A stretch of 64,000 nt of DNA, taken from NCBI GenBank assembly GCA_963764165.1, contig CAVXRD010000002.1:2688001-2752000 (forward strand), read 5' to 3'. Shown here one piece after another: positions 1 through 64,000 of this stretch (its first letter is position 1; every line of letters begins with the position of its first letter). The DNA comes from an uncultured Verrucomicrobiae bacterium (lineage in GTDB: Bacteria > Verrucomicrobiota > Verrucomicrobiia > Limisphaerales > Palsa-1400). A model generated the notes under the pieces. It was not told the origin of the DNA. It worked only from the letters and a program-made list of their open reading frames with translations, and did not search any database. A program made the position numbers and the translations under genes.

Positions 1-800
1 CCGGATTTGCGCCATTGGCCGGGGCTGCTTCCAAATCGCCGCTTGAAGCAAGTATTGAAGAGGCCCAAGTGATTGAATCCGCACTGCTCGGCGACGTTGA
101 TCACTTTCGTCTCCGGATTGCGCAGGAGCGACACAGCTTTCAACAATCGCATCTCCATGCGCAGGGCCGCCACGGAATAACCAAAATGCTGGTGAAATAG
201 CCTGTTGAGGTGGCGCCGGCTGCAGCCAAATTTGGCAGCCAGATCCCCCACCGACAGCGTCAGCAGCTCATCGACCGAAAGCGCTTCAAAAACCTTTATC
301 ACCCGCTCATCCGCGCCAAACACGACGTTGCGCTGCGACCGCGCAGAGCTCAATTCTTCAGTAATCACGGCAGCGGCAACTCTGACCAGCTGGCTTCGGT
401 GGTCTACATTTCCTTCCGGCGGCGCGCTTTCCACCAAGCGATGGCATTCCTGCGCCACGGCGCTCGAAGCAGCGTAATGTTTGCAATGGGTCAGATCATC
501 AACGATTCCCTGCAAAAGACAAATTTCCTCGGCCGAGAAGAGCGGCAACAGGTGCTCGAAGCAGACCGTGAACTGCCAAAAAATCATCTCCCCGCCAGGA
601 ACCAGATTTGCCGACGGCCCCGGGCTCGAGACAATAACGTCGCCGGCGTTCACATGGACACGCTGAGACCGGGATTGGTAGACGCCGCTGCCGCCCTTGA
701 GCAGAATGAAAGACAATCCCTCTGCTGTGTCCTTCCAGTCGTTGGGGCGTTGCAGACGCACTAAGCGCAAGGTCAAATATTGCTTTTTTGTTGTCGACAT
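1..800 (-). CDS. AraC-family transcriptional regulator (3' end runs off the window)
   Basis: Not in the ORF track. Manual translation from ATG 800: MSTTKKQYLTLRLVRL...SVGDLAAKFGCSRRHLNRLFHQHFG...RLLKAVSLLRNPETKVINVAEQCGFNHLGLFNTCFKRRFGSSPGQWR, a double-HTH AraC signature. Confidence 0.9.
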   Translation of the reverse strand, partial: MSTTKKQYLTLRLVRLQRPNDWKDTAEGLSFILLKGGSGVYQSRSQRVHVNAGDVIVSSPGPSANLVPGGEMIFWQFTVCFEHLLPLFSAEEICLLQGIVDDLTHCKHYAASSAVAQECHRLVESAPPEGNVDHRSQLVRVAAAVITEELSSARSQRNVVFGADERVIKVFEALSVDELLTLSVGDLAAKFGCSRRHLNRLFHQHFGYSVAALRMEMRLLKAVSLLRNPETKVINVAEQCGFNHLGLFNTCFKRRFGSSPGQWRKS

Positions 801-1937
801 CAGGCCCTCTCAATCACTTTGAGAAATTTGGTTTTGATTGCTTATTTCCTGAAAGCTCGCCTATAGCTGCGCCAACTTGCGCCCAACAGTTTGCACTTGC
901 CACATGATCTTCCAAGCAAAAACTCTTTGCGGACTCTTCAGCCAATACATAGTTCAGCCAAGGCACTGCGCTCTTGGGACTCTAACATTCAAGTCCCTTC
1001 GGAACTGTCTGTTCTCTGAGCAAAGGTCGGGCCAATGTCCAAAAATTGGAATGTAAATTTCTAATGCGCTGAACTCAAGACAGTTATGCCCAGCCTAGGG
1101 GCATTATTAGCGTTGCGAAAACCCGTTTATTTGCCGTTTTGAATGCACAAATCTGAGACAGCGAGCATGGCGATCACCAAGATGTCGCAATTCAGCCATC
1201 CAGATTTAACAAATCGCCCTTGGCAGCCCTCTGGGCGTCCCAAACATCCGCTCCTGGCTTCCTCGTTAAAACCAGTATAGGCACTATTTCAATAGTCGCC
1301 ACCGGCGGGAGAACAAAACCGAGCTGATCCTTCGGATTTCGCCAAATCCGAGCCATGATGATTGCAAACGATTTATAAGCAATCCCTTATGATAGAATGA
1401 AGATATAAATCTAACACCGCGCCCCAAGAGCAAAACGTCAAATATGCCGACAACCAAATTTGCAAGAATGCGAAGAAAGCGTGGATGGATCAAGGTCGAC
1501 CGCGCAAAATTAATGGCATTATTGGGCTGGCCTAAACGTGTATTTGTCTTCAGCCATATCGACCCCAAAATCGGAAATCATTCGTGTTTCTGCCAAGCAC
1601 CGGGAGAAAACGGACATGAATTTCAGGCGGCGGCGACGCCAGGGGCGCGATATTAGTGCCGCCATTGATTATCTGGGCCAGTGATCGATCAGCCGGCCAG
1701 AGAATGGAGGGGCATCGGAAGGCCGTCCACTTCAAGAATTTCTGAACCGCCCAAACCTGCTTCTTGTTGTCCCAAAAACGCACTAACATGGCCCATCCCC
1801 GCATAGCGTCAAAATTGGAATGGGGTTAAATTTCCTCGCAGTGTGGCGAAAAGTGCGTCTTTGCGCAGGAATTTCGCAGTTTTAATTCAGTGAGCCAAGG
1901 CGTCTATGCAAGAGACGGCCGGACGGGAAACCGTTTT

Positions 1938-2816
1938 ATGTTGAAAAGTCAGAAATTGATCGTGCATGGCGCCCTGATTGGGGCTTTTTGTTTTGCCGCG
2001 CAACAAAGCGCTCAGGCTACACTTTCGTATACGATTTCGAATGGATACGTCGGCGGAGCCACTGAAAGCGGCTACGCGGACCTGCAAGTGGTCAACATCT
2101 CTCTGGACAACTCAGGGCCGATGAGCGTGTTTTGTGGAGGCATTCAAATCAGCGAGGCCGGAGCGCCAGTGGCGGGCATGCCGACGCAGTATACAACCGT
2201 TTGCACGGATCTTAACGCGACGCTCTATCTCGGCGACACCTATACCTACAACCGGACGGCCTCGTTCAGCGGGCTGGCGGGAATCGATCCGACGTGGGGC
2301 GCCGCGAATGGTTTGCAGGCTGCTTCCATTAATGCGCAGAACGCGACGCAGTCCATTGAGAATGCCGCTTACATATTTTACAATTTCGGCCAATTGAACA
2401 CCCGGGGAATAAACGGATCCGCAGACCAGATGGCTGGTTTGCAGCTGGCGGTCTGGCTTGCCCTTTATGACACCACCACGTCGGGACAAGTGGTCGTGGG
2501 TGGCAGCTCCCGAATGCAGATTTCAGGAAACGGAGGAGACACTGCGGCGGTGACCGACGCGTTAGATTATCTTTCCGCCTTGAACCAGTCCGGCCACGCC
2601 GGGAATTTTTCGTATGACGGCGGTATTCTGGTGCCGAACCCGGAGACATCCGACAATGGCAGCCCCTACAACAATTCCAATTACGACAATCAACCGCCGC
2701 AGGAATTGCTGGTCGCGGTTCCGGAGCCTTCCACATTCGTTGGCGGCGCACTGTCGCTGATGCCCTTGGGCTTGGCTGGGCTCCGGTTCATCCGGACCCG
2801 GGCAACGGCAAAGTAA
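1938..2816 (+). CDS. Secreted PEP-CTERM surface protein
   Basis: Signal peptide, then C-terminal VPEPST + hydrophobic helix + basic tail (RFIRTR). ATG 1938 preferred over GTG 1890. Confidence 0.85.
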   Translation: MLKSQKLIVHGALIGAFCFAAQQSAQATLSYTISNGYVGGATESGYADLQVVNISLDNSGPMSVFCGGIQISEAGAPVAGMPTQYTTVCTDLNATLYLGDTYTYNRTASFSGLAGIDPTWGAANGLQAASINAQNATQSIENAAYIFYNFGQLNTRGINGSADQMAGLQLAVWLALYDTTTSGQVVVGGSSRMQISGNGGDTAAVTDALDYLSALNQSGHAGNFSYDGGILVPNPETSDNGSPYNNSNYDNQPPQELLVAVPEPSTFVGGALSLMPLGLAGLRFIRTRATAK

Positions 2817-2975
2817 GCCAGCTTTCGGTGGGGGCCGGAAATCGGATCTGAAACCAAGTTCCTGGCTCCGCGTTTGTCGGCCAGCCTCTTCTACCGATAA
2901 GGTGTCGGGAGCGGTTTAATTCAATCACGTCATAGCAAAGGCCATCCGGCTTCGCCGACTCCATTCATGTCCGAC

Positions 2976-3092
2976 GGGTGCGGAACAAAATTTTTCCGCC
3001 GCTCTGGGGGACGAGGCAACTCGCCTCCACCGGCAAATTCAGCGGGGGGGACGCCGCTGCCACGCTTTTCGTGAAGATTTTGTCCTGCGCCC
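2976..3092. repeat. MITE-like element, family C (ends GGGTGCGGAACAAAAT / ATTTTGTCCTGCGCCC) with an internal REP-like pair
   Basis: Imperfect terminal inverted repeat; homologous copy at 36021-36147. Confidence 0.65.
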
Positions 3093-3197
3093 GGTCCCAA
3101 TAAAAAGCGATAAATGCGCTTTGAATTCCGAGGCTCGTCGCTTAAATTCGGGCAAATCCTTAATGGAGTCCCGCCATTAAGCATTGTTTACTGAGGC

Positions 3198-3869
3198 ATG
3201 AAACAACGCGCGCGCGCAAAATTGCGAAAGGTCTTTCTGGTTGAAGACCATCCGGTGTATGCCGAAGGGCTGGTTGAGATCGTTGAAAACGAACCCGATC
3301 TGTCTTTCTGCGGACAAGCTTTCACTGCCGAAGATGCTTTGCGGGCAATCCCCCGCCTCCAGCCGGACTTGGTGCTTATCGACATCACTCTGCCGGGAAT
3401 GAGTGGGCTGGATTTAATCAAAGCGCTCCGGCCAAAGTTCCCCGCGATGAAACTTCTGGTCATATCCATGCGGGAGGAACAGCTCTACGCAGCCCGGGTG
3501 TTGCGAGCCGGCGGCGACGGCTATGTGATGAAGCATCAGGGCGCCGAGGAGATTATTGATGCGATTCGTGATTTGCTCGCCGGGCGCTTGCACGTGAGCG
3601 AATCCATCATCTCAGGCAATTTTAAAAGCGCCGACCCAAAGACGCAGCCTCGCAAACGGCCGATTGACCGGCTGAGCGATCTGGAGCTGGAAATCCTTGG
3701 ATTGCTGGGCGCTGGAAAAAGCAATCCCGAGATCGCCTCGCAATTGAATATAAAATCCAAAAATCTGCCGGGGCATTTTGCCGAGATGCAAAAGAAACTT
3801 CGTTTGAAGAGCATCAACTCGCTGATTCGATACGCTGTCTGCTGGGCCGGCGCGGGCGAGGCTGATTAG
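3198..3869 (+). CDS. NarL/LuxR-family response regulator
   Basis: REC domain (VEDH, LIDITLP, YVMK) plus LuxR HTH (LSDLELEILGLLGAGKSNPEIASQL). Confidence 0.92.
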   Translation: MKQRARAKLRKVFLVEDHPVYAEGLVEIVENEPDLSFCGQAFTAEDALRAIPRLQPDLVLIDITLPGMSGLDLIKALRPKFPAMKLLVISMREEQLYAARVLRAGGDGYVMKHQGAEEIIDAIRDLLAGRLHVSESIISGNFKSADPKTQPRKRPIDRLSDLELEILGLLGAGKSNPEIASQLNIKSKNLPGHFAEMQKKLRLKSINSLIRYAVCWAGAGEAD

Positions 3870-3874
3870 GCGAA

Positions 3875-5386
3875 TTAAGCCACCCCCTGGCGCGGCTTGC
3901 GATCGGCCAATGGAATGCGCACGGTGATGGCGGTGCCTTCATTCGGCTTTGAAACAAATGCGCAGGTTCCTCCCAGCGCGGAAGTCCGTTCCCTGATGCT
4001 CGACAAGCCGATGCCCCGCCGCCGATCACCATCGGATGATTCGGCAGCGGTCGTGTCAAATCCACAGCCGTCGTCGCGAATGCTGGCGCGCACCTCATTT
4101 GCCTCAACCACAATCCGCACGCGGACCAATTTGGCTTTGGCGTGTTTCTCGATATTGTTGAGCGCCTCCTGCACCACGCGAAACAGGCCCAGGTCGATAT
4201 TCGGGGGAAGGGTGCTGCCATTCTGCACGAACCTGTACTTTACAACAAGCCTTGTTCGCGATTCCAGTTCGTTGCACAAGTTGCGGCAGGCGGCGCTCAA
4301 CCCGAGTTCATCGAGGTCGCCGGGGCGGAGATTTCTGGCGATGCGCCGGTTCTCGTCCAACGCCTGCACCAGCAGCAATTGGCACCGGGACAGAATTTCG
4401 GCGGCGACGGGGTTCTGCGCCCCCACCAGCTCATGAACGCGCCGGAGGCGCATCGTCGCGGCAGCGATGACTTGGATCACGCCGTCGTGCAATTCACGCG
4501 CGACTCGGGACCGTTCGGCTTCTTGCGCTTCAGTGATGCGCCGCGGCAGGCCACGCAGTTTTTCCTCCAGGCGCTTGTGGTCCGTCACGTCACGCGCGGC
4601 CATGATCAGGCCCAGGTTCTCTCCGCCTGGTGAGAGAGACATCGTTATATTCGTCTCCACTGGAAAACTGCGGCCGTCGCGGCGCACGAATTCGTACTCG
4701 GCGGCTTTCACCTCGCCGGTTTTGAACGAGGATATGTCTGCGCGAAAGCGGTCTCGGTCCGTCGGGTGGACGAAATCAAAGATGCTTTTCAGGTGCAGCT
4801 CGTCGATGTTCCCGTATCCCAGCATCACCGCCGTCCATTGATTCAGCCCGGAAACTCGAAACTCAGGATCGATGGTCGCGATGGAGTCCGGCAGAATTTG
4901 CACCAGTCTCCGGTAATGCTGCTCGCTCTCGCGCAGCGCTGCCGCTGTCTCGGCCAGCCGCGCGATGGAGCGAACCCGCGCCAAAAACTCTTTCGCCGCC
5001 ACTGGCTTATGAAGGTACTCGTCAGCGCCGATCGCCAGCCCGCCCGCCGTCTGATCCGCGCTGATCGCTTCCCCAGAAATGAGGATAACGAATACATCGC
5101 GGGATTTTGGGTCTGCCTTGATGCGTTGGCAAACGTCGATCCCGCTTATGTCCGGCAGCCCGACGTCGAGCACCACCAGATCCGGTTTCCATTCCAGCAC
5201 CGCCTTCAGCGCCTGGGCGCCATCCGTGACGGCCAAAACATCAAAGCCGCCCTTGATGAGGACTTGAGAAAAAACCTCCAGGATCGACTCATAATCATCC
5301 ACTATAAGCACACGCGTCTTTCGGCGCGGCGGATTATGAGCCCCCTCGCTGCTATTGGGGCCATTGGTCTTTGGAGATGGTGTCAT
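3875..5386 (-). CDS. Hybrid sensor histidine kinase REC-PAS-HisKA_3-HATPase
   Basis: N-terminal REC, PAS (FVHPTDR), ERSRVARELHD H-box, QEALNNIEKHA, DDGCGF, GIGLSSIRER. Confidence 0.92.
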   Translation of the reverse strand: MTPSPKTNGPNSSEGAHNPPRRKTRVLIVDDYESILEVFSQVLIKGGFDVLAVTDGAQALKAVLEWKPDLVVLDVGLPDISGIDVCQRIKADPKSRDVFVILISGEAISADQTAGGLAIGADEYLHKPVAAKEFLARVRSIARLAETAAALRESEQHYRRLVQILPDSIATIDPEFRVSGLNQWTAVMLGYGNIDELHLKSIFDFVHPTDRDRFRADISSFKTGEVKAAEYEFVRRDGRSFPVETNITMSLSPGGENLGLIMAARDVTDHKRLEEKLRGLPRRITEAQEAERSRVARELHDGVIQVIAAATMRLRRVHELVGAQNPVAAEILSRCQLLLVQALDENRRIARNLRPGDLDELGLSAACRNLCNELESRTRLVVKYRFVQNGSTLPPNIDLGLFRVVQEALNNIEKHAKAKLVRVRIVVEANEVRASIRDDGCGFDTTAAESSDGDRRRGIGLSSIRERTSALGGTCAFVSKPNEGTAITVRIPLADRKPRQGVA

Positions 5387-5649
5387 GCTTGTTGAAAGCA
5401 GCACTGCAATTTTCTTGGCATGCCATCATAAATGCATGCAAGCCGCAAAGGGCAAGAAAAATGCAGTGCGCGCCATGAAAACGGTAAAAAAGCGCCGGGA
5501 GATTGAGCGTGATTCAATCGAATTCGAATCGCCCCTGAATTTTTCCACGAGATTTCCGCCGCATGCTGTCCGCATCATGCAGTTTGATGTCCCAAAGAAG
5601 ATAGACGGTCATCACTCCAGCCCGTAGCCTCCTAATTATCAACGATCCC

Positions 5650-6078
5650 ATGCAGAACAAAGAGGACCACGAAATTCCGGAAGCCGAAGCAACGAGTGCG
5701 CAAGTCAGCAATTCAATCCCAAAGACCGTCCTATTAGTGGACGACAGAATGGAATTGAGGTTCGTCACCAAAACCTATTTGGAGAATTTTGGATTTATCG
5801 TCCAGGTTGCGGGGAGCACGGCAGAGGCTCTTGCGCGATTCGATTCCAACAGCAACGATATCGTCGTCACGGACAACTCGATGACAGGGATGTCGAGCGT
5901 GGAGATGGCGCACGTGATTAAAATGCGCTCGCCATCCACGCCGATCATCATGTATTCGGGTTCCCGGCCGCGCGACCGTTCCTCTGTCGACGCCGTTATT
6001 TTAACGCCCTCGCCTTTGTCAGAACTAAAGCTGGCGATTGATGATGCGCTTTCGCGGAAAGAAGGCCCGAAGAGTTAA
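5650..6078 (+). CDS. Single-domain response regulator (atypical)
   Basis: LLVDD and VVTDNSM are present; the conserved Lys-Pro appears replaced by TP. Confidence 0.8.
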   Translation: MQNKEDHEIPEAEATSAQVSNSIPKTVLLVDDRMELRFVTKTYLENFGFIVQVAGSTAEALARFDSNSNDIVVTDNSMTGMSSVEMAHVIKMRSPSTPIIMYSGSRPRDRSSVDAVILTPSPLSELKLAIDDALSRKEGPKS

Positions 6079-6529
6079 TGTAAACCGCGCCCAATATCCC
6101 CACTGAGGAGACGCCCAGCAACATCGCCCCGGCTCCGATTTCGTTTGTTGCCAGCGCTTCGCCAAATCCAGGCGATGCCCGCAAGCGGACAAATCGCGAG
6201 CAAGGCAACAGGAACGATCGAACTCAGGAAAAGAGGCTTGGGGTCATTTTCCCGGCAATGGGAGCCTTGTGAATTGATGGGGCGATGAATGGAGTGGGAA
6301 GGATTTCGAATTAACGATGCGCGCGAACCCAGTTTTGGCCTCTTTTCATAAGCCCGGCCATTCGTGATTCAATTCTTCCCAATATTTCTTGAAAAAAGAG
6401 CGGCAAACACCAGGGAGATTTTCTCTTTCCAAATCAATGCGCCAAACTGGTTTCGTGGCTATTATGTCTGATGGGCAGTATTGAACACAGGCGAATGAGC
6501 GCGGAACTAACAACGAATCCCAGATTGCG

Positions 6530-7726
6530 ATGACAGCGGGCAAGCAGGAACCGATGCGCAAGGCGACGATCTGGCTGATGGCCAGCACAGTGGGAGTGGT
6601 TGTCGCCAATATTTATTATGCGCAACCGCTCCTGGCTGACATTGCGCGCACCTTTGGGCTTACCGTCACCCAGGCCGGTGCCATCGCCATGCTCAGCCAG
6701 GTGGGCACCGCGGCGGGGATGTTCCTTTTCGTGCCGCTGGGTGACAAGTTCGAGCGCCGCTCGCTCATTACCACCCTGATGATGGGCGCGTTTGCGGCGC
6801 TCCTGCTTTTCACCGTCTCACCGAATGTTGTCATGCTCGCATTCGCCAGCTTCACGGTGGGCGCTTTTTCGGCCAACGTGCATGTCGTGGTTCCCTTTGC
6901 CGCCCATCTTGCGTCGGATGAACAGCGGGGCCGTGTCGTCGGCACGATGGTGGGTGGAATTCTATTTGGGGTGCTGCTCGCGCGCACCTTCAGCGGATTA
7001 ATCGGAGCGTGGCTGGGCTGGCGCGCCGTGTATGGCATCGCATCCCTCGCCATCCTTGTTCTCGCAGGAATCCTGCGCGCGCAACTGCCCCAGAGCCGCC
7101 CGGCTCTTGTCCTCTCCTGGCCGGACTTGATGCGCTCCACGCTGCATCTGGTGCGCCGCCACGCGCGGCTGCGGGAATCGGCGCTGCTGGGCGCGATGTG
7201 CTTTTCGGCCTTCAGCGCCTTCTGGACAACGCTGATTTTCTTCCTGGCATCGCCAGCCTACCGCTACGGCAGCGCGGTGGCGGGCTTCTTCGGCCTCGTC
7301 GGGGCGGTTGGCGCAGCGGGCGCGCCCACCTTCGGCCATCTTGCCGCCAAGCACGGTCCTCGCGCCGTTATCCGCATCGCGCTGTGGCTCAGCCTGTTTT
7401 CCTTCGTATTGATGGGCTTCATCGGACGAAATTTTTTCGGGCTTATCCTCTCCGTGATTCTCATGGACTTGGGAATCCAGATTGCCCACATCTCGAACCA
7501 GACCCGCATTTACAGCATCGATCCGGCGGCGCGGAGCAGGCTCAACATGGTTTATATGTTCTGCTATTTCGCCGGCGGCGCCCTCGGCTCATACCTCGGC
7601 GCCGTCTGCTGGCACCATGGCGGATGGGCGGGCGTCTGCTCATTTGGAGCGGGGATCCTCTGCGTTGCGATTCTGGTGGAATGCCGTTACAACCGCTCGT
7701 TCAAGCAAGACGTCCCACTCAACTGA
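6530..7726 (+). CDS. MFS transporter
   Basis: About 12 hydrophobic segments, NIYYAQPLL and PLGDKFERR motifs. Confidence 0.9.
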   Translation: MTAGKQEPMRKATIWLMASTVGVVVANIYYAQPLLADIARTFGLTVTQAGAIAMLSQVGTAAGMFLFVPLGDKFERRSLITTLMMGAFAALLLFTVSPNVVMLAFASFTVGAFSANVHVVVPFAAHLASDEQRGRVVGTMVGGILFGVLLARTFSGLIGAWLGWRAVYGIASLAILVLAGILRAQLPQSRPALVLSWPDLMRSTLHLVRRHARLRESALLGAMCFSAFSAFWTTLIFFLASPAYRYGSAVAGFFGLVGAVGAAGAPTFGHLAAKHGPRAVIRIALWLSLFSFVLMGFIGRNFFGLILSVILMDLGIQIAHISNQTRIYSIDPAARSRLNMVYMFCYFAGGALGSYLGAVCWHHGGWAGVCSFGAGILCVAILVECRYNRSFKQDVPLN

Positions 7727-7737
7727 ATTGTTACCGG

Positions 7738-8805
7738 TTAGACCAATGACTTCAAATCGGCGAGGAAGGAATCGACATCGGCCTCAGTCGTGTCCCAGGC
7801 GCACATGAGGCGGCAGCCACCGCTGCCGATAAACGTGTAGAAGAGCCATCCCGTTTCCCGCAAGGCGCGAATCGCGGGAGCCGGGAGTTCGACGAAAACA
7901 GAATTGGCCTGGCGGGGAAAGAGGACCTTGGCGGTCAAGCCCTGCAATCCCGCTTCAAGCCTCGCTGCCATGTTGTTGGCTTGCGCGGCATGCCGCAGCC
8001 AGGCGTTGTCGCGCAGCATTCCCAGCCATGGCGCGGACAGATAGCGCATCTTCGAGGCAAGCTGCCCGGCTTGCTTGCAACGGTAAGCGAATTCCTCCGC
8101 GAGCTTGGTGTCGAAAAACACGACCGCATCGCCGACTCCCACGCCGTTCTTCGTGCCGCCAAAGCACAGAACATCCACTCCCGCCTGCCATGTTATCTCC
8201 TTTGGTTTGACACCGAGGGAGACAACGGCGTTGGCAAAGCGCGCCCCATCCATATGAATGCGCAAGCCCAGAGACTTGGCCACCGCCCAAATCGCTTTAA
8301 GCTCGTCGGGGGAATAAACGGTGCCGACTTCCGTCGCCTGCGTGAGACTGACAGCGCGCGGCTTCGGAAAATGAATGTCGGAGCGGCGCTGGACGACACG
8401 CTGGATGGAGTCCGGTGTCAATTTGCCGTCTGCGCCACCCACAGTGAGAACTTTGGTGCCGTTGGAAAAAAACTCCGGCGCGCCGCATTCATCGGTTTCG
8501 ATATGGGCCAGCTCATGGCAGATGATGCTGTGATAAGACTGGCACAGCGAGGCCAGCGAGAGAGAATTGGCTGCCGTGCCATTAAAAACGAAATACACCT
8601 CGCATCGAGTCTCGAAAATGTCGCGGATCAAGTCGGCGGCCTGATCTGTCCAAGGGTCATCCCCATAGGACGGGACGTGGCCTTGGTTGGCTTGTTCCAT
8701 CGCCGACCACGCTTCGGGACAAATCCCGGCGTAGTTATCGCTGGCGAACTGGCGGCGGACCGGCTTGCCGCCGGCCCGAAGATTTTTGTCTGTTTGTGAA
8801 GACAT
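7738..8805 (-). CDS. ltaE: Low-specificity L-threonine aldolase
   Basis: FASDNYAG, FNGTAAN, HMDGARFANA, FGGTKNG (PLP Lys), KQAGQLASKMR. Confidence 0.92.
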   Translation of the reverse strand: MSSQTDKNLRAGGKPVRRQFASDNYAGICPEAWSAMEQANQGHVPSYGDDPWTDQAADLIRDIFETRCEVYFVFNGTAANSLSLASLCQSYHSIICHELAHIETDECGAPEFFSNGTKVLTVGGADGKLTPDSIQRVVQRRSDIHFPKPRAVSLTQATEVGTVYSPDELKAIWAVAKSLGLRIHMDGARFANAVVSLGVKPKEITWQAGVDVLCFGGTKNGVGVGDAVVFFDTKLAEEFAYRCKQAGQLASKMRYLSAPWLGMLRDNAWLRHAAQANNMAARLEAGLQGLTAKVLFPRQANSVFVELPAPAIRALRETGWLFYTFIGSGGCRLMCAWDTTEADVDSFLADLKSLV

Positions 8806-9225
8806 GGAAACAATTCAACCAGAATCCCATTTTAATCCAAGCCCATAGGCGGTCGCCCCCCGGAAACAAATCGCCGAGGAGCATTTCCGAAAACAGCGAG
8901 GGCGGAAGCGTTGTGAACGTCAACTCGCCATGCAGCGCCCCAGCGTTGATAATCCGAGAGCAAGGGCAATTATGGCCTTCATTTTGTGGTCAACAAATCC
9001 AGAATCCGTTGCCGGGTTTGACGGGGGGCAGGACAAATTCGGTGAGCTTGGTTCAGGGTCAATCCAGCTTTTTGGCTGCCGCGCTCATGTGCCCATTGTG
9101 GCCTTTCGTCAAACCTCATGAAAACGCGGTTCAAGATTGATTTCCACCGCGGGGCAGCGCGCCGCGGCATCTGTTGTCCAGACAGTAAAATATACTTGCC
9201 AGAATGCTCAGTTTAAGGCATCTTA

Positions 9226-9636
9226 ATGCAAGACCGACATATTATGGACAGCAAACCCACTCGGCACGCCCCCGCCGGTTCGGTATTCGTCGTGGATGAC
9301 AACGCAATGCTCGTGGAGCTTGCCGCGACGGTTCTGGAATCCGCAGGGTATTGCGTCAATCAATTCCTCGACCCGGCGGAAGCGCTGCTAGCCATGAAGT
9401 CCGCCAATCCGAAGCCCGCCGTGCTGGTGACTGATTACGATATGAAGGGCATGAACGGACTGGATTTGATCAATTTTTCGCACAAGGTTCATCCTGCCCT
9501 GAAAACGATACTTGTCAGCGGGTCGGTGGACAGTTCGGTCACGGCCACGCACGTGGCGCAAGTGGATCGCTTTCTGGGAAAACCTTACGGCCCGGCCGAG
9601 TTGCAGAGCCTCGTTGCCCAATTGATGCGGGTTTGA
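9226..9636 (+). CDS. Single-domain response regulator (CheY-like)
   Basis: VVDD, LVTDYDMKGMNG, LVSG, FLGKP. Confidence 0.88.
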   Translation: MQDRHIMDSKPTRHAPAGSVFVVDDNAMLVELAATVLESAGYCVNQFLDPAEALLAMKSANPKPAVLVTDYDMKGMNGLDLINFSHKVHPALKTILVSGSVDSSVTATHVAQVDRFLGKPYGPAELQSLVAQLMRV

Positions 9637-9691
9637 CCCGCCCCGCCGCCTCGCTTTAGTCTTCCTCGCGGCTGGCCGTTCAGCCGAATTC

Positions 9692-10861
9692 ATGGCTCTG
9701 AAACCTGTCAAACGACGCCTTGTAGCCCGCGCGGCCCCTGCCGCGCAGTCAGAGGATGTCAAATATATGCGGCTCGCGCTCAGCCTGGCGCGGAGAGGAT
9801 TTGGCCGCACCTCGCCCAATCCCATGGTAGGCGCGGTGCTCGTTTCAAAGAATACCATCATCGGCAAAGGCTGGCACCAGCGCGCGGGCGAGGCGCATGC
9901 AGAAATCCATGCGCTTCGTGACGCTCAAGGCAAGCGGCGAAATCCAAGCGGCGGGACTTTATACGTGACGCTCGAACCGTGCTGCACGCATGGCAGGACG
10001 CCTCCGTGCACCGAGACCATCGTTCGCTCGGGCATCCGGCGCGTGGTCGTTGCCGCCACGGACCCAAACCCGGCCCATGCCGGGCGCGCCTTTGAAATTC
10101 TGCGCAAAGCCGGCATTGAAGCGGCCCACGGCGTCCTGGCGGACGAAGCCAGCGAATTAAACGCCGCCTTCAACCACTGGATTGTTCATCGCACCCCGCT
10201 TGTCACGGTAAAGGCCGGGATGTCGCTCGATGGAAAAATCGCCACCGCTGCCGGAGAATCACGGTGGATCACAAGCGAAGCATCGCGAGCCGCCGGAATG
10301 AAATTGCGAGCCGGAGCGGACGCCATCGTTGTTGGAGTCAATACGATTATCGTGGATGACCCGAGCTTGACTATTCGATTGAAGGGCTTCGAAAACAAAC
10401 GGTGGCGCCGAATTATTCTTGATCCGCGCGCCCGTATTCCGCCTGGCGCTAAAGTGCTCACGGATGGCAAATGCGAGACGCTCATTGTTACGACGAATAC
10501 CGCGCCGGAACGGAGGCCGAAGGCGCTGGCAAAATTCGCGACCGTCTTAAATGCGCCGGTGCGCGATGGCAGCATCGACCTGAAATGGCTGCTGCGAAAA
10601 TTGGGCGCATTGGAAATAACTTCTCTGCTCGTCGAAGGCGGCGGCGAGACGAATGCTTCGTTTCTCGAGGCGGGATTGGCGCATCGCGTGGCTTTCTTCT
10701 ACGCCCCGCTGGTGATTGGCGGGCGGAGCGCGCCCAAAGCCGTCGGCGGGACCGGCGCTCAAACCATCGGCGGCGCAATCAAACTGCTCGAACCGCGCTG
10801 GCGCAAGATCGGCGCGGATGTTTTATTGACCGCGCGCGTCAACAACGGGGGCGCGAAATAA
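9692..10861 (+). CDS. ribD: Riboflavin biosynthesis deaminase/reductase
   Basis: PNPMVGAV, HAE, TLEPCCTHGRTPPC, SLDGKIA, LLVEGG. Confidence 0.96.
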   Translation: MALKPVKRRLVARAAPAAQSEDVKYMRLALSLARRGFGRTSPNPMVGAVLVSKNTIIGKGWHQRAGEAHAEIHALRDAQGKRRNPSGGTLYVTLEPCCTHGRTPPCTETIVRSGIRRVVVAATDPNPAHAGRAFEILRKAGIEAAHGVLADEASELNAAFNHWIVHRTPLVTVKAGMSLDGKIATAAGESRWITSEASRAAGMKLRAGADAIVVGVNTIIVDDPSLTIRLKGFENKRWRRIILDPRARIPPGAKVLTDGKCETLIVTTNTAPERRPKALAKFATVLNAPVRDGSIDLKWLLRKLGALEITSLLVEGGGETNASFLEAGLAHRVAFFYAPLVIGGRSAPKAVGGTGAQTIGGAIKLLEPRWRKIGADVLLTARVNNGGAK

Positions 10862-10862
10862 T

Positions 10863-11477
10863 ATGTTTACAGGAATTGTCGAAGAAACGGGCCGGATCGC
10901 CGCCATCAAGCCAGCCAAGGAGGCCATCGAATTGCAGGTTACCGCGCGCGTGTGCGGGCGCGATCTGAAAACCGGCGACAGTCTCGCGATCAATGGATGC
11001 TGCCTGACGGTGGAGAAAATCGCGCGGCGCGGCAAAGGCAGGCTGCTGCAATTTTCTGTTTTGCAGGAAAGCTGGATCCGCACGAATCTCCAGTTTGCCA
11101 AACCCGGCTCGGGCGTCAATCTCGAACGCGCCTTGCGCATGGGCGACCGCCTCGGCGGGCATTTCGTCACCGGCCACGTTGAAGGATTGGGCCGCATCGC
11201 GCGCTGGGAACAATCCGGCAAGGACTTCATCCTGGAAATTTCCGCGGCACCCGAATTGATGCGCTACGTCATTTTCAAAGGCTCGATTGCCGTCGACGGC
11301 ATCAGCCTGACGGTTGCGGCGGTGCGCAAAAAAAGTTTCGATATTTGGATCATTCCGCACACGCGCGAAGTGACAACGCTGAGCGAGCGCGCTGTCGGCG
11401 ACGCCGTGAATCTCGAAACGGACATGCTCGGAAAATTTGTGGAACGCTTTGTGAGCTTGCCGAAGAAAAAGGCGTGA
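10863..11477 (+). CDS. ribE: Riboflavin synthase alpha chain
   Basis: MFTGIVEE start, GCCLTV, VNLERAL, GGHFVTGH, VDGISLTV. Confidence 0.96.
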   Translation: MFTGIVEETGRIAAIKPAKEAIELQVTARVCGRDLKTGDSLAINGCCLTVEKIARRGKGRLLQFSVLQESWIRTNLQFAKPGSGVNLERALRMGDRLGGHFVTGHVEGLGRIARWEQSGKDFILEISAAPELMRYVIFKGSIAVDGISLTVAAVRKKSFDIWIIPHTREVTTLSERAVGDAVNLETDMLGKFVERFVSLPKKKA

Positions 11478-11495
11478 CCTATTTCGCTTTTTGCG

Positions 11496-11609
11496 CGGGG
11501 CGCGGCTGTATTCGAAGGAGCGAAGCGACGAAGAATCAGCCACAGCACGCCGCGATCAATCGACGTGTATCTTAATGCTGCGACTGGTCTGCGACACAGT
11601 CGCGCTCCG
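11496..11609. repeat. REPIN-like inverted repeat, family B (CGGAGCGCGGCTGTGTCGAAGACCAGCCGCAGC), degenerate copy
   Basis: Arms match the copies at 19107-19263 and 30121-30280; lies between convergent ribE and sua5. Confidence 0.7.
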
Positions 11610-11610
11610 G

Positions 11611-12615
11611 CTATTGCGCCGCTCGTCGCAATCGATCCACTATCCCCCGCCATGCTTCGCCGGCTGGCGGCGTTTCGACAATGATCAGTTCCGTGCCTGC
11701 CGCGTCGCAGCGATGCAAAAGCGCGTAAAGAGAACGCGCATAGGCCTCGGGGTCATCCGAAATCGTGGTGACTTGTCCAAAATACTTCAATCCCGCACTC
11801 GCGCGGAATGTGACAAGATGAATTTTCTCCCTGTCGGCCTTGGATTTGGAAATCGCCGCCAGCAACGCAGCTTCGTCGTCAAACGCCATTACGATCAACT
11901 TGGCGCGAGGCGAATAATGTTTTGGCAATTGGCCGGGGCTTCGCGCGATGGCGTCAACCGAATCGCCCGTCAAAATTTTCCGCCCTAGAACAGCTTCCAA
12001 GGCATCGGCAGAAATCATGCCTGGCCGCAGCAATCGAGGCTGTGCGGTTGACAAGTCCACCACGGTCGATTCAATCCCGACTTGCGCCGGCCCTCCGTCA
12101 ATTATCAGCGGAATTTTTGCGCCCAGACTTCTGGTGACATGCTCGGCTGTCGTGGGCGAAAGCTCGTTGGAAGGGTTGGCGCTCGGCGCGGCCAGCGGAA
12201 ATCCGCACGCGCGAATGACAGCCTCCATGAAAGGATGCCGCGGCCATCGCACGCCCACGGTCGGCCCGCCCGCCGTGACAATCAGCGGGATTTCCTCCGA
12301 ACGCGGCAGCACCATCGTAAGCGGTCCCGGCCAAAATTTTGCCGCCAGCCGTTCAGCGGATTCAGGCCAATCCGCAACCATCTGGCGAGCCATATCAAAG
12401 CTCGCGACGTGGACAATGATCGGATTTCCCGGGGGACGTCCCTTCGCCGCATAAATTTTTGCAACGGCCTGCGCGTCTAACGCATTGGCGGCCAGCCCAT
12501 AAACCGTCTCCGTCGGCAGCGCGACGATCTCCCCCGCGCGCAGAAGCGCGGCCGCCCGCGAAACTGCGGCGTCAAATTCTCCCGGCGATTGAATAGATAG
12601 CGTTTTAGCGCTCAT
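11611..12615 (-). CDS. sua5: L-threonylcarbamoyladenylate synthase (Sua5 type)
   Basis: PTETVYGL, KGRP..NPIIVH, FWPGPLT, AAPSAN, GIESTV, SPGQLPKHYSP C-terminal Sua5 domain. Start at MSAKT. Confidence 0.94.
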   Translation of the reverse strand: MSAKTLSIQSPGEFDAAVSRAAALLRAGEIVALPTETVYGLAANALDAQAVAKIYAAKGRPPGNPIIVHVASFDMARQMVADWPESAERLAAKFWPGPLTMVLPRSEEIPLIVTAGGPTVGVRWPRHPFMEAVIRACGFPLAAPSANPSNELSPTTAEHVTRSLGAKIPLIIDGGPAQVGIESTVVDLSTAQPRLLRPGMISADALEAVLGRKILTGDSVDAIARSPGQLPKHYSPRAKLIVMAFDDEAALLAAISKSKADREKIHLVTFRASAGLKYFGQVTTISDDPEAYARSLYALLHRCDAAGTELIIVETPPAGEAWRGIVDRLRRAAQ

Positions 12616-12760
12616 GCCTGCATCAACAATGGGAATTGTGGCGGCAGGATTTGCGTGGCGCAACGATTTCTGGACGCAGCTTTTACTCCAAGCCAACTTT
12701 TCGATTGCGACTGTTTTGAATTGAATCGCCCATGTGCCGCCGGTATTGTAGCGCACCGTA

Positions 12761-12776
12761 TGGCGCAAGATTTGCG
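12761..12776 (+). promoter_or_regulatory. Putative sigma54 -24/-12 promoter of the ABC exporter operon
   Basis: TGGCGCAAGATTTGCG: GG-N10-GC with TTGC, 40 bp before the ATG. Confidence 0.6.
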
Positions 12777-12815
12777 GGTGCGTTGCCCTAATCTATCGCC
12801 GCCACAACAACTTAA

Positions 12816-14036
12816 ATGAGCGCTCCCAAAACCTCGCTCGATGATTTGAAAATCGAGCGCCGCGAGACGCACTCGCCCCAGCCAAATCGATGGTTGTGGC
12901 CGGTCGTCGTTTTGGTTTTGGCGGCAGCGGCCGCGGCGGGGTTCTACTTGACGCGAAATCCGTCCATCGAAATTACCTCCGCGCCTGTGCGTGTAGTGAG
13001 CAGTGGAGGCGCTGGCGTTACCATTCTCAACGCTTCGGGTTACGTCACCGCACGGCGGCAGGCGACCATTTCCGCAAAGGTGACGGGCAAAGTCGTCGAT
13101 CTGCTGGTGGAAGAAGGGCTGCGCGTCAAATCCGGGCAGGTGCTGGCGAGATTGGATGATTCGAACATCAAGATGGGTCTCAGCGTTGCCGAAAGCCAGT
13201 TGGAATCCGCCAAGCTCAATCTCGACGAGACCCGAGCCCTCCTGAAACAGGCCGAGAACGAGTATCAGCGCGAAACCGAGCTCGCCAAGCAGAAGATCAC
13301 CTCGCAATCCGATCTCGAGAAAGCGGAGTCCGACGCCGTTTCCATCAAGGCCCGTCTTGCCCGCCAGACCGTTGACGCCACAGTGGCCGACCGCCAGTTG
13401 GCGGTGCTGAAACAGGAGATGGAGGACATGGTGATTCGCGCGCCGTTCGACGGCATTGTGACCACCAAGGACGCCCAGCCAGGCGAAATGATTTCTCCAG
13501 TCTCGGCTGGCGGCGGCTTCACCCGCACGGGCATTTGCACGATTGTTGACATGGATTCTTTGGAGATTGAAATTGATGTCAACGAAAGCTATATCAATCG
13601 CGTCGAGCCGGGACAGCCAGTCGAGGCGACGCTGGATGCGTATCCGGACTGGAAAATCCCGTGCAAAGTAATCGCCATCATTCCGACCGCGGACCGTCAG
13701 AAATCGACCGTGAAGGTGCGGGTGGGTTTTGACAAATTGGATCCGCGCATTTTGCCGGAGATGGGTGTGAAGGTCGCCTTCCACGAGGCCACCACCGCGA
13801 ATGCCGTGGCAAAGCAAACGATGCTGGTGCCAAAGGCCGCCGTTCGCCAGGAGACTGGGAAAGACATCGTGATGGTGGTTCGGAATGACGCGGTCGAACG
13901 CCGAGCGATTTCGGTGACCGGGTCGAGCGGCGATGATATTATTGTCAGCGCGGGCCTCACCAGCGGGGAGCGCGTGGTGGTGGATGGCCCGAAGGATTTA
14001 AGCGACGGCGCGAAGGTCAAAGAGAAAACCAAATAG
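12816..14036 (+). CDS. Periplasmic adaptor (membrane fusion protein) of a MacAB-type ABC exporter
   Basis: N-terminal TM, lipoyl-like GQVLARLD, coiled coil, IRAPFDGIV. Confidence 0.9.
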   Translation: MSAPKTSLDDLKIERRETHSPQPNRWLWPVVVLVLAAAAAAGFYLTRNPSIEITSAPVRVVSSGGAGVTILNASGYVTARRQATISAKVTGKVVDLLVEEGLRVKSGQVLARLDDSNIKMGLSVAESQLESAKLNLDETRALLKQAENEYQRETELAKQKITSQSDLEKAESDAVSIKARLARQTVDATVADRQLAVLKQEMEDMVIRAPFDGIVTTKDAQPGEMISPVSAGGGFTRTGICTIVDMDSLEIEIDVNESYINRVEPGQPVEATLDAYPDWKIPCKVIAIIPTADRQKSTVKVRVGFDKLDPRILPEMGVKVAFHEATTANAVAKQTMLVPKAAVRQETGKDIVMVVRNDAVERRAISVTGSSGDDIIVSAGLTSGERVVVDGPKDLSDGAKVKEKTK

Positions 14037-14043
14037 GAAAACC

Positions 14044-14751
14044 ATGAGCGAGCCTACTAAAAGCAATGCCGCGCTGGTCAGCGTGGATGGCGTGGAAAAA
14101 GTCTTCCGGCGCGGCTCGGAGGAAATTCACGTCCTGCGCGAATTGAATCTGAAAGTTCCTTCGGGCGAATTTCTCGCGCTGATGGGGCCGTCCGGATCCG
14201 GCAAGAGCACGCTTCTCAATTTGATCGGCGGTTTGGACAAGCCCACGCGCGGCTCCGTCAGTGTTGGCGGCGAGCGTTTGGACAATTTGGGCGAACGGCA
14301 GTTGGCGGCGTGGCGCGCGCGGCACATTGGATTCGTTTTCCAGCTCTACAATTTGATGCCGACCTTGAACGCTGAGCGGAACGTCGAACTGCCGCTATTA
14401 TTGACTCATCTTTCCAGGGAGCAGCGGCGCAAGCATGTTGCGGCGGCGCTGGATGTCGTCGGACTCTCGCATCGCGCAAAGCATTTTCCGCGCACAATGT
14501 CTGGCGGCGAACAGCAACGCGTGGGAATTGCCCGCGGCATCGTGACCGACTCGACGCTTCTTCTTTGCGACGAGCCGACGGGAGATTTGGATCGAAAGGC
14601 GGGCGACGGCATTCTGGATTTGCTCCAGGCGCTCAACAGCCAGCACGGCAAAACGATCATCATGGTCACGCACGATCCGCACGCTTCCGCAAGGGCGGCG
14701 CGAACCGTTCATCTTGACAAAGGGCAGCTCAGCGCCCAAGCCGTTGCGTAA
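14044..14751 (+). CDS. ABC transporter ATP-binding protein (LolD/MacB-like)
   Basis: GPSGSGKST, MSGGEQQRV, LLCDEPTGDLD, VTHD. Confidence 0.95.
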   Translation: MSEPTKSNAALVSVDGVEKVFRRGSEEIHVLRELNLKVPSGEFLALMGPSGSGKSTLLNLIGGLDKPTRGSVSVGGERLDNLGERQLAAWRARHIGFVFQLYNLMPTLNAERNVELPLLLTHLSREQRRKHVAAALDVVGLSHRAKHFPRTMSGGEQQRVGIARGIVTDSTLLLCDEPTGDLDRKAGDGILDLLQALNSQHGKTIIMVTHDPHASARAARTVHLDKGQLSAQAVA

Positions 14752-14802
14752 ACCATGAATACTGCTGCCACGCATCATTTTGATTCTGGTCACGCAGCGA
14801 CG

Positions 14803-14932
14803 GTAGGGACGCCTCGCCGAGGCGTCCGCGGTGAGGTGTTCTATACTCGAAAACCGTCCGAGAAATCGCACGCAACCGGCCTGTCCGCCGTAGCTTTAGC
14901 GAAGACGGAACGCCTCGGCGAGGCGTCCCTGC
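14803..14932. repeat. GTAG-REP doublet (REPIN), family A, carrying a 30-bp nested insert
   Basis: GTAGGGACGCCTCGCCGAGGCGTCC ... inverted copy; spacer homologous to 21604-21691. Confidence 0.85.
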
Positions 14933-14942
14933 CTCTGAAGTC

Positions 14943-16097
14943 ATGAAATTCTTCCCCCTCATCTGGAGCAATTTGAAACGCAAGAAACTGCGGACGTTTC
15001 TGACGTTTCTCTCGATTCTCGTCGCGTTCGTGCTCTTCGGAATTCTGTCCGCCATCAAGGAGGCCTTCACCGGCGGCATCAGCATCAACGGCGCGAATCG
15101 CCTTATTGTCCAGCACAAGGTTTCGCTGCTCATTCTGCTGCCGGAAAGTTACAAGGCTCGGATGGAGCGCATTCCTGGCGTCGATCTGGCCACCCATCAA
15201 ACTTGGTTTGGCGGAATCTACCAGGATCCGAAGAATTTCTTCATGCAATGCCCGGTCGTGCCGGATGATTTTTCGAGCATGTGGCCGGAAATTCTGCTGG
15301 CTCCCGAACAACTCAAAGCATGGAAGGAAACGCGAACCGGCGCCATCGTCGGACGCAAGAGCGCGAATAAATTTCACTGGAAGATCGGCGACAAAGTCCC
15401 GATCAAAACCCCGATTTGGGCCAAAAAGGACGGCAGCGACACCTGGGAATTTGACATCGTCGGAATATTTGACGGGAAGGAAAAAAACACGGACACGACC
15501 GCGCTGTTTTTCCGCTACGACTATTTTGACGAGGCGCACAAGGGCGAACGCGGCCAGGTCGGCTGGTACACCGTGCGCGTCAAAGATCCAAAGCGCTCCG
15601 GAGAACTCGCCAAATTGATTGACAAGGAATTTGAGAATTCGACTGCCGAGGTCAAAGCCGAGCCCGAAGCGGCCATGGCGCAATCATGGGCGAATCAACT
15701 GGGCGACATCGGCCTCATTTGCACTTCGATTCTCGGCGCGGTGTTCTTTACGATTTTATTGGTGACAGGAAACACCATGACACAAGCCGTGCGCGAACGG
15801 ACGGGCGAGCTGGGTGTGTTGAAGGCAATCGGTTTCACCAATGCCCAAGTGGTTGTTTTCGTGATGACCGAATCCTGCCTCATCGCGACCGGCGGCGGGC
15901 TGGTGGGGCTTGGATTGGCGTGGCTGATTGCCTCCAGCGGCGATCCGACGGGCGGCATGCTGCCGATGTTTTTCATTCCCACGCATGACCTGGCTGTCGG
16001 CGCTGGCATCAGCGTGGCGCTGGGATTGGTTACCGGCTTGTTCCCCGCCGTTCAGGCGATGCGCCTGCAAGTGGCGGTGGCTTTGAGGAGAATGTAA
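14943..16097 (+). CDS. ABC transporter permease (FtsX/MacB-like)
   Basis: RKKLRTFLT, periplasmic core, VRERTGELGVLKAIGF. Confidence 0.92.
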   Translation: MKFFPLIWSNLKRKKLRTFLTFLSILVAFVLFGILSAIKEAFTGGISINGANRLIVQHKVSLLILLPESYKARMERIPGVDLATHQTWFGGIYQDPKNFFMQCPVVPDDFSSMWPEILLAPEQLKAWKETRTGAIVGRKSANKFHWKIGDKVPIKTPIWAKKDGSDTWEFDIVGIFDGKEKNTDTTALFFRYDYFDEAHKGERGQVGWYTVRVKDPKRSGELAKLIDKEFENSTAEVKAEPEAAMAQSWANQLGDIGLICTSILGAVFFTILLVTGNTMTQAVRERTGELGVLKAIGFTNAQVVVFVMTESCLIATGGGLVGLGLAWLIASSGDPTGGMLPMFFIPTHDLAVGAGISVALGLVTGLFPAVQAMRLQVAVALRRM

Positions 16098-16098
16098 T

Positions 16099-17298
16099 AT
16101 GGCTGGCCCCATCAATTGGATTTTGCAGGTTGTATCCGTGACGAAGTTCGGCTTGCTGAGCATCCCGCAACGGCTGGGATCGGCGCTGACTTCGATCATC
16201 GGCATCGCGGGCGTGGTGGCGGTGCTTGTCAGCGTGCTCTCCATGGCGACGGGGTTTCACAAAACCATGTCCGGCTCGATTCCCCCCGACGCCGTCATCG
16301 TCCTGCGGTCGGGAGCCACCAGCGAGATGGTCAGCGGATTGACCCGCGCCGACACGCGCTTGATCGGGGACGCCCCAGGGCTCGCCCGCGACACCAATGG
16401 CCCGCTGGCCTCGGCGGAATTATTCGTTATTATTGACTTGCCCAAGCGCTCGACCGGCACCGACGTCAACGTGCCGATGCGCGGGGTTGAACGGGCGGCG
16501 TTTCAAGTGCGCGACAAATTGAAAATCGTAGACGGCCGCGCGTTTGAATGGGGCAAAAACGAAGTGATCGTGGGAACGGCCGCCGTGAGTCAATTCGCGG
16601 GATTGAAGGTTGGCAACACGATTAAAGTGGGCCGCGAGCAATGGCCCATCGTCGGCATTTTCTCCGCCAACGGCGCGGCGGCTGAATCTGAAGTCTGGAC
16701 GGACGCGACGATGCTGCAAGGCGCGTTCAACCGCGGCGATTCGTTCCAGGCGGTGTACGGAAAATTGGCCACGCCGGGCGCGTTCGCTCAATTCAAGGAT
16801 TTCCTGACCAGCAATCCGCAACTGAGTGTCAAACCCGAGAAGCAGGCCGACTTCAATGAAGAACAATCCTCCACCATGACTCAGATGATTAACACGCTCG
16901 GCGTGCTGATCGCGGGCTTGATGGCAGTCGGCGCGATGTTTGGCGCGCTCAATACGATGTACAGCGCCGTCTCCGCCCGCACCCGCGAGATCGCCACGCT
17001 GCGCGCTCTCGGATTCGGGCGCGGCTCTGTAGTCATCTCCGTCATGCTGGAATCGCTGGCGCTGGCGTTGATCGGCGGCGTGATTGGCGGCGCGCTCGCC
17101 TACGCGTTTTTCAACGGCTACCAAACTTCGACGATGAACTTCGCCAGTTTCAGCCAGGTTGCATTCGCGTTTGCCGTTACGCCCGCCCTGCTCACCGAAG
17201 GGATTGTCTGGGCGGCGATGATTGGATTGATCGGCGGATTTTTCCCGGCCATTCGCGCCGCGCGCCTGCCGATTGCCTCGGCGCTGCGGGAATTGTAG
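16099..17298 (+). CDS. ABC transporter permease (FtsX/MacB-like)
   Basis: ARTREIATLRALGF, 4-TM FtsX layout. Confidence 0.92.
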   Translation: MAGPINWILQVVSVTKFGLLSIPQRLGSALTSIIGIAGVVAVLVSVLSMATGFHKTMSGSIPPDAVIVLRSGATSEMVSGLTRADTRLIGDAPGLARDTNGPLASAELFVIIDLPKRSTGTDVNVPMRGVERAAFQVRDKLKIVDGRAFEWGKNEVIVGTAAVSQFAGLKVGNTIKVGREQWPIVGIFSANGAAAESEVWTDATMLQGAFNRGDSFQAVYGKLATPGAFAQFKDFLTSNPQLSVKPEKQADFNEEQSSTMTQMINTLGVLIAGLMAVGAMFGALNTMYSAVSARTREIATLRALGFGRGSVVISVMLESLALALIGGVIGGALAYAFFNGYQTSTMNFASFSQVAFAFAVTPALLTEGIVWAAMIGLIGGFFPAIRAARLPIASALREL

Positions 17299-17302
17299 CC
17301 CA

Positions 17303-18970
17303 TTACGGCGCGCCCAGGAGAATGACAATTCTTCCTGCGGCATTGGACTTCAGCCGAATTTTGCCATCGTCCAATGGCTCGAACAAACCCGCATCCGGGC
17401 CAGTTCTCATTTCATAGGTTGTCCCGGCGTAATGATAGGTGACGCAATTCGTCTTCACGCTTTCAATCGCGGCGCTCATTTTCCCGCCGCCGTACCATTC
17501 CCAAGCCCAAGCCAGCGGATGTCCGTGCCCATCGGTCGCCGCGCAGTAGAGGCCGGATTCGCCGCAATCCATGGAGAAAGAGCCGCCTCCGCGAAGCGCT
17601 TGCTTGATCTCCAAATCCGTCGCGTTCAATTCCTTCACTACCGGTGGCCCTTCAGGATCCATATTCGCACTGGCGCCGTCCGCGGAAATAATCACCGGAC
17701 GCATGGCGGCTTTTTGTTTTCCCGACCATTGCGCTTGATCCATCAACGGCAACGTTTCGTAAGCCAGCGAACGCGTGGCCAGCGGCGTTTCGTGCGTTGG
17801 CGAAACCAGCTCTTCGTCGAACCGATGAAGATCGCGAATGAAAAAACTGCCATTCTCCCACAGAACGTTGAGCCGATAAAACCGGCTGTCATACCAAACC
17901 GTCTTCCGGCCCTCATGCTTCCAATCGTCCAGCGCGACGACCGAAGTGGCGGGCGTGAGCGGAAATTGCCGGCGGAACCATTCGCCTGATTGCGCCAGCG
18001 TCTCCACCCGAATTTCGCCCGCCTTCGCTTGTTTCGCGAGCAGCGCCATTTGCAGTTTCTGGCCTGCTTTCATTGAGTCCCAGCCGAACGAATTTTCCTG
18101 TCCCGCCTGCGTGTAGCCGAAAGCAAGCGCGGGCTGGTGAATCAGGCAATCCATAAACCAATTCACCCAATTCGTCGAACCGCCTGCCGACGAATACACG
18201 GGCTCAAGCGTGAACATGCCCGGCGTCGTGCCGTGCTGATAAATCGGGTCGCTGCCCAGCATGCGGAATATGGGAACGTCAATTTGGTTCGCCTTGTTCT
18301 GGGCGGGCATGTAGGCATTCAAGCGGCTCGGGTAATACGCCTGATTCCAGTAACCGCCCCACAGCGTGTATCCATCGGTGCCAACTTGATCTTTGCAATT
18401 GCACGAAGCCACAACACCATACTTCTCACCCATGTAAGCCAGCGTGATTTCGTCGATATACCACGAGCCCACCGAGCGCGGATATGCGGCGAAGACCGCC
18501 TTGAAATCCGCCATGTAAACATCCACCAGCTTGCGGCGCTCCTCAGGCGTGTAACCCGGCGAAAATCCGACATTGGCGGTCGGATCCCATTCGTGGTGCC
18601 CGCGCCATTTCAAGCCCGCCTTTTCCACCAGCGGCTGCGGGAGTTCCCACCAGGCCGCGATTTCATCATTCGTCCCCAATTCCTCCTTGAGCAGCTTCTG
18701 GTAGCGCGGGTTGATCAGCGCGTCATACTCCAGCGCCCAAGTCGCAGGCAGCCCCAGCGACTTCGTCAACAAGATTTCCTGCCGTGTTGCCCCGAATAAA
18801 ATATCCTCCGAATTAGCGAGGCGGTAATCCGAATTGCGAATGAAATTGTAGATATTGACGATCTTCGGGCCGTCGGCGAAAGCGGTTGGAGCAACGGCCA
18901 TTGCGGCGGCGCTCAAAAGCGCGAAAGCGGACGGGAAAATTCGACCGAGTAACGTGATGCGCATTGTCAT
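17303..18970 (-). CDS. Secreted hypothetical protein, possibly carbohydrate-active
   Basis: 555-aa ORF with signal peptide and aromatic-rich globular region; fold assignment is only a guess. Confidence 0.7.
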   Translation of the reverse strand: MTMRITLLGRIFPSAFALLSAAAMAVAPTAFADGPKIVNIYNFIRNSDYRLANSEDILFGATRQEILLTKSLGLPATWALEYDALINPRYQKLLKEELGTNDEIAAWWELPQPLVEKAGLKWRGHHEWDPTANVGFSPGYTPEERRKLVDVYMADFKAVFAAYPRSVGSWYIDEITLAYMGEKYGVVASCNCKDQVGTDGYTLWGGYWNQAYYPSRLNAYMPAQNKANQIDVPIFRMLGSDPIYQHGTTPGMFTLEPVYSSAGGSTNWVNWFMDCLIHQPALAFGYTQAGQENSFGWDSMKAGQKLQMALLAKQAKAGEIRVETLAQSGEWFRRQFPLTPATSVVALDDWKHEGRKTVWYDSRFYRLNVLWENGSFFIRDLHRFDEELVSPTHETPLATRSLAYETLPLMDQAQWSGKQKAAMRPVIISADGASANMDPEGPPVVKELNATDLEIKQALRGGGSFSMDCGESGLYCAATDGHGHPLAWAWEWYGGGKMSAAIESVKTNCVTYHYAGTTYEMRTGPDAGLFEPLDDGKIRLKSNAAGRIVILLGAP

Positions 18971-19106
18971 AGTGCAGTTGACAAAAGTTTTTGCATGCCG
19001 TGCTGCATAAATAATTCCATGAGCATAGTGAGACGACGCCTCACATACAAAACTTCATTCTGTGTGGTTGATAGAGCAGAACGGCAAGGATGAGCGCGAT
19101 GAAAAG

Positions 19107-19263
19107 CGGAGCGCGGCTGTGTCGAAGACCAGCCGCAGCATGTGCAAAGAGTTCAAGGTTAGGCACGCCAAAGGCCCAGAACGCCACGGAAAGTCTTCAC
19201 GAACTTCCGATGCGCCCTTCCTTCCGACGTGCTGCGGTTGGTCTTCGACACAACCGCGCTCCG
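19107..19263. repeat. REPIN-like inverted repeat, family B
   Basis: CGGAGCGCGGCTGTGTCGAAGACCAGCCGCAGCA ... TGCTGCGGTTGGTCTTCGACACAACCGCGCTCCG. Confidence 0.85.
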
Positions 19264-19286
19264 TTATAAGCGAATGCAAGTAAAAC

Positions 19287-19823
19287 CTATTTCGGCGCCT
19301 GATTGTGCGCCTCGACAAACCAGAGCCATTTATCGATGCCTCGAGACACTTCGGTGAAGATATCCGCAGTGTCGGCATCTTCCAGGCGATCAGCTTCATC
19401 AATCGTAGCGCGAGCATCCTTCCCAAAAGTGGAAAGCGCGCGGGAGACCGCTTCGACATGCGCGTGGCCATCCGCGATGTCCGTCGGATATTCCTCGAGG
19501 CGCGATTTCGCGGCCACCGCCCGCACCGTGCCAAAGGCTACGCCGCCAAGTTGAACAATCCGCTCGGCAATCAAATCCACGTATTCCTCGACCGCCTCAT
19601 CAATCTGGTCGAACAATTCGTGCAGGCCGATGAAATTCGGGCCCTTCACGTTCCAGTGCGCTTGTTTCATTTGCAATTGCAAATCAATGGCCGATGCCAG
19701 CCGTTGATTCATCAATTCGATGAGCGCCGTCCGCATTTCAAGCGGGAGGTCATTTTCAGTCTCATACATGGTGGGTGGTTCCACATGGTTCCTGACGGAT
19801 GTTCCCGATCTTTTTGTAGTCAT
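19287..19823 (-). CDS. dps: DNA starvation/stationary phase protection protein Dps
   Basis: KQAHWNVKGPNFIGLHELFD, DLIAERIVQLGG, DKWLWFVEAH. Confidence 0.96.
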   Translation of the reverse strand: MTTKRSGTSVRNHVEPPTMYETENDLPLEMRTALIELMNQRLASAIDLQLQMKQAHWNVKGPNFIGLHELFDQIDEAVEEYVDLIAERIVQLGGVAFGTVRAVAAKSRLEEYPTDIADGHAHVEAVSRALSTFGKDARATIDEADRLEDADTADIFTEVSRGIDKWLWFVEAHNQAPK

Positions 19824-19920
19824 AAATAAATTCGTTAAAGGTCTCGCCTGTCACAATAACATCTCCCACAAAAATCGCCACTGCTGCGAAACCCGCCCAT
19901 CATGGTAGGGACGCCTCGCA

Positions 19921-21603
19921 GAGACTGTCTCAAAACGTTTTAGTCTGGCCGATCTGGTTATATGGGCACCAATAGGGGCTGTGGAAACGGGTGTCAACTT
20001 TTAGTTGTCAGAGCGTGGCTGGCGTCAGCGATGACGCCAAGCTTCCCTTTCCCTCCTTTTTTAGGCCGCCATCGCCAAATTTCCTTCAACCGCGGCGGTT
20101 TTGACTTCCATTTTCGGCGTCTGGACCCGGGCCTGCCACTTTTTATAGAGGATTCGCAGGTTCAAGGTGGCGCATAACAAGGCCCATTGGGCTTGCACGG
20201 CTTCCAGACCCCAAACTGTCCAACGCCGAAAGCCGTCGTGTTGCTTGAGCTGCCCAAACCGGCGTTCGATGATCTCTTTGCGCTTTCCATAAAGCGCGGC
20301 GGGTCCTGGCTCTTGCAGCCGGGCCCGCATGGCTTGCACCAGCGTGGTGTGCGGCCACACTTCGACTTGCCGCCCTTTGGGATCGCGGCTGCAGAGGGCG
20401 CGCACGGGACAGTCTCGGTGATGGCAGCGGAAGCGCTCAACGGTCTGGCCTTTCTTGGTGGTCTGGCCTTCGTGGTCCAGAAGGCGCTCTTGCGGGCAGG
20501 TGACGGTGTGGGCCGCCTCGTCATAATGAAAATGCTGCGTCGCGTAGGCGTTGTCGTGGGCTGGCTTGCCCTCCGCCGGCGGGGCCAGCACATTCATCTG
20601 CTGTTCCACGGCCGCTTTCAAGTCGGCCCCGCCCCCATAGCCGGCGTCGGCGGCGGTGAGGGTTGGAATGGCCGCCGGACCGAGGTTTTGCCTCGCTTCT
20701 TCAATCATGGGGACCAGCTGGCCGGCGTCGGTTTCCTGGCGGGTGGCTTGACAGGCGACCATGATGCCCTCCTGGCTGTCGGCCACCGCCTGGGCGTTGT
20801 AGGCAAAGCGGTTGGTGTCGCCGACTTTCATCCGGCGCGCCTCCGGTTCGGCTGGATGGTAATGGTGGCGCCCGTCGGCCTGCAGCTGGGCCAGGCCTTT
20901 TTTGATTTCCTCGCGCAGGGCCTGGCGCTGGGCCAACCCGGCGGGCAGCCGGCAGCCCGGTGCGCTGGAATCCTGGTTCTCCGCCACGACTTTGAGCTCG
21001 ATTTCCTCCAAGGCGCCATCCAGCTGGGCCAGGAGCTTCTCCATGTAAACCTTGCTCCAGCCCTGCGGCCCGCTGCAGGCGGCTTGAATCTTGGTGCCGT
21101 CCAACGCTTGCAAGGCAAATCCCACCGCCCCGGTGCGGAGGGCCAGCTGCACGGTTTGCTTGAAAACCTGGCGCAGGGCCTTTTTGTTTCCGTCCCAGAA
21201 CCGCCAGAGGCTGTTGTGGTCGGGGGCGTTGAGCCCCGTCAGCCACAGCAGCGAGACATGCTCCGTGCAGGCGGTTTCCAGCTTGCGGGTGGAGCGAATG
21301 CGGTGGAAATAACCGTAAAGCCAAATCTTGAGCAGGAGGCTGGGGGCATAGGGCGGACGGCCTTCGGCGGCGGCGGGAATGACAAACCCAAGCTGGGGCA
21401 GATCCAACTGGTCGACAAATTCGCGCAGGAAGCGGGCGGGATGGTCGGCGGACACCCAGTCCTCCAGGGCGGGCGGGAGGAGGAACTGCTGTCCGTAATC
21501 AGGGGCAATCGGTTGAGCCATATTTGTTGAACGGCATTGTCAACTAAAGGCTCACATATTGTCAAATACATTCCTCAAAAAACAGAAGTTTTGAGACAAT
21601 CTC
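19921..21603 (-). mobile_element. IS1182-family insertion sequence, 1683 bp
   Basis: 16-bp terminal IRs GAGACTGTCTCAAAAC / GTTTTGAGACAATCTC (1 mismatch) around a single transposase; flanks CGCA / CGCC. Confidence 0.9.
20061..21521 (-). CDS. IS1182-family DDE transposase
   Basis: LPPALEDWV..DHPAR, GRPPYAP, PDHNSL, ALDGTKI, YNAQ, ADAGY, Cys-rich insert, RKEIIERRFGQLK. Confidence 0.93.
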   Translation of the reverse strand: MAQPIAPDYGQQFLLPPALEDWVSADHPARFLREFVDQLDLPQLGFVIPAAAEGRPPYAPSLLLKIWLYGYFHRIRSTRKLETACTEHVSLLWLTGLNAPDHNSLWRFWDGNKKALRQVFKQTVQLALRTGAVGFALQALDGTKIQAACSGPQGWSKVYMEKLLAQLDGALEEIELKVVAENQDSSAPGCRLPAGLAQRQALREEIKKGLAQLQADGRHHYHPAEPEARRMKVGDTNRFAYNAQAVADSQEGIMVACQATRQETDAGQLVPMIEEARQNLGPAAIPTLTAADAGYGGGADLKAAVEQQMNVLAPPAEGKPAHDNAYATQHFHYDEAAHTVTCPQERLLDHEGQTTKKGQTVERFRCHHRDCPVRALCSRDPKGRQVEVWPHTTLVQAMRARLQEPGPAALYGKRKEIIERRFGQLKQHDGFRRWTVWGLEAVQAQWALLCATLNLRILYKKWQARVQTPKMEVKTAAVEGNLAMAA

Positions 21604-21774
21604 CGCCGAGGCGTCCGGGGCGAGGTGTTCTATTCTCGAGAACCGTCCAAGAATCCACACGCAACCGGACGCCTCGGCGAGGCGTCCCTACCTCGCTTCG
21701 CGATTAAAGAGTGAACGCCAATCAAAATTGCATCGCCGCGCCGATTCCCGTAGCGTGGCGGTTCTCGGTGATTT

Positions 21775-23466
21775 ATGGCCATGCAAATACCATTTTGGCT
21801 GCTGACTCTCTTGGTTTCCGGCATCGCTCTGCAAGCGAGCGATTCCGTTTACGATGTCGTCATTCGCAACGGCGTCATTTACGACGGCTCGGGCGGCGCG
21901 CCTTTCAACGGCGACATAGCCATTAATGGCGACAAGATCGTTGCGCTGGGAAATCTGGCGGGGGCGAAGGGAAAATTGGAAATCGACGCGCATGGCTTGG
22001 CGGTTGCGCCTGGATTCATCAATATGCTCAGTTGGGCGACCGATTCGCTCATTGTCGACGGCCGTTCGCAAAGCGATTTGCGCCAGGGCGTGACGCTCGA
22101 AGTCATGGGTGAAGGCGAATCAATGGGGCCGCTCAACGCCTCAATGAAAAAGGGAATGCTCGACGCGCAGGGCGACATCAAGTTTCCCATCGAATGGACA
22201 ACCCTGGGCGAGTATCTCGAATTTCTCGTCCGCCGAGGCGTCTCGTGCAACGTCGCCTCCTTTTTTGGGGCGACGACCGCGCGCATTCACGAAGTGGGCT
22301 ACGCGGATCGCCCGCCGACTCCGGCGGAACTGGAGCGCATGAAAAAATTGACGCGACACGCGATGGAGGAAGGCGCGATGGGTGTGGCGTCCGCTCTTAT
22401 TTACGCGCCCGCCTACTACGCCAAGACTGACGAGTTGATCGCACTGGCCAAAGTCGCCGCCGAATATGACGGGATGTATATCTCCCACCTTCGCAGCGAG
22501 GGAACGGATTTCGATGGCGCGCTGGATGAATTCCTGCGCATCGCTCGCGACGCCAATATTCGCGCTGAAGTATACCACCTGAAGGCGGCAGGCCGCGCCA
22601 ATTGGAGAAAGCTCGATGGCGTCATCGCAAAAATTGAAGCCGCCCAAAAAAGCGGCCAGCGCATCACCGCGGACATGTACACGTATGCCGCCGCCGCCAC
22701 CGGCCTCGATGCGATCATGCCACCGTGGGTTCAGGAAGGCGGTTACGATGAATGGGCGAAACGGCTGAAGGACCCGGCGATCCGCGAAAAACTGCGCGCG
22801 GAAATGCAATCCCCAAGCGACAAGTGGGAGAACTTTTACGTGGCCGCCGGTTCGCCGGAAAACATTCTTCTTGTCAACTTCCGCAACGACAAATTGAAAC
22901 CGCTCACGGGCAAAACCCTCGCCGAAGTCGCCGCCATGCGCGGAACACCGCCGATTGACACCGCCATGGATTTGGTGATCGAAGACGGCAGCCGGGTCGG
23001 CACAATTTATTTCATCATGTCCGAGGATAACGTTCGCAAGCAAATCGCGCTGCCGTGGGTGAGTTTCGATTCGGACGCCGGTTCGATTGCGCCGGAGGGA
23101 GTCTTTCTAAAATCCAATCCGCACCCGCGCACTTACGGAACCTTCGCCCGGCTGCTGGGAAAATATGTGCGCGACGAAAAAATCATTCCGCTGGCGGAGG
23201 CGATTCGGAAACTCACATCCCTGCCCGCGGCCAATTTGAAACTAGATCGGCGCGGCTCGTTAAAAGCCGGATACTACGCGGATATCGTTATATTTGACCC
23301 TGAGAAAATTCAGGACCACGCCACATTCGCCAAGCCGCACCAATATTCGACGGGCGTGGTGGATGTGCTGGTGAACGGCGTGCCGGTCATCAAGGAGGGC
23401 GAGCACACCGGCGCGAAACCAGGCCAGGTCGTGCGCGGCCCGGGATGGAAAAAGAGGCGGCGTTGA
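21775..23466 (+). CDS. N-acyl-D-amino-acid deacylase (amidohydrolase)
   Basis: DVVIRNGVIYDGSG, APGFIN, SHLRSEG, HPRTYGTF, GYYADIVIFDP; signal peptide. Confidence 0.9.
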   Translation: MAMQIPFWLLTLLVSGIALQASDSVYDVVIRNGVIYDGSGGAPFNGDIAINGDKIVALGNLAGAKGKLEIDAHGLAVAPGFINMLSWATDSLIVDGRSQSDLRQGVTLEVMGEGESMGPLNASMKKGMLDAQGDIKFPIEWTTLGEYLEFLVRRGVSCNVASFFGATTARIHEVGYADRPPTPAELERMKKLTRHAMEEGAMGVASALIYAPAYYAKTDELIALAKVAAEYDGMYISHLRSEGTDFDGALDEFLRIARDANIRAEVYHLKAAGRANWRKLDGVIAKIEAAQKSGQRITADMYTYAAAATGLDAIMPPWVQEGGYDEWAKRLKDPAIREKLRAEMQSPSDKWENFYVAAGSPENILLVNFRNDKLKPLTGKTLAEVAAMRGTPPIDTAMDLVIEDGSRVGTIYFIMSEDNVRKQIALPWVSFDSDAGSIAPEGVFLKSNPHPRTYGTFARLLGKYVRDEKIIPLAEAIRKLTSLPAANLKLDRRGSLKAGYYADIVIFDPEKIQDHATFAKPHQYSTGVVDVLVNGVPVIKEGEHTGAKPGQVVRGPGWKKRRR

Positions 23467-23480
23467 TTAACCCACGCGCT

Positions 23481-23550
23481 CGGTAGGGCGAGGCTCCTGC
23501 CGAGCCGCTCCCCGTTTCCAAGATGGCTCGGCAGGAGCCTCGCCCTACCG
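23481..23550. repeat. GTAG-REP doublet, family D (perfect 26-bp inverted repeat)
   Basis: CGGTAGGGCGAGGCTCCTGCCGAGCC / GGCTCGGCAGGAGCCTCGCCCTACCG. Confidence 0.85.
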
Positions 23551-23724
23551 ACATTATCATTTCGCGGAGTCATTAATGTCACAGAAATTTTTCAGTTGCA
23601 GCGCGGGGGATTTGTGCTGAGAATCGGCGCCATGACAAATCCAATCAGTCCTGGCGCAAGTGTCGCCTGGCGCTGTTCGTCAGCATTCATTGCAATCCCC
23701 CGTTTCCTCGCCAGTTAAGTTGAT

Positions 23725-25653
23725 ATGCAACCGATTCATCTAGCCTGGGTAGATTACGCCATTCTTCTCGCCTACACTGCGTTCGTCATCGGCATCGGCT
23801 TTGCCCTGCGCGGCCAGTTGAAAACGTCGGCGGATTTCCTGACTTCCGGGCGTTCGATTCCGACCTGGGTAACCGGGCTGGCCTTCATGGCGGCGAACCT
23901 CGGCGCCCTTGAATTGGTCGGCATGGCGGCGAGCGGCGCGAAGTACGGCATATCAACGGCGCACTTCTATTGGGTCGGCGCGATACCGGCGATGATCTTT
24001 CTGGCCGTGTTCATGATGCCGTTTTATTACGGCTCGAAAGCGCGCTCAGTGCCGGAATACCTCAATCTTCGTTTCGACGGGCGCGTGCGCTGCTTCAACT
24101 CGATCACCTTCGCGGTCATGACCGTTTTCGCGTCCGGCATTTCGATGAACGCGCTGGCGAAATTGCTGCATCTGCTCCTCGGTTGGAATTACACCAGCAG
24201 CCTGTTCATCTGTTCGGCGATTGTGCTGGTCTACGTGCTCAAGGGCGGATTGACCTCCGCGATTTACACGGAAGTGCTGCAATTTTTCATGATCGTGCTC
24301 GGCTTCGCGCCGGTCGTTTATCTGGGGCTCAAGGACATGGGCGGATGGGATGCCATCAAGCAGAAATTGGTGGCTGTTTCGGCCAATCCGGCAGCGCTCT
24401 CACTAAATACAAAGACTTTCCAATCAGACGCCTGGACGAGCGCGTGGAAGCCTGTCCTGGCCGGCCCGAGCCATAACCCGATGGGCGTGGATTGGTTCGC
24501 GATCCTGTTCGGATTGGGCTTCGTGCTTTCGTTTGGTTATTGGTGCACCAACTTCCTCGTCGTGCAGCGCGCGATGGCGGCGAAAGACATGGGCGCTGCC
24601 CGCCGCACTCCGCTCGTCGCGGCGGTGCCGAAAATGATTTTTCCAGTCCTCGTCATTTTGCCTGGCATCATCGCCATTGCGCTGGCTTCGACACCGGGAA
24701 AAGGTTATCGGCTGCCGCCGGTTGCCATTAATGAATACTCGACTGCGATGGCCGATTTGAACGCGGCAAAAACCGCGGGCGCCGACGCGACTTACGCCAA
24801 GTTGCAAAAGGATCTCGACAAGAAATTGGACAAGGCAAAAGTTGACGCGCTCGTGGCGGACATGGGCAAAGGCAGCGTTCCAGAATCCGATGTCAAGAAT
24901 CGCTTGCAGGACGCTGTGACAGATGTCGATTTCGACGGAATCATCCTTTCGCTCGTCAAAAAGTATTGCCCACCCGGATTGCTCGGCTTGGCACTGACGG
25001 CGTTGCTGGCTTCGTTCATGTCCGGCATGGCAGGCAACGTGACGGCGTTCAATACGGTTTGGACTTACGATCTTTATCAGGCTTACCTTGCGCCCAACAA
25101 GCCCGATCGCCATTACTTCTTCATGGGCCAGGCGATTACGGTAGTGGGAATTGGTCTCAGCATCGGCTGCGCGTTTTTCGCCGCGCATTATTCGAATGCC
25201 ATGGACGTCGTTCAGTTGGTGTTCGGTTTTGTCAACGCCCCGCTTTTCGCCACGTTCCTCCTCGGCATGTTCTGGGCGCGCACAACGGGGACAGGCGCAT
25301 TCCTCGGACTGCTCGGCGGCACCGCGACGTCTGGACTATTCCACGCGATGACCATTGCGGAAGGAAACACGCCCGGCATCAAAGGCGGCTACCTCAAAGT
25401 GGTTCAAACATTTCCGAGCGAGATGGCGCAAAATTTCTGGCTCGCGACCTTCGCGTTCGGCGCCTGCTTCATATTGACAGCGGGCATTTCGCTCGCCACC
25501 CGCCGCACGAAAACGGATGCGGAGCTTAAGGGATTGGTCTATTCGATGACGCCGAAACTGGTGGATGCGAATGAACCGTTCTATTTGAAACCGGCTGTGC
25601 TGGGAACGATCCTCCTTGTGTGCTGCCTCATCCTTAACGTCATATTCTGGTAA
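23725..25653 (+). CDS. Sodium:solute symporter (probably galactose)
   Basis: SSS motifs SVPEYL, YWCTNFLVVQR, LLASFMSG; upstream of galK. Confidence 0.9.
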   Translation: MQPIHLAWVDYAILLAYTAFVIGIGFALRGQLKTSADFLTSGRSIPTWVTGLAFMAANLGALELVGMAASGAKYGISTAHFYWVGAIPAMIFLAVFMMPFYYGSKARSVPEYLNLRFDGRVRCFNSITFAVMTVFASGISMNALAKLLHLLLGWNYTSSLFICSAIVLVYVLKGGLTSAIYTEVLQFFMIVLGFAPVVYLGLKDMGGWDAIKQKLVAVSANPAALSLNTKTFQSDAWTSAWKPVLAGPSHNPMGVDWFAILFGLGFVLSFGYWCTNFLVVQRAMAAKDMGAARRTPLVAAVPKMIFPVLVILPGIIAIALASTPGKGYRLPPVAINEYSTAMADLNAAKTAGADATYAKLQKDLDKKLDKAKVDALVADMGKGSVPESDVKNRLQDAVTDVDFDGIILSLVKKYCPPGLLGLALTALLASFMSGMAGNVTAFNTVWTYDLYQAYLAPNKPDRHYFFMGQAITVVGIGLSIGCAFFAAHYSNAMDVVQLVFGFVNAPLFATFLLGMFWARTTGTGAFLGLLGGTATSGLFHAMTIAEGNTPGIKGGYLKVVQTFPSEMAQNFWLATFAFGACFILTAGISLATRRTKTDAELKGLVYSMTPKLVDANEPFYLKPAVLGTILLVCCLILNVIFW

Positions 25654-25665
25654 GAAAGAAAATTT

Positions 25666-25884
25666 ATGGGTCTCGATATTCGCTTTCCAATCGGCATCAT
25701 GTTCTCCCTCATCGGAGTGCTCCTTGTGGGCTACGGCGCGATGACAGGCTCGGATACGGAGATGTACGCGCGCACCTCGCTCGGCACCAACATCAATCTG
25801 ATCTGGGGCGCCGTGCTGCTGGTCTTCGGCGTCGCCATGCTCGCGGGCGCCATCATGGGCCGCAATAAACCTCTCACCAAATAA
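25666..25884 (+). CDS. Small two-TM membrane protein associated with the SSS transporter
   Basis: MGLDIRFPIG...NINLIWG, two hydrophobic helices, in operon position. Confidence 0.8.
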   Translation: MGLDIRFPIGIMFSLIGVLLVGYGAMTGSDTEMYARTSLGTNINLIWGAVLLVFGVAMLAGAIMGRNKPLTK

Positions 25885-25898
25885 CGCCAGGGCCTCAC

Positions 25899-27071
25899 AT
25901 GAAATTGCAGGAGCTCGCCGCGCAAACCGCGGACGAATTTAAGAAAATTTACGGACGCGCGCCGCGCTGGATCGCCGCCGCGCCCGGGCGCGTCAACGTC
26001 ATTGGCGAACACATTGATTACAACGATGGTTTCGTGCTGCCGATGGCGATTGAGTATTTTTCCGTGATGGCAGCCGACCGTCCCGTGAATGGCGGGACGG
26101 TGATCACAATGCGTTCCACCGCCGAAGCCGAAGCGGCGACCATCGACACCACGGAAACCATTTCAACCAGCCCGCTCAAATGGAGCAATTACCCCCGAGG
26201 CGTGATCGCAGGATTCGTCGCGCGCGGATTGAACCCGGGTGGACTGGATGTTTTGCTGCGCTCGACCGTTCCGCTCGGCAGCGGATTGTCTAGCAGCGCG
26301 GCCTTGGAAGTTTGCACCGCGACCTTGCTAGAGGCGGTCACGGGCACGCGGCTCGATCCCGTCGAAAAGGCGCTGTTGTGCCAGAAGGCGGAGCATGAAT
26401 TCGCGGGTGTTCCTTGCGGCATCATGGATCAATTCATTTCCGCAATGGGACGCGAAGGGCATTTGCTCCTGCTCGATTGCCGCACTCGCAAGACGGAACT
26501 GGTGCCGATGCAGGATCCGTCCATCGAGCTTTTGATTGTCAATACGAACGTCAAACACGAATTGGGCAGCAGCCAATACGCCCGCCGCCGCGCCCAATGC
26601 GAAGCCGCCGCCAAGATTCTCGTCGTCCCTTCCCTGCGCGACGCCTCCTTCGATTTGCTCGAAAGCGGCAAAGGCAAAATGGACGAAGAGACGTTCCGCC
26701 GCGCCCGCCACGTCATCGGCGAAATCGACCGCACCGTGCGCGCCGCCAGCGCCATCCGCGCCTCAAAATGGACCGAGGCAGGCGAATTGATGTACGCCAG
26801 CCACAATTCGCTGCGCAATGATTACGAAGTAAGCTGCTCTGAGTTGGATGCGGTGGTCGAAACGGCAGCAGCGATTGGGTTAAGCGGCGGCGTCTACGGT
26901 TGCCGCATGACCGGCGGCGGTTTTGGAGGATGCGCCGTCGCTTTGGTGAAGAGCGAAAACGTCTCCGCGATTACGAGTCAAATTGCATCCGGTTACAAAG
27001 AGAAGACGGGCATTGAGGCGACGATTTTCGGCTCCCGCCCTGCCTCGGGTGCAATCATCATCAAAGAATAG
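25899..27071 (+). CDS. galK: Galactokinase
   Basis: APGRVNVIGEHIDYNDG, GSGLSSSAA, CGIMDQ, RMTGGGFGG. Confidence 0.96.
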   Translation: MKLQELAAQTADEFKKIYGRAPRWIAAAPGRVNVIGEHIDYNDGFVLPMAIEYFSVMAADRPVNGGTVITMRSTAEAEAATIDTTETISTSPLKWSNYPRGVIAGFVARGLNPGGLDVLLRSTVPLGSGLSSSAALEVCTATLLEAVTGTRLDPVEKALLCQKAEHEFAGVPCGIMDQFISAMGREGHLLLLDCRTRKTELVPMQDPSIELLIVNTNVKHELGSSQYARRRAQCEAAAKILVVPSLRDASFDLLESGKGKMDEETFRRARHVIGEIDRTVRAASAIRASKWTEAGELMYASHNSLRNDYEVSCSELDAVVETAAAIGLSGGVYGCRMTGGGFGGCAVALVKSENVSAITSQIASGYKEKTGIEATIFGSRPASGAIIIKE

Positions 27072-27125
27072 TCAAATAGCCATCATTGGAGGCGGAAGTT
27101 TTGCCAACTTCTCGCTTTAGCAACT

Positions 27126-27647
27126 TTATGCGGAGGAACTGCCCGGCGGCATTCTGTCTAAATAATAATGCACAATTTTCAAGGCTTTCTCCAGCGTGAT
27201 GCCCTGGCTCTGATCAATGGCAAGCGGGTGATCTGAGGGTTGTAACTCAATCGATGGACGCAGTGCAGCCCCCCAGTAGTGCGCACGGGTTTTCAGCATC
27301 TCGGTGGTCGTCGCATAATAGTCAATCCGAGTGCATAGCCAGCCGAAAAACGGTCCAATAGAATTTGACTCGGGATGCTCCACATAAGCGCGATAGTTCT
27401 CCTCCTTATGCGACACCCAGACTCCAAATCCAAAGCCCTCAGGGTAATCGATGACTGGAATCTCAATAACTCCGCGCACAAAAAAGGACTTCCCATCAAT
27501 TTCGCAGGTATCAGGAGTCAATTTGATGCGCCGATCCCTATCTCCTTCCGACACGTCCCAATAGTGAATCGGACGATCGGCACCAATGTGTGGCAAGTCC
27601 TCATGCTGCCGGCCGCAAATTGGACACTTGTATTCGATCATCGTCAT
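27126..27647 (-). CDS. DUF2199-like protein
   Basis: CPICG..H, FFVRGVIEIP, FGFGVWVS, FFGWL, HPLAIDQ..GI. Confidence 0.75.
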   Translation of the reverse strand: MTMIEYKCPICGRQHEDLPHIGADRPIHYWDVSEGDRDRRIKLTPDTCEIDGKSFFVRGVIEIPVIDYPEGFGFGVWVSHKEENYRAYVEHPESNSIGPFFGWLCTRIDYYATTTEMLKTRAHYWGAALRPSIELQPSDHPLAIDQSQGITLEKALKIVHYYLDRMPPGSSSA

Positions 27648-27688
27648 TCCTCAGCGGGAAAGAATAAGAGGCCCTCGAATTTTCCAAG

Positions 27689-28585
27689 CTAGCCTGCCAC
27701 TTCCTTCCAGGGCGGCGCAGACGGGAGGCTTTTTTCAAATTCTTCCACACGTTGCTTCTCGTATTCGCCGGCAAATGTTCCAGCGAAAAAGCGATCAATG
27801 CCGATGTCAAATAATTCCTTCCACGAAGCTTCTTCCTCGTGTGGAATTATGGGGTAGAATAAAACATTGTTGGCTTTCGCGGCTTTGTAGTCTCCGGGCG
27901 CATCACCGATCATTAAAATGTTTTCGTTCGGATATTTGCCGACGGCGGCGTATTTGAGGTGTTCAGTTTTAGATCCCATTTCCTGGCCAGCGATCAGGCG
28001 GACGTATTTTTCGATGCTATGCTCGGCCCATTCGCGTTCAAGGGCTTCGCCGGGGGTTTGAGAAATCACCATCGTGTCCGCCTGCGCGTTCATTTTTTCC
28101 AGGCAATCACGCACCAGCGGAAACGGCGGCACGCCATGCACGATATCGGCGATGGCGGCGTTCACGGCTTTCGACCAATCGAGCAACGGCGCAAGTTCCG
28201 CGCGGCCAGCCTTGATTTCGGCGGCGAGCGTTTTGTCGCCCAATTTGCTTTCGCGGGCCGTCCACTCCTCCAGCGGTTTAGTGTCAAATATCTGCACGCC
28301 GCGCTCGACAATTTCCGGGCGGCGTTTCAGAAAGGCCAGGGCGTAACCCAGGGCGTGAAAGCGGTTGCAGCCGCGATTTTTGGAATACAGATTCACGAAC
28401 TCCCACGTCTGCCGCGCGTATTTGCTGGCGGCCTGCAAGTGGAAATGCTTGATGAACATCGGCGTGAAGCATTCCTTCTGCTTGACCTCCATCGAGTCAA
28501 ATACGCAGCCATCGGAATCGATGCCGATGAAGAATTTCTGCCGCGGCGCGAAGTCGCGCAACGGCTGGGAGGAATCGGCGCTCAT
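27689..28585 (-). CDS. HAD-superfamily hydrolase
   Basis: GIDSDGCVFD motif I, MIGDAPGD motif IV. Confidence 0.88.
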   Translation of the reverse strand: MSADSSQPLRDFAPRQKFFIGIDSDGCVFDSMEVKQKECFTPMFIKHFHLQAASKYARQTWEFVNLYSKNRGCNRFHALGYALAFLKRRPEIVERGVQIFDTKPLEEWTARESKLGDKTLAAEIKAGRAELAPLLDWSKAVNAAIADIVHGVPPFPLVRDCLEKMNAQADTMVISQTPGEALEREWAEHSIEKYVRLIAGQEMGSKTEHLKYAAVGKYPNENILMIGDAPGDYKAAKANNVLFYPIIPHEEEASWKELFDIGIDRFFAGTFAGEYEKQRVEEFEKSLPSAPPWKEVAG

Positions 28586-28589
28586 CGGC

Positions 28590-30044
28590 TCAGACGGTGT
28601 AGGAGCCGGAAGAGGTCACGCCGCCGCGGCCCGTCCAGTTCGTGTGGAAATGCTGGCCGCGCGGCTGATCGACGCGCTCGTAGGTGTGCGCGCCGAAATA
28701 ATCGCGCTGCGCCTGCAGCAAATTGGCCGGCAAACGCGCGGTGCGGTAGCTGTCGTAGAAATTGAGCGCGGTGGAAAACGCGGGCGTCGGAATGCCCTTG
28801 CGCGCAGCCGTCGCCACCACCAAACGCCAGCCGCGCTGGCACTTCTTGATTTCGCCGCGAAAGAAATTATCCAGCAGCAAATTCGTCAGCTTCGGATTTT
28901 TGTCGTAAGCCTCCTTGATCTTGCCAAGGAACCGGCTGCGGATGATGCAGCCGCCGCGCCACATCAGGGCCACGCCGCCGTAGTTCAGGTTCCAGCCGTA
29001 TTCCTTCGCCGCCGCCGACATCAGCATGTAGCCCTGCGAGTAGGAAATAATTTTCGACGCGTAAAGCGCGAGGCGAATGGCCTCTACGAAGGCGGCTCGA
29101 TCCGCCGAGATCTTCGGGCGCGGCCCTTTTAATTTCTTGGCCGCCGCGACGCGCTCATCCTTCAAGGCCGAAACGCAGCGGGAGTAAACCGCCTCGGCAA
29201 TCAGCGTGATTGGAATGCCCAGATCAGTGGAATTGATGACCGTCCATTTGCCGGTGCCTTTCTGGCCGGCAGTATCAAGTATTTTGTCCACCAGCGGCAG
29301 GCCGTCGGTGTCCTTGTAGCCCAGAATGTGCGACGTGATTTCGACCAGATACGAATCGAGTTCGGATTGGTTCCACTTCACGAACTCCGCCTGCATTTCC
29401 TCGGCCGTCATGCCGAGGCCGTCTTTCATCAATTGGTAGGCTTCACAAATCAGCTCCATATCGCCGTATTCGATGCCGTTATGCACCATTTTGACGTAAT
29501 GGCCCGCGCCGTTCTCGCCGACCCAATCGCAGCACGGCACGTCGCCCTCGACTTTGGCCGCGATAGACTGGAAAATATCTTTGACGTGCGGCCATGCGTC
29601 CTTCGAGCCGCCTGGCATGATCGACGGGCCCTTGCGCGCGCCTTCCTCGCCACCGGAAACTCCGGTGCCAACGAACAGAATGCCCTTCCCCTCCAGATAT
29701 TTGACGCGGCGGGTGGTGTCCTGGAAAAGCGAATTGCCGCCGTCAATAATAATATCGCCTTTCTCGAGAAACGGCAGCAGTTCCTCGATCAAGTCATCCA
29801 CCGGCTGGCCGGCCTTGACCATCAGCATCACGCGGCGCGGACGTTTGAGCATCTTCGCCAATTCCTCAAGGGAATGCGCGCCGATGACCTTTGTCCCCTT
29901 CGCCTCGCGGCCAAGGAATTCATCGACCTTGGCGACGGTGCGGTTGAAAACAGCCACCGTGAAACCGTGGTCGTTCATGTTGAGGACGAGATTTTGGCCC
30001 ATGACGGCCAACCCGATTAGTGCGATATCAGCTTGAGCTTCCAT
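28590..30044 (-). CDS. gnd: 6-phosphogluconate dehydrogenase (decarboxylating)
   Basis: GLAVMGQN, SGGEEGA, GHYVKMVHNGIEY, GQKGTG, QRDYFGAHTY. Confidence 0.97.
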   Translation of the reverse strand: MEAQADIALIGLAVMGQNLVLNMNDHGFTVAVFNRTVAKVDEFLGREAKGTKVIGAHSLEELAKMLKRPRRVMLMVKAGQPVDDLIEELLPFLEKGDIIIDGGNSLFQDTTRRVKYLEGKGILFVGTGVSGGEEGARKGPSIMPGGSKDAWPHVKDIFQSIAAKVEGDVPCCDWVGENGAGHYVKMVHNGIEYGDMELICEAYQLMKDGLGMTAEEMQAEFVKWNQSELDSYLVEITSHILGYKDTDGLPLVDKILDTAGQKGTGKWTVINSTDLGIPITLIAEAVYSRCVSALKDERVAAAKKLKGPRPKISADRAAFVEAIRLALYASKIISYSQGYMLMSAAAKEYGWNLNYGGVALMWRGGCIIRSRFLGKIKEAYDKNPKLTNLLLDNFFRGEIKKCQRGWRLVVATAARKGIPTPAFSTALNFYDSYRTARLPANLLQAQRDYFGAHTYERVDQPRGQHFHTNWTGRGGVTSSGSYTV

Positions 30045-30120
30045 AGAGATTCCAATGAATGGAACATACAAAACGGCCTGCGATTAGCAACAGGAGAATG
30101 TTTGGGCGCAAGATTTTAAT

Positions 30121-30280
30121 TGGACCGCGGCTGTGTCGAAGACCAGCCGCAGCCGCTTCGAAATTAGAGGCCGTTGGAAAGATCACCCCGATTTGCCGAT
30201 GATGGTTCCGAAGTTTTGAGTATTTTCAGGTTTTCGGTTGTTTGGGTGCTGCTGCGGCTGGTCTTCGACACAGCCGCGCC
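30121..30280. repeat. REPIN-like inverted repeat, family B
   Basis: CGCGGCTGTGTCGAAGACCAGCCGCAGC ... GCTGCGGCTGGTCTTCGACACAGCCGCG. Confidence 0.85.
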
Positions 30281-30321
30281 GCCTGCCGGCCTGCGCCCAT
30301 CACCCACTTCCAATCACACTC

Positions 30322-30551
30322 TGCTTGAACAATCGTGTTCCAGTTTGCCATGCGTCCTAAATACCACGAAAGGATGTATTTACAAGCGTAATTGACGTGA
30401 AAGGCTTTCAGGCTTATATTGCTCCCTGTCGCCGCCAACGCGTGCTCTTTGACATATTGCGGATTTTCGCGATTCCGGGCCGGGGGGCCTAATGATGCGT
30501 GATCGGGGCATTGCACGGTATTGCACCCTATTGCACCCTTGGTTTTCGCGA
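30322..30551 (-). repeat. Dispersed ~230-bp non-coding element, copy 1
   Basis: Reverse complement aligns by eye with 36802-37124 (CGCGAAAACC.AGGGTGCAATAGGGTGCAATA...CCCCGATCACG...TCAAAGA.CACGC...GTCAATTA.GCTTG...ACGATTGTTCA). Confidence 0.75.
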
Positions 30552-30603
30552 CGAAAAGCTCGTCACCCCGGGCTCTCGTTCGGCGGCTGACTCGAACCGG
30601 AAA

Positions 30604-30699
30604 TTGAACAGGAGGGAAGACCGAGGACGCAGAGATAACGGCCCTTTTCTCTAGGAATCGTTTTCTCTTCTCTGCGCCCTCGGTCTTCCTCCTGTTCAA
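30604..30699. repeat. CGCAGAG-type imperfect inverted repeat
   Basis: TTGAACAGGAGGGAAGACCGAGGACGCAGAGA / TCTCTGCGCCCTCGGTCTTCCTCCTGTTCAA. Confidence 0.8.
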
Positions 30700-30797
30700 G
30701 GCTTTATTTTCCCAGCAACGTGGGTGAGACGCCTCTAGTGACGCTTGAATCCATTTCGATTCTTGCAATTCGCCGCCATTGAGAGGATTCAATTCCG

Positions 30798-32057
30798 ATG
30801 CAAATTCACCGGCGTGAGTTCATTCGCAGCGGTTGCGTGGCGGCGGCTGCCGTGGGCGCATCGTCGATTTTTTCGCAACTTTCTCCCGCCCATGAAAAAC
30901 AAATGCTTCCGATTGATGAATCTTTCGACCAGACGGTGAACGCGTTTATGAAAGCGCGCCGTGTTCCCGGCGGGGCGCTGGCGGTGGTGAAAGATCGCCG
31001 GTTGGTCTACGCCAGGGGATACGGCTTTTCCGATTTAGATAAGAAGGAAGCCGTCAAACCGGATGCGCTTTTTCGTATCGCCAGCATTTCAAAGCCGTTC
31101 ACCGGGGTGGCGGTGATCAAGCTCGTCGCAGCGGGGCGGCTCGACATCGATGCGCCCGCGTTTCCGCTCCTTGGCATTGAGCCGCTGCCTGGCAAGACGC
31201 CTGACGCGCGCTTGAACCAAATTACCGTCCGGCATTTGCTGCATCATACGGGAGGATGGGACCGCGACAAGAGCGGCGATCCAATGTTCATGTCGGAGAA
31301 AATTGCCCACGCTGTCGGCGACACGCCGCCTGCCATGCAGCGCGCCATCATTCGTTACATGATGGGGCAGCCGCTGGATTTCGACCCGGGCGGCAAATAC
31401 GCCTATTCCAATTTCGGCTACTGCGTGCTTGGGCGCATCGTTGAGAAAATCTCCGGCCAGAAGTACGACCAATTCGTGCAAAAGGAAGTGTTGGCGCCCA
31501 TCGGAATTCACCGGATGCGCCAAGGCAGGTCCGCCCTGGCCGATCGCGCTCCAGGGGAAGTCATGTATTACATGCCCGAGCGCAAAGCGGGCGAGGACGC
31601 AGCGAAGACGCAGCCATATGCGGGATTCTGCCTGGAAGCGATGGATTCGCATGGCGCGTGGATCGCATCGGCGGTTGACTTGGTGCGATTTGTCGCTGCG
31701 CTGGATGATCCGGCGCGCGCGAATTGGTTTTCGCAGCCGGCCCATCGCATGCTTTACGAGCCGCCGGCCCGGCCCGTCTCGCGCGCGGCCAACGGCGCCA
31801 TGGAACCAACGTATTACGCGTGCGGCTGGTCCGTGCGGCCCGTTGGAAACGCGGCGAACTACTGGCACAACGGCAGCCTGCCCGGCACCGCGACGCTGCT
31901 GGTGCGGCGTTACGACGGATTGTCCTGGGCCATGCTTTTCAACCAGCGTTCCAACGACAAAAAACTTCCCGACGGCGAAATCGACGGTGCGCTGCACCGG
32001 GCCGCCGATTCGGTGGCGGAGTGGCCCGCGCACGATCTGTTCGGGAGCTTCGCGTGA
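30798..32057 (+). CDS. Tat-exported serine hydrolase (beta-lactamase/AmpC-like fold)
   Basis: IHRREFI Tat motif, FRIASISK (SxxK), YSNFGY, WHNGSLPG. Confidence 0.9.
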   Translation: MQIHRREFIRSGCVAAAAVGASSIFSQLSPAHEKQMLPIDESFDQTVNAFMKARRVPGGALAVVKDRRLVYARGYGFSDLDKKEAVKPDALFRIASISKPFTGVAVIKLVAAGRLDIDAPAFPLLGIEPLPGKTPDARLNQITVRHLLHHTGGWDRDKSGDPMFMSEKIAHAVGDTPPAMQRAIIRYMMGQPLDFDPGGKYAYSNFGYCVLGRIVEKISGQKYDQFVQKEVLAPIGIHRMRQGRSALADRAPGEVMYYMPERKAGEDAAKTQPYAGFCLEAMDSHGAWIASAVDLVRFVAALDDPARANWFSQPAHRMLYEPPARPVSRAANGAMEPTYYACGWSVRPVGNAANYWHNGSLPGTATLLVRRYDGLSWAMLFNQRSNDKKLPDGEIDGALHRAADSVAEWPAHDLFGSFA

Positions 32058-32410
32058 GATGTTTCACTCACGACGCGGTGGCCGTTGGAACGTGCGCAAA
32101 TTGCGGACGCGGCCTGTGCCCGGAGTGCGTTCGAATTGCGCCCGGCAGCGGTTCCCGGCTGACGTGCTCGGACGCCTGCGCCAACGCGCTCGCGCAACGA
32201 GATCGTTCTCTCGAAATGCTGCTGGATAAAAGCAGGCAAGGCGCGCGGGCCAATTCGGTTTATTACTTTGTCAGCGGAATACTTTCAGCGGGCGCCGCGC
32301 TGGCCTCGTGGCACTGGGAAATGCCCCAATTGCTGACTTGGTTTTTGGGCGGCTCCGCCGTCGCTTTGATCGTTTCAGGAATTTGGTTTGGGCGCGCGGC
32401 GAGGCGGTAG
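32054..32410 (+). CDS. Hypothetical membrane protein with N-terminal Cys/His zinc finger (B-box-like)
   Basis: GTG overlapping the upstream stop; CFTH...CANCGRGLCPEC...CSDAC, then two TM helices. Confidence 0.75.
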   Translation: MRCFTHDAVAVGTCANCGRGLCPECVRIAPGSGSRLTCSDACANALAQRDRSLEMLLDKSRQGARANSVYYFVSGILSAGAALASWHWEMPQLLTWFLGGSAVALIVSGIWFGRAARR

Positions 32411-32819
32411 AGCGGGTCGGGCGCGTCTCACTTTTTGGGCAAATGGCTCAGAGCATTAGCTCCGTAGGAGCGGCATAATCCCGGCGGCATCAAATTATTA
32501 TAATTCCGAATCCCTCAAACTGTTGAATGCGTGACAAATCAAAACGCAACCTTGATTTGCGAATAACACGATTTGCCTTCGTCTGGCACACCGTCATACT
32601 TTGGCGAAGTTACGAAGACGAAGTCGCGAAAGGCTCTGGATTACCCGGATCAGACACGCGGAAGCAAATTGGCGGCGGAAAGTAAGGAAGAAGGCAAACG
32701 CGCTTTCCCCTAAACAGCGTGCGAAGCTTTTCGAAAAGGCATGGCGATAATCTATGGGGGCGACGGGACAAAGGAAGCTTCTCGCACTTGACACCAATTT
32801 TCTTTCCTCGCCGCGATGT

Positions 32820-33674
32820 TTATTTCTTCCGTTCTCGAGCGCTGGGATGAAGGTGAATCGGCGGCGGAATTGGAATCGCGCGTGAGGGCGTGGGGGGCTT
32901 GGGCAACGCAGACGGCGCTGGGGGCGCGGGCGTGGCCGGCGGCACCGGCGTTCCGATGATCGTTGGTTTTGCGGAGGCCGGGTGAATAATCGAGTTGGCT
33001 ATCTCGCCAATTTTCGTGTCCGGGAATTTCATTTCGCCGAAGTGAAAACCGGCGCGCGATGCGGCTTCATCGATGACTCCGCCAAGTGTGGGAAATTGGA
33101 GCGGCGCAGGAGCATTGGACCGTTCCAGGACGTCATAGCCATTGACGACCCACTCAAGCTGGCCGGTGCGGATGTCTACCATCAAGCCTTGCACGGGCAC
33201 GCGCGGGCCGATGAGCGGACTTTGCCGGATTAATTCCACCGCGCGCACGACATTGTGGTGCTCGCTGTCAAACACACCAAAATATTCCGCGATGTTGTCT
33301 GGCAATTGAGAGCGCGGGATTCCCAGCCCTTTGAAAAGCTCGGTCAATTCGTTGATCGTCGTGTGGCGGACTTTGCAATCGGTATGGCCGATGACAACTA
33401 TCTCGCGGCCGCCCTTCACGGCGCACGCCAGCGAGATCGAGCGCATGGTGCTGCTCAGCGGGGACGTGATGATGTTGCCCGCGTTGCGGAGCCAGATGAA
33501 CTGCTCGTCCGGCAAGGCCAGCGCGCCCGGCAGAAGCCGGTTCAAGCGCGGGTCAATGCACGTCAGCGCGACGATCGGAAGCTCCGCCGTATAATCGGCC
33601 ACATGGATGCCGGCGGACAGGTCTCCCGACACAGCCCGGCGGTTTGCGTCAAGTATGGCTTCAAAAAGTCGCAT
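32820..33674 (-). CDS. Beta-class carbonic anhydrase with Pro-rich tail
   Basis: TCIDPRL, LRNAGN, GHTDC zinc ligands. Confidence 0.88.
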   Translation of the reverse strand: MRLFEAILDANRRAVSGDLSAGIHVADYTAELPIVALTCIDPRLNRLLPGALALPDEQFIWLRNAGNIITSPLSSTMRSISLACAVKGGREIVVIGHTDCKVRHTTINELTELFKGLGIPRSQLPDNIAEYFGVFDSEHHNVVRAVELIRQSPLIGPRVPVQGLMVDIRTGQLEWVVNGYDVLERSNAPAPLQFPTLGGVIDEAASRAGFHFGEMKFPDTKIGEIANSIIHPASAKPTIIGTPVPPATPAPPAPSALPKPPTPSRAIPIPPPIHLHPSARERKK

Positions 33675-33764
33675 GCTCAGTTTCGTCAATTTTCTGCAAC
33701 CGATGCCTGCTTGGCTTCGGTGTTCATGCTGAATATTTATACAGCCGAATCAGCGATGGCAACG

Positions 33765-35312
33765 TCACTTTTGTTCGTCCGCTGGGGGTGGCGGTTCGCT
33801 GGTCTGGCGCTGCTCCATCGCTTTTCGCAGCGCAGGAACTTGCTCGATCAATTTCTCGAACTTGATGCCGGTCAAGCTTTCGATCACCGGCGGAAGCTGG
33901 CTCATGATCTGGGTGACGTCGCCGGTCAATTTGCTGGCGCCGCCGCCGGGGCCGTCGCCGCTGTTGATGATCACAATCTTCTCCGTCTTTCCCAGCGGCT
34001 CGCTGACTTTGCCCGCCAATTCCGGCAGGATGCGCACAATCATTTCCACAATGGCCGCCTGATTGTATTGCTTGAAGGATTCCGCCTTGAGCTTCATCGC
34101 TTCGGCGGTCGCCGCGCCTTGCGCTTCGATCACGGATGCCTCGGCCAAACCGCGCGCTTTGTTGGCTTCGGCTTCGGCCAGGCCGGTGGCTTTCGCAACG
34201 TCGGCGGCGGCGAAACCCCGGGCCTTGGTGGCGGAAGCATTGCCAGCGGCTTCGGCTTCCAATTGGAACTTGGTGGCGTTGGCCAGCGTTTCGACGCGGT
34301 AACGCTCCGCATCGGCCGGCTTCTGCACGTTGGCTTCCAATTCGCGCTGCTTGCGCATGATTTCCTGCTGTTGCAACTCGATCTGCTTCTGTTTCTCAAT
34401 GATGCTGACTTGAATTTCCTCGGCCTTCACCAACTGGCCGGTCTTGAATTTCTGCAAGTCGTAAGCGAGGTCGGCCTCGGCTTTCTTTTGATTGACAGCA
34501 GCTTGGTATTGCGCGACGTTCGATTGATAATCCCGCTGCGCCTCGGCGATCTTCGTGTCGGCGACGTATTTCGCTTCCTGGCCGGCTTGGGTGGCTTGGG
34601 CGGAGCGGATCATCGCGTCGCGATCCGCCTCGGCCTGGGCGATGGTGGCGTCGCGTTTGACTTGGGCGATGCGCGGCTTGCCCAGCGCGTCCAGGTAACC
34701 TTGCGTGTCGCGAATATCGCGGATTGTAAAACTCACAATGGACAAACCCATGTTGGCCATGTCGCCCGCCGCGACCTCCTGCACCTTGGATGCGAACGCG
34801 TCGCGATTCTGGTAAATGTCCTCGACGGTCATCGTTCCCAAAATGGCGCGCAGGTGGCCTTCGAGCGTCTGCATGGCGACGCCTTTGATTTCGTCGATGG
34901 TCTTGCTCAAGACTTGCTCGGCGGCGGTGGCGATCGAAACGTCGTCACCCTTGATTTTGATTTGCGCCACGCCATCGACTTTCACCGGGACACCTTTGCT
35001 GGTGTAAACTTCCGGCGTTTGGACATCGATGGTCAGCAATTCCAGCGAAAGAATGTCGACCTTCTCCAAAGCAGGGAGGACAAACGTGCCGCCACCTTTG
35101 ACAACGCGGAAGCCGCGATACTGCACAGAGCCATCAGGACTCACAAACTTATGCCTATGACCGGAGACGATCAGGACCTGGTTGGGCCCGACTTTCGTGT
35201 AGCGGCTGGCGAGGACGGCGGCGACAAGAAACAGGAAAACCACCAGACCGACGACTGCCATGATGACCGTGGCGAGGCCACCAAGTTCCAAGGCGGCGAA
35301 GTAGGCATGCAT
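33765..35312 (-). CDS. Flotillin/SPFH-domain protein
   Basis: N-terminal TM, SPFH domain (TLEGHLRAILGTMTVE), AEA-rich coiled coil. Confidence 0.93.
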   Translation of the reverse strand: MHAYFAALELGGLATVIMAVVGLVVFLFLVAAVLASRYTKVGPNQVLIVSGHRHKFVSPDGSVQYRGFRVVKGGGTFVLPALEKVDILSLELLTIDVQTPEVYTSKGVPVKVDGVAQIKIKGDDVSIATAAEQVLSKTIDEIKGVAMQTLEGHLRAILGTMTVEDIYQNRDAFASKVQEVAAGDMANMGLSIVSFTIRDIRDTQGYLDALGKPRIAQVKRDATIAQAEADRDAMIRSAQATQAGQEAKYVADTKIAEAQRDYQSNVAQYQAAVNQKKAEADLAYDLQKFKTGQLVKAEEIQVSIIEKQKQIELQQQEIMRKQRELEANVQKPADAERYRVETLANATKFQLEAEAAGNASATKARGFAAADVAKATGLAEAEANKARGLAEASVIEAQGAATAEAMKLKAESFKQYNQAAIVEMIVRILPELAGKVSEPLGKTEKIVIINSGDGPGGGASKLTGDVTQIMSQLPPVIESLTGIKFEKLIEQVPALRKAMEQRQTSEPPPPADEQK

Positions 35313-35355
35313 AAAGTTCCTTAAGGTTGCAGGGTTGAGGTTTGGGAAAGTTTAT

Positions 35356-35916
35356 TCAAACAAGCGAGACAAAGAATTGCGATTCCGCCACGCGCGTTAT
35401 TTTGACAGTCTGGCCGGTGGCCACCGGCAGGCCGGCTTGCTCGCGGGCGGGAGCGGTGTAACGGCTGCCGCCCTGCACATAGGCAATTTCGCCGACGCCC
35501 GCCGCCGGGATTGGCGAAATGACGGTGGCGGTTTTGCCGAGCAGTGAACTAGTTTGGCCTTCACTGGAGCTCTGGGTGCGACGGAAAACGTAGCCGAACA
35601 ATGCCGTCACCGCGAGGGCAATGAAAAGGCCGCCCACCAGCGAGAGAGGAGTGCTGATCCAGACGCTCTTGGTCGGGCCGATGTGGGAGAATATCAAGCC
35701 AAACCCGCCAAACGCCGTGAGAAAGGCGCAGATGGCAGTGGGGCTGAAAAGTGAAATGCCGGGCATTCCGGTGTGCTCATAACCCGCTTCGGCGTGGCCA
35801 CCCGTTCCGAGATCCATGTGCCCGTCCGTCCCGCTGATGTGGTGCCCAAAAAAGACGCTGACAACCGTAAAGAGGAGGCCGAACAAGAAACAGCCCAAAT
35901 ATACATACTCTTCCAT
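35356..35916 (-). CDS. NfeD-family membrane protein
   Basis: Three TMs plus C-terminal OB-like LLGKTATVISPIP...GEI; canonical position upstream of flotillin. Confidence 0.85.
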   Translation of the reverse strand: MEEYVYLGCFLFGLLFTVVSVFFGHHISGTDGHMDLGTGGHAEAGYEHTGMPGISLFSPTAICAFLTAFGGFGLIFSHIGPTKSVWISTPLSLVGGLFIALAVTALFGYVFRRTQSSSEGQTSSLLGKTATVISPIPAAGVGEIAYVQGGSRYTAPAREQAGLPVATGQTVKITRVAESQFFVSLV

Positions 35917-36020
35917 AGTCGTGTCCTTTCGCTGGCCGCCAGGCATTTTATCTGGCGACACCTCAGGTATACAGAGCGCGGCGGGCGAAAGCAGCTATAA
36001 AATGAACAGCCATTTGTAAC

Positions 36021-36147
36021 GGGTGGGGGACAAAATTCTTCGGCGCGATGTTCGTTGAAGGTGGCAGAGGCGTCTCGCCTCTGCCGGTCTGCTTGAGCGG
36101 CGGGATGCCACTGCCACTCTGTTCGTGAAGAATTTTGTCCCGCGCCC
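36021..36147. repeat. MITE-like element, family C, with internal GTGG-REP pair
   Basis: GGGTGGGGGACAAAATTCTTC ... GAAGAATTTTGTCCCGCGCCC; internal GTGGCAGAGGCGTCTCGCCTCTGCC. Confidence 0.7.
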
Positions 36148-36284
36148 TTTGCAACGGCGGTCAGCTTCGGAACCCACCAAAAGGCCTCTTGCAGTTTTCA
36201 ATGGAATGAGAATTTCGATGCAGCCGTTGACCGGAAATCCGCTGGAAGAAAGCAAGCCGTGGCAGAGCACATCATTGAATATGC

Positions 36285-36720
36285 ATATAATCTCGAAAAA
36301 CCCGCTACACCCGCTACATCGTTGATTATCAACCAGATAAACCGCTACATTTGGTTCCTCGCCATTTTCGGTGGAATGAGACAACTGGTTAGCCGTCGTT
36401 CCGGGACAACCCATTTGGAATCCAGGGTTGGTCTTGGCTTGGCCAAAGCTCGGTATAGTATATGATCTCGAAAAAGGGGCAACACCCGCTACACGGTTGA
36501 CTATCAACGAGATAAGGGGCAACAAAAATAGCAACAAACCCGCAACAGACCCGCAACATTTCTTCCCGCGCTGTCGGGTTGCATGAAACGCGGCGTCTTT
36601 CCGTCGTTCCCTTAAAATTTTCATCAAGATGCCTGCACCCTCATTGTTCCATTGAAAACAGCGAGGAACCCTACATTTGGGGCTACAGAGCCGCTACAAA
36701 CCCGCTACATTTCTTCCGGC
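36285..36720 (+). repeat. Three degenerate direct-repeat units rich in CCGCTACA/GCAACA, two with a GTTGA(T/C)TATCAAC palindrome
   Basis: Units at about 36285-36355, 36460-36566 and 36640-36718; palindromes at 36321-36333 and 36496-36508. Confidence 0.7.
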
Positions 36721-36801
36721 GGGTGCGAATTCTGGGTGCGCGACCGTCCTGGACGCCCTGGTTAGCGTCTCGCCAACCATGCAAATGCGCCCCCCGCCTT
36801 A

Positions 36802-37124
36802 TCGCGAAAACCGAGGGTGCAATAGGGTGCAATAGCCTGCAACGCCCCGATCACGATTTCCGTTCCTCTGCGCACTCATCTTCTCTGCGCGAGAGTTCCT
36901 TTCCTTTGGTGGTTTCATCGCGGCAAGAAACGCAATCGCGCGCAGAGGAGCGGAGCACGCAGAGGTTCCCCGCGGCCCTGAAATGAACGCAAAATATCAA
37001 AGAACACGCCCTGACGGCGAGAGGGGAAAAATAAGGCCGAAAACCTTGTTTGTCAATTATGCTTGCAATTACACGCTTATGTGGCATTTTGCCCATGACA
37101 AACGAAACAACGATTGTTCAGGCG
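36802..37124 (+). repeat. Dispersed non-coding element, copy 2, interrupted by a CGCAGAG-type hairpin (36862-36965)
   Basis: Homologous to 30322-30551 in inverted orientation. Confidence 0.75.
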
Positions 37125-37195
37125 GGATCGGAAGCCATATTTCATTCCACTGAAAAGACTAGGGGGAACCCCACAAACTCAATAACGAACCACCC

Positions 37196-37273
37196 AAGCT
37201 CGCCGCGCTCCAGACGCACAACCAAAGCTTGATGCAGCAGCTTTTCCCTTCCCCGCCTGGGGTGGCAGCATGA
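37196..37273 (+). pseudogene. hsdS: 3'-terminal fragment of type I RM specificity subunit
   Basis: Translates KLAALQTHNQSLMQQLFPSPPGVAA*, matching the familiar HsdS C-terminal helix (KL.ALK.HKKGLMQQLFP). Confidence 0.75.
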
Positions 37274-37492
37274 GGAAAGGGGTTGCCGCTTCGCAGTCTT
37301 GGCAGCCTCTGTGGTGGAGTTGTTCCAGAAACGAAAATGAGACCGCGCAAGCTCACCAGCCTCACCGTTCAGAAACTCAGGGCGCCCATCGTGAAACACC
37401 TCGAAATGTCAATTGATGTCTTGCGGGGAAGTTGAGACGCGCGTATGCTTCGTCTATTGCGAATTTAATTTCCTCAACTCTGAGCCGTTCAC

Positions 37493-38005
37493 ATGAACAG
37501 ACACCAATTGGCCACGCTAATTTCTTGGGCCGGGGAACAAGGATTCTCCGGGCGCAAACGCCTGCAAAAGGTCGTGTTCTTTTTACAGCAGGCAGGTTGT
37601 GATTTAAGGTGCCACTACACACTGCATCACTTCGGCCCTTACTCGCGAGATGTCGCCCATGCCTGCGACGAGATGGTGGCAGCGGGATTGGTCATTGAAG
37701 ACGGCGGGCCGCAGAACGGCAACATGCAATACTTATACAAGCTGAAGCCCGATATTCGGGAGTTGGTCAACCAGTCCCCTGAGCCCCAAGTAGAGGAATT
37801 TCAGGCTCTCGGCAAGGAGTTGATTGAGAAGGACCTTTGGCAGTTGGAGCTAGGCTCGACCATCCTCTTCTTTCATCGGCAGAAGCTTGATTGGAATCAC
37901 GCATTGGACGAGGCGTGCAAATTCAAAAAGGTGTCAACGACTGATGAAGCCAGCCAAAGCGCGCTCAGCCTCGCAAAGCGTTTTCACGCTGAGGACGCAA
38001 GCTAA
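37493..38005 (+). CDS. YwgA-like (SocA/Panacea-like) winged-helix protein
   Basis: GRKRLQKVVFFLQ...YTLHHFGPYS...GLVIE...YLYKL resembles Bacillus YwgA. Confidence 0.75.
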   Translation: MNRHQLATLISWAGEQGFSGRKRLQKVVFFLQQAGCDLRCHYTLHHFGPYSRDVAHACDEMVAAGLVIEDGGPQNGNMQYLYKLKPDIRELVNQSPEPQVEEFQALGKELIEKDLWQLELGSTILFFHRQKLDWNHALDEACKFKKVSTTDEASQSALSLAKRFHAEDAS

Positions 38006-38021
38006 CCATCGAGGTTGACGG

Positions 38022-39375
38022 GTGTCCGACAAAGTCTTTCGCGATCCGCTTTACAATTACATCGCCTTCGATCGGAAGCGTGATGGTTGGTTGATTGACT
38101 TGATCAATTGTAAGGAAGTGCAGCGGCTGCGACGAATTCACCAGTTGGGCGTCAGCAATTTTACTTACCCCGGAGCGGACCACACGCGATTCGCCCACAG
38201 CCTCGGCGTGACCCACCTAATGCTGCTGGTGCTGGAACACCTCGAAGGCGTCAGCGATGCTGAGAAGATCAAAAAGGCCAGGCAGGCACTGCTGGCGACG
38301 GCCCTGTTGCATGACGTTGGACATGGTCCCTTCTCGCATCTTTTTGAGCCGTGTCTGGGCATCGACCACGAACAATGGTCCATCGCAGTCATCCGGGATG
38401 ACAATTCGCAGGTCCACCAGATTCTAAGAAAAGAGGATGCCTATCTTCCAAACCATGTTGCCGATCTGATCGGCTCAGATAACACGAAGCATCCAGCATG
38501 GCAACGGGCGCTCATGTCCAGTCAGTTGGACGTGGATCGATTGGACTATCTCCGCCGGGACAGTCTTTTCACTGGCGCGGGATACGGCCATTTCGATTGG
38601 CACCGTCTCCTGACCACTGTGCAATTCGACAAAGACGATACGGATTTGGTCTGGCCCGCAAAATCAGCGATGGCAATCGAAGAATACATCTTCGCCCGCT
38701 ATTACATGTATCAGAACGTCTATCTGCATAAGACCACACGGGGGTTTGAGCAGTTGCTTCAAGCAATGTGGAAGCGGGCTGACAGTCTCAGGCGGGACGG
38801 GAAAGATATAAACGCGAATCCTATTTTGGAAAGATTTTGGAAATCCGAGACGCCCGAGCCCGAAAAACTTCCAGTTGAAGATTATCTGAAAGTTGAGCAG
38901 TTCACAGGTACTTGAGCAGATTCAGCGGTGGACCTCACACTCCGACAAGTCGCTGGCCGATTGTGCGCGCCGCTTTCTTGATCGGGATGGTTTTGCCATG
39001 ATCGAACCGCCTCCACCGCCGAATCCCCTCAAGCCAGACGACTTGGGCAAGTGGGAGCCAGAGCTTCACAAGTTGCTGGAAAAAAAAGGCTATGAAGATC
39101 CCGAGATGTATTGCTTGTCGGATCGGATCCAAGGTAAATACCGCCAGCCCTATCGAGAGGAAAAGGACCCGGAAGCCCAGTCGGCTGTAAACACCATCCG
39201 CGTGGTGGTAGACAACAAGCCAATAGCAATCGGGGATTACTTGCCAAGGCTCAAAGCAGTGATTGCGCCACCCGAAGACCGGATTCTTTATTATGTTCCA
39301 AAGGAAATTCGCGAAGAAGCAAAAGCATTGAGCCAGCGGTTGCGGCCATCAGCAAATGTTGCCTTAAACTCATGA
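38022..39375 (+). pseudogene. HD-domain phosphohydrolase (YwfO/SAMHD1-like dNTPase family), one +1 frameshift near 38907
   Basis: RLRRIHQLG, HTRFAHSLGV, LLHDVGHGPFSH, LDVDRLDYLRRD, MYQNVYLHK. TTC ACA G GTA CTT joins ORFs 38022-38915 and 38893-39375 into about 450 aa. Confidence 0.85.
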
Positions 39376-40041
39376 CCGCTCAAAATCAACAACGCCTGGG
39401 CAAAGTCCTTTGGAACATCGCCGACCAGTTGCGCGGCGCGATGAACGCGGACGATTTCCGCGATTACATGCTGGCGTTCCTGTTCCTGCGCTATCTGTCG
39501 GACAATTACGAGGTCGCCGCCAAGCGGGAGTTGGGCCGGGATTATCCCGCCTTGCCCGCCGGGGACAACCGTGTGCCGCTGGCGCTCTGGTATGCCAACA
39601 ACCCGGCGGACGTGGTGGATTTCGAGAAGCAGATGCGGCGCAAGGTGCATTACGTCATCAAGCCGGACCATCTCTGGGCCAGCATCGCCAATCTGGCGAA
39701 GTCCCAAAGCGGGGAATTGCTCGAAACCTTGCGGGAAGGCTTCAAATACATTGAAAACGAATCGTTCGAGAGCACGTTCGGCGGACTATTTTCCGAAATC
39801 AATCTCGGTCGGAAAAGCTCGGCAAGACGCACGCGGACAAAAACCGGAAGCTGTGCGACATCATCAAGGAAATCGCCAAGGGGCTGAATGAATTTTCCAG
39901 CGACATTGACGCGCTGGGTGATGCCTACGAATATCTGATCGGCCAGTTCGCCGCCGGCTCGGGCAAAAAAGCGGGCGAGTTCTACACGCCGCAGCAGATT
40001 TCCACGATTCTTTCGCGCATCGTCACGCTGGACAGCCAGGA
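39372..40041 (+). pseudogene. hsdM: Type I RM methyltransferase, 5' part only, frameshifted near 39809
   Basis: LWNIADQLRGAMNADDFRDYML...; second frame DALGDAYEYLIGQFAAGSGKKAGEFYTPQQIS...DSQE, then abrupt break at a repeat. Confidence 0.92.
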
Positions 40042-40080
40042 AAGAACCTTCGCGCAGAGAAGATGAGTGCGCAGAGGAAC
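40038..40080 (-). repeat. CGCAGAG-type half site at the hsdM breakpoint
   Basis: 31 bp identical (inverted) to 36862-36892: GTTCCTCTGCGCACTCATCTTCTCTGCGCGA. Confidence 0.85.
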
Positions 40081-40120
40081 ACAAAAACAAATGCACACTT
40101 CGCCGAAAACAGTGGGGAAC

Positions 40121-40165
40121 GTGAAAGCCCACAAGAAATGGCCGATGCAGCCGATCATTCCATGA
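40121..40165 (+). pseudogene. hsdS: Second, more degenerate hsdS 3' fragment
   Basis: VKAHKKWPMQPIIP*; each deviation from LKAHKKGLMQQLFP is a single-nucleotide change; TGA overlaps the next ATG. Confidence 0.6.
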
Positions 40166-40677
40166 GCAAAAAGGTCATCGTCATCGCCGGGCCCAACGGC
40201 GCGGGAAAGACGACCTTTGCGCGCTCGTTCCTGCCGCAGGAGGCGCAGTGCCCCCGCTTCATCAATGCTGATTTGATTGCGGCGGGCCTTTCTCCTTTTG
40301 CGCCGGAAGCCTCCGCCATCAAAGCGGGCCGCGTCATGTTGGAAGAAATCGCCTCCTGCGCCCGGCGCGGTGAGAGCTTCGCGTTTGAAACGACCCTCTC
40401 CGGACGTGGCTATCTTGCCCATATCCGCCGCTGGCGTGCGGAGGGTTATCATGTCGGTCTGATTTTCCTGTCGTTGCCCCATGTCGATGCCGCTGTGGCC
40501 CGAGTCACCGCCCGAGTGCGGCAGGGAGGACATTTTATTGCGGAGGATGTCATTCGTCGCCGCTTTTTGGCTGGTCTGCGCAACTTTAACGCCTACAAAC
40601 TGGCGGTGAGCACTTGGGGCAAATATGATAATACGGGCAACAGCCCGATCCTTCTTGAATGGGGAGAAAACGCATGA
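40162..40677 (+). CDS. Zeta-toxin/AAA_33-like P-loop protein
   Basis: IAGPNGAGKTT, FINADLIA, FAFETTLSG, RVRQGGH, YDNTG. Confidence 0.88.
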   Translation: MSKKVIVIAGPNGAGKTTFARSFLPQEAQCPRFINADLIAAGLSPFAPEASAIKAGRVMLEEIASCARRGESFAFETTLSGRGYLAHIRRWRAEGYHVGLIFLSLPHVDAAVARVTARVRQGGHFIAEDVIRRRFLAGLRNFNAYKLAVSTWGKYDNTGNSPILLEWGENA

Positions 40678-40877
40678 AAACAAGAGATATCGCCGAAGCA
40701 AAAAGTCCTGACCTGCGGAACGCCCTAGCCGCCATGCGCCGCGCCGCCGAGATGGCCCGCCAAACCGCCATCCAGACCAACACGGGTATCATCATGGTGA
40801 AGGACGGAAAGATTGTTCACATTTCCGCCCAGGAACTCCGTGAAGCCGCCGCGAACGGCGCGGGAACCACGAAATGA
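40674..40877 (+). CDS. Small partner protein of the zeta-like ATPase (putative antitoxin)
   Basis: 67 aa, ATGA-coupled at both ends; ALAAMRRAAEMAR...IIMVKDGKIV. Confidence 0.7.
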   Translation: MKTRDIAEAKSPDLRNALAAMRRAAEMARQTAIQTNTGIIMVKDGKIVHISAQELREAAANGAGTTK

Positions 40878-41286
40878 CCGCTCAAAACCAACAACGCCTG
40901 GGCAAAATCCTGTGGAACATCGCCGACCAATTGCGCGGGGCGATGAACGCGGATGATTTCCGCGATTAAATGCTGGCTTTCCTCTTCCTGCGCTACCGCT
41001 GGGAACCGAAGGAGGACATGAGCGATGATGTCCGTTTCAAGAACTACGGTTTGGCGCCCAAGTCCGCCGCTGACATCGCTTTTCTCCTGCATGGCTTTCA
41101 CTTCTTGAAGGATCAGGGAGTCATGGCGACATATCCCGCTACATCAGCACGGCGACTGCGGAGCCGGAAATCGATCTCACCGAGACACACAACAAACTTG
41201 TCGCGATTGAAAAGACAATTTCCATCGCGACGGCGAAGCATAACAAGTTTCTTAAAGAGCTGGGTCTGCCCCCACTTCCGGGCTGA
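40874..41286 (+). pseudogene. hsdM: Second hsdM copy, collapsed by a nonsense codon and two internal deletions
   Basis: 5' end repeats 39372 onward (TAC>TAA at 40967), jumps to RWEPK...FKNYGLAPKSAAD.AFLLHG, then to the C-terminus ISRYISTA...KHNKFLKELGLPPLPG*. Confidence 0.88.
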
Positions 41287-41327
41287 CCCACAAACAAAGG
41301 CAGGTCGTCATTCCCCGTGGAGACCGT

Positions 41328-42110
41328 TTAATTCTGCGGGTGGAAGAGGCTTTTTACCTTTTGCGTGGCGGACTTTACGGCGGTTTTGCCTTCTGCCACC
41401 GCGTCTTTGCCGAGTTGCTTGGCATTGTTGGCGACGGCGAGGGCGGATTCGCTCAGAAGCGCGTGGATCATTCGCTGGCCGACTTCAACCGGCGATATTC
41501 CCTGCCCGCCGCTGCCGAGATCTGTCAAATGAATATCTGGCAGCGCGAGCGCGAGCGTGCGGTCGCCGGAGAGGGTGGAGCGGTATTGCAGCTTGGCGCC
41601 GGTAATGACGAGGTCGTCGACTTCCAATCGCTTTTCGGGCGCTTTCTTTTTTGGGGCGGCGGGGCTGCCGGGCGGCGCCGCGGAATTGGGGGCGGTCGAG
41701 GAGCTGCCGATGTATTCGTTCAAATTGTTTTCAATCTTGCGGAGATTGTTGTCCGTCAACCCGCCCTCAAGCGTGATCACGGGCGATTTCACCTTGATGC
41801 TCTCGATTACCATCTTGTCGGAGAAAAATGTGCCGGGCTTGAACTTCACCGTGACATCGCCGACGTCCATAGCCGAAGGCGTTTTGCAGCCCGGCGGATT
41901 GCCCAGCTCAAATCCTGTCAACTGAATGCGCCAGGCCATGAGCCAGACTTGCGCGCTCTTTAATTTGACGTCGGTCTTGGTCGCGGACGGCCCGATTTTC
42001 TCCACGCCGCGCTTGATGATCGTGCCGAGCGACAAGGCGGCCGCCAGGAAGGCAATCAAAAACACGAGGAGGAATCCGGCCAGCGATCTAACAATCCATT
42101 TTCGCTTCAT
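41328..42110 (-). CDS. AsmA-like membrane-anchored protein
   Basis: N-terminal TM, LGNPPG, VIESIKVKSPVITLE, LPDIHLTDLG; start at MKRKW. Confidence 0.7.
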   Translation of the reverse strand: MKRKWIVRSLAGFLLVFLIAFLAAALSLGTIIKRGVEKIGPSATKTDVKLKSAQVWLMAWRIQLTGFELGNPPGCKTPSAMDVGDVTVKFKPGTFFSDKMVIESIKVKSPVITLEGGLTDNNLRKIENNLNEYIGSSSTAPNSAAPPGSPAAPKKKAPEKRLEVDDLVITGAKLQYRSTLSGDRTLALALPDIHLTDLGSGGQGISPVEVGQRMIHALLSESALAVANNAKQLGKDAVAEGKTAVKSATQKVKSLFHPQN

Positions 42111-42714
42111 GATTTTTCCCTGTTTGAGCTTCCTGAAGGAGGTTTTCGTAATCCGCAGCCGTGTCAATGTCCGTAGCCGCCCCCGGAAATTCCAGCGCAT
42201 GGACGAATTCGCGGTGGCGCTCGATGATCCGCTTGGCGCCTTGCGATGCCGAGAGCGCCGCCAGTTCCGCGTGATATCTCTTGTCGAACCCGGCCGGAAC
42301 TCCGAGCGTTCCAGCATAAGCCGCGGCGGCAATTCCGCCGCGTTCCTCGCAGGCGCGCGCTAATTCCCGAAGAAAATCCGATGTGACGAATGGCTGGTCG
42401 CTTAACATCAGCAAAATTGTGTCTGGCGGATTCGTTGAGGACATCAGGCGTTGCGCGCCTGCCCTAATTGACGTGCCGATGCCCGCTCCCCAATCCACAT
42501 TGCGAACAATCGTGATCGGCAATCCCGCCAGTTCCCGCTCGATCCGCTGTCCATGCGCGCCGAGGACCACCGAAACCGGGCCGCACTGAGATTCCAAAGC
42601 GGTGCGAACGGCCCGCAGAATCAAGCTCGCGCCTTGAAACTCAAGCAGTTGCTTGGGCCGGCCGAGCCGCGAGGAAACGCCGGCCGCCAGGATGATTATG
42701 CCGGCAGAGCGCAT
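42088..42714 (-). CDS. mocA: Molybdenum cofactor cytidylyltransferase-like nucleotidyltransferase
   Basis: ILAAGVSSRLGRPKQLL, LSDQP, DIDT; in the Xdh operon. Confidence 0.88.
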   Translation of the reverse strand: MRSAGIIILAAGVSSRLGRPKQLLEFQGASLILRAVRTALESQCGPVSVVLGAHGQRIERELAGLPITIVRNVDWGAGIGTSIRAGAQRLMSSTNPPDTILLMLSDQPFVTSDFLRELARACEERGGIAAAAYAGTLGVPAGFDKRYHAELAALSASQGAKRIIERHREFVHALEFPGAATDIDTAADYENLLQEAQTGKNHEAKMDC

Positions 42715-43898
42715 GAGCGTGCTTCACTTGTGAGGCCGCGAATAAAGGAATGGAAACTGGAATCGCCCAAGGCCGCCCTGATCGCGCCCTTTTTTTGCCG
42801 GAGCTTCCCGCCGTCGCGGCCGGTGGACACCGCTTGAACTTCCGCCAGGATCGCCAGCGCAATCTGTTCCGGCGTTTCGGCGCCGATATCGAGGCCGATG
42901 GGATTATGCAGCGAAGGCAAATGCTCTTCGCGCAATTCAAATCCATCCTGTCTCAGCTCGGCGAGCATTCTCTCCGCGCGCTTCCGCGGCCCCATCAATC
43001 CAAGATACGGCAGGCGCAGGGGCAGAAGCATTTTGAGCCAGCCTTGATCGATCATGTAATTGTGCGTCATGATCACCGCCGCCGTCCGATAGTCAAATAT
43101 CGGAACAATCTCTTCTTCGCCGGGCCGTGCCACTATTACATTTTGCGCGAGCGGAAAACGCGCGGACGTTACGTAGTCAGGGCGCGCGTCGATGACTGTC
43201 ACACGAATTCCCAGTTCGTGCGCCAGGCGCGCGAGCGGCATCGCATCATGGCCGGCGCCAAGAATGATCAGATTGCGCTGGGGGCGAAATGTCTCGGCGA
43301 AGACACGGACCTTGCCACCGGGAAATTCGAGATCCCCGATTCCGCTGGGCTCGGTCGCCAAGGCAGATTCCGCGACAGCCGCCAACAAATCCGCAAATGG
43401 GCCGTCATTTAAATTTGTTGCGCGCCGTCCCGATTCATCAACGGCAACCCGGTCACCGAGTGTCAAACACACATCCCCCGAGGTTCCAACAACTGTGGCC
43501 GCAGCTCCGGTGTTGCGGCGTTGAAGCGCGCCTTCCAGAAAATCTAAAAAATGGCCGTCGTCTTGTTCGCCGCCGATCCGCGGCGGAAGGCACTCCAGCA
43601 GCAGTTCAACAATTCCATTGCACCCGACGCCCGAGCCAAACACAAGATCGCGATCCGATGACGTGTCGTAGGTCATCAGCGCCGCCTTTCCGTCGCGCAT
43701 CACCCTCATGGCGCGATCCACCACGTCCTGATCGAGGCAGCCGCCGCTGATGCAGCCGACGGTGCGGCCATCAGGCAGCACGAGCATGCGCGCCCCGGCG
43801 TGCCGATAACTGGAACCCGACGTCTGCACGATCGTGGCCAGCGCCATCGGCGACTGGCAATCCTTTGATGCGGCGAGGATGTCCAGCAGTTCTTTCAT
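42696..43898 (-). CDS. xdhC: XdhC/CoxI molybdoenzyme accessory protein
   Basis: GSSYRHAGARM, ISGGCL, GCNG, GAGHDA, MTHNY, PIGLDIGAETPEQIALAI; start at MKELL. Confidence 0.92.
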   Translation of the reverse strand: MKELLDILAASKDCQSPMALATIVQTSGSSYRHAGARMLVLPDGRTVGCISGGCLDQDVVDRAMRVMRDGKAALMTYDTSSDRDLVFGSGVGCNGIVELLLECLPPRIGGEQDDGHFLDFLEGALQRRNTGAAATVVGTSGDVCLTLGDRVAVDESGRRATNLNDGPFADLLAAVAESALATEPSGIGDLEFPGGKVRVFAETFRPQRNLIILGAGHDAMPLARLAHELGIRVTVIDARPDYVTSARFPLAQNVIVARPGEEEIVPIFDYRTAAVIMTHNYMIDQGWLKMLLPLRLPYLGLMGPRKRAERMLAELRQDGFELREEHLPSLHNPIGLDIGAETPEQIALAILAEVQAVSTGRDGGKLRQKKGAIRAALGDSSFHSFIRGLTSEARSCALPA

Positions 43899-46177
43899 AT
43901 CAATTTGTCGGGCGTGATGGGCAGTTCGCGAATGCGTTTCCCACTGGCGTGATAGATGGCGTTGCCAATGGCCGCCGCGATTCCCGTAATGCCAATCTCC
44001 CCAATGCCGCGCGCGCCCATGGTCGAAATATGCGGATCGGGCTTGTCGATGAATTGAACATCGATTTCCGGAATATCGGCATGAACCGGCACCAGGTAAT
44101 TGGCCAAATCGCGAGTGACAATGCGTCCGCGATTTGGGTCGTAAACCGTTTCCTCCATCAAGGCCATTCCCAAACCGAAAATCATGCCGCCCATGATCTG
44201 GTTCTTGGCCGTCTTCAAATTCAAAACTTTTCCGATGTCCATGACCGCCGCGCAATGCGTCACGCGCGCGGTTCCGAGCAGCGGGTCAAACAAGACGCGG
44301 ACAAATTGCGCTCCAAACGAATGGAAGTTGTAAGGCGAAGAATCGAAGTCGAGGTCGATATTTTCGCGTCCGGGGCTTTTTGGCTTCTCCTCTTTTTTTC
44401 CGGTTTCGCGGGTCGTCCCTTTGGTGGAAGCTTCGCCTTCAACGTATTCAATTTTCCCGCGGCCAAGGATTTCGGCCACCGCCGCACCCTTGGACTCGTC
44501 GTCTTTCACCGACCAGCGGCCATTCCGAAACACCAGATTTTCCGGAGGAATCCCCGCGAGCGGAGATTGCTTATTTGACACCGCCAGTTGCAATAGTTTT
44601 TCCCGCGCGGCAAGGGCCGCCTCCTTTACCGCCGGCCCCACGCTGGCTGCGGTTTGCGAACCGCCCGAGACAGGGCCTTTCGGCAACGCGGAATCGCCGA
44701 TCTTCACTGTCACGCGTTCGACGGGAAGCCCGAGCGCCTCGGCGGCAATTTGCGCCAGTATCGTGTAAGTGCCCGTGCCGATGTCCTGCGTGCAACTCAT
44801 GGCTTCGGCGTGGCCGTCCGCGAAAATGCGGACTTTCGCCGAGGCGGGCACGCGGTTGGCGGGATAAATGGCCGTTGCCATTCCGTAGCCAACGAACATC
44901 TCACCCTCGCGCATCGAGCGTGGTTCGGGCGGGCGCTTGCTCCAACCGATGGCTTCCGCGCCGCGCCGATAGCACTCGCGCAAATTCTTCGAGGACCACG
45001 GCTTCCCTTTTTGCGGGTCTTTCTCGGCGTAATTAATCAACCTCAGTTCGATCGGGTCGATCTTGAGTTGATAGGACAATTCATCAAGAGCGGTCTCGAG
45101 GGCAAATGTCCCCGTGGCCTCTCCGGGCGCGCGCATGGGGCCGGGCGTGCCGCGATTGACGCGTGTCAATTTGTGGGAAACGCGGAGATGGGGGCATTCG
45201 TAAAGCAATTGTGTGGCAAGGCCGGATGTTTCCACGAACTCGTCCACAAACGAAGTTTCCGTAAGCACCTGATGATCGATGGCCAGAAGTTTTCCGGCTG
45301 GCTCCGCCCCGAAGGCGACGGTTTGAACCGTGCGCGCGCGGCGTCCGTTGCAGGTGAACATTTGCCGGCGGTCCAAAACTAGTTTGACAGGCCGCCCAAG
45401 TTCGCGCGCGGCCATCGGGGCCAGAAATGAGTGCGCCCAGGTGAAGCCCTTGCAGCCGAATCCCCCGCCGACAAACAATGAAATCAATCGGACTTGCTCC
45501 GGCAAAATTCCGAACACCGCGGCAATGGCATCGCGACTTCCAATCACAGCTTGCGTGGAATCATAAATGGTCAATTTATCGCCCACCCAGGACGCAATGG
45601 TCGCGTGGGGTTCCATCGGATTGTGATGATAGACGGGCGTGGAATACGCTTGCTCAAATTGCGCGGGGGCCGATTTCATCGCCGCCTCGACGTCGCCGCG
45701 CGTGATTTGCAGCGGGCGGCCCATCGATTTCTGCGGCTCGTAGGCCTTGGTGGTGCGCCCGTCGAAATCCGTCACGCTGGGTTCCGCTGTGTACTCCACC
45801 TCGATCAGCGCCGCCGCGTGCTCGGCCTGCTCGAATGATTCGGCCACAACCATCGCGATGTGCTGCCCGTCGTAGAAAATTCGCCCGCTCTGCAGCGGCA
45901 GAAGCTCCTTCTCGCCAAGCTTGATGGGAGAATCGGCCGACTCGGGGGGCGATTTTAATTTCGGAGCGTTCTGCCATGTGTAAATTGCCAAAACGCCTCC
46001 GGCCGCCTGGGCTTTGCTGGTGTCGATTTTTTGAATCGTGCCGGAGCAAATCGTGCTTTGAATCGTGACGGCATAGGATAGGTTCTTGACCGGAAATTCC
46101 GCCGCGTAAAGCGCCCCTCCCGTTGTTTTAAGACGGCCGTCAATGCGATCCACCGGCTCTCCAATTAAGGTGCTCAT
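43895..46177 (-). CDS. paoC: Aldehyde oxidoreductase molybdopterin-binding subunit (YagR/PaoC type)
   Basis: HHNPMEPH, GGGFGCKG, MRAPGE, DIGTGT, GGSQ, GIGEIG. Confidence 0.88.
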   Translation of the reverse strand: MSTLIGEPVDRIDGRLKTTGGALYAAEFPVKNLSYAVTIQSTICSGTIQKIDTSKAQAAGGVLAIYTWQNAPKLKSPPESADSPIKLGEKELLPLQSGRIFYDGQHIAMVVAESFEQAEHAAALIEVEYTAEPSVTDFDGRTTKAYEPQKSMGRPLQITRGDVEAAMKSAPAQFEQAYSTPVYHHNPMEPHATIASWVGDKLTIYDSTQAVIGSRDAIAAVFGILPEQVRLISLFVGGGFGCKGFTWAHSFLAPMAARELGRPVKLVLDRRQMFTCNGRRARTVQTVAFGAEPAGKLLAIDHQVLTETSFVDEFVETSGLATQLLYECPHLRVSHKLTRVNRGTPGPMRAPGEATGTFALETALDELSYQLKIDPIELRLINYAEKDPQKGKPWSSKNLRECYRRGAEAIGWSKRPPEPRSMREGEMFVGYGMATAIYPANRVPASAKVRIFADGHAEAMSCTQDIGTGTYTILAQIAAEALGLPVERVTVKIGDSALPKGPVSGGSQTAASVGPAVKEAALAAREKLLQLAVSNKQSPLAGIPPENLVFRNGRWSVKDDESKGAAVAEILGRGKIEYVEGEASTKGTTRETGKKEEKPKSPGRENIDLDFDSSPYNFHSFGAQFVRVLFDPLLGTARVTHCAAVMDIGKVLNLKTAKNQIMGGMIFGLGMALMEETVYDPNRGRIVTRDLANYLVPVHADIPEIDVQFIDKPDPHISTMGARGIGEIGITGIAAAIGNAIYHASGKRIRELPITPDKLI

Positions 46178-47160
46178 GCCGCGTCTCCCGCCACGTGTGC
46201 CAGCGCGCGAACCAACGTTCGCTTGGCCAGTTCAATTTTGAAGCCGTTATGTGTTTGAGCTTTCGCAAATTTCACCGCTGCGTCTGCCGCCAAGTGAAAT
46301 GCCGCGTCATTAGGAGCCTTCCCTGCCAGAGCGTCTTCCGCGTCAAGCGAACGCCACGGCTTGGCGCCGACGCCGCCGAGCGCGATGCGCGCTGATTGAA
46401 TCTTGCCATCGCGGATATCCAAGGCCACAGCCGCCGAGGCGAGCGCAAATTCGTAAGACGCGCGGTCGCGGACTTTCAGATAATGCGAGCGCCGCGCAAA
46501 TTCCAGTGGCGGCAATGTCACGCCGAGGATGAGTTCGCCGGGCTGGAGTTCGGTTTCGATTTCCGGCGTATCTCCCGGGAGCTTATGAAATTCATGAAAG
46601 CGGATATCGCGCTTTTTGTCCGGCCCCGCGACGTGGATAGCTGCGTCCAGCGCCGCCATCGCCACGCACATGTCGGACGGATGAGTGGCAATGCACTTCT
46701 CGCTCGTGCCGAGCACCGCGTGGCCACGGTTAAAACCAGCGATGGCCGAACAACCCGAACCTGGCTTTCGCTTGTTGCAGGCGAAAGCAACGTCGTAAAA
46801 ATAAGGGCATCTCGTGCGCTGCATGAGGTTGCCGCCGAGGGTGGCCATATTGCGCAATTGAGGCGAAGCTCCGGACAGCAGCGCTTCCGACAAGACCGGG
46901 TAGCGTTTGGCAATTTCGGAATGGCAAGCCAGATCACTATTGCGCACCAGCGCGCCCACAAAAACGGAACCGTCCGCTTGAGTCTCGATGCCGCGCAGGC
47001 GGAGGGCGTTGATGTCAATGATACGGCTCGGCGCTTCCACCCCGAACTTCATCAGATCCAGCAAATTCGTTCCGCCGGCTATTAAGCGTGAAGAGCCGAC
47101 GGCAACCGCCTCGAAGGCGGCCTGTTCGTTTTGCGCCTGGATGAAGTCAAACGGACGCAT
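46174..47160 (-). CDS. paoB: Aldehyde oxidoreductase FAD subunit (YagS/PaoB type)
   Basis: [27 protein letters not shown]...[23 protein letters not shown]. Confidence 0.9.
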
Positions 47161-47791
47161 GCGGATGAGAATCTGAACCGCCCTGGACTTCGCGAATGGC
47201 AGCGCGAATATTTTGATACGCGCCGCAGCGGCAGATATTCCCGCTCATCAGTTCCTTGATGTCCGCGTCCGAATGCGCCTTGCCCTCGCGCAGCAGCCCC
47301 ACCGCCGAACAAATTTGTCCCGGCGTGCAGTAGCCGCATTGGAACGCGTCATGTTTGATGAACGCCGCCTGCATCGGATGCAACTCTTCGCCCTTGGCCA
47401 GCCCCTCGACAGTCGTGACGGATGCGTGATGGCACATCGCCGCCAGGCGAAGGCAGGAGTTAATGCGCACGCCGTCCACCAGGACGGTGCAGGCGCCGCA
47501 TTGTCCGTGATCGCAGCCTTTCTTCGTGCCCGTCAAATGAAGATGCTCGCGCAAGGCGTCCAGCAGCGTCACCCGCGGATCAAGCGTGAGCTGCCGAGGA
47601 GCGCCGTTGACGGTGAGCGCGACTTGCATTTGGCGAGATCCCGCTTCGGCGCCCTGCGCGGCGGCATCGAACGCCATTCCATGGACGCCAAGCGCCACCA
47701 AGGTTCCGCCAATGGCGGTGTGGCCAATAAATTCCCGGCGGGTTAGTCCGCCGGGAGAGGATTGTTCGGGTGCTGGCTCGTCCGAATTCAT
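47147..47791 (-). CDS. paoA: Aldehyde oxidoreductase 2Fe-2S subunit with Tat signal (YagT/PaoA type)
   Basis: [37 protein letters not shown]. Confidence 0.92.
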
Positions 47792-47803
47792 TTTGAATCG
47801 GGC

Positions 47804-48241
47804 TTAGTGGGCGTATTTGCCCATGAGCGTGGCGTGCGCGACGACGTGGTCTTTCATCGCGGCCTCCACTTCCGTTCGTTTGACACCATGGGGCAGGGAG
47901 AGCGAAGAATCCAAGGCGAAGGCCTTGAAGAAATATCGGTGCTCGCCAGACGGCGGCTTCGGCCCGCCATATTCCGTGCTCCCAAAATCGTTGGTGCCGG
48001 GAACGGCGTTGGCGGGAACGTGCCGTTCGTCGATGTCGCGCGTGCAGGTGTCCATGTTGAACAGCACCCAGTGGGTGAAGGTTCCCTTCGGCGCATCAGG
48101 ATCGTCCACGATAAGAACAAGGCTGCGGGCTTCCGGCGGAACTTCGTTGATGTGAATCGGTGGAATCAGGTTATCCCCATACATTGTGTATTGGTCCGGA
48201 ATTTTTCCCCCATCTGTGAAAGCTTCACTCGTCAAGATCAT
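47804..48241 (-). CDS. YbhB/YbcL (PEBP-like) protein
   Basis: LTSEAF, DPDAP.GTFTHW, YGGPKPPSGEHRY; start at MILTS. Confidence 0.9.
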   Translation of the reverse strand: MILTSEAFTDGGKIPDQYTMYGDNLIPPIHINEVPPEARSLVLIVDDPDAPKGTFTHWVLFNMDTCTRDIDERHVPANAVPGTNDFGSTEYGGPKPPSGEHRYFFKAFALDSSLSLPHGVKRTEVEAAMKDHVVAHATLMGKYAH

Positions 48242-48256
48242 AATAATATAAACTAT

Positions 48257-48272
48257 AGCAAAGGAAGTGCCC
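48257..48272 (-). promoter_or_regulatory. Putative sigma54 promoter (ybhB-pao operon)
   Basis: GGGCACTTCCTTTGCT on the - strand, GG-N10-GC. Confidence 0.7.
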
Positions 48273-48382
48273 GCGCTGCTGCCCGGGAGGCGGCGGACGA
48301 ACTCAGAGCAAAATGCAATCATTTCATAAAACGCAGAGTGATTTGCAATTTGCGCCGCGTCCCGATGCCTCCGCGAAAAGCA

Positions 48383-48964
48383 TCAAGCGGCAGCCGGCTT
48401 GTGAATTCCTTCGGCCACTTCCTCGATGAGTTTCTGATTGAATGCAGGCAGGTCGCCGGGCTTTCGGCTCGTCACCAAACCGCAATCCACCACCACCTCT
48501 TTGTCCTCCCAATGCGCGCCGGCATTTTTCAGATCGGACTGGATGGATTCGTAGGATGTCACTGTTCTGCCGCGCACCACGCCAGCGTCGATGAGCGTCC
48601 ACGGCCCGTGGCATATCGCGCCCACGGGTTTGCCGTCTTTGAAAAAGGATCGGACAAAATCAAGGGCTTTCGGATTGCGCCGCAAATGATCGGGGTTCAT
48701 GACACCGCCGGGAAGAAGCAAGGCGTCGTATTTTTCGGGATTCGCCGTTTCGAGGGGGACATCGACCTTCACTTCCTGGCCCCAGTCGGCCATTTTCCAC
48801 GCTTTCACTTTATCTTTGGAGGGAGATATCACGTCGGTTTGGGCGCCCGCCTTTTGGAGGGCTTGCCGCGGCGAAATCAGTTCCTCTTCTTCAAAACCGT
48901 TGTCAACCAGAATGGCTACTTTCTTGCCGTTCAATGTGGATGCTGTTTCTCTTTTTGTATTCAT
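48383..48964 (-). CDS. pfpI: PfpI/YhbO-type DJ-1 family protein
   Basis: GFEEEEL, LPGGVMNPD, AICHGPW, LVTSRKPGDL. Confidence 0.92.
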   Translation of the reverse strand: MNTKRETASTLNGKKVAILVDNGFEEEELISPRQALQKAGAQTDVISPSKDKVKAWKMADWGQEVKVDVPLETANPEKYDALLLPGGVMNPDHLRRNPKALDFVRSFFKDGKPVGAICHGPWTLIDAGVVRGRTVTSYESIQSDLKNAGAHWEDKEVVVDCGLVTSRKPGDLPAFNQKLIEEVAEGIHKPAAA

Positions 48965-48980
48965 CGCAAGAAAGGTGTCT

Positions 48981-48996
48981 AGCTTTAGCCGTGCCA
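48981..48996 (-). promoter_or_regulatory. Putative sigma54 promoter (pfpI)
   Basis: TGGCACGGCTAAAGCT on the - strand. Confidence 0.7.
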
Positions 48997-49111
48997 GAAA
49001 TGCCCGCCGAGGATTCCGCATTTCTCGCAGGGCCGTCTCAGCACGGCGCCCGTTGCGCTTTTAAGGGGCAGCGAGTCTAGCGAAGCGGGTCGGCGGGCCG
49101 TACGTTGAGGT

Positions 49112-49894
49112 ATGAAATTTCAATTTAAACAGAGCGTTTCGGTGGCAGGCGCGGCCTTGGCTGCGATGGGCGCGACTGCCGGTCCCACCCGAGTAGCCGC
49201 AGCCCCGGCCGCCAACTCCGGCGCTTCCACCACGGTGACAACTCCGGCGGTCGCAACAGCCGCGGCGAGTGCGGCGACCCAGACTCAAACTCCAGCGGCA
49301 ACGGTCGTTCCCACCACGGTTGTGGCGGGGCAGCCCGTGGCTTCCACAGCTGGTTCCGGGATAGCGGTCGTGACGGGCACCACAGGCACATCTTATAATT
49401 ACATTCCACCGGCAGGCGGAACGCTTACGCCTGGCACGGTGCCGGGCGGACAACTTTCGCCAGCGACCGCCACGGGCGCAAACCAGTTGAACACCGGAAC
49501 GATCGGGGGCGCAATGCTGCCGGGTGTGTCGCCGGCGGGCGGAATTCCGATGCTGCCTGCCATAGGAACCGCAGGCAGCGGCACGGCCACTGCGAGGACG
49601 GCCAATGGCACCTATGCTAACGGGGTGGCCACGGCCTATGCGCCGGGATCAAGCGTCATCATCACAGGCGGAACCCCCGCGACGACAGCCCCCGGCGGCA
49701 CCTTGACAACGGCGGGCACCGGCGGAAGCCGTGTGATCGTCGCAGGGGGACATGCTGCCCCGGCGGCCACTTCCAGCTCGGTTATTGTGGCTGGAGGGAC
49801 GCCCTCGACGGCGACTGTTTCCGGCGGCACGGCCACGACGGCCACAATCCCCGGCGGGTTCCTCTATAGCTCGCCCGTGATCATCAGCCAATAA
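49112..49894 (+). CDS. Secreted low-complexity Ala/Thr/Gly/Pro-rich protein
   Basis: Signal-peptide-like N-terminus, GAGG before the ATG, 260-aa open frame. Confidence 0.7.
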   Translation: MKFQFKQSVSVAGAALAAMGATAGPTRVAAAPAANSGASTTVTTPAVATAAASAATQTQTPAATVVPTTVVAGQPVASTAGSGIAVVTGTTGTSYNYIPPAGGTLTPGTVPGGQLSPATATGANQLNTGTIGGAMLPGVSPAGGIPMLPAIGTAGSGTATARTANGTYANGVATAYAPGSSVIITGGTPATTAPGGTLTTAGTGGSRVIVAGGHAAPAATSSSVIVAGGTPSTATVSGGTATTATIPGGFLYSSPVIISQ

Positions 49895-49972
49895 CTGGCG
49901 GACACTGGCGGGTCTTATCCCCATTGAGATTCATTCATCGTGACCGAAGTTTACACCGAAAAGGAGAAATCA

Positions 49973-50626
49973 ATGAAAACATGCAAATTACAGTTAGCGC
50001 GCCTTTCGCGCGCCGCAAAAATCGGAGCTCTTCTGGGCGCCATCATCTGCGCCGTTCCTGCCGTTCAAGCTCAAAACATGAACGGAAATGACAATCCTTC
50101 GGCGGCCAAGGCCAACGCCTCCATTTCCCGTCGTGGAAAGGAATTCCTGAAAGATGCGGCTCTCGCCAACCAGACCGAAATCGCCATGGGCGACGTGGCG
50201 GAAAATCGATCCCAGAACACGAAGGTGAAGGACTTTGCGCAAATGATGCGCACCGACCATCAAAAGAACTTCGAGCTGGTGCAAGGCCTGGCCCAGGCTC
50301 ATAACGTGGCCGTTGACGCTTCCCCTGACTGGATGGCTCGCCGCGAAATCGACCGGTTGAAAAAAGTCGACGCCGCGGAATTCGATAAGGATTACACAAA
50401 GCTGATGCTTAAGGACCACGTCAAAGTGATCAAACGCTTTGACAAGGCCGCCGGCGACATCGAAGAGCAGGACATCCGGACTTATGCCCAGAATACCCTG
50501 CCGACGCTGCGCGAACATCTGGCTCATTCCGAGGAAGCAGCCCGTGCGGCTGGCGTGGATGAATCCACCATCTCTTCCATTGTGAAGGATCTTCCGAGTG
50601 AAAATCGCTCTGTGACCACCAGATAG
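49973..50626 (+). CDS. DUF4142 ferritin-like secreted protein
   Basis: AAGGAG RBS; EIAMG, VKDFAQMMRTDH, FDKDY...MLKDH, TLPTLREHL. Confidence 0.88.
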   Translation: MKTCKLQLARLSRAAKIGALLGAIICAVPAVQAQNMNGNDNPSAAKANASISRRGKEFLKDAALANQTEIAMGDVAENRSQNTKVKDFAQMMRTDHQKNFELVQGLAQAHNVAVDASPDWMARREIDRLKKVDAAEFDKDYTKLMLKDHVKVIKRFDKAAGDIEEQDIRTYAQNTLPTLREHLAHSEEAARAAGVDESTISSIVKDLPSENRSVTTR

Positions 50627-50644
50627 TACCTGGCTTGTCACTCC

Positions 50645-50676
50645 GGCAGGACAGTTGACACTGTCCTGCCTTTTTT
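50645..50676 (+). terminator. Rho-independent terminator
   Basis: GGCAGGACAG-ttgaca-CTGTCCTGCC-TTTTTT. Confidence 0.8.
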
Positions 50677-51372
50677 ATGCCTATAGAGATACATTGGAGC
50701 GAGATTGCTCTCCGTCTTTGCTTAACCCTCTTGGCGGGCGGAATTATCGGACTCAATCGCGGGGAGCACGGCCACCCCGCTGGCTTGCGGACGACGCTGC
50801 TGGTGGCCCTCGCGGCGTGCGTCAGCATGATCGAGGTGAATCTTCTGCTTTCCATGCGCGGCAAAACTCCGGACTCATTCGCCGTGATGGATCTCATGCG
50901 CTTGCCGCTGGGAATTCTATCGGGCATGGGCTTCATCGGCGCGGGAGCGATCCTTCGCAAGGATTCGGCGATTCGGGGTGTGACGACGGCGGCGACGCTT
51001 TGGTTCGTAACCGTCATGGGATTGTGCTTTGGAGGCGGGCAGTTAGCGCTGGGATGCATCACGGGCGGTTTGGGTTGGCTGGTTTTGTATGCGTTCAAGC
51101 CGGTGGAACATTTGTGGAACATTGATCGGCAAGCCACGCTTGTCCTTGTCAGCGGCGTCGGCGGGCCAGACGAAAAGGAAACGGCAAGCATTGTGGCCGC
51201 AGGAGGCTACCGCGTTTCAAAACTTGCGGTGAAGCACGAGAACGGACTCAACTTGAAAGAAATCCGCTGCGATGTTAAGTGGGAGAGCCGAGAGAAAGAA
51301 GTTCTCCCTCCTGAATTCGTCAACCGCCTGGCGAACCGGCCCGGCGTTCTTAAGGTCGAATGGAATCCGTGA
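50677..51372 (+). CDS. mgtC: MgtC/SapB family membrane protein
   Basis: IGLNR...AGLRT, SGMGFIGAGAI, GVTTAATLW. Confidence 0.9.
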   Translation: MPIEIHWSEIALRLCLTLLAGGIIGLNRGEHGHPAGLRTTLLVALAACVSMIEVNLLLSMRGKTPDSFAVMDLMRLPLGILSGMGFIGAGAILRKDSAIRGVTTAATLWFVTVMGLCFGGGQLALGCITGGLGWLVLYAFKPVEHLWNIDRQATLVLVSGVGGPDEKETASIVAAGGYRVSKLAVKHENGLNLKEIRCDVKWESREKEVLPPEFVNRLANRPGVLKVEWNP

Positions 51373-51385
51373 CGACACTTTGAAG

Positions 51386-51464
51386 GCAGGGACGCCTTGG
51401 CGCGGCGTCCGGGTCGCGGCGTTTTTCACGCGTAAGTCTGGACGCCTCGGCGCGGTGTCCCTAC
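51386..51464. repeat. Family A REP doublet, degenerate
   Basis: GCAGGGACGCCTTGGCGCGGCGTCC ... GGACGCCTCGGCGCGGTGTCCCTAC. Confidence 0.75.
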
Positions 51465-51562
51465 CTTTTGACCAGCGGCAAATTGCAACAGCCGACACCC
51501 CTCCCTTTGCAACTTGCGGGAAATCCCAAGCGGTGCCTAATCCGCGCCCCGTAGCGCGGGCG

Positions 51563-51578
51563 CGGTATGTGAATTGCT
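51563..51578 (+). promoter_or_regulatory. Putative sigma54 promoter (yciF)
   Basis: CGGTATGTGAATTGCT. Confidence 0.65.
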
Positions 51579-51638
51579 TTGCATTCTCTTCTGCCGGGGA
51601 ACACCCGGCGCTTAACGCATCAACGAGCAAGGATATTT

Positions 51639-52148
51639 ATGAATGATACACTTAAAGCCCTTTTCATCGAGGAATTGGAAGACATGTACGACGCCGAGCA
51701 ACGCATCACCAAGGCGCTTCCAAAACTTATCGAAGCCGCCACCTGCAAGGACTTGAAGGCGGGGCTGGAAAAACACCTCAAGGAAACAGAGGGCCAGATT
51801 GAAAAACTGAAGCAGGTCTTCAAAGCGTTCAATGCGGAACCGAACGCGGCAAAGTGCGAAGCCATCACCGGCATCCTGGCCGAAGGGGACACGATCGTGA
51901 AAAAGAACAAGAAAAATGCCGCGATCAACGCCGCCATCATTTCCGCCGCGCAAAAAGTGGAGCATTACGAAATCGCTTCCTACGGCACATTGAAATCCTG
52001 GGCCACCATCCTCGGCAACACCGAGGCTGCGAACATTATCGACCAGATTCTCGCGGAAGAGAAAAACGCGGACAAGAGCCTGAACGAATTGTCCGAAGAA
52101 AAGAACGAAGAGGCGCTGGAAGAAGCCGCGCCGGGCGCGCTGCGCTAA
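51639..52148 (+). CDS. yciF: YciE/YciF ferritin-like protein (DUF892)
   Basis: ELEDMYDAEQ..KALPK, HLKET, AQKVEHYEIASYGTL. Confidence 0.92.
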   Translation: MNDTLKALFIEELEDMYDAEQRITKALPKLIEAATCKDLKAGLEKHLKETEGQIEKLKQVFKAFNAEPNAAKCEAITGILAEGDTIVKKNKKNAAINAAIISAAQKVEHYEIASYGTLKSWATILGNTEAANIIDQILAEEKNADKSLNELSEEKNEEALEEAAPGALR

Positions 52149-52183
52149 GCCGGCGAACAAATTCCGGGCGCGCTCCGCGCATG

Positions 52184-52199
52184 GGGCACGGCGCGCGCC
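52184..52199 (+). promoter_or_regulatory. Possible sigma54 promoter (aldo/keto reductase)
   Basis: GGGCACGGCGCGCGCC, GG-N10-GC but lacking TT. Confidence 0.45.
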
Positions 52200-52220
52200 C
52201 GGTGGCGAAACGGAGGCAAT

Positions 52221-53222
52221 ATGAGTTTCATTACGAGGCGCGAATTCGTAAGACTGGCGGCGGCAGGCGCAGTCGCGGGGGCTGTGGCGCCTCACGCGCT
52301 GGGGATCGAACGCGGCAGCAGCGGCATGATTTATCGCGCGCTCGGCAGCACGGGCGAAAAAGTTTCAGCCATCGGCCTTGGTGGTTTTCACATTGGAAAT
52401 CCGCTGCTGGACAGCGAGGGCATTAAGATTATTCGCAGCGCCATTGATCGCGGCATCACTTTCATGGACAACTCATGGGATTATCACGAAGGCAAGAGCG
52501 AAATCCGCATGGGAAAAGCCCTGCGCGACGGTTATCGCGAAAAGGTTTTTCTGATGACCAAAATCGATGGCCGCAGCCACGAGGGCGCGGCCCGGCAGAT
52601 CGACGAAAGCCTGCGGCGCTTGCAGACGGACCATCTCGATTTGCTCCAATTTCACGAGATCATTCGCATGAATGATCCGGACAGAATATTTGCCAAAGGC
52701 GGCGCGCTGGAGGCGGCACAGGCAGCGAAAGCGGCGGGAAAAATTCGATATATCGGCTTTACGGGGCACAAGGATCCATCCATCCATCTGCATATGCTTG
52801 AGGTTGCGCGCGAGCACGGCTTCAAATTCGACACCGTGCAGATGCCGCTCAACGTGATGGATGCCCACTATCGCAGCTTCGAGCATCAAGTCCTGCCGGT
52901 GCTCGTGAAGGAGAATATTGGAGTCCTCGGGATGAAGTCGATGGGATCCGGAGATATTTTAAAGAGCAAGGTCGTCAAACCCATCGAATGCCTGCATTAC
53001 GCGCTGAACCTGCCGACCTCCGTTGTCATCAATGGTATTGACAGCATGAAGCTGCTGGATCAGGCGTTCGAAGCCGCGAGAACTTTCGAGCCGCTCAGCC
53101 CGGATGCCGTCGCCGCCTTGCTGGCCAGAACCAGCGATGCCGCCTCGGCGGGAAAATTCGAGCGTTTCAAAACAACGGAACATTATGATACGACAGCCCA
53201 GAATCCGAAGTATCTTAGCTAG
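52221..53222 (+). CDS. Tat-exported aldo/keto reductase
   Basis: ITRREFV, RALGSTGEKVSAIGLG, DNSWDY, TK, SLRRLQTDHLDL. Confidence 0.9.
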   Translation: MSFITRREFVRLAAAGAVAGAVAPHALGIERGSSGMIYRALGSTGEKVSAIGLGGFHIGNPLLDSEGIKIIRSAIDRGITFMDNSWDYHEGKSEIRMGKALRDGYREKVFLMTKIDGRSHEGAARQIDESLRRLQTDHLDLLQFHEIIRMNDPDRIFAKGGALEAAQAAKAAGKIRYIGFTGHKDPSIHLHMLEVAREHGFKFDTVQMPLNVMDAHYRSFEHQVLPVLVKENIGVLGMKSMGSGDILKSKVVKPIECLHYALNLPTSVVINGIDSMKLLDQAFEAARTFEPLSPDAVAALLARTSDAASAGKFERFKTTEHYDTTAQNPKYLS

Positions 53223-54360
53223 AAACACCAGCCCGCTCGGAAAAAACGGCGGGCGCCACGCGTCCGGCAAAATTCGCTACGCCGTCGTGGGCCTCGGGCA
53301 CATCGCCCAGAACGCCATCCTGCCAGCGTTCGAACATGCCGGCAAAAACTCCGAACTCACCACGCTTTTTTCCGATGATCCAGTGAAGCTGCGCGCCATG
53401 GCCCGCCAGTACGGGGCGCAAAACACATTTGATTACCAGGATTACGACGCGGCCTTGCGCTCGGGGGAGTTTGATGCGGTTTATGTCGCAGTGCCGAATA
53501 ATCTGCACGCCGATTATTGCAGGCGCGCGGCTGAGGCTGGCATTCACGTGCTTTGCGAAAAGCCGCTGGCGGCGGATGAGGACGAGTGCCAGGAAATCAT
53601 TGAAGCCTGCGCCGAAAATCGCGTGGAACTCATGACCGCCTACCGTCTGCATTTTGAGCGCGGAAACTTGGAAGCGGTTGAATTGGTGCGCTCCGGCAAG
53701 ATCGGTGAGCCGAGGATTTTCAATTCCGTTTTCTCGCAGCAGGTGACGCCGGACAATATCCGCACGCGAGGCAAGACAGCCTCCGGCACCCTTTATGATA
53801 TTGGCGTCTATTGCATCAATGCGGCGCGATATATCTTTCAATCCGAACCGACGGAAGGCTTCTGCTTCTCCGCCACGGGCGACGATCCGCGCTTCAAGGA
53901 TGTCGAGGAAATGACCTCGGCCGTTCTTCGTTTTCCCGGCGAGCGGCTGGCCAATTTCACCGCCAGCTTCGGCGCGGCCGAGACCGCGAGCTTCGAAGTG
54001 ATCGGAACGAAGGGAAAGCTCCGCGTGAGCCAGGCTTACGATTATTCCATGCCCGTGATCCTCGAATTGACCGTGGGAGGAAGGACGAGGAAAAGATTTT
54101 TCAATTTGCGAGATCAATTTGCCCCGGAGCTTGTTTACTTTTCCGATTGCATTCTCAACCACAAGACGCCGGAACCCTCTGGAATTGAAGGCTTGGTGGA
54201 CGTTCACATTATCCGCTCTCTGTATGAATCAGCGCGAAAAGGCAGGCCAGTGAAATTGAAATCGCTCACAAGGCGCGTCCGTCCCACCATGCGCCAGGAA
54301 ATTTACCGCCGGCCTGTGGCGAAGCCTCGTTTAGTTCACGTCGAGGCTCCTTCCAAATAA
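53185..54360 (+). CDS. Gfo/Idh/MocA oxidoreductase
   Basis: IRYAVVGLGHIA, HVLCEKP, LYDIGVYC; start codon uncertain. Confidence 0.88.
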   Translation: MIRQPRIRSILARNTSPLGKNGGRHASGKIRYAVVGLGHIAQNAILPAFEHAGKNSELTTLFSDDPVKLRAMARQYGAQNTFDYQDYDAALRSGEFDAVYVAVPNNLHADYCRRAAEAGIHVLCEKPLAADEDECQEIIEACAENRVELMTAYRLHFERGNLEAVELVRSGKIGEPRIFNSVFSQQVTPDNIRTRGKTASGTLYDIGVYCINAARYIFQSEPTEGFCFSATGDDPRFKDVEEMTSAVLRFPGERLANFTASFGAAETASFEVIGTKGKLRVSQAYDYSMPVILELTVGGRTRKRFFNLRDQFAPELVYFSDCILNHKTPEPSGIEGLVDVHIIRSLYESARKGRPVKLKSLTRRVRPTMRQEIYRRPVAKPRLVHVEAPSK

Positions 54361-54362
54361 AG

Positions 54363-54527
54363 GTAGGGACGCCTCGCCGAGGCGTCCGGGGACGTGGAGG
54401 TTTGTGGGCGTGTTAATTCGTCCAGAGATCTGGCGGGACGAAAGCCTCCTCGCGAAAGTCCGGATTAAGAAGAGAAGCGCGTGCGAAATGTGCCACGGCC
54501 TCGGACGCCTCGGCGAGGCGTCCCTAC
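54363..54527. repeat. Family A GTAG-REP doublet (REPIN)
   Basis: Perfect 25-bp arms GTAGGGACGCCTCGCCGAGGCGTCC / GGACGCCTCGGCGAGGCGTCCCTAC. Confidence 0.9.
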
Positions 54528-54538
54528 CTCGCTTCGCG

Positions 54539-54572
54539 AAAAAAAGCGGGCATTCCGCTCTCGCGGAATGCC
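54539..54572 (-). terminator. Rho-independent terminator for the - strand lipoprotein gene
   Basis: GGCATTCCGC-N4-GCGGAATGCC stem with an adjacent A-run (T-run on the - strand). Confidence 0.65.
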
Positions 54573-54616
54573 GTAATTTCAGACAGGGTTCGGGCCCCCT
54601 GACGCCATAATTCGGC

Positions 54617-55054
54617 TTAATTCGACATCTTCGAAACAGCCTTGTCATACGAATTCTGCAAGCTGTCCCAAGCGGACTGGAAGGCGGCCTTTGTCTTGTC
54701 CCACGAGTCGTGGGGAGATGCCTTCAGTTCGTCATACTGCTTGCGCACGGCTTCGCGCTGCGAGCGCAAGTCGGCAATCGCCTCGTCCTCCCGAACCTTC
54801 TTGTCGCCGGTGGCGGTGGCGGATTTGGCGTTAAGTTTGTCAATTTTCACGTCCAGCTCCGCGATGCGCTTGTCCATCTGGGCAAGATATTGGTCGCGCG
54901 TTTCCGCGGCGGCTTCATGAGCGGCCTCATGGGCGGCGACCGCTGTATCCTGAGGAGGAGGCGGTGGCGGCGGTGGCGGAACTTCGGAGCGATTGCAGGC
55001 CGTCAAAATCCCGGAGGATAATGCGACAATCAGAATGTAAGGTTTTGTATTCAT
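54617..55054 (-). CDS. Coiled-coil lipoprotein, stress-associated type
   Basis: Lipobox LTAC, poly-Pro linker, helical body with SWDKTKAAFQSAW. Confidence 0.8.
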   Translation of the reverse strand: MNTKPYILIVALSSGILTACNRSEVPPPPPPPPPQDTAVAAHEAAHEAAAETRDQYLAQMDKRIAELDVKIDKLNAKSATATGDKKVREDEAIADLRSQREAVRKQYDELKASPHDSWDKTKAAFQSAWDSLQNSYDKAVSKMSN

Positions 55055-55068
55055 TTTTCCTTTCTATG

Positions 55069-55084
55069 CGCAAAGTCCATGCCC
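55069..55084 (-). promoter_or_regulatory. Putative sigma54 promoter (lipoprotein)
   Basis: GGGCATGGACTTTGCG on the - strand. Confidence 0.65.
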
Positions 55085-55136
55085 CCGGCCAGAGCCTCAA
55101 GGCCCTCGTCGGGCGGCGAAATTCGACGCAAATCGT

Positions 55137-55331
55137 TCATTGTTCGAAACAGTCGTCGATAAATTTCTGCACCGCTTCCTTTGTGTCGCCGGTGCGCTTT
55201 TGGATGCGGCCGATCAATTCATCGTCTTTGCCTTCCTCGTAGCGAAGGTCATTGTCAGTGAGTTGGGCGTATTTCTGTTTGAGCTTGCCCTTGGCGATAT
55301 TCCAGTCGCCCTTGATATGAAGTGTGTTCAT
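55137..55331 (-). CDS. csbD: CsbD/YjbJ family stress protein
   Basis: IKGDWNIAKGKLKQKYAQLTDNDL...GRIQKRTG. Confidence 0.93.
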   Translation of the reverse strand: MNTLHIKGDWNIAKGKLKQKYAQLTDNDLRYEEGKDDELIGRIQKRTGDTKEAVQKFIDDCFEQ

Positions 55332-55400
55332 TTATACCTCTCTTGTTTGATGATATTTCGAGAGCACTCGACAGGCTCCCTTATGTTCCATACTTGACAT

Positions 55401-55416
55401 AGCATGGGAAGGGCCA
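55401..55416 (-). promoter_or_regulatory. Putative sigma54 promoter (csbD)
   Basis: TGGCCCTTCCCATGCT on the - strand. Confidence 0.6.
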
Positions 55417-55527
55417 AGCCTCGGGTGCGGCAATGCAAAGCTGAATTATCAGGGAAAACGCCGGAAAACCGTTCGGGGGCGTGTGCTTTTTGCGAAAATC
55501 TGTGCTAAATGCAACGCTTCATCCCCC

Positions 55528-57099
55528 TTAGTTTTTCGCTTGGCCCGCTCCGTCCCATCCACCGCCTAGAGCTTTGTATAATGCGACAATGTCGGTGCAG
55601 ATGGACTGGCTCGATTGCGCAAGGGCGTCCTCGGCGGTGAGCGCATTTTGCTGGGCTTGGAGGACGTTCAGAAAATCAATCAACCCCTGATCAAAATCCT
55701 TCTGCGCAAGATCAACCGCCAGGCGGGCATTGCCGGCGGCATCGACCAAACTTCGACGGCGGTTCAGATCTGACGTGTAGACAGCCAGCGCGTCCTCCAC
55801 TTCCTGCAACGCTTTCAAGATAGTTTCGCGATAACGCAAGGCGGATTCGTCCTTCATCGCCTTCTGCAGTTTCACGTTCGACGCTATTCGGCCCGCATCA
55901 AAAATCCGCCAGCTCACGGTCGGGCTGATCAGAAAATAGCGGCTCTCCCAATTGAATAAGGTGCTGGGCGAAGTGGAATCCAGACCCGCCTGTCCGGTAA
56001 CGGCAAATTTCGGATACAAATCCGCCACCGCCACGCCGATGCGCGCGCTGGCCGCCGCCAGTTGGCGCTCGCTGGCGCGAATGTCAGGCCGCCTGTCAAG
56101 CAATTGGGATGGGATTCCCACCGGCACTTCCGGCGGCGTGACGGGCAGCGGCGCAACGGGAGCCAGTTCCGCGCTGAGTTCATTGGGCTCCTTGCCGACG
56201 AGAATGGACAGGGCGTGGATCATGCGGCGAACTCCGGATTCGAGCGGCGGAATGGCGGCAGCCGTCGTGTCTCTTTGGGCAGCCGCGCGCGCCACATCCA
56301 ACTCCGTGGCCAGGCCGAATTTTTGTTTTGACCTGATGACATCCACCGTCGCGGTTTGCGTTTCGAGATTCGTTCGCGCGATGCCGAGGCGCAATTGTCC
56401 GCCGCGAAGTTCCAGATAACTTCGAGCCACTTCCGCCATCATGCTCACCAGCACGTCCCTCTTGTTTTCGACGGCGCCTGTCATGGTGGCGGCGGCCGCT
56501 TCGACGCTTCGGCGTTTGCCGCCGAATACATCAATCTCCCAGCTCGCATCAAATCCAGCCTGATAAATGTCCGTCGTGGCGCCGGGCAATCCGCCTTGGC
56601 CGAAGGCGGTCAGCGGCGGCGAACTCGCCCCCTGGCTGGCGATTTCCGTGGCCTGGCTTTTTGAACGCGCGGAAGTTCGATCCGCCGATCCGCTGTTGCC
56701 GGATCCGCCACTCGCACTGCCGCCGCTGCTCGCGCCGCCTCCCAACGGCAGGACAACATTCTTGCTCCCGCGGGCTTTTAAATATCCGCCGTCAGTATTG
56801 ACTTGCGGAAACAAATCCGCGACCGCCATGTTTCTTTGATAGCGTGATTGCGAAATTCTTAACGACGCCATTTGCAAATCATAATTTCCCGCCAGTGCCA
56901 GCGCGACGAGGTGGTTCAACTCGGGATCGTTGAAGGTCTGCCACCATGCAGCGGACGCTGAGTTCGTTGTCACAGCAGAGGCAGGCTCGCTGAATTTGGC
57001 CTCAACCTTCTCCGCGGGGCGGTGATAGTTTGGCCCAACTTCGCATCCCGCAAACAGGAGCGAGGCGGCAAGGCATGGAATAATCGAAGCGAAGCGCAT
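55528..57099 (-). CDS. Outer-membrane efflux lipoprotein (NodT/OprM family)
   Basis: Lipobox FAGC-EVGPNY, WWQTFNDPEL, SWEIDVFG, RRPDIR..E, LYKALGGGW. Confidence 0.93.
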   Translation of the reverse strand: MRFASIIPCLAASLLFAGCEVGPNYHRPAEKVEAKFSEPASAVTTNSASAAWWQTFNDPELNHLVALALAGNYDLQMASLRISQSRYQRNMAVADLFPQVNTDGGYLKARGSKNVVLPLGGGASSGGSASGGSGNSGSADRTSARSKSQATEIASQGASSPPLTAFGQGGLPGATTDIYQAGFDASWEIDVFGGKRRSVEAAAATMTGAVENKRDVLVSMMAEVARSYLELRGGQLRLGIARTNLETQTATVDVIRSKQKFGLATELDVARAAAQRDTTAAAIPPLESGVRRMIHALSILVGKEPNELSAELAPVAPLPVTPPEVPVGIPSQLLDRRPDIRASERQLAAASARIGVAVADLYPKFAVTGQAGLDSTSPSTLFNWESRYFLISPTVSWRIFDAGRIASNVKLQKAMKDESALRYRETILKALQEVEDALAVYTSDLNRRRSLVDAAGNARLAVDLAQKDFDQGLIDFLNVLQAQQNALTAEDALAQSSQSICTDIVALYKALGGGWDGAGQAKN

Positions 57100-57102
57100 G
57101 AG

Positions 57103-58689
57103 CTAATGGCCTTGCGGCGCCTTTCCGAGTTCAACTTTCTTGAGAAAAAACGTGAGCGCAGCCGCCGCAAAGCAGAAATAGACCATGAACATGAAAACGT
57201 CCAAATAAGAGAGCATCGCCGCCTGGGTTTGCATCGCGTGGGAAACCATCGCCAGCGCCCGCTTGCCCGCTGTCACTTGATCGGCCCCAAAAGAAACCAG
57301 CCGGCCGCTGATGGCGCCCAGCCTGGCGTGAAGCGCGAGGGAGGTGGGGGTCAGCGATGAAACCAGACGATCCTGATGTGTTTGACTGCGGCGCGCCAGC
57401 ATGGTTGCCCCGACGGAGATTCCGACGCTGCCGCCCAGGTTGCGCATGAGATTAATCAGGGCGGAGGCATTGTTTGATTTTCCCGGCGGCAGATTCGAGT
57501 AGGCCAGCGTATTGATGGGGACGAACAGAAAGCCAAGCCCCGCCGCCTGAAACATGCGCGAGATCGCCGCCGCCTTGAACGAAATTTCCGTGTCGAAACG
57601 GGCCAGATGATCCATTGCAAAACCGACCACAATAAATCCGAAGGCAATCAAGTATCTGGGCTGCACCTTCTTCAAGAGGAGGCCGACAATCGGCATGCAA
57701 CACATGATGACAAGCCCTCCCGGCATCAAAAGAAGCCCCGCCTTCGTGGCATCGTAAGGAAGGAGTTCCTGCACAAATTGCGGAAGCAATTGCGTGGTGG
57801 ATTGCAGAACGAAAAGTGTGGCGAACATCATCACGTTCGTGAAGAGGAAGCTGCGATTGCGGAACATGGGGATGTCAACAATCGGTTCTTGGGTGAAAAA
57901 AAGCTCCCAAATGGTCCCTCCAATCAGCCCGATCGCGCTGAGAATCACCAGCGTGGTGATGAAGCTGCTGCCGAACCAATCGTCTTCCTGCCCCTTGTCC
58001 AGCACCACTTGCAGCGCGCCCAGGCCAACCGCGATGAGCGCAAAGCCGATGTAATCCACCTTGATGCCGCCGCGCGTCGCCTTTTCGTGCTCCTCCTTTG
58101 CGGACTCGGAATCCTCCACGAGGATGGACGTCATGATCAGCGACAAAATGCCGACCGGAATGTTGATGAAAAAAATCCAGCGCCAGGAAAAGCTGTCTGT
58201 AATCCATCCACCCAGCGCGGGGCCAAGGGCCGGCGCCACCACCACCGCCACTCCGTAGACCGCGAACGCCATTCCACGCTGCTCGGCGGAAAATGTATCG
58301 GTCAAAATCGCCTGTTCCGAAGGCGCCAATCCTCCTCCGCCAATGCCTTGAAAAATCCGGCACAAGAGCAGGATGCCCAGCGTTGGCGCGAGCCCGCACG
58401 CAAGCGAACTCACCGTGAACAACGCCACGCAGCCCATGTAAAATCTCTTCCGTCCGAAGATGGAAGCCAGCCATCCGCTGATGGGCACCACGATGGCGTT
58501 GCTCACCAGGTAACTCGTCAGCACCCAAGTCGATTCGCTTTGATCGGCTCCGACGCTGCCCGCGATGTGACGAAGCGCAACATTCGCGATGGACGTATCC
58601 ATCACCTCCATGAACGTCGCCATGGAAACCGTCACGGCGATCAGCCATGGGTTTGTCGCACGCTTGCCGCCTTTCTTTTCTTCCGCCAT
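57103..58689 (-). CDS. emrB: DHA2 family MFS efflux permease
   Basis: MEVMDTSIANVAL, WVLTSYL, WRWIFFINIP, LDKGQEDDWF, RNLGGSVG. Confidence 0.92.
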   Translation of the reverse strand: MAEEKKGGKRATNPWLIAVTVSMATFMEVMDTSIANVALRHIAGSVGADQSESTWVLTSYLVSNAIVVPISGWLASIFGRKRFYMGCVALFTVSSLACGLAPTLGILLLCRIFQGIGGGGLAPSEQAILTDTFSAEQRGMAFAVYGVAVVVAPALGPALGGWITDSFSWRWIFFINIPVGILSLIMTSILVEDSESAKEEHEKATRGGIKVDYIGFALIAVGLGALQVVLDKGQEDDWFGSSFITTLVILSAIGLIGGTIWELFFTQEPIVDIPMFRNRSFLFTNVMMFATLFVLQSTTQLLPQFVQELLPYDATKAGLLLMPGGLVIMCCMPIVGLLLKKVQPRYLIAFGFIVVGFAMDHLARFDTEISFKAAAISRMFQAAGLGFLFVPINTLAYSNLPPGKSNNASALINLMRNLGGSVGISVGATMLARRSQTHQDRLVSSLTPTSLALHARLGAISGRLVSFGADQVTAGKRALAMVSHAMQTQAAMLSYLDVFMFMVYFCFAAAALTFFLKKVELGKAPQGH

Positions 58690-58695
58690 AAAGCC

Positions 58696-59889
58696 TCATC
58701 GCACCTTGACCCGCGGGATGACGGATTGTCCGGGAGAAAGCATGGGCGCGTTGTTGGTGTTGGCGTCGTGCTCGAAAATGATTTTGACAGGAATGCGCTG
58801 GACGACCTTCACGTAATTGCCCGTCGCATTTTCCGCCGGCAGCACACTGAAGCGCGAACCGGAGCCGGCTTGAATGGAATCGACGCGGCCGTGAAGTTTC
58901 AGCTTCGGGAACGCGTCGACTTTGATCGTGACGTCCTGCCCCTGGCGCAAATGCGTGAGCTGGGTTTCCTTAAAATTTGCGGTGACCCAAACGTTCGGAT
59001 CGACAAGCATGAACAACGCCTGCCCGATGGTCACAAAATTTCCGACTTCCACAGTTCGCTCCGTGACGCGGCCGCTGACGGGCGACACAATTTTGCAATA
59101 CCCGAGGTTCACTTCGGCGCGATGGACGCTGGCGGCGGACGTTTGCAACTCGCCTTCCGCCGCTTTCACCATGGCCTCGGCTGTCGTCACGCTGGCATTG
59201 GCCGACACGCGCGAGGCCTTGGCGCGGTCAAGCTGGGCATGCGCATTTTTCTCCGAGGTGGTGGCGTTGTCCAACTGCTGTTGCGAACGGGCGCGCGCGT
59301 CGACTTCCTGGTAGCGTTTCGCGTCGCGGATGGCGTTGTCATATGTAATTTGCGCCGCTTCCACTTCCGCATCGGCCTGCACGACGGAAGCCTTCGCCGA
59401 GCCTACCTGCGCCTTTGCCTGTTCAAGGCGGCCCTGCGCGGCGGCGACTTGGGCTTTGGCCTGCTCAAGGGCCACCAGATAATCGGTCGGATCCAGTTCT
59501 GCCAGCACCTCGCCGGTGTGGACAAATTGATTGTCATCGATGTGCAGGGCAATGACCCGCGCGGAAACCTGCGGGCTGATTTGCGAGACGTGCCCGTCAA
59601 TGTAAGCGTCGTCTGTCGAGACATATTGCCGAAGAATCAACCACAGGACGACGCAAGTCGCGATGACAAGCAACAAGACAATCGGGAATCCGATAAGAAA
59701 TCCGCGCCGCTTGTAAAGGGGCGGTTTTTTGGGCTTCTCTTCCTCGTGGGAGTTTTTGTTGCCAGAAGATTTCTCGCCCTCCGCATCCTTTCCCGGCGAT
59801 TTTTTTTGATCATCTGATTTCGATTCAGGTTCTTGTTGACGGCTAGCTTCGCCGTCTTTCTTTATCTCCGTTTGCCCTTCCTGGCTCAT
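58696..59889 (-). CDS. emrA: HlyD/EmrA membrane fusion protein
   Basis: STDDAYI, WVTANFKETQL, LPAENATGNYVKVVQRIPV. Confidence 0.92.
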   Translation of the reverse strand: MSQEGQTEIKKDGEASRQQEPESKSDDQKKSPGKDAEGEKSSGNKNSHEEEKPKKPPLYKRRGFLIGFPIVLLLVIATCVVLWLILRQYVSTDDAYIDGHVSQISPQVSARVIALHIDDNQFVHTGEVLAELDPTDYLVALEQAKAQVAAAQGRLEQAKAQVGSAKASVVQADAEVEAAQITYDNAIRDAKRYQEVDARARSQQQLDNATTSEKNAHAQLDRAKASRVSANASVTTAEAMVKAAEGELQTSAASVHRAEVNLGYCKIVSPVSGRVTERTVEVGNFVTIGQALFMLVDPNVWVTANFKETQLTHLRQGQDVTIKVDAFPKLKLHGRVDSIQAGSGSRFSVLPAENATGNYVKVVQRIPVKIIFEHDANTNNAPMLSPGQSVIPRVKVR

Positions 59890-59902
59890 CGCGGCCCCCT
59901 CT

Positions 59903-59918
59903 AGCTAGCGGTGTGCCA
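59903..59918 (-). promoter_or_regulatory. Putative sigma54 promoter (emrAB-OMF)
   Basis: TGGCACACCGCTAGCT on the - strand. Confidence 0.7.
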
Positions 59919-60001
59919 TAAGCATTCGTTTGATTGTTCTATGAACCCGACTCCCTCAATTGCAATTTGCACGACCCGCCCCTTCTTATTGCAATTTGCA
60001 T

Positions 60002-61162
60002 TTACGGTATCGAAAGCGCACACCGGAAGCCGATGTTGCTGGCCGAATCCGTGGGCTGATTTCCATATCGATACGAGTTGCGGCAATCCACCGCGTAGTA
60101 GTTCCAATTTCCGCCGCGCCCGACGCGACCGGAGCCTTGATCGGTAGGGCCGCGCGGGTCGGATTGCCAGACGCTTGGATATTGGCCGGCATAATCCCAG
60201 CACCACTCCCAAGCGTTTCCAGCCATGTCATAGAGGCCATAGCCGTTCGGCGCAAACGAGCCAACCGGGCTCGTGTAAGGCATCGAGCCGCTGTCAAAGT
60301 ACTCGTCGTAGCCCGATTCAGGATTGAGGTCGTAAGCATAGGAATTGCTGGCGGCGTAATAGTTCGCGCGCTGCCATGTGATCGTGTCGGTATCCGTCCA
60401 AGGGAAACGATGTCCGGGGACGCCGCCGCGCGCGGCTTTCTCCCATTCCGACTCCGTGGGCAGGCGGTACCCGGAATGCCAATTGACATAGGGCGCCACC
60501 TGGCCGGTTTTGTAAACCTGGGTCATCGCAGCATCGGTGTAATATGCGGGGACGCGCCCTTCCATCTGCGAGCGCGCGTTGCAAAACTTCACGATGTCAT
60601 ACCAATCAATCTCAAGAACCGGATGGTTCGTGGCGTGCCCGGTCCCGGGATAATCGTAGCTATAACCGTTGGTGATGCTCCATCCGACGACCTTGTCCCA
60701 CAAGCCGAGCGTGACTTCGTATTTATCCATGTAAAAGGCGCTGCAGAACACCGGATGCAGGGGCAATTCGTAGGAGGCCCCTTCGTAAAACGTGTCGCCC
60801 ATGATGAAGGTTCCCGGCGGGATCAACGCCATGTTGGGCGGATTAGTGATCCAGTTCGGGTCTGCCACGCGATAAAAAAGCTGGGAGCCGGAAGGATTGA
60901 TCGTATCTGAAAATGTATATGGATTCGTCGTGACGACGATGTTGCTCTTCACTGTCCAATGGATCAGATCCGTCGAAGTTATAATTTGATTGGTGAAGCC
61001 AACTTCCCCAAGGATCGTCATTTGCAAGGTGGTCCCGGTGGCAGTGTAATTGCTGAAAACAGGCTGGCTAAAGGCGGCAGATGCAATGGAGATCGCCGCA
61101 GTGAACGCTAACAAAGGGGCGCGTCCGAGCCGGAATGCGCGCGCAAAAGATATGTCTTTCAT
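60002..61162 (-). CDS. Secreted FGE-sulfatase/SUMF1-domain protein
   Basis: IPPGTFIMG, YEVT, HPV, YRLPTESEWEKAARGG, NGYGLYDMAGNAWEWC, RGG.W, IGFRC. Confidence 0.9.
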   Translation of the reverse strand: MKDISFARAFRLGRAPLLAFTAAISIASAAFSQPVFSNYTATGTTLQMTILGEVGFTNQIITSTDLIHWTVKSNIVVTTNPYTFSDTINPSGSQLFYRVADPNWITNPPNMALIPPGTFIMGDTFYEGASYELPLHPVFCSAFYMDKYEVTLGLWDKVVGWSITNGYSYDYPGTGHATNHPVLEIDWYDIVKFCNARSQMEGRVPAYYTDAAMTQVYKTGQVAPYVNWHSGYRLPTESEWEKAARGGVPGHRFPWTDTDTITWQRANYYAASNSYAYDLNPESGYDEYFDSGSMPYTSPVGSFAPNGYGLYDMAGNAWEWCWDYAGQYPSVWQSDPRGPTDQGSGRVGRGGNWNYYAVDCRNSYRYGNQPTDSASNIGFRCALSIP

Positions 61163-61251
61163 TCTTGACGAACGATAGCAATCGCGCCCGTTCGTCAGGA
61201 TAGAGACTTCACCCCAATCCGTGCGTCAACTTATGGTAGCGCCCGTGACAT

Positions 61252-62532
61252 TTACGTTGCGGGCAAGTCCTCGAGCACTTCGATTTCATCGAGGCCAAAG
61301 AAAAATCGCTCCCCTGCCTGCGATGGCCAGGCGTTGCTCTTATCCGCCTGCGGCGCAAATACCAGCCCCAACAGCACACGCCCCTCGCCGTCTTCTTCGA
61401 TGGATTCAATGGTCGCGGTTTTTCCCGCGAGTTTTGAATCCATGATGGCAGTTTGCTCCGTTGGACGAATGCGAACGCAGTCGCCGGCCCGCAGATCCCG
61501 CCCTTGCGTCAGCACATTTCGCAATGGGGTGCAGGCGTTAAACAAGTCGCTATGCGTTTCGATTTCCGGCGCGCTCTGATCGTTGCTCCACAGGTCTGTG
61601 ATGTCGTCCACATGATGCAGCGCGGGAACTTCGCCTTCGGTCGCATGCACCCGCAACGCCAGCATTTCGTCTTCCCCCGAATCTCCTGCGAAATCAGAAA
61701 TCGATTCCGGCACAATCGGCGGGAAATCGCAAAGTATCACCGGCGACGACAACATGACGTCATGCCCAATCAACACGGGCCACGTCCCGATATTTTTGCA
61801 AAGCGCCGCAAAGGGCGCGAATTTCGCCGGGGGGTCCATCATCGAGCTGAAATGGGCGCCGAAAGATTGAAGGATGGCATGGGTCGAGGCAAAGGTGCGC
61901 ATCATCACAGCGTCCTTGTCACGGCATTGCGCTCCGGTTGTCGGAGTAAGATTCAGGATGCGCACGCTCACTTTGACCAAATCTGTTGCGAGCCGCTCGA
62001 TCTCCGTTTCCACCGCGCCTTCGATTGCCTCCTGGCGGCGCAAAATCGTGGAGCCATCGGTGCTCGGTTTGCCGCCGATTGGCTCCAGAAATCGCACCGC
62101 CGGAAAGGCGAATTTGAGAGTGGCGCGCTGCGATTTGTCGAGATTCTTGAGCGAGACTGGAATTCTCCGCTCCACCGCTTCGAGCCGCGTTTGGTAAGTC
62201 CGCCCGTCCACTTCCAATTCCGCCAGCGCGCGAAATGGAAACTCGGTCGAAACGTAACCCACATCGCGCCACATCGGCTGCAAGAACCGCACGGTGATAT
62301 CGAGCGCTGGGGAATCGTTGCGCAATTCCAGGAGGCACTCCGTTTGCTTCAGGCACGGCTCGTCCCCATAAGGAGATTCGCTGAAATCCTTCGGGCGGAC
62401 GCGTCCAAACGCAAAACCCTCGCGCCGGTTTTTTACCGCCGATGATTGATATGGATAAAGTGTGTAGCCGCCATAATGGACCGCATTGGCGATCTGCTCC
62501 ACTGTCGGCGGCATGGAATCCAGTTCAGGCAT
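61252..62532 (-). CDS. Hypothetical protein of the family that accompanies DUF5947 in hydrogenase clusters (diverged)
   Basis: IANAVHYGGYTLYPY..SAVKNR, CKNIGTWPVL, LSSPVIL, DEMLALR, FFFGLDEIE. Confidence 0.7.
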   Translation of the reverse strand: MPELDSMPPTVEQIANAVHYGGYTLYPYQSSAVKNRREGFAFGRVRPKDFSESPYGDEPCLKQTECLLELRNDSPALDITVRFLQPMWRDVGYVSTEFPFRALAELEVDGRTYQTRLEAVERRIPVSLKNLDKSQRATLKFAFPAVRFLEPIGGKPSTDGSTILRRQEAIEGAVETEIERLATDLVKVSVRILNLTPTTGAQCRDKDAVMMRTFASTHAILQSFGAHFSSMMDPPAKFAPFAALCKNIGTWPVLIGHDVMLSSPVILCDFPPIVPESISDFAGDSGEDEMLALRVHATEGEVPALHHVDDITDLWSNDQSAPEIETHSDLFNACTPLRNVLTQGRDLRAGDCVRIRPTEQTAIMDSKLAGKTATIESIEEDGEGRVLLGLVFAPQADKSNAWPSQAGERFFFGLDEIEVLEDLPAT

Positions 62533-63181
62533 GAATCATTTCCGCGGACTCCGGCCCGCTCACTGTGGCTCGTTCGCGAAGAGAGGCAAAAAAACGATCG
62601 ATCTCGTGCCACATGCTTTCGCCGCCGGACAGCCCGCGCCAATGCAGGCGCATCAGGCCGGCCAGCTCGTAACAGGCGTCCATCGGCGTGATAAAACATT
62701 CCCGCGCGCCGCCGACGCGATTGACCAAAAGCGCCTCCACGTCCGGCTCCATTTCCGCCAGCTCTGGATTCTCCATTTCAAGCCGCTCCCAAAGTTCGCT
62801 GGTGAGCGGCGATTCCGTCGCGCCTGTGCGCGAAGGATAAAGCGCGACAACCTTTCCCGACGCGGTTTCGCGATAGAAAAAGGCGAGGTTGATCGGCATT
62901 GCAAAATCTTCCCACAGCGATTCCGGCAGCGCAAAGTCGGGCAGCAGCCTCGCGCCGCGTGGAATCAGCTTAAAGCGATCCCGCACGAGGTATTGAAATT
63001 TGCGGGCGCATGAGTCACACGAGCAGACCATCTTGCGGGTTGCCATTTCCAAAAGATGCCGGTGAACGCCCGGGACAGGCGTTTTGCAAAACTGGCAGCG
63101 CTCGATGGCCGCGCGCTGCTGGGCGATGCGCCGCATCAGGGCAACAGTGGCAAGATTTCGTGTGACAGCTTCGTAACTCAT
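62525..63181 (-). CDS. DUF5947-like protein
   Basis: ERCQFC, HRHL, CSCDSC, PINLAFF, YPS..GATES, PDVEALL, PMDACYELAG, WRGLSGG. Confidence 0.8.
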   Translation of the reverse strand: MSYEAVTRNLATVALMRRIAQQRAAIERCQFCKTPVPGVHRHLLEMATRKMVCSCDSCARKFQYLVRDRFKLIPRGARLLPDFALPESLWEDFAMPINLAFFYRETASGKVVALYPSRTGATESPLTSELWERLEMENPELAEMEPDVEALLVNRVGGARECFITPMDACYELAGLMRLHWRGLSGGESMWHEIDRFFASLRERATVSGPESAEMIHA

Positions 63182-63394
63182 TTTGAGCGCGGGTTAATTA
63201 TCCAGCAATTCCCCGCCGCACCTATTAGCACGAAGAATACCGCGAACGAGCACATTTATAACTATCTATGCGGCAGCGCTTTAGGTTTTATCCATTTCGC
63301 AGGGCGCATTCATTCTTGTTGCATCTTGCCAATCCAGCGCATGGCTTGTTGCAGAAAGCAACGGGAGTACACCCCATATCGTTTGACAGGCCTT

Positions 63395-63410
63395 TGGCAT
63401 GACCCTAGCT
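63395..63410 (+). promoter_or_regulatory. Putative sigma54 promoter (DUF3185, possibly actA)
   Basis: TGGCATGACCCTAGCT. Confidence 0.65.
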
Positions 63411-63423
63411 AAACGGAAAATCT

Positions 63424-63627
63424 ATGAAACAAATTGTAGGCATTGCATTGCTGGTCGTCGGAATCATCTGCTTGTGCATGGGATACGACTCCTATCACTC
63501 AGCCGCTTCCGGCGTTTCGCGTGTGGTCACGGGAACTTCCACGGACAAAACCCTCTGGCTTGTCGTTGGAGGCATTGCGGCTGCCGTCGTCGGACTGGGC
63601 AGTTTGCTCATGGGCCGGCGGGCGTAA
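63424..63627 (+). CDS. DUF3185-like small membrane protein
   Basis: Two TMs flanking S.ASGVSRVVTGTSTDKTLW. Confidence 0.82.
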   Translation: MKQIVGIALLVVGIICLCMGYDSYHSAASGVSRVVTGTSTDKTLWLVVGGIAAAVVGLGSLLMGRRA

Positions 63628-63694
63628 GGTCCGGCCTCGCCAATCGCAGGGCTGATCACCGCAGGCTGCGCGCGCCGCGCTTGCCGTTGACTCG

Positions 63695-64000
63695 ATGGCT
63701 CAATTATTCACGCCACGCGCCAACACCGTCGCCAGGGCAAGCATCCTGGGGGGTGGGTTGGCGGTCGTTTTTGCGGGCTGGGCGTGGGGCGAAATTTTTT
63801 GGTCGCCTTACACAACGCGCGTGAATGCGCCCTTGAGCCAGCCGGTTCCGTTCAGCCACCGCCATCATGCCGAACAACTCGGGATTGATTGCCGGTACTG
63901 CCACACTTCCGTGGAAAAATCGGCGTTCGCGGGACTGCCGGACACGGAAACGTGCATGACGTGCCATTCGCAATTATTCACGGATGCGCCTCTGCTCGCG
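63695..64000 (+). CDS. actA: Alternative complex III multiheme cytochrome c subunit (5' part; runs off the window)
   Basis: Not in the ORF track. Manual translation MAQLFTPRAN...QPVPFSHRHH..LGIDCRYCHTSVE..AFAGLP.TETCMTCHSQ, two CxxCH motifs. Confidence 0.9.
   Translation, partial: MAQLFTPRANTVARASILGGGLAVVFAGWAWGEIFWSPYTTRVNAPLSQPVPFSHRHHAEQLGIDCRYCHTSVEKSAFAGLPDTETCMTCHSQLFTDAPLLA

Follow-up and report, generated by a model that had tools for sequence, protein, structure and literature searches.

A predicted SAMHD1-type dNTPase gene coupled to a YwgA-like partner gene recurs in restriction-modification loci: a candidate defence module with a decayed copy in an uncultured Verrucomicrobiae bacterium

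Organization and decay of the locus

The window, the whole stretch of 64,000 nucleotides that was analysed, carries on its forward strand a pair of genes set among the debris of a type I restriction-modification (RM) locus. The first gene of the pair (37493..38005, +) is intact and encodes a 170-aa YwgA-like protein, here called the partner, with the motifs LQKVVFFL at residues 24-31 and GPYS at residues 48-51, and with a winged-helix N-terminal half and a helical C-terminal half that together are predicted to adopt the fold of the DarG C-terminal domain. Just as an earlier note on this DNA had described, its stop codon is separated by 16 bases from an HD gene that begins with GTG at 38022. 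The HD gene is split: its N-terminal 295 codons (38022..38915, +), of the EF1143/SAMHD1 type and with a complete metal and catalytic set, come to an early end after a +1 shift at ~38906-38908, and its C-terminal 155 codons (38908..39375, +), which carry the allosteric Arg321 and the C-terminal domain, continue out of frame. The frameshift recorded in the same note corresponds to one extra base at this point relative to the closest relative, locus L044 (81% nucleotide identity over 2571 columns).

Upstream of the pair lies an hsdS 3' tail (37196..37273, +), with a 79% nucleotide match to the 3' end of hsdS in L044 and matches also in L006 and L015; the remainder of the gene has been deleted. 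Downstream, the HD stop codon shares four bases (ATGA) with the start of a type I hsdM, of which the 5' part is present (39372..40042, +; Pfam HsdM_N and N6_Mtase), with a frameshift near 39810 and a truncation at ~40042 near a dispersed repeat that has many copies across the genome. Two stretches of the window, 36190-37135 and 40016-40121, belong to families of dispersed non-coding repeats whose partial copies number well over 100 and occur on every one of the five contigs, and one of these repeats coincides with the end of hsdM. Next come a gene for a Zeta-toxin-like P-loop kinase and a 67-aa neighbour (40063..40877, +; Pfam Zeta_toxin, E 5e-7), apparently a second RM cargo, since similar DNA precedes the pair in L014 and L015, and then a second copy of hsdM (40874..41290, +), internally deleted and with an in-frame stop, which matches 39372-39493 at 93% and the hsdM of L044 in three separate stretches. 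The genome has two HSDR_N and three Methylase_S matches, all away from this locus. The order hsdR-hsdS-ywgA-HD-hsdM is found in L044, whose hsdM is itself frameshifted, and in L011, L049 and L065; the locus in the window is a remnant of this arrangement, all five genes of which are present in relatives. The position of RM cargo that had been claimed for the pair is correct, with the amendment that the RM system is itself ruined, hsdS being reduced to its final 78 bp and hsdM shifted and truncated. Promoter and terminator scans of the locus returned chance-level signals only, and no Rfam match was found in 30000-48000.

It is improbable that the HD gene is active here, with its frameshift either introduced in assembly or read through. 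Both frameshifts do sit in two-base runs, and dN/dS against L044 is low on either side of the HD break (0.07 before, 0.11 after; 0.20 for the partner), values which in both genes indicate purifying selection acting until recently. Two shifts within 2.6 kb are nevertheless not expected (p about 0.002) from the assembled-sequence background, for which 364 ORFs in 17 stretches of one same-genus genome were used, 100 of them matched at 60% identity or more and two of these 100 frameshifted; the locus is damaged in other ways too, by deletions, an inserted repeat and an in-frame stop, and a slippery run is absent at the shift site. Programmed frameshifting was rejected on the absence of that run and on the continuous frames of the relatives. 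The window's copy of the pair is a pseudogene, a decayed example of natural pairs that exist intact elsewhere, one of them, L011 from Schlesneria, in a cultured strain whose genome is complete.

The HD enzyme

The N-terminal frame (38022-38915) holds the complete H...HD...D metal set that had been noted, as H59, H97-D98 and D172. Among the 120 best homologues listed, identity is 77-93% (the window's own protein excepted) and length mostly ~440-470 aa. The best match of solved structure is EF1143 of Enterococcus faecalis (E 1e-59, residues 3-432), and a model built for the unbroken L044 protein (pLDDT 91) superposes on the EF1143 structures 4LRL, 2O6I and 3IRH at TM 0.83-0.84 and on SAMHD1 at TM 0.65-0.72, so that the SAMHD1-like class named earlier is borne out. 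The likeness to EF1143 covers the whole-chain fold (TM 0.83, ~31% identity), the metal ligands, the His-Glu dyad, the residues that bind the sugar and the larger part of the dGTP allosteric site. Residue roles follow the published account of EF1143 (PMC3190883) and were mapped through a 24-residue offset taken from alignments. H59, H97, D98, D172 and H116 are kept in all 83 clade rows and E109 in 82; metal ligands, dyad and sugar-binding residues together are kept in 81-83 of the 83 aligned clade members. On this evidence the protein is predicted to be a dNTP triphosphohydrolase of the EF1143/SAMHD1 type, and by analogy with EF1143, which hydrolyses all canonical dNTPs with Mn and is described as a regulator of the dNTP pool in PMC3190883, it would form a tetramer and hydrolyse dNTPs.

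The allosteric site departs from EF1143 in one respect. Counterparts of K14, Q41, R44 and R326 are conserved, and position 64 is F or L (83 rows); the equivalent of K330, which in EF1143 binds the third phosphate of the activator (PMC3190883), is Ala in 71 of 83 rows and Lys in five, the Priestia protein discussed below keeping Lys. A second difference from EF1143 is the mobility of the gene and its linkage to a partner. Because the equivalent of Arg326 lies past the frameshift, the truncated product of the window is likely inactive. Membership in the anti-phage dGTPase family was rejected: the N-terminal 297 aa of the window protein score 21.8 bits on NF041026 against a cut-off of 400, and full-length HD homologues reach 24-26 bits on the PADLOC dGTPase profile.

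The partner protein

The partner has no Pfam match, and many of its homologues carry the JGI label YwgA. The earlier note had likened it to the SocA/Panacea antitoxins, a comparison that is not borne out at the level of the profile. SocA_Panacea (PF13274) is matched by none of 105 partner family members at E 0.05, the domain is carried by 13% and 21% of members in the partner's Atlas neighbours, the partner motif reads GPY where that of Panacea reads GPV, and no Panacea structure is among the rows listed in the fold search. The partner does match the DarG profile of PADLOC weakly (E 3e-11, profile positions 177-306); across PADLOC and NCBIfam this match is confined to positions 177-306 or 187-305 and scores 34 bits against a cut-off of 250. 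In a model of pLDDT 92, the sole Foldseek hits with E <0.001 are to the DarG C-terminal domain (7YK3), and a wide structural search with VIA-align gives Z 13.6 for this domain (rmsd 4.3, 162 aligned), with the next row at 8.4. Ordinary winged-helix regulators of the PadR/MarR kind gave Z 5.5-6.5 over ~80 residues in the same search. The partner is thus predicted to have the antitoxin-like fold of the DarG C-terminal domain, which PMC13621843 describes as a DarT-binding inhibitor homologous to DUF4065/Panacea. By analogy with these DarG and Panacea domains, the partner likely binds the HD enzyme directly and inhibits it.

The opposite direction of control is distinctly unlikely, but would still amount to defence: the partner would be a sensor or activator, the HD enzyme being quiet alone and switched on after the partner binds DNA ends, single-stranded DNA or a phage protein. 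A basic motif, RKxLQK, is near-invariant in the partner family and sits on the winged-helix scaffold; loss of the activator-binding lysine could require a new activator; relatives of the HD enzyme are tolerated without a partner; and a sensory role has been proposed for Panacea (Ernits 2023). Yet the sole full-length structural match of the partner is a toxin inhibitor, and the partner gene comes first in the operon, as in most type II systems, where the antitoxin gene mostly precedes the toxin gene. Restraint of the enzyme by the partner is the direction of control preferred here. The partner evolves ~2.3 times faster than the HD protein.

Linkage, distribution and decay of the pair

Loci were gathered with the partner as query and comprise 20 genome loci and the best 80 of 140 metagenome loci. 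The HD gene lies directly downstream of the partner in 77 of these 100; of the 23 others, 12 run out of sequence within 100 bases. With two loci added, clustering of the 102 at 90% partner identity gives 82 clusters, of which 70 are paired and 12 have the partner only; pairing in a two-gene operon, here with a 16-bp spacer, is a trait of type II toxin-antitoxin systems and is conserved in 70 of the 82. No alternative partner gene was evident beside the 11 partner-only loci inspected. In a quick tree, from which row L160 was ignored as being in the wrong frame, 29 partner-first HD proteins group on a single branch (SH-aLRT 100), to which the Priestia protein is, weakly, the closest of those sampled (SH-aLRT 80). 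A mirror-tree correlation of 0.70 between HD and partner shows co-inheritance only. Distant pairs, in either gene order, occur in L002, L028, L030, L040, L163 and L164.

The clade is rare and patchy. Its named hosts belong to the Planctomycetota and Verrucomicrobia, and neither gene was found in four of four same-genus genomes (85-95% complete). Among 400 genomes of the window's phylum, 16 have weak matches alone, 13 of them in frames of the size of a full DarG, and 400 genomes of the phylum of L011 gave no close HD. Searches of viral sequence yielded three pattern hits among IMG/VR contigs, none confirmed as a match, one weak hit in phage records, to a macrodomain protein, and no match in BFVD at E 0.001.

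The pair is often found broken. Both genes are intact in 36 of 81 representative loci; about ten have a broken or truncated HD gene beside an intact partner, two have a broken partner and an HD gene cut by the contig end, and two have both genes broken. The sole reverse case in the 81, a frameshifted partner beside an intact HD gene in L123, speaks against the restraint reading, and a 'broken' call for L008 was rejected as a false hit. Once gene lengths are allowed for, the expected surplus of loci in which the toxin gene decayed first falls short of significance (p 0.20 to 0.59); because the partner served as query, remnants with HD alone had no way into the set. Two loci that are 71% alike and not sisters, L047 (2170-2172, TAG) and L056 (1973-1975, TAA), have different stops at the same invariant Gln34 codon of HD, L056 being 96% identical to the intact L009; with ~35 HD codons a single change away from a stop, this agreement may be due to chance or mark a hot spot. 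A 494-aa frame on a single 3.4-kb contig (P0241) joins the partner to the N-terminal part of HD. This one hit among 8000 longer candidates was rejected as evidence of fusion, its C-terminus being out of frame.

Genomic context

An RM-type neighbour, defined as an RM gene, or an SNF2 helicase of the kind that accompanies type IIG loci, within 1.5 kb, is found beside 16 of the 31 paired clusters flanked by 1 kb or more on each side (25 of 70 when every paired cluster is counted) and beside none of 22 well-flanked HD loci that lack the partner (none of 30 in all). An SNF2 hit is the sole basis in two of the 16, and with eight query-donor loci excluded the comparison is 8 of 23 against 0 of 22. 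The p-values for context range from 3e-5 to 0.008 and overstate the case, because kin are not independent and the control HD proteins come from other clades. PADLOC, an independent source, likewise places type I, type III and type IIG genes beside the pair, and it further finds HmaC (L018), PD-Lambda-3_B (L013), a Shango-like helicase (L024) and others; the unrelated loci that host the pair are thus of type I, type III, type IIG-SNF2, Hma, GmrSD and Shango-like kinds. RM-like PADLOC hits also occur beside three of the partnerless control loci, 12 of the 31 well-flanked clusters have no nearby RM or PADLOC hit (one has a DUF433-DUF5615 pair), and L020 and L022 have in common a stable groEL-rmuC setting, which counts against a defence role. 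Defence contexts for homologous pairs are upheld by the RM-type counts and partly contradicted by the clusters without such hits and by the core genes that surround the pair in Priestia.

The placing of the pair in RM operons, often between hsdS and hsdM and in the window overlapping the start of hsdM, raises the idea of an RM helper, in which the HD enzyme would remove modified dNTPs, either phage-made shielding bases or recycled host methylated nucleotides, and so keep RM working. The action of EF1143 on all canonical dNTPs would suit it, and methylated dAMP is a known defence cue (10.64898/2026.01.15.699771). This is nonetheless very improbable: there is no residue sign of altered base specificity, the antitoxin-fold partner is left unexplained, and about half of the clusters have no nearby RM gene.

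Other gene arrangements were seen in passing. The region 3' of the pair in L012 (12055-19230) has an HNH gene together with three large genes (684, 455 and >950 aa) that have no Pfam or PADLOC match and possibly form a system not yet described. Two alphaproteobacterial plasmids (L187:3797-7416 and L188:3628-7419) carry in a row genes for a radical SAM protein, a 3'-5' exonuclease, an AAA ATPase and an EF1143-type HD protein, with no YwgA, adjoining a DNA methylase or an ABC three-component system; this is possibly another nucleotide-targeting defence operon. In L158-L162 the HD domain forms the final part of open frames 609-1007 aa long, and in L158 and L159 the part before it matches a PADLOC type II restriction enzyme profile, either a possible nuclease-dNTPase fusion or an overlapping gene.

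Counterparts in the Bacilli

In Priestia a related pair, HD then ywgA, lies among core genes including ung, pta, speE and argS, and the gene 3' of its HD gene is matched by the partner family with an HHalign probability of 99.5. We take it to be the ywfO-ywgA pair of Bacillus, from JGI labels, the annotation of its neighbours and synteny with B. subtilis. The two pairs are homologous (HD 37% identity, partner 31%) and differ in gene order, in the core-gene neighbourhood and in the activator lysine, which is kept in the Bacillus form. L026 (NZ_CP140268.1), L189, L190 and L191 are filed as plasmids, and are probably pieces of chromosome, since they carry core chromosomal genes. In B. thuringiensis, L. 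monocytogenes and S. aureus there is no ywgA beside the corresponding HD gene, which other genes directly follow, so that the enzyme family is evidently tolerated without the partner; the wider HD family being housekeeping and in no need of a partner, any toxicity would be a trait of the present clade.

These counterparts bring in the view that the pair is a housekeeping regulator of the dNTP pool with an optional accessory or transcription-factor partner, hitchhiking in RM loci as insertion hot spots. The core-gene context in Priestia and the stable context of L020 and L022 agree with it, as do the description of EF1143 as a pool regulator, the PadR/MarR matches of the partner and the place of the Priestia protein as nearest, if weakly placed, sampled sister. 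It is unlikely all the same, for the clade is rare, patchy, often broken and lodged in several unrelated defence loci, and the transcription-factor matches span only the N-terminal ~100 residues of the partner.

Relation to known systems

The PADLOC run proposed in the earlier note found no system matched by both proteins, giving instead weak, unrelated hits to DarG, PDC-M19A (E 8e-4) and dGTPase. That the pair is not a named defence system also stood, in that no study, experiment or system name for a YwgA-HD pair was found in the literature covered, most subscription journals and bioRxiv supplements being outside the search; a pairing of Panacea with HD had, however, been predicted in 2022. 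Cluster T34 in Dataset S1 of Kurata 2022 (PMC8832971) joins a YdhJ-type HD protein to a Panacea antitoxin as a predicted toxin-antitoxin pair in five rows, all marked 'notest', and two more such pairs in the same dataset were set aside as not TA-like. HD terms gave no hit in the main text of PMC8832971, nor in PMC10440598 and its supplements. T34 is likened to the present pair by table labels, not by sequence, and it differs in that its hosts are thermophilic Firmicutes and HD comes first, whereas here the partner comes first, has no Pfam Panacea match and sits in RM loci. YdhJ we presume to be a label of the EF1143 family.

Two characterized systems come close in part. The partner corresponds in sequence and fold to the DarT-binding C-terminal domain of DarG, but identity with DarTG was rejected, there being no macrodomain and no DarT, and the neighbour being a dNTPase. 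In the experimentally tested Clover system (PMC12265719), the toxicity of the dGTPase CloA is restrained by a second gene, CloB. The combination of an HD dNTPase effector with a second gene is shared; Clover differs in that CloA is a dGTPase-type enzyme held back by a nucleotide signal that a nucleotidyltransferase makes, whereas the present partner has no enzyme match. Identity with Clover was rejected because the partner model is a winged-helix plus helical domain and not a Pol-beta nucleotidyltransferase. Stand-alone anti-phage dGTPases have been reported by Tal et al. The tested dNTP-depleting defences in the literature found use dGTPase-type or phosphatase enzymes, none of them on the EF1143 branch. 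The pair is made of known types of part, its pairing predicted once in a table, and is a recurrent candidate defence module.

Proposed function and significance

One plausible explanation, which we favour by a little over even chances, is that the pair is a mobile toxin-antitoxin-like cassette in which a dNTP-depleting HD enzyme is joined to a partner that probably restrains it, the whole serving as a backup defence inside RM loci. The HD tetramer would hydrolyse the dNTPs of the cell; the partner would bind and restrain it, as the DarG C-terminal domain does DarT; infection would release the enzyme or switch it on; and phage that had escaped restriction would be starved of dNTPs for replication. 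The response to infection, whether release or activation, and the protection from phage are inferred steps. Loss of the Lys330 equivalent would, speculatively, fit a passage of control from dGTP to the partner protein. A fuller and bolder version of this explanation, which we consider doubtful as a whole, is that a SAMHD1-type dNTPase has traded dGTP allostery for control by a DarG/Panacea-fold protein and now guards RM, the partner letting go when a phage blocks or outruns restriction so that dNTPs collapse, and that ywfO-ywgA of the Bacilli is a domesticated form.

If the pair does defend its hosts, it would be an instance of a SAMHD1-like enzyme switched by a protein partner, on an EF1143 branch that shares the fold of human SAMHD1. 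It would also provide a function for the YwgA family and a test of the sensor role proposed for proteins of the Panacea/DarG fold.
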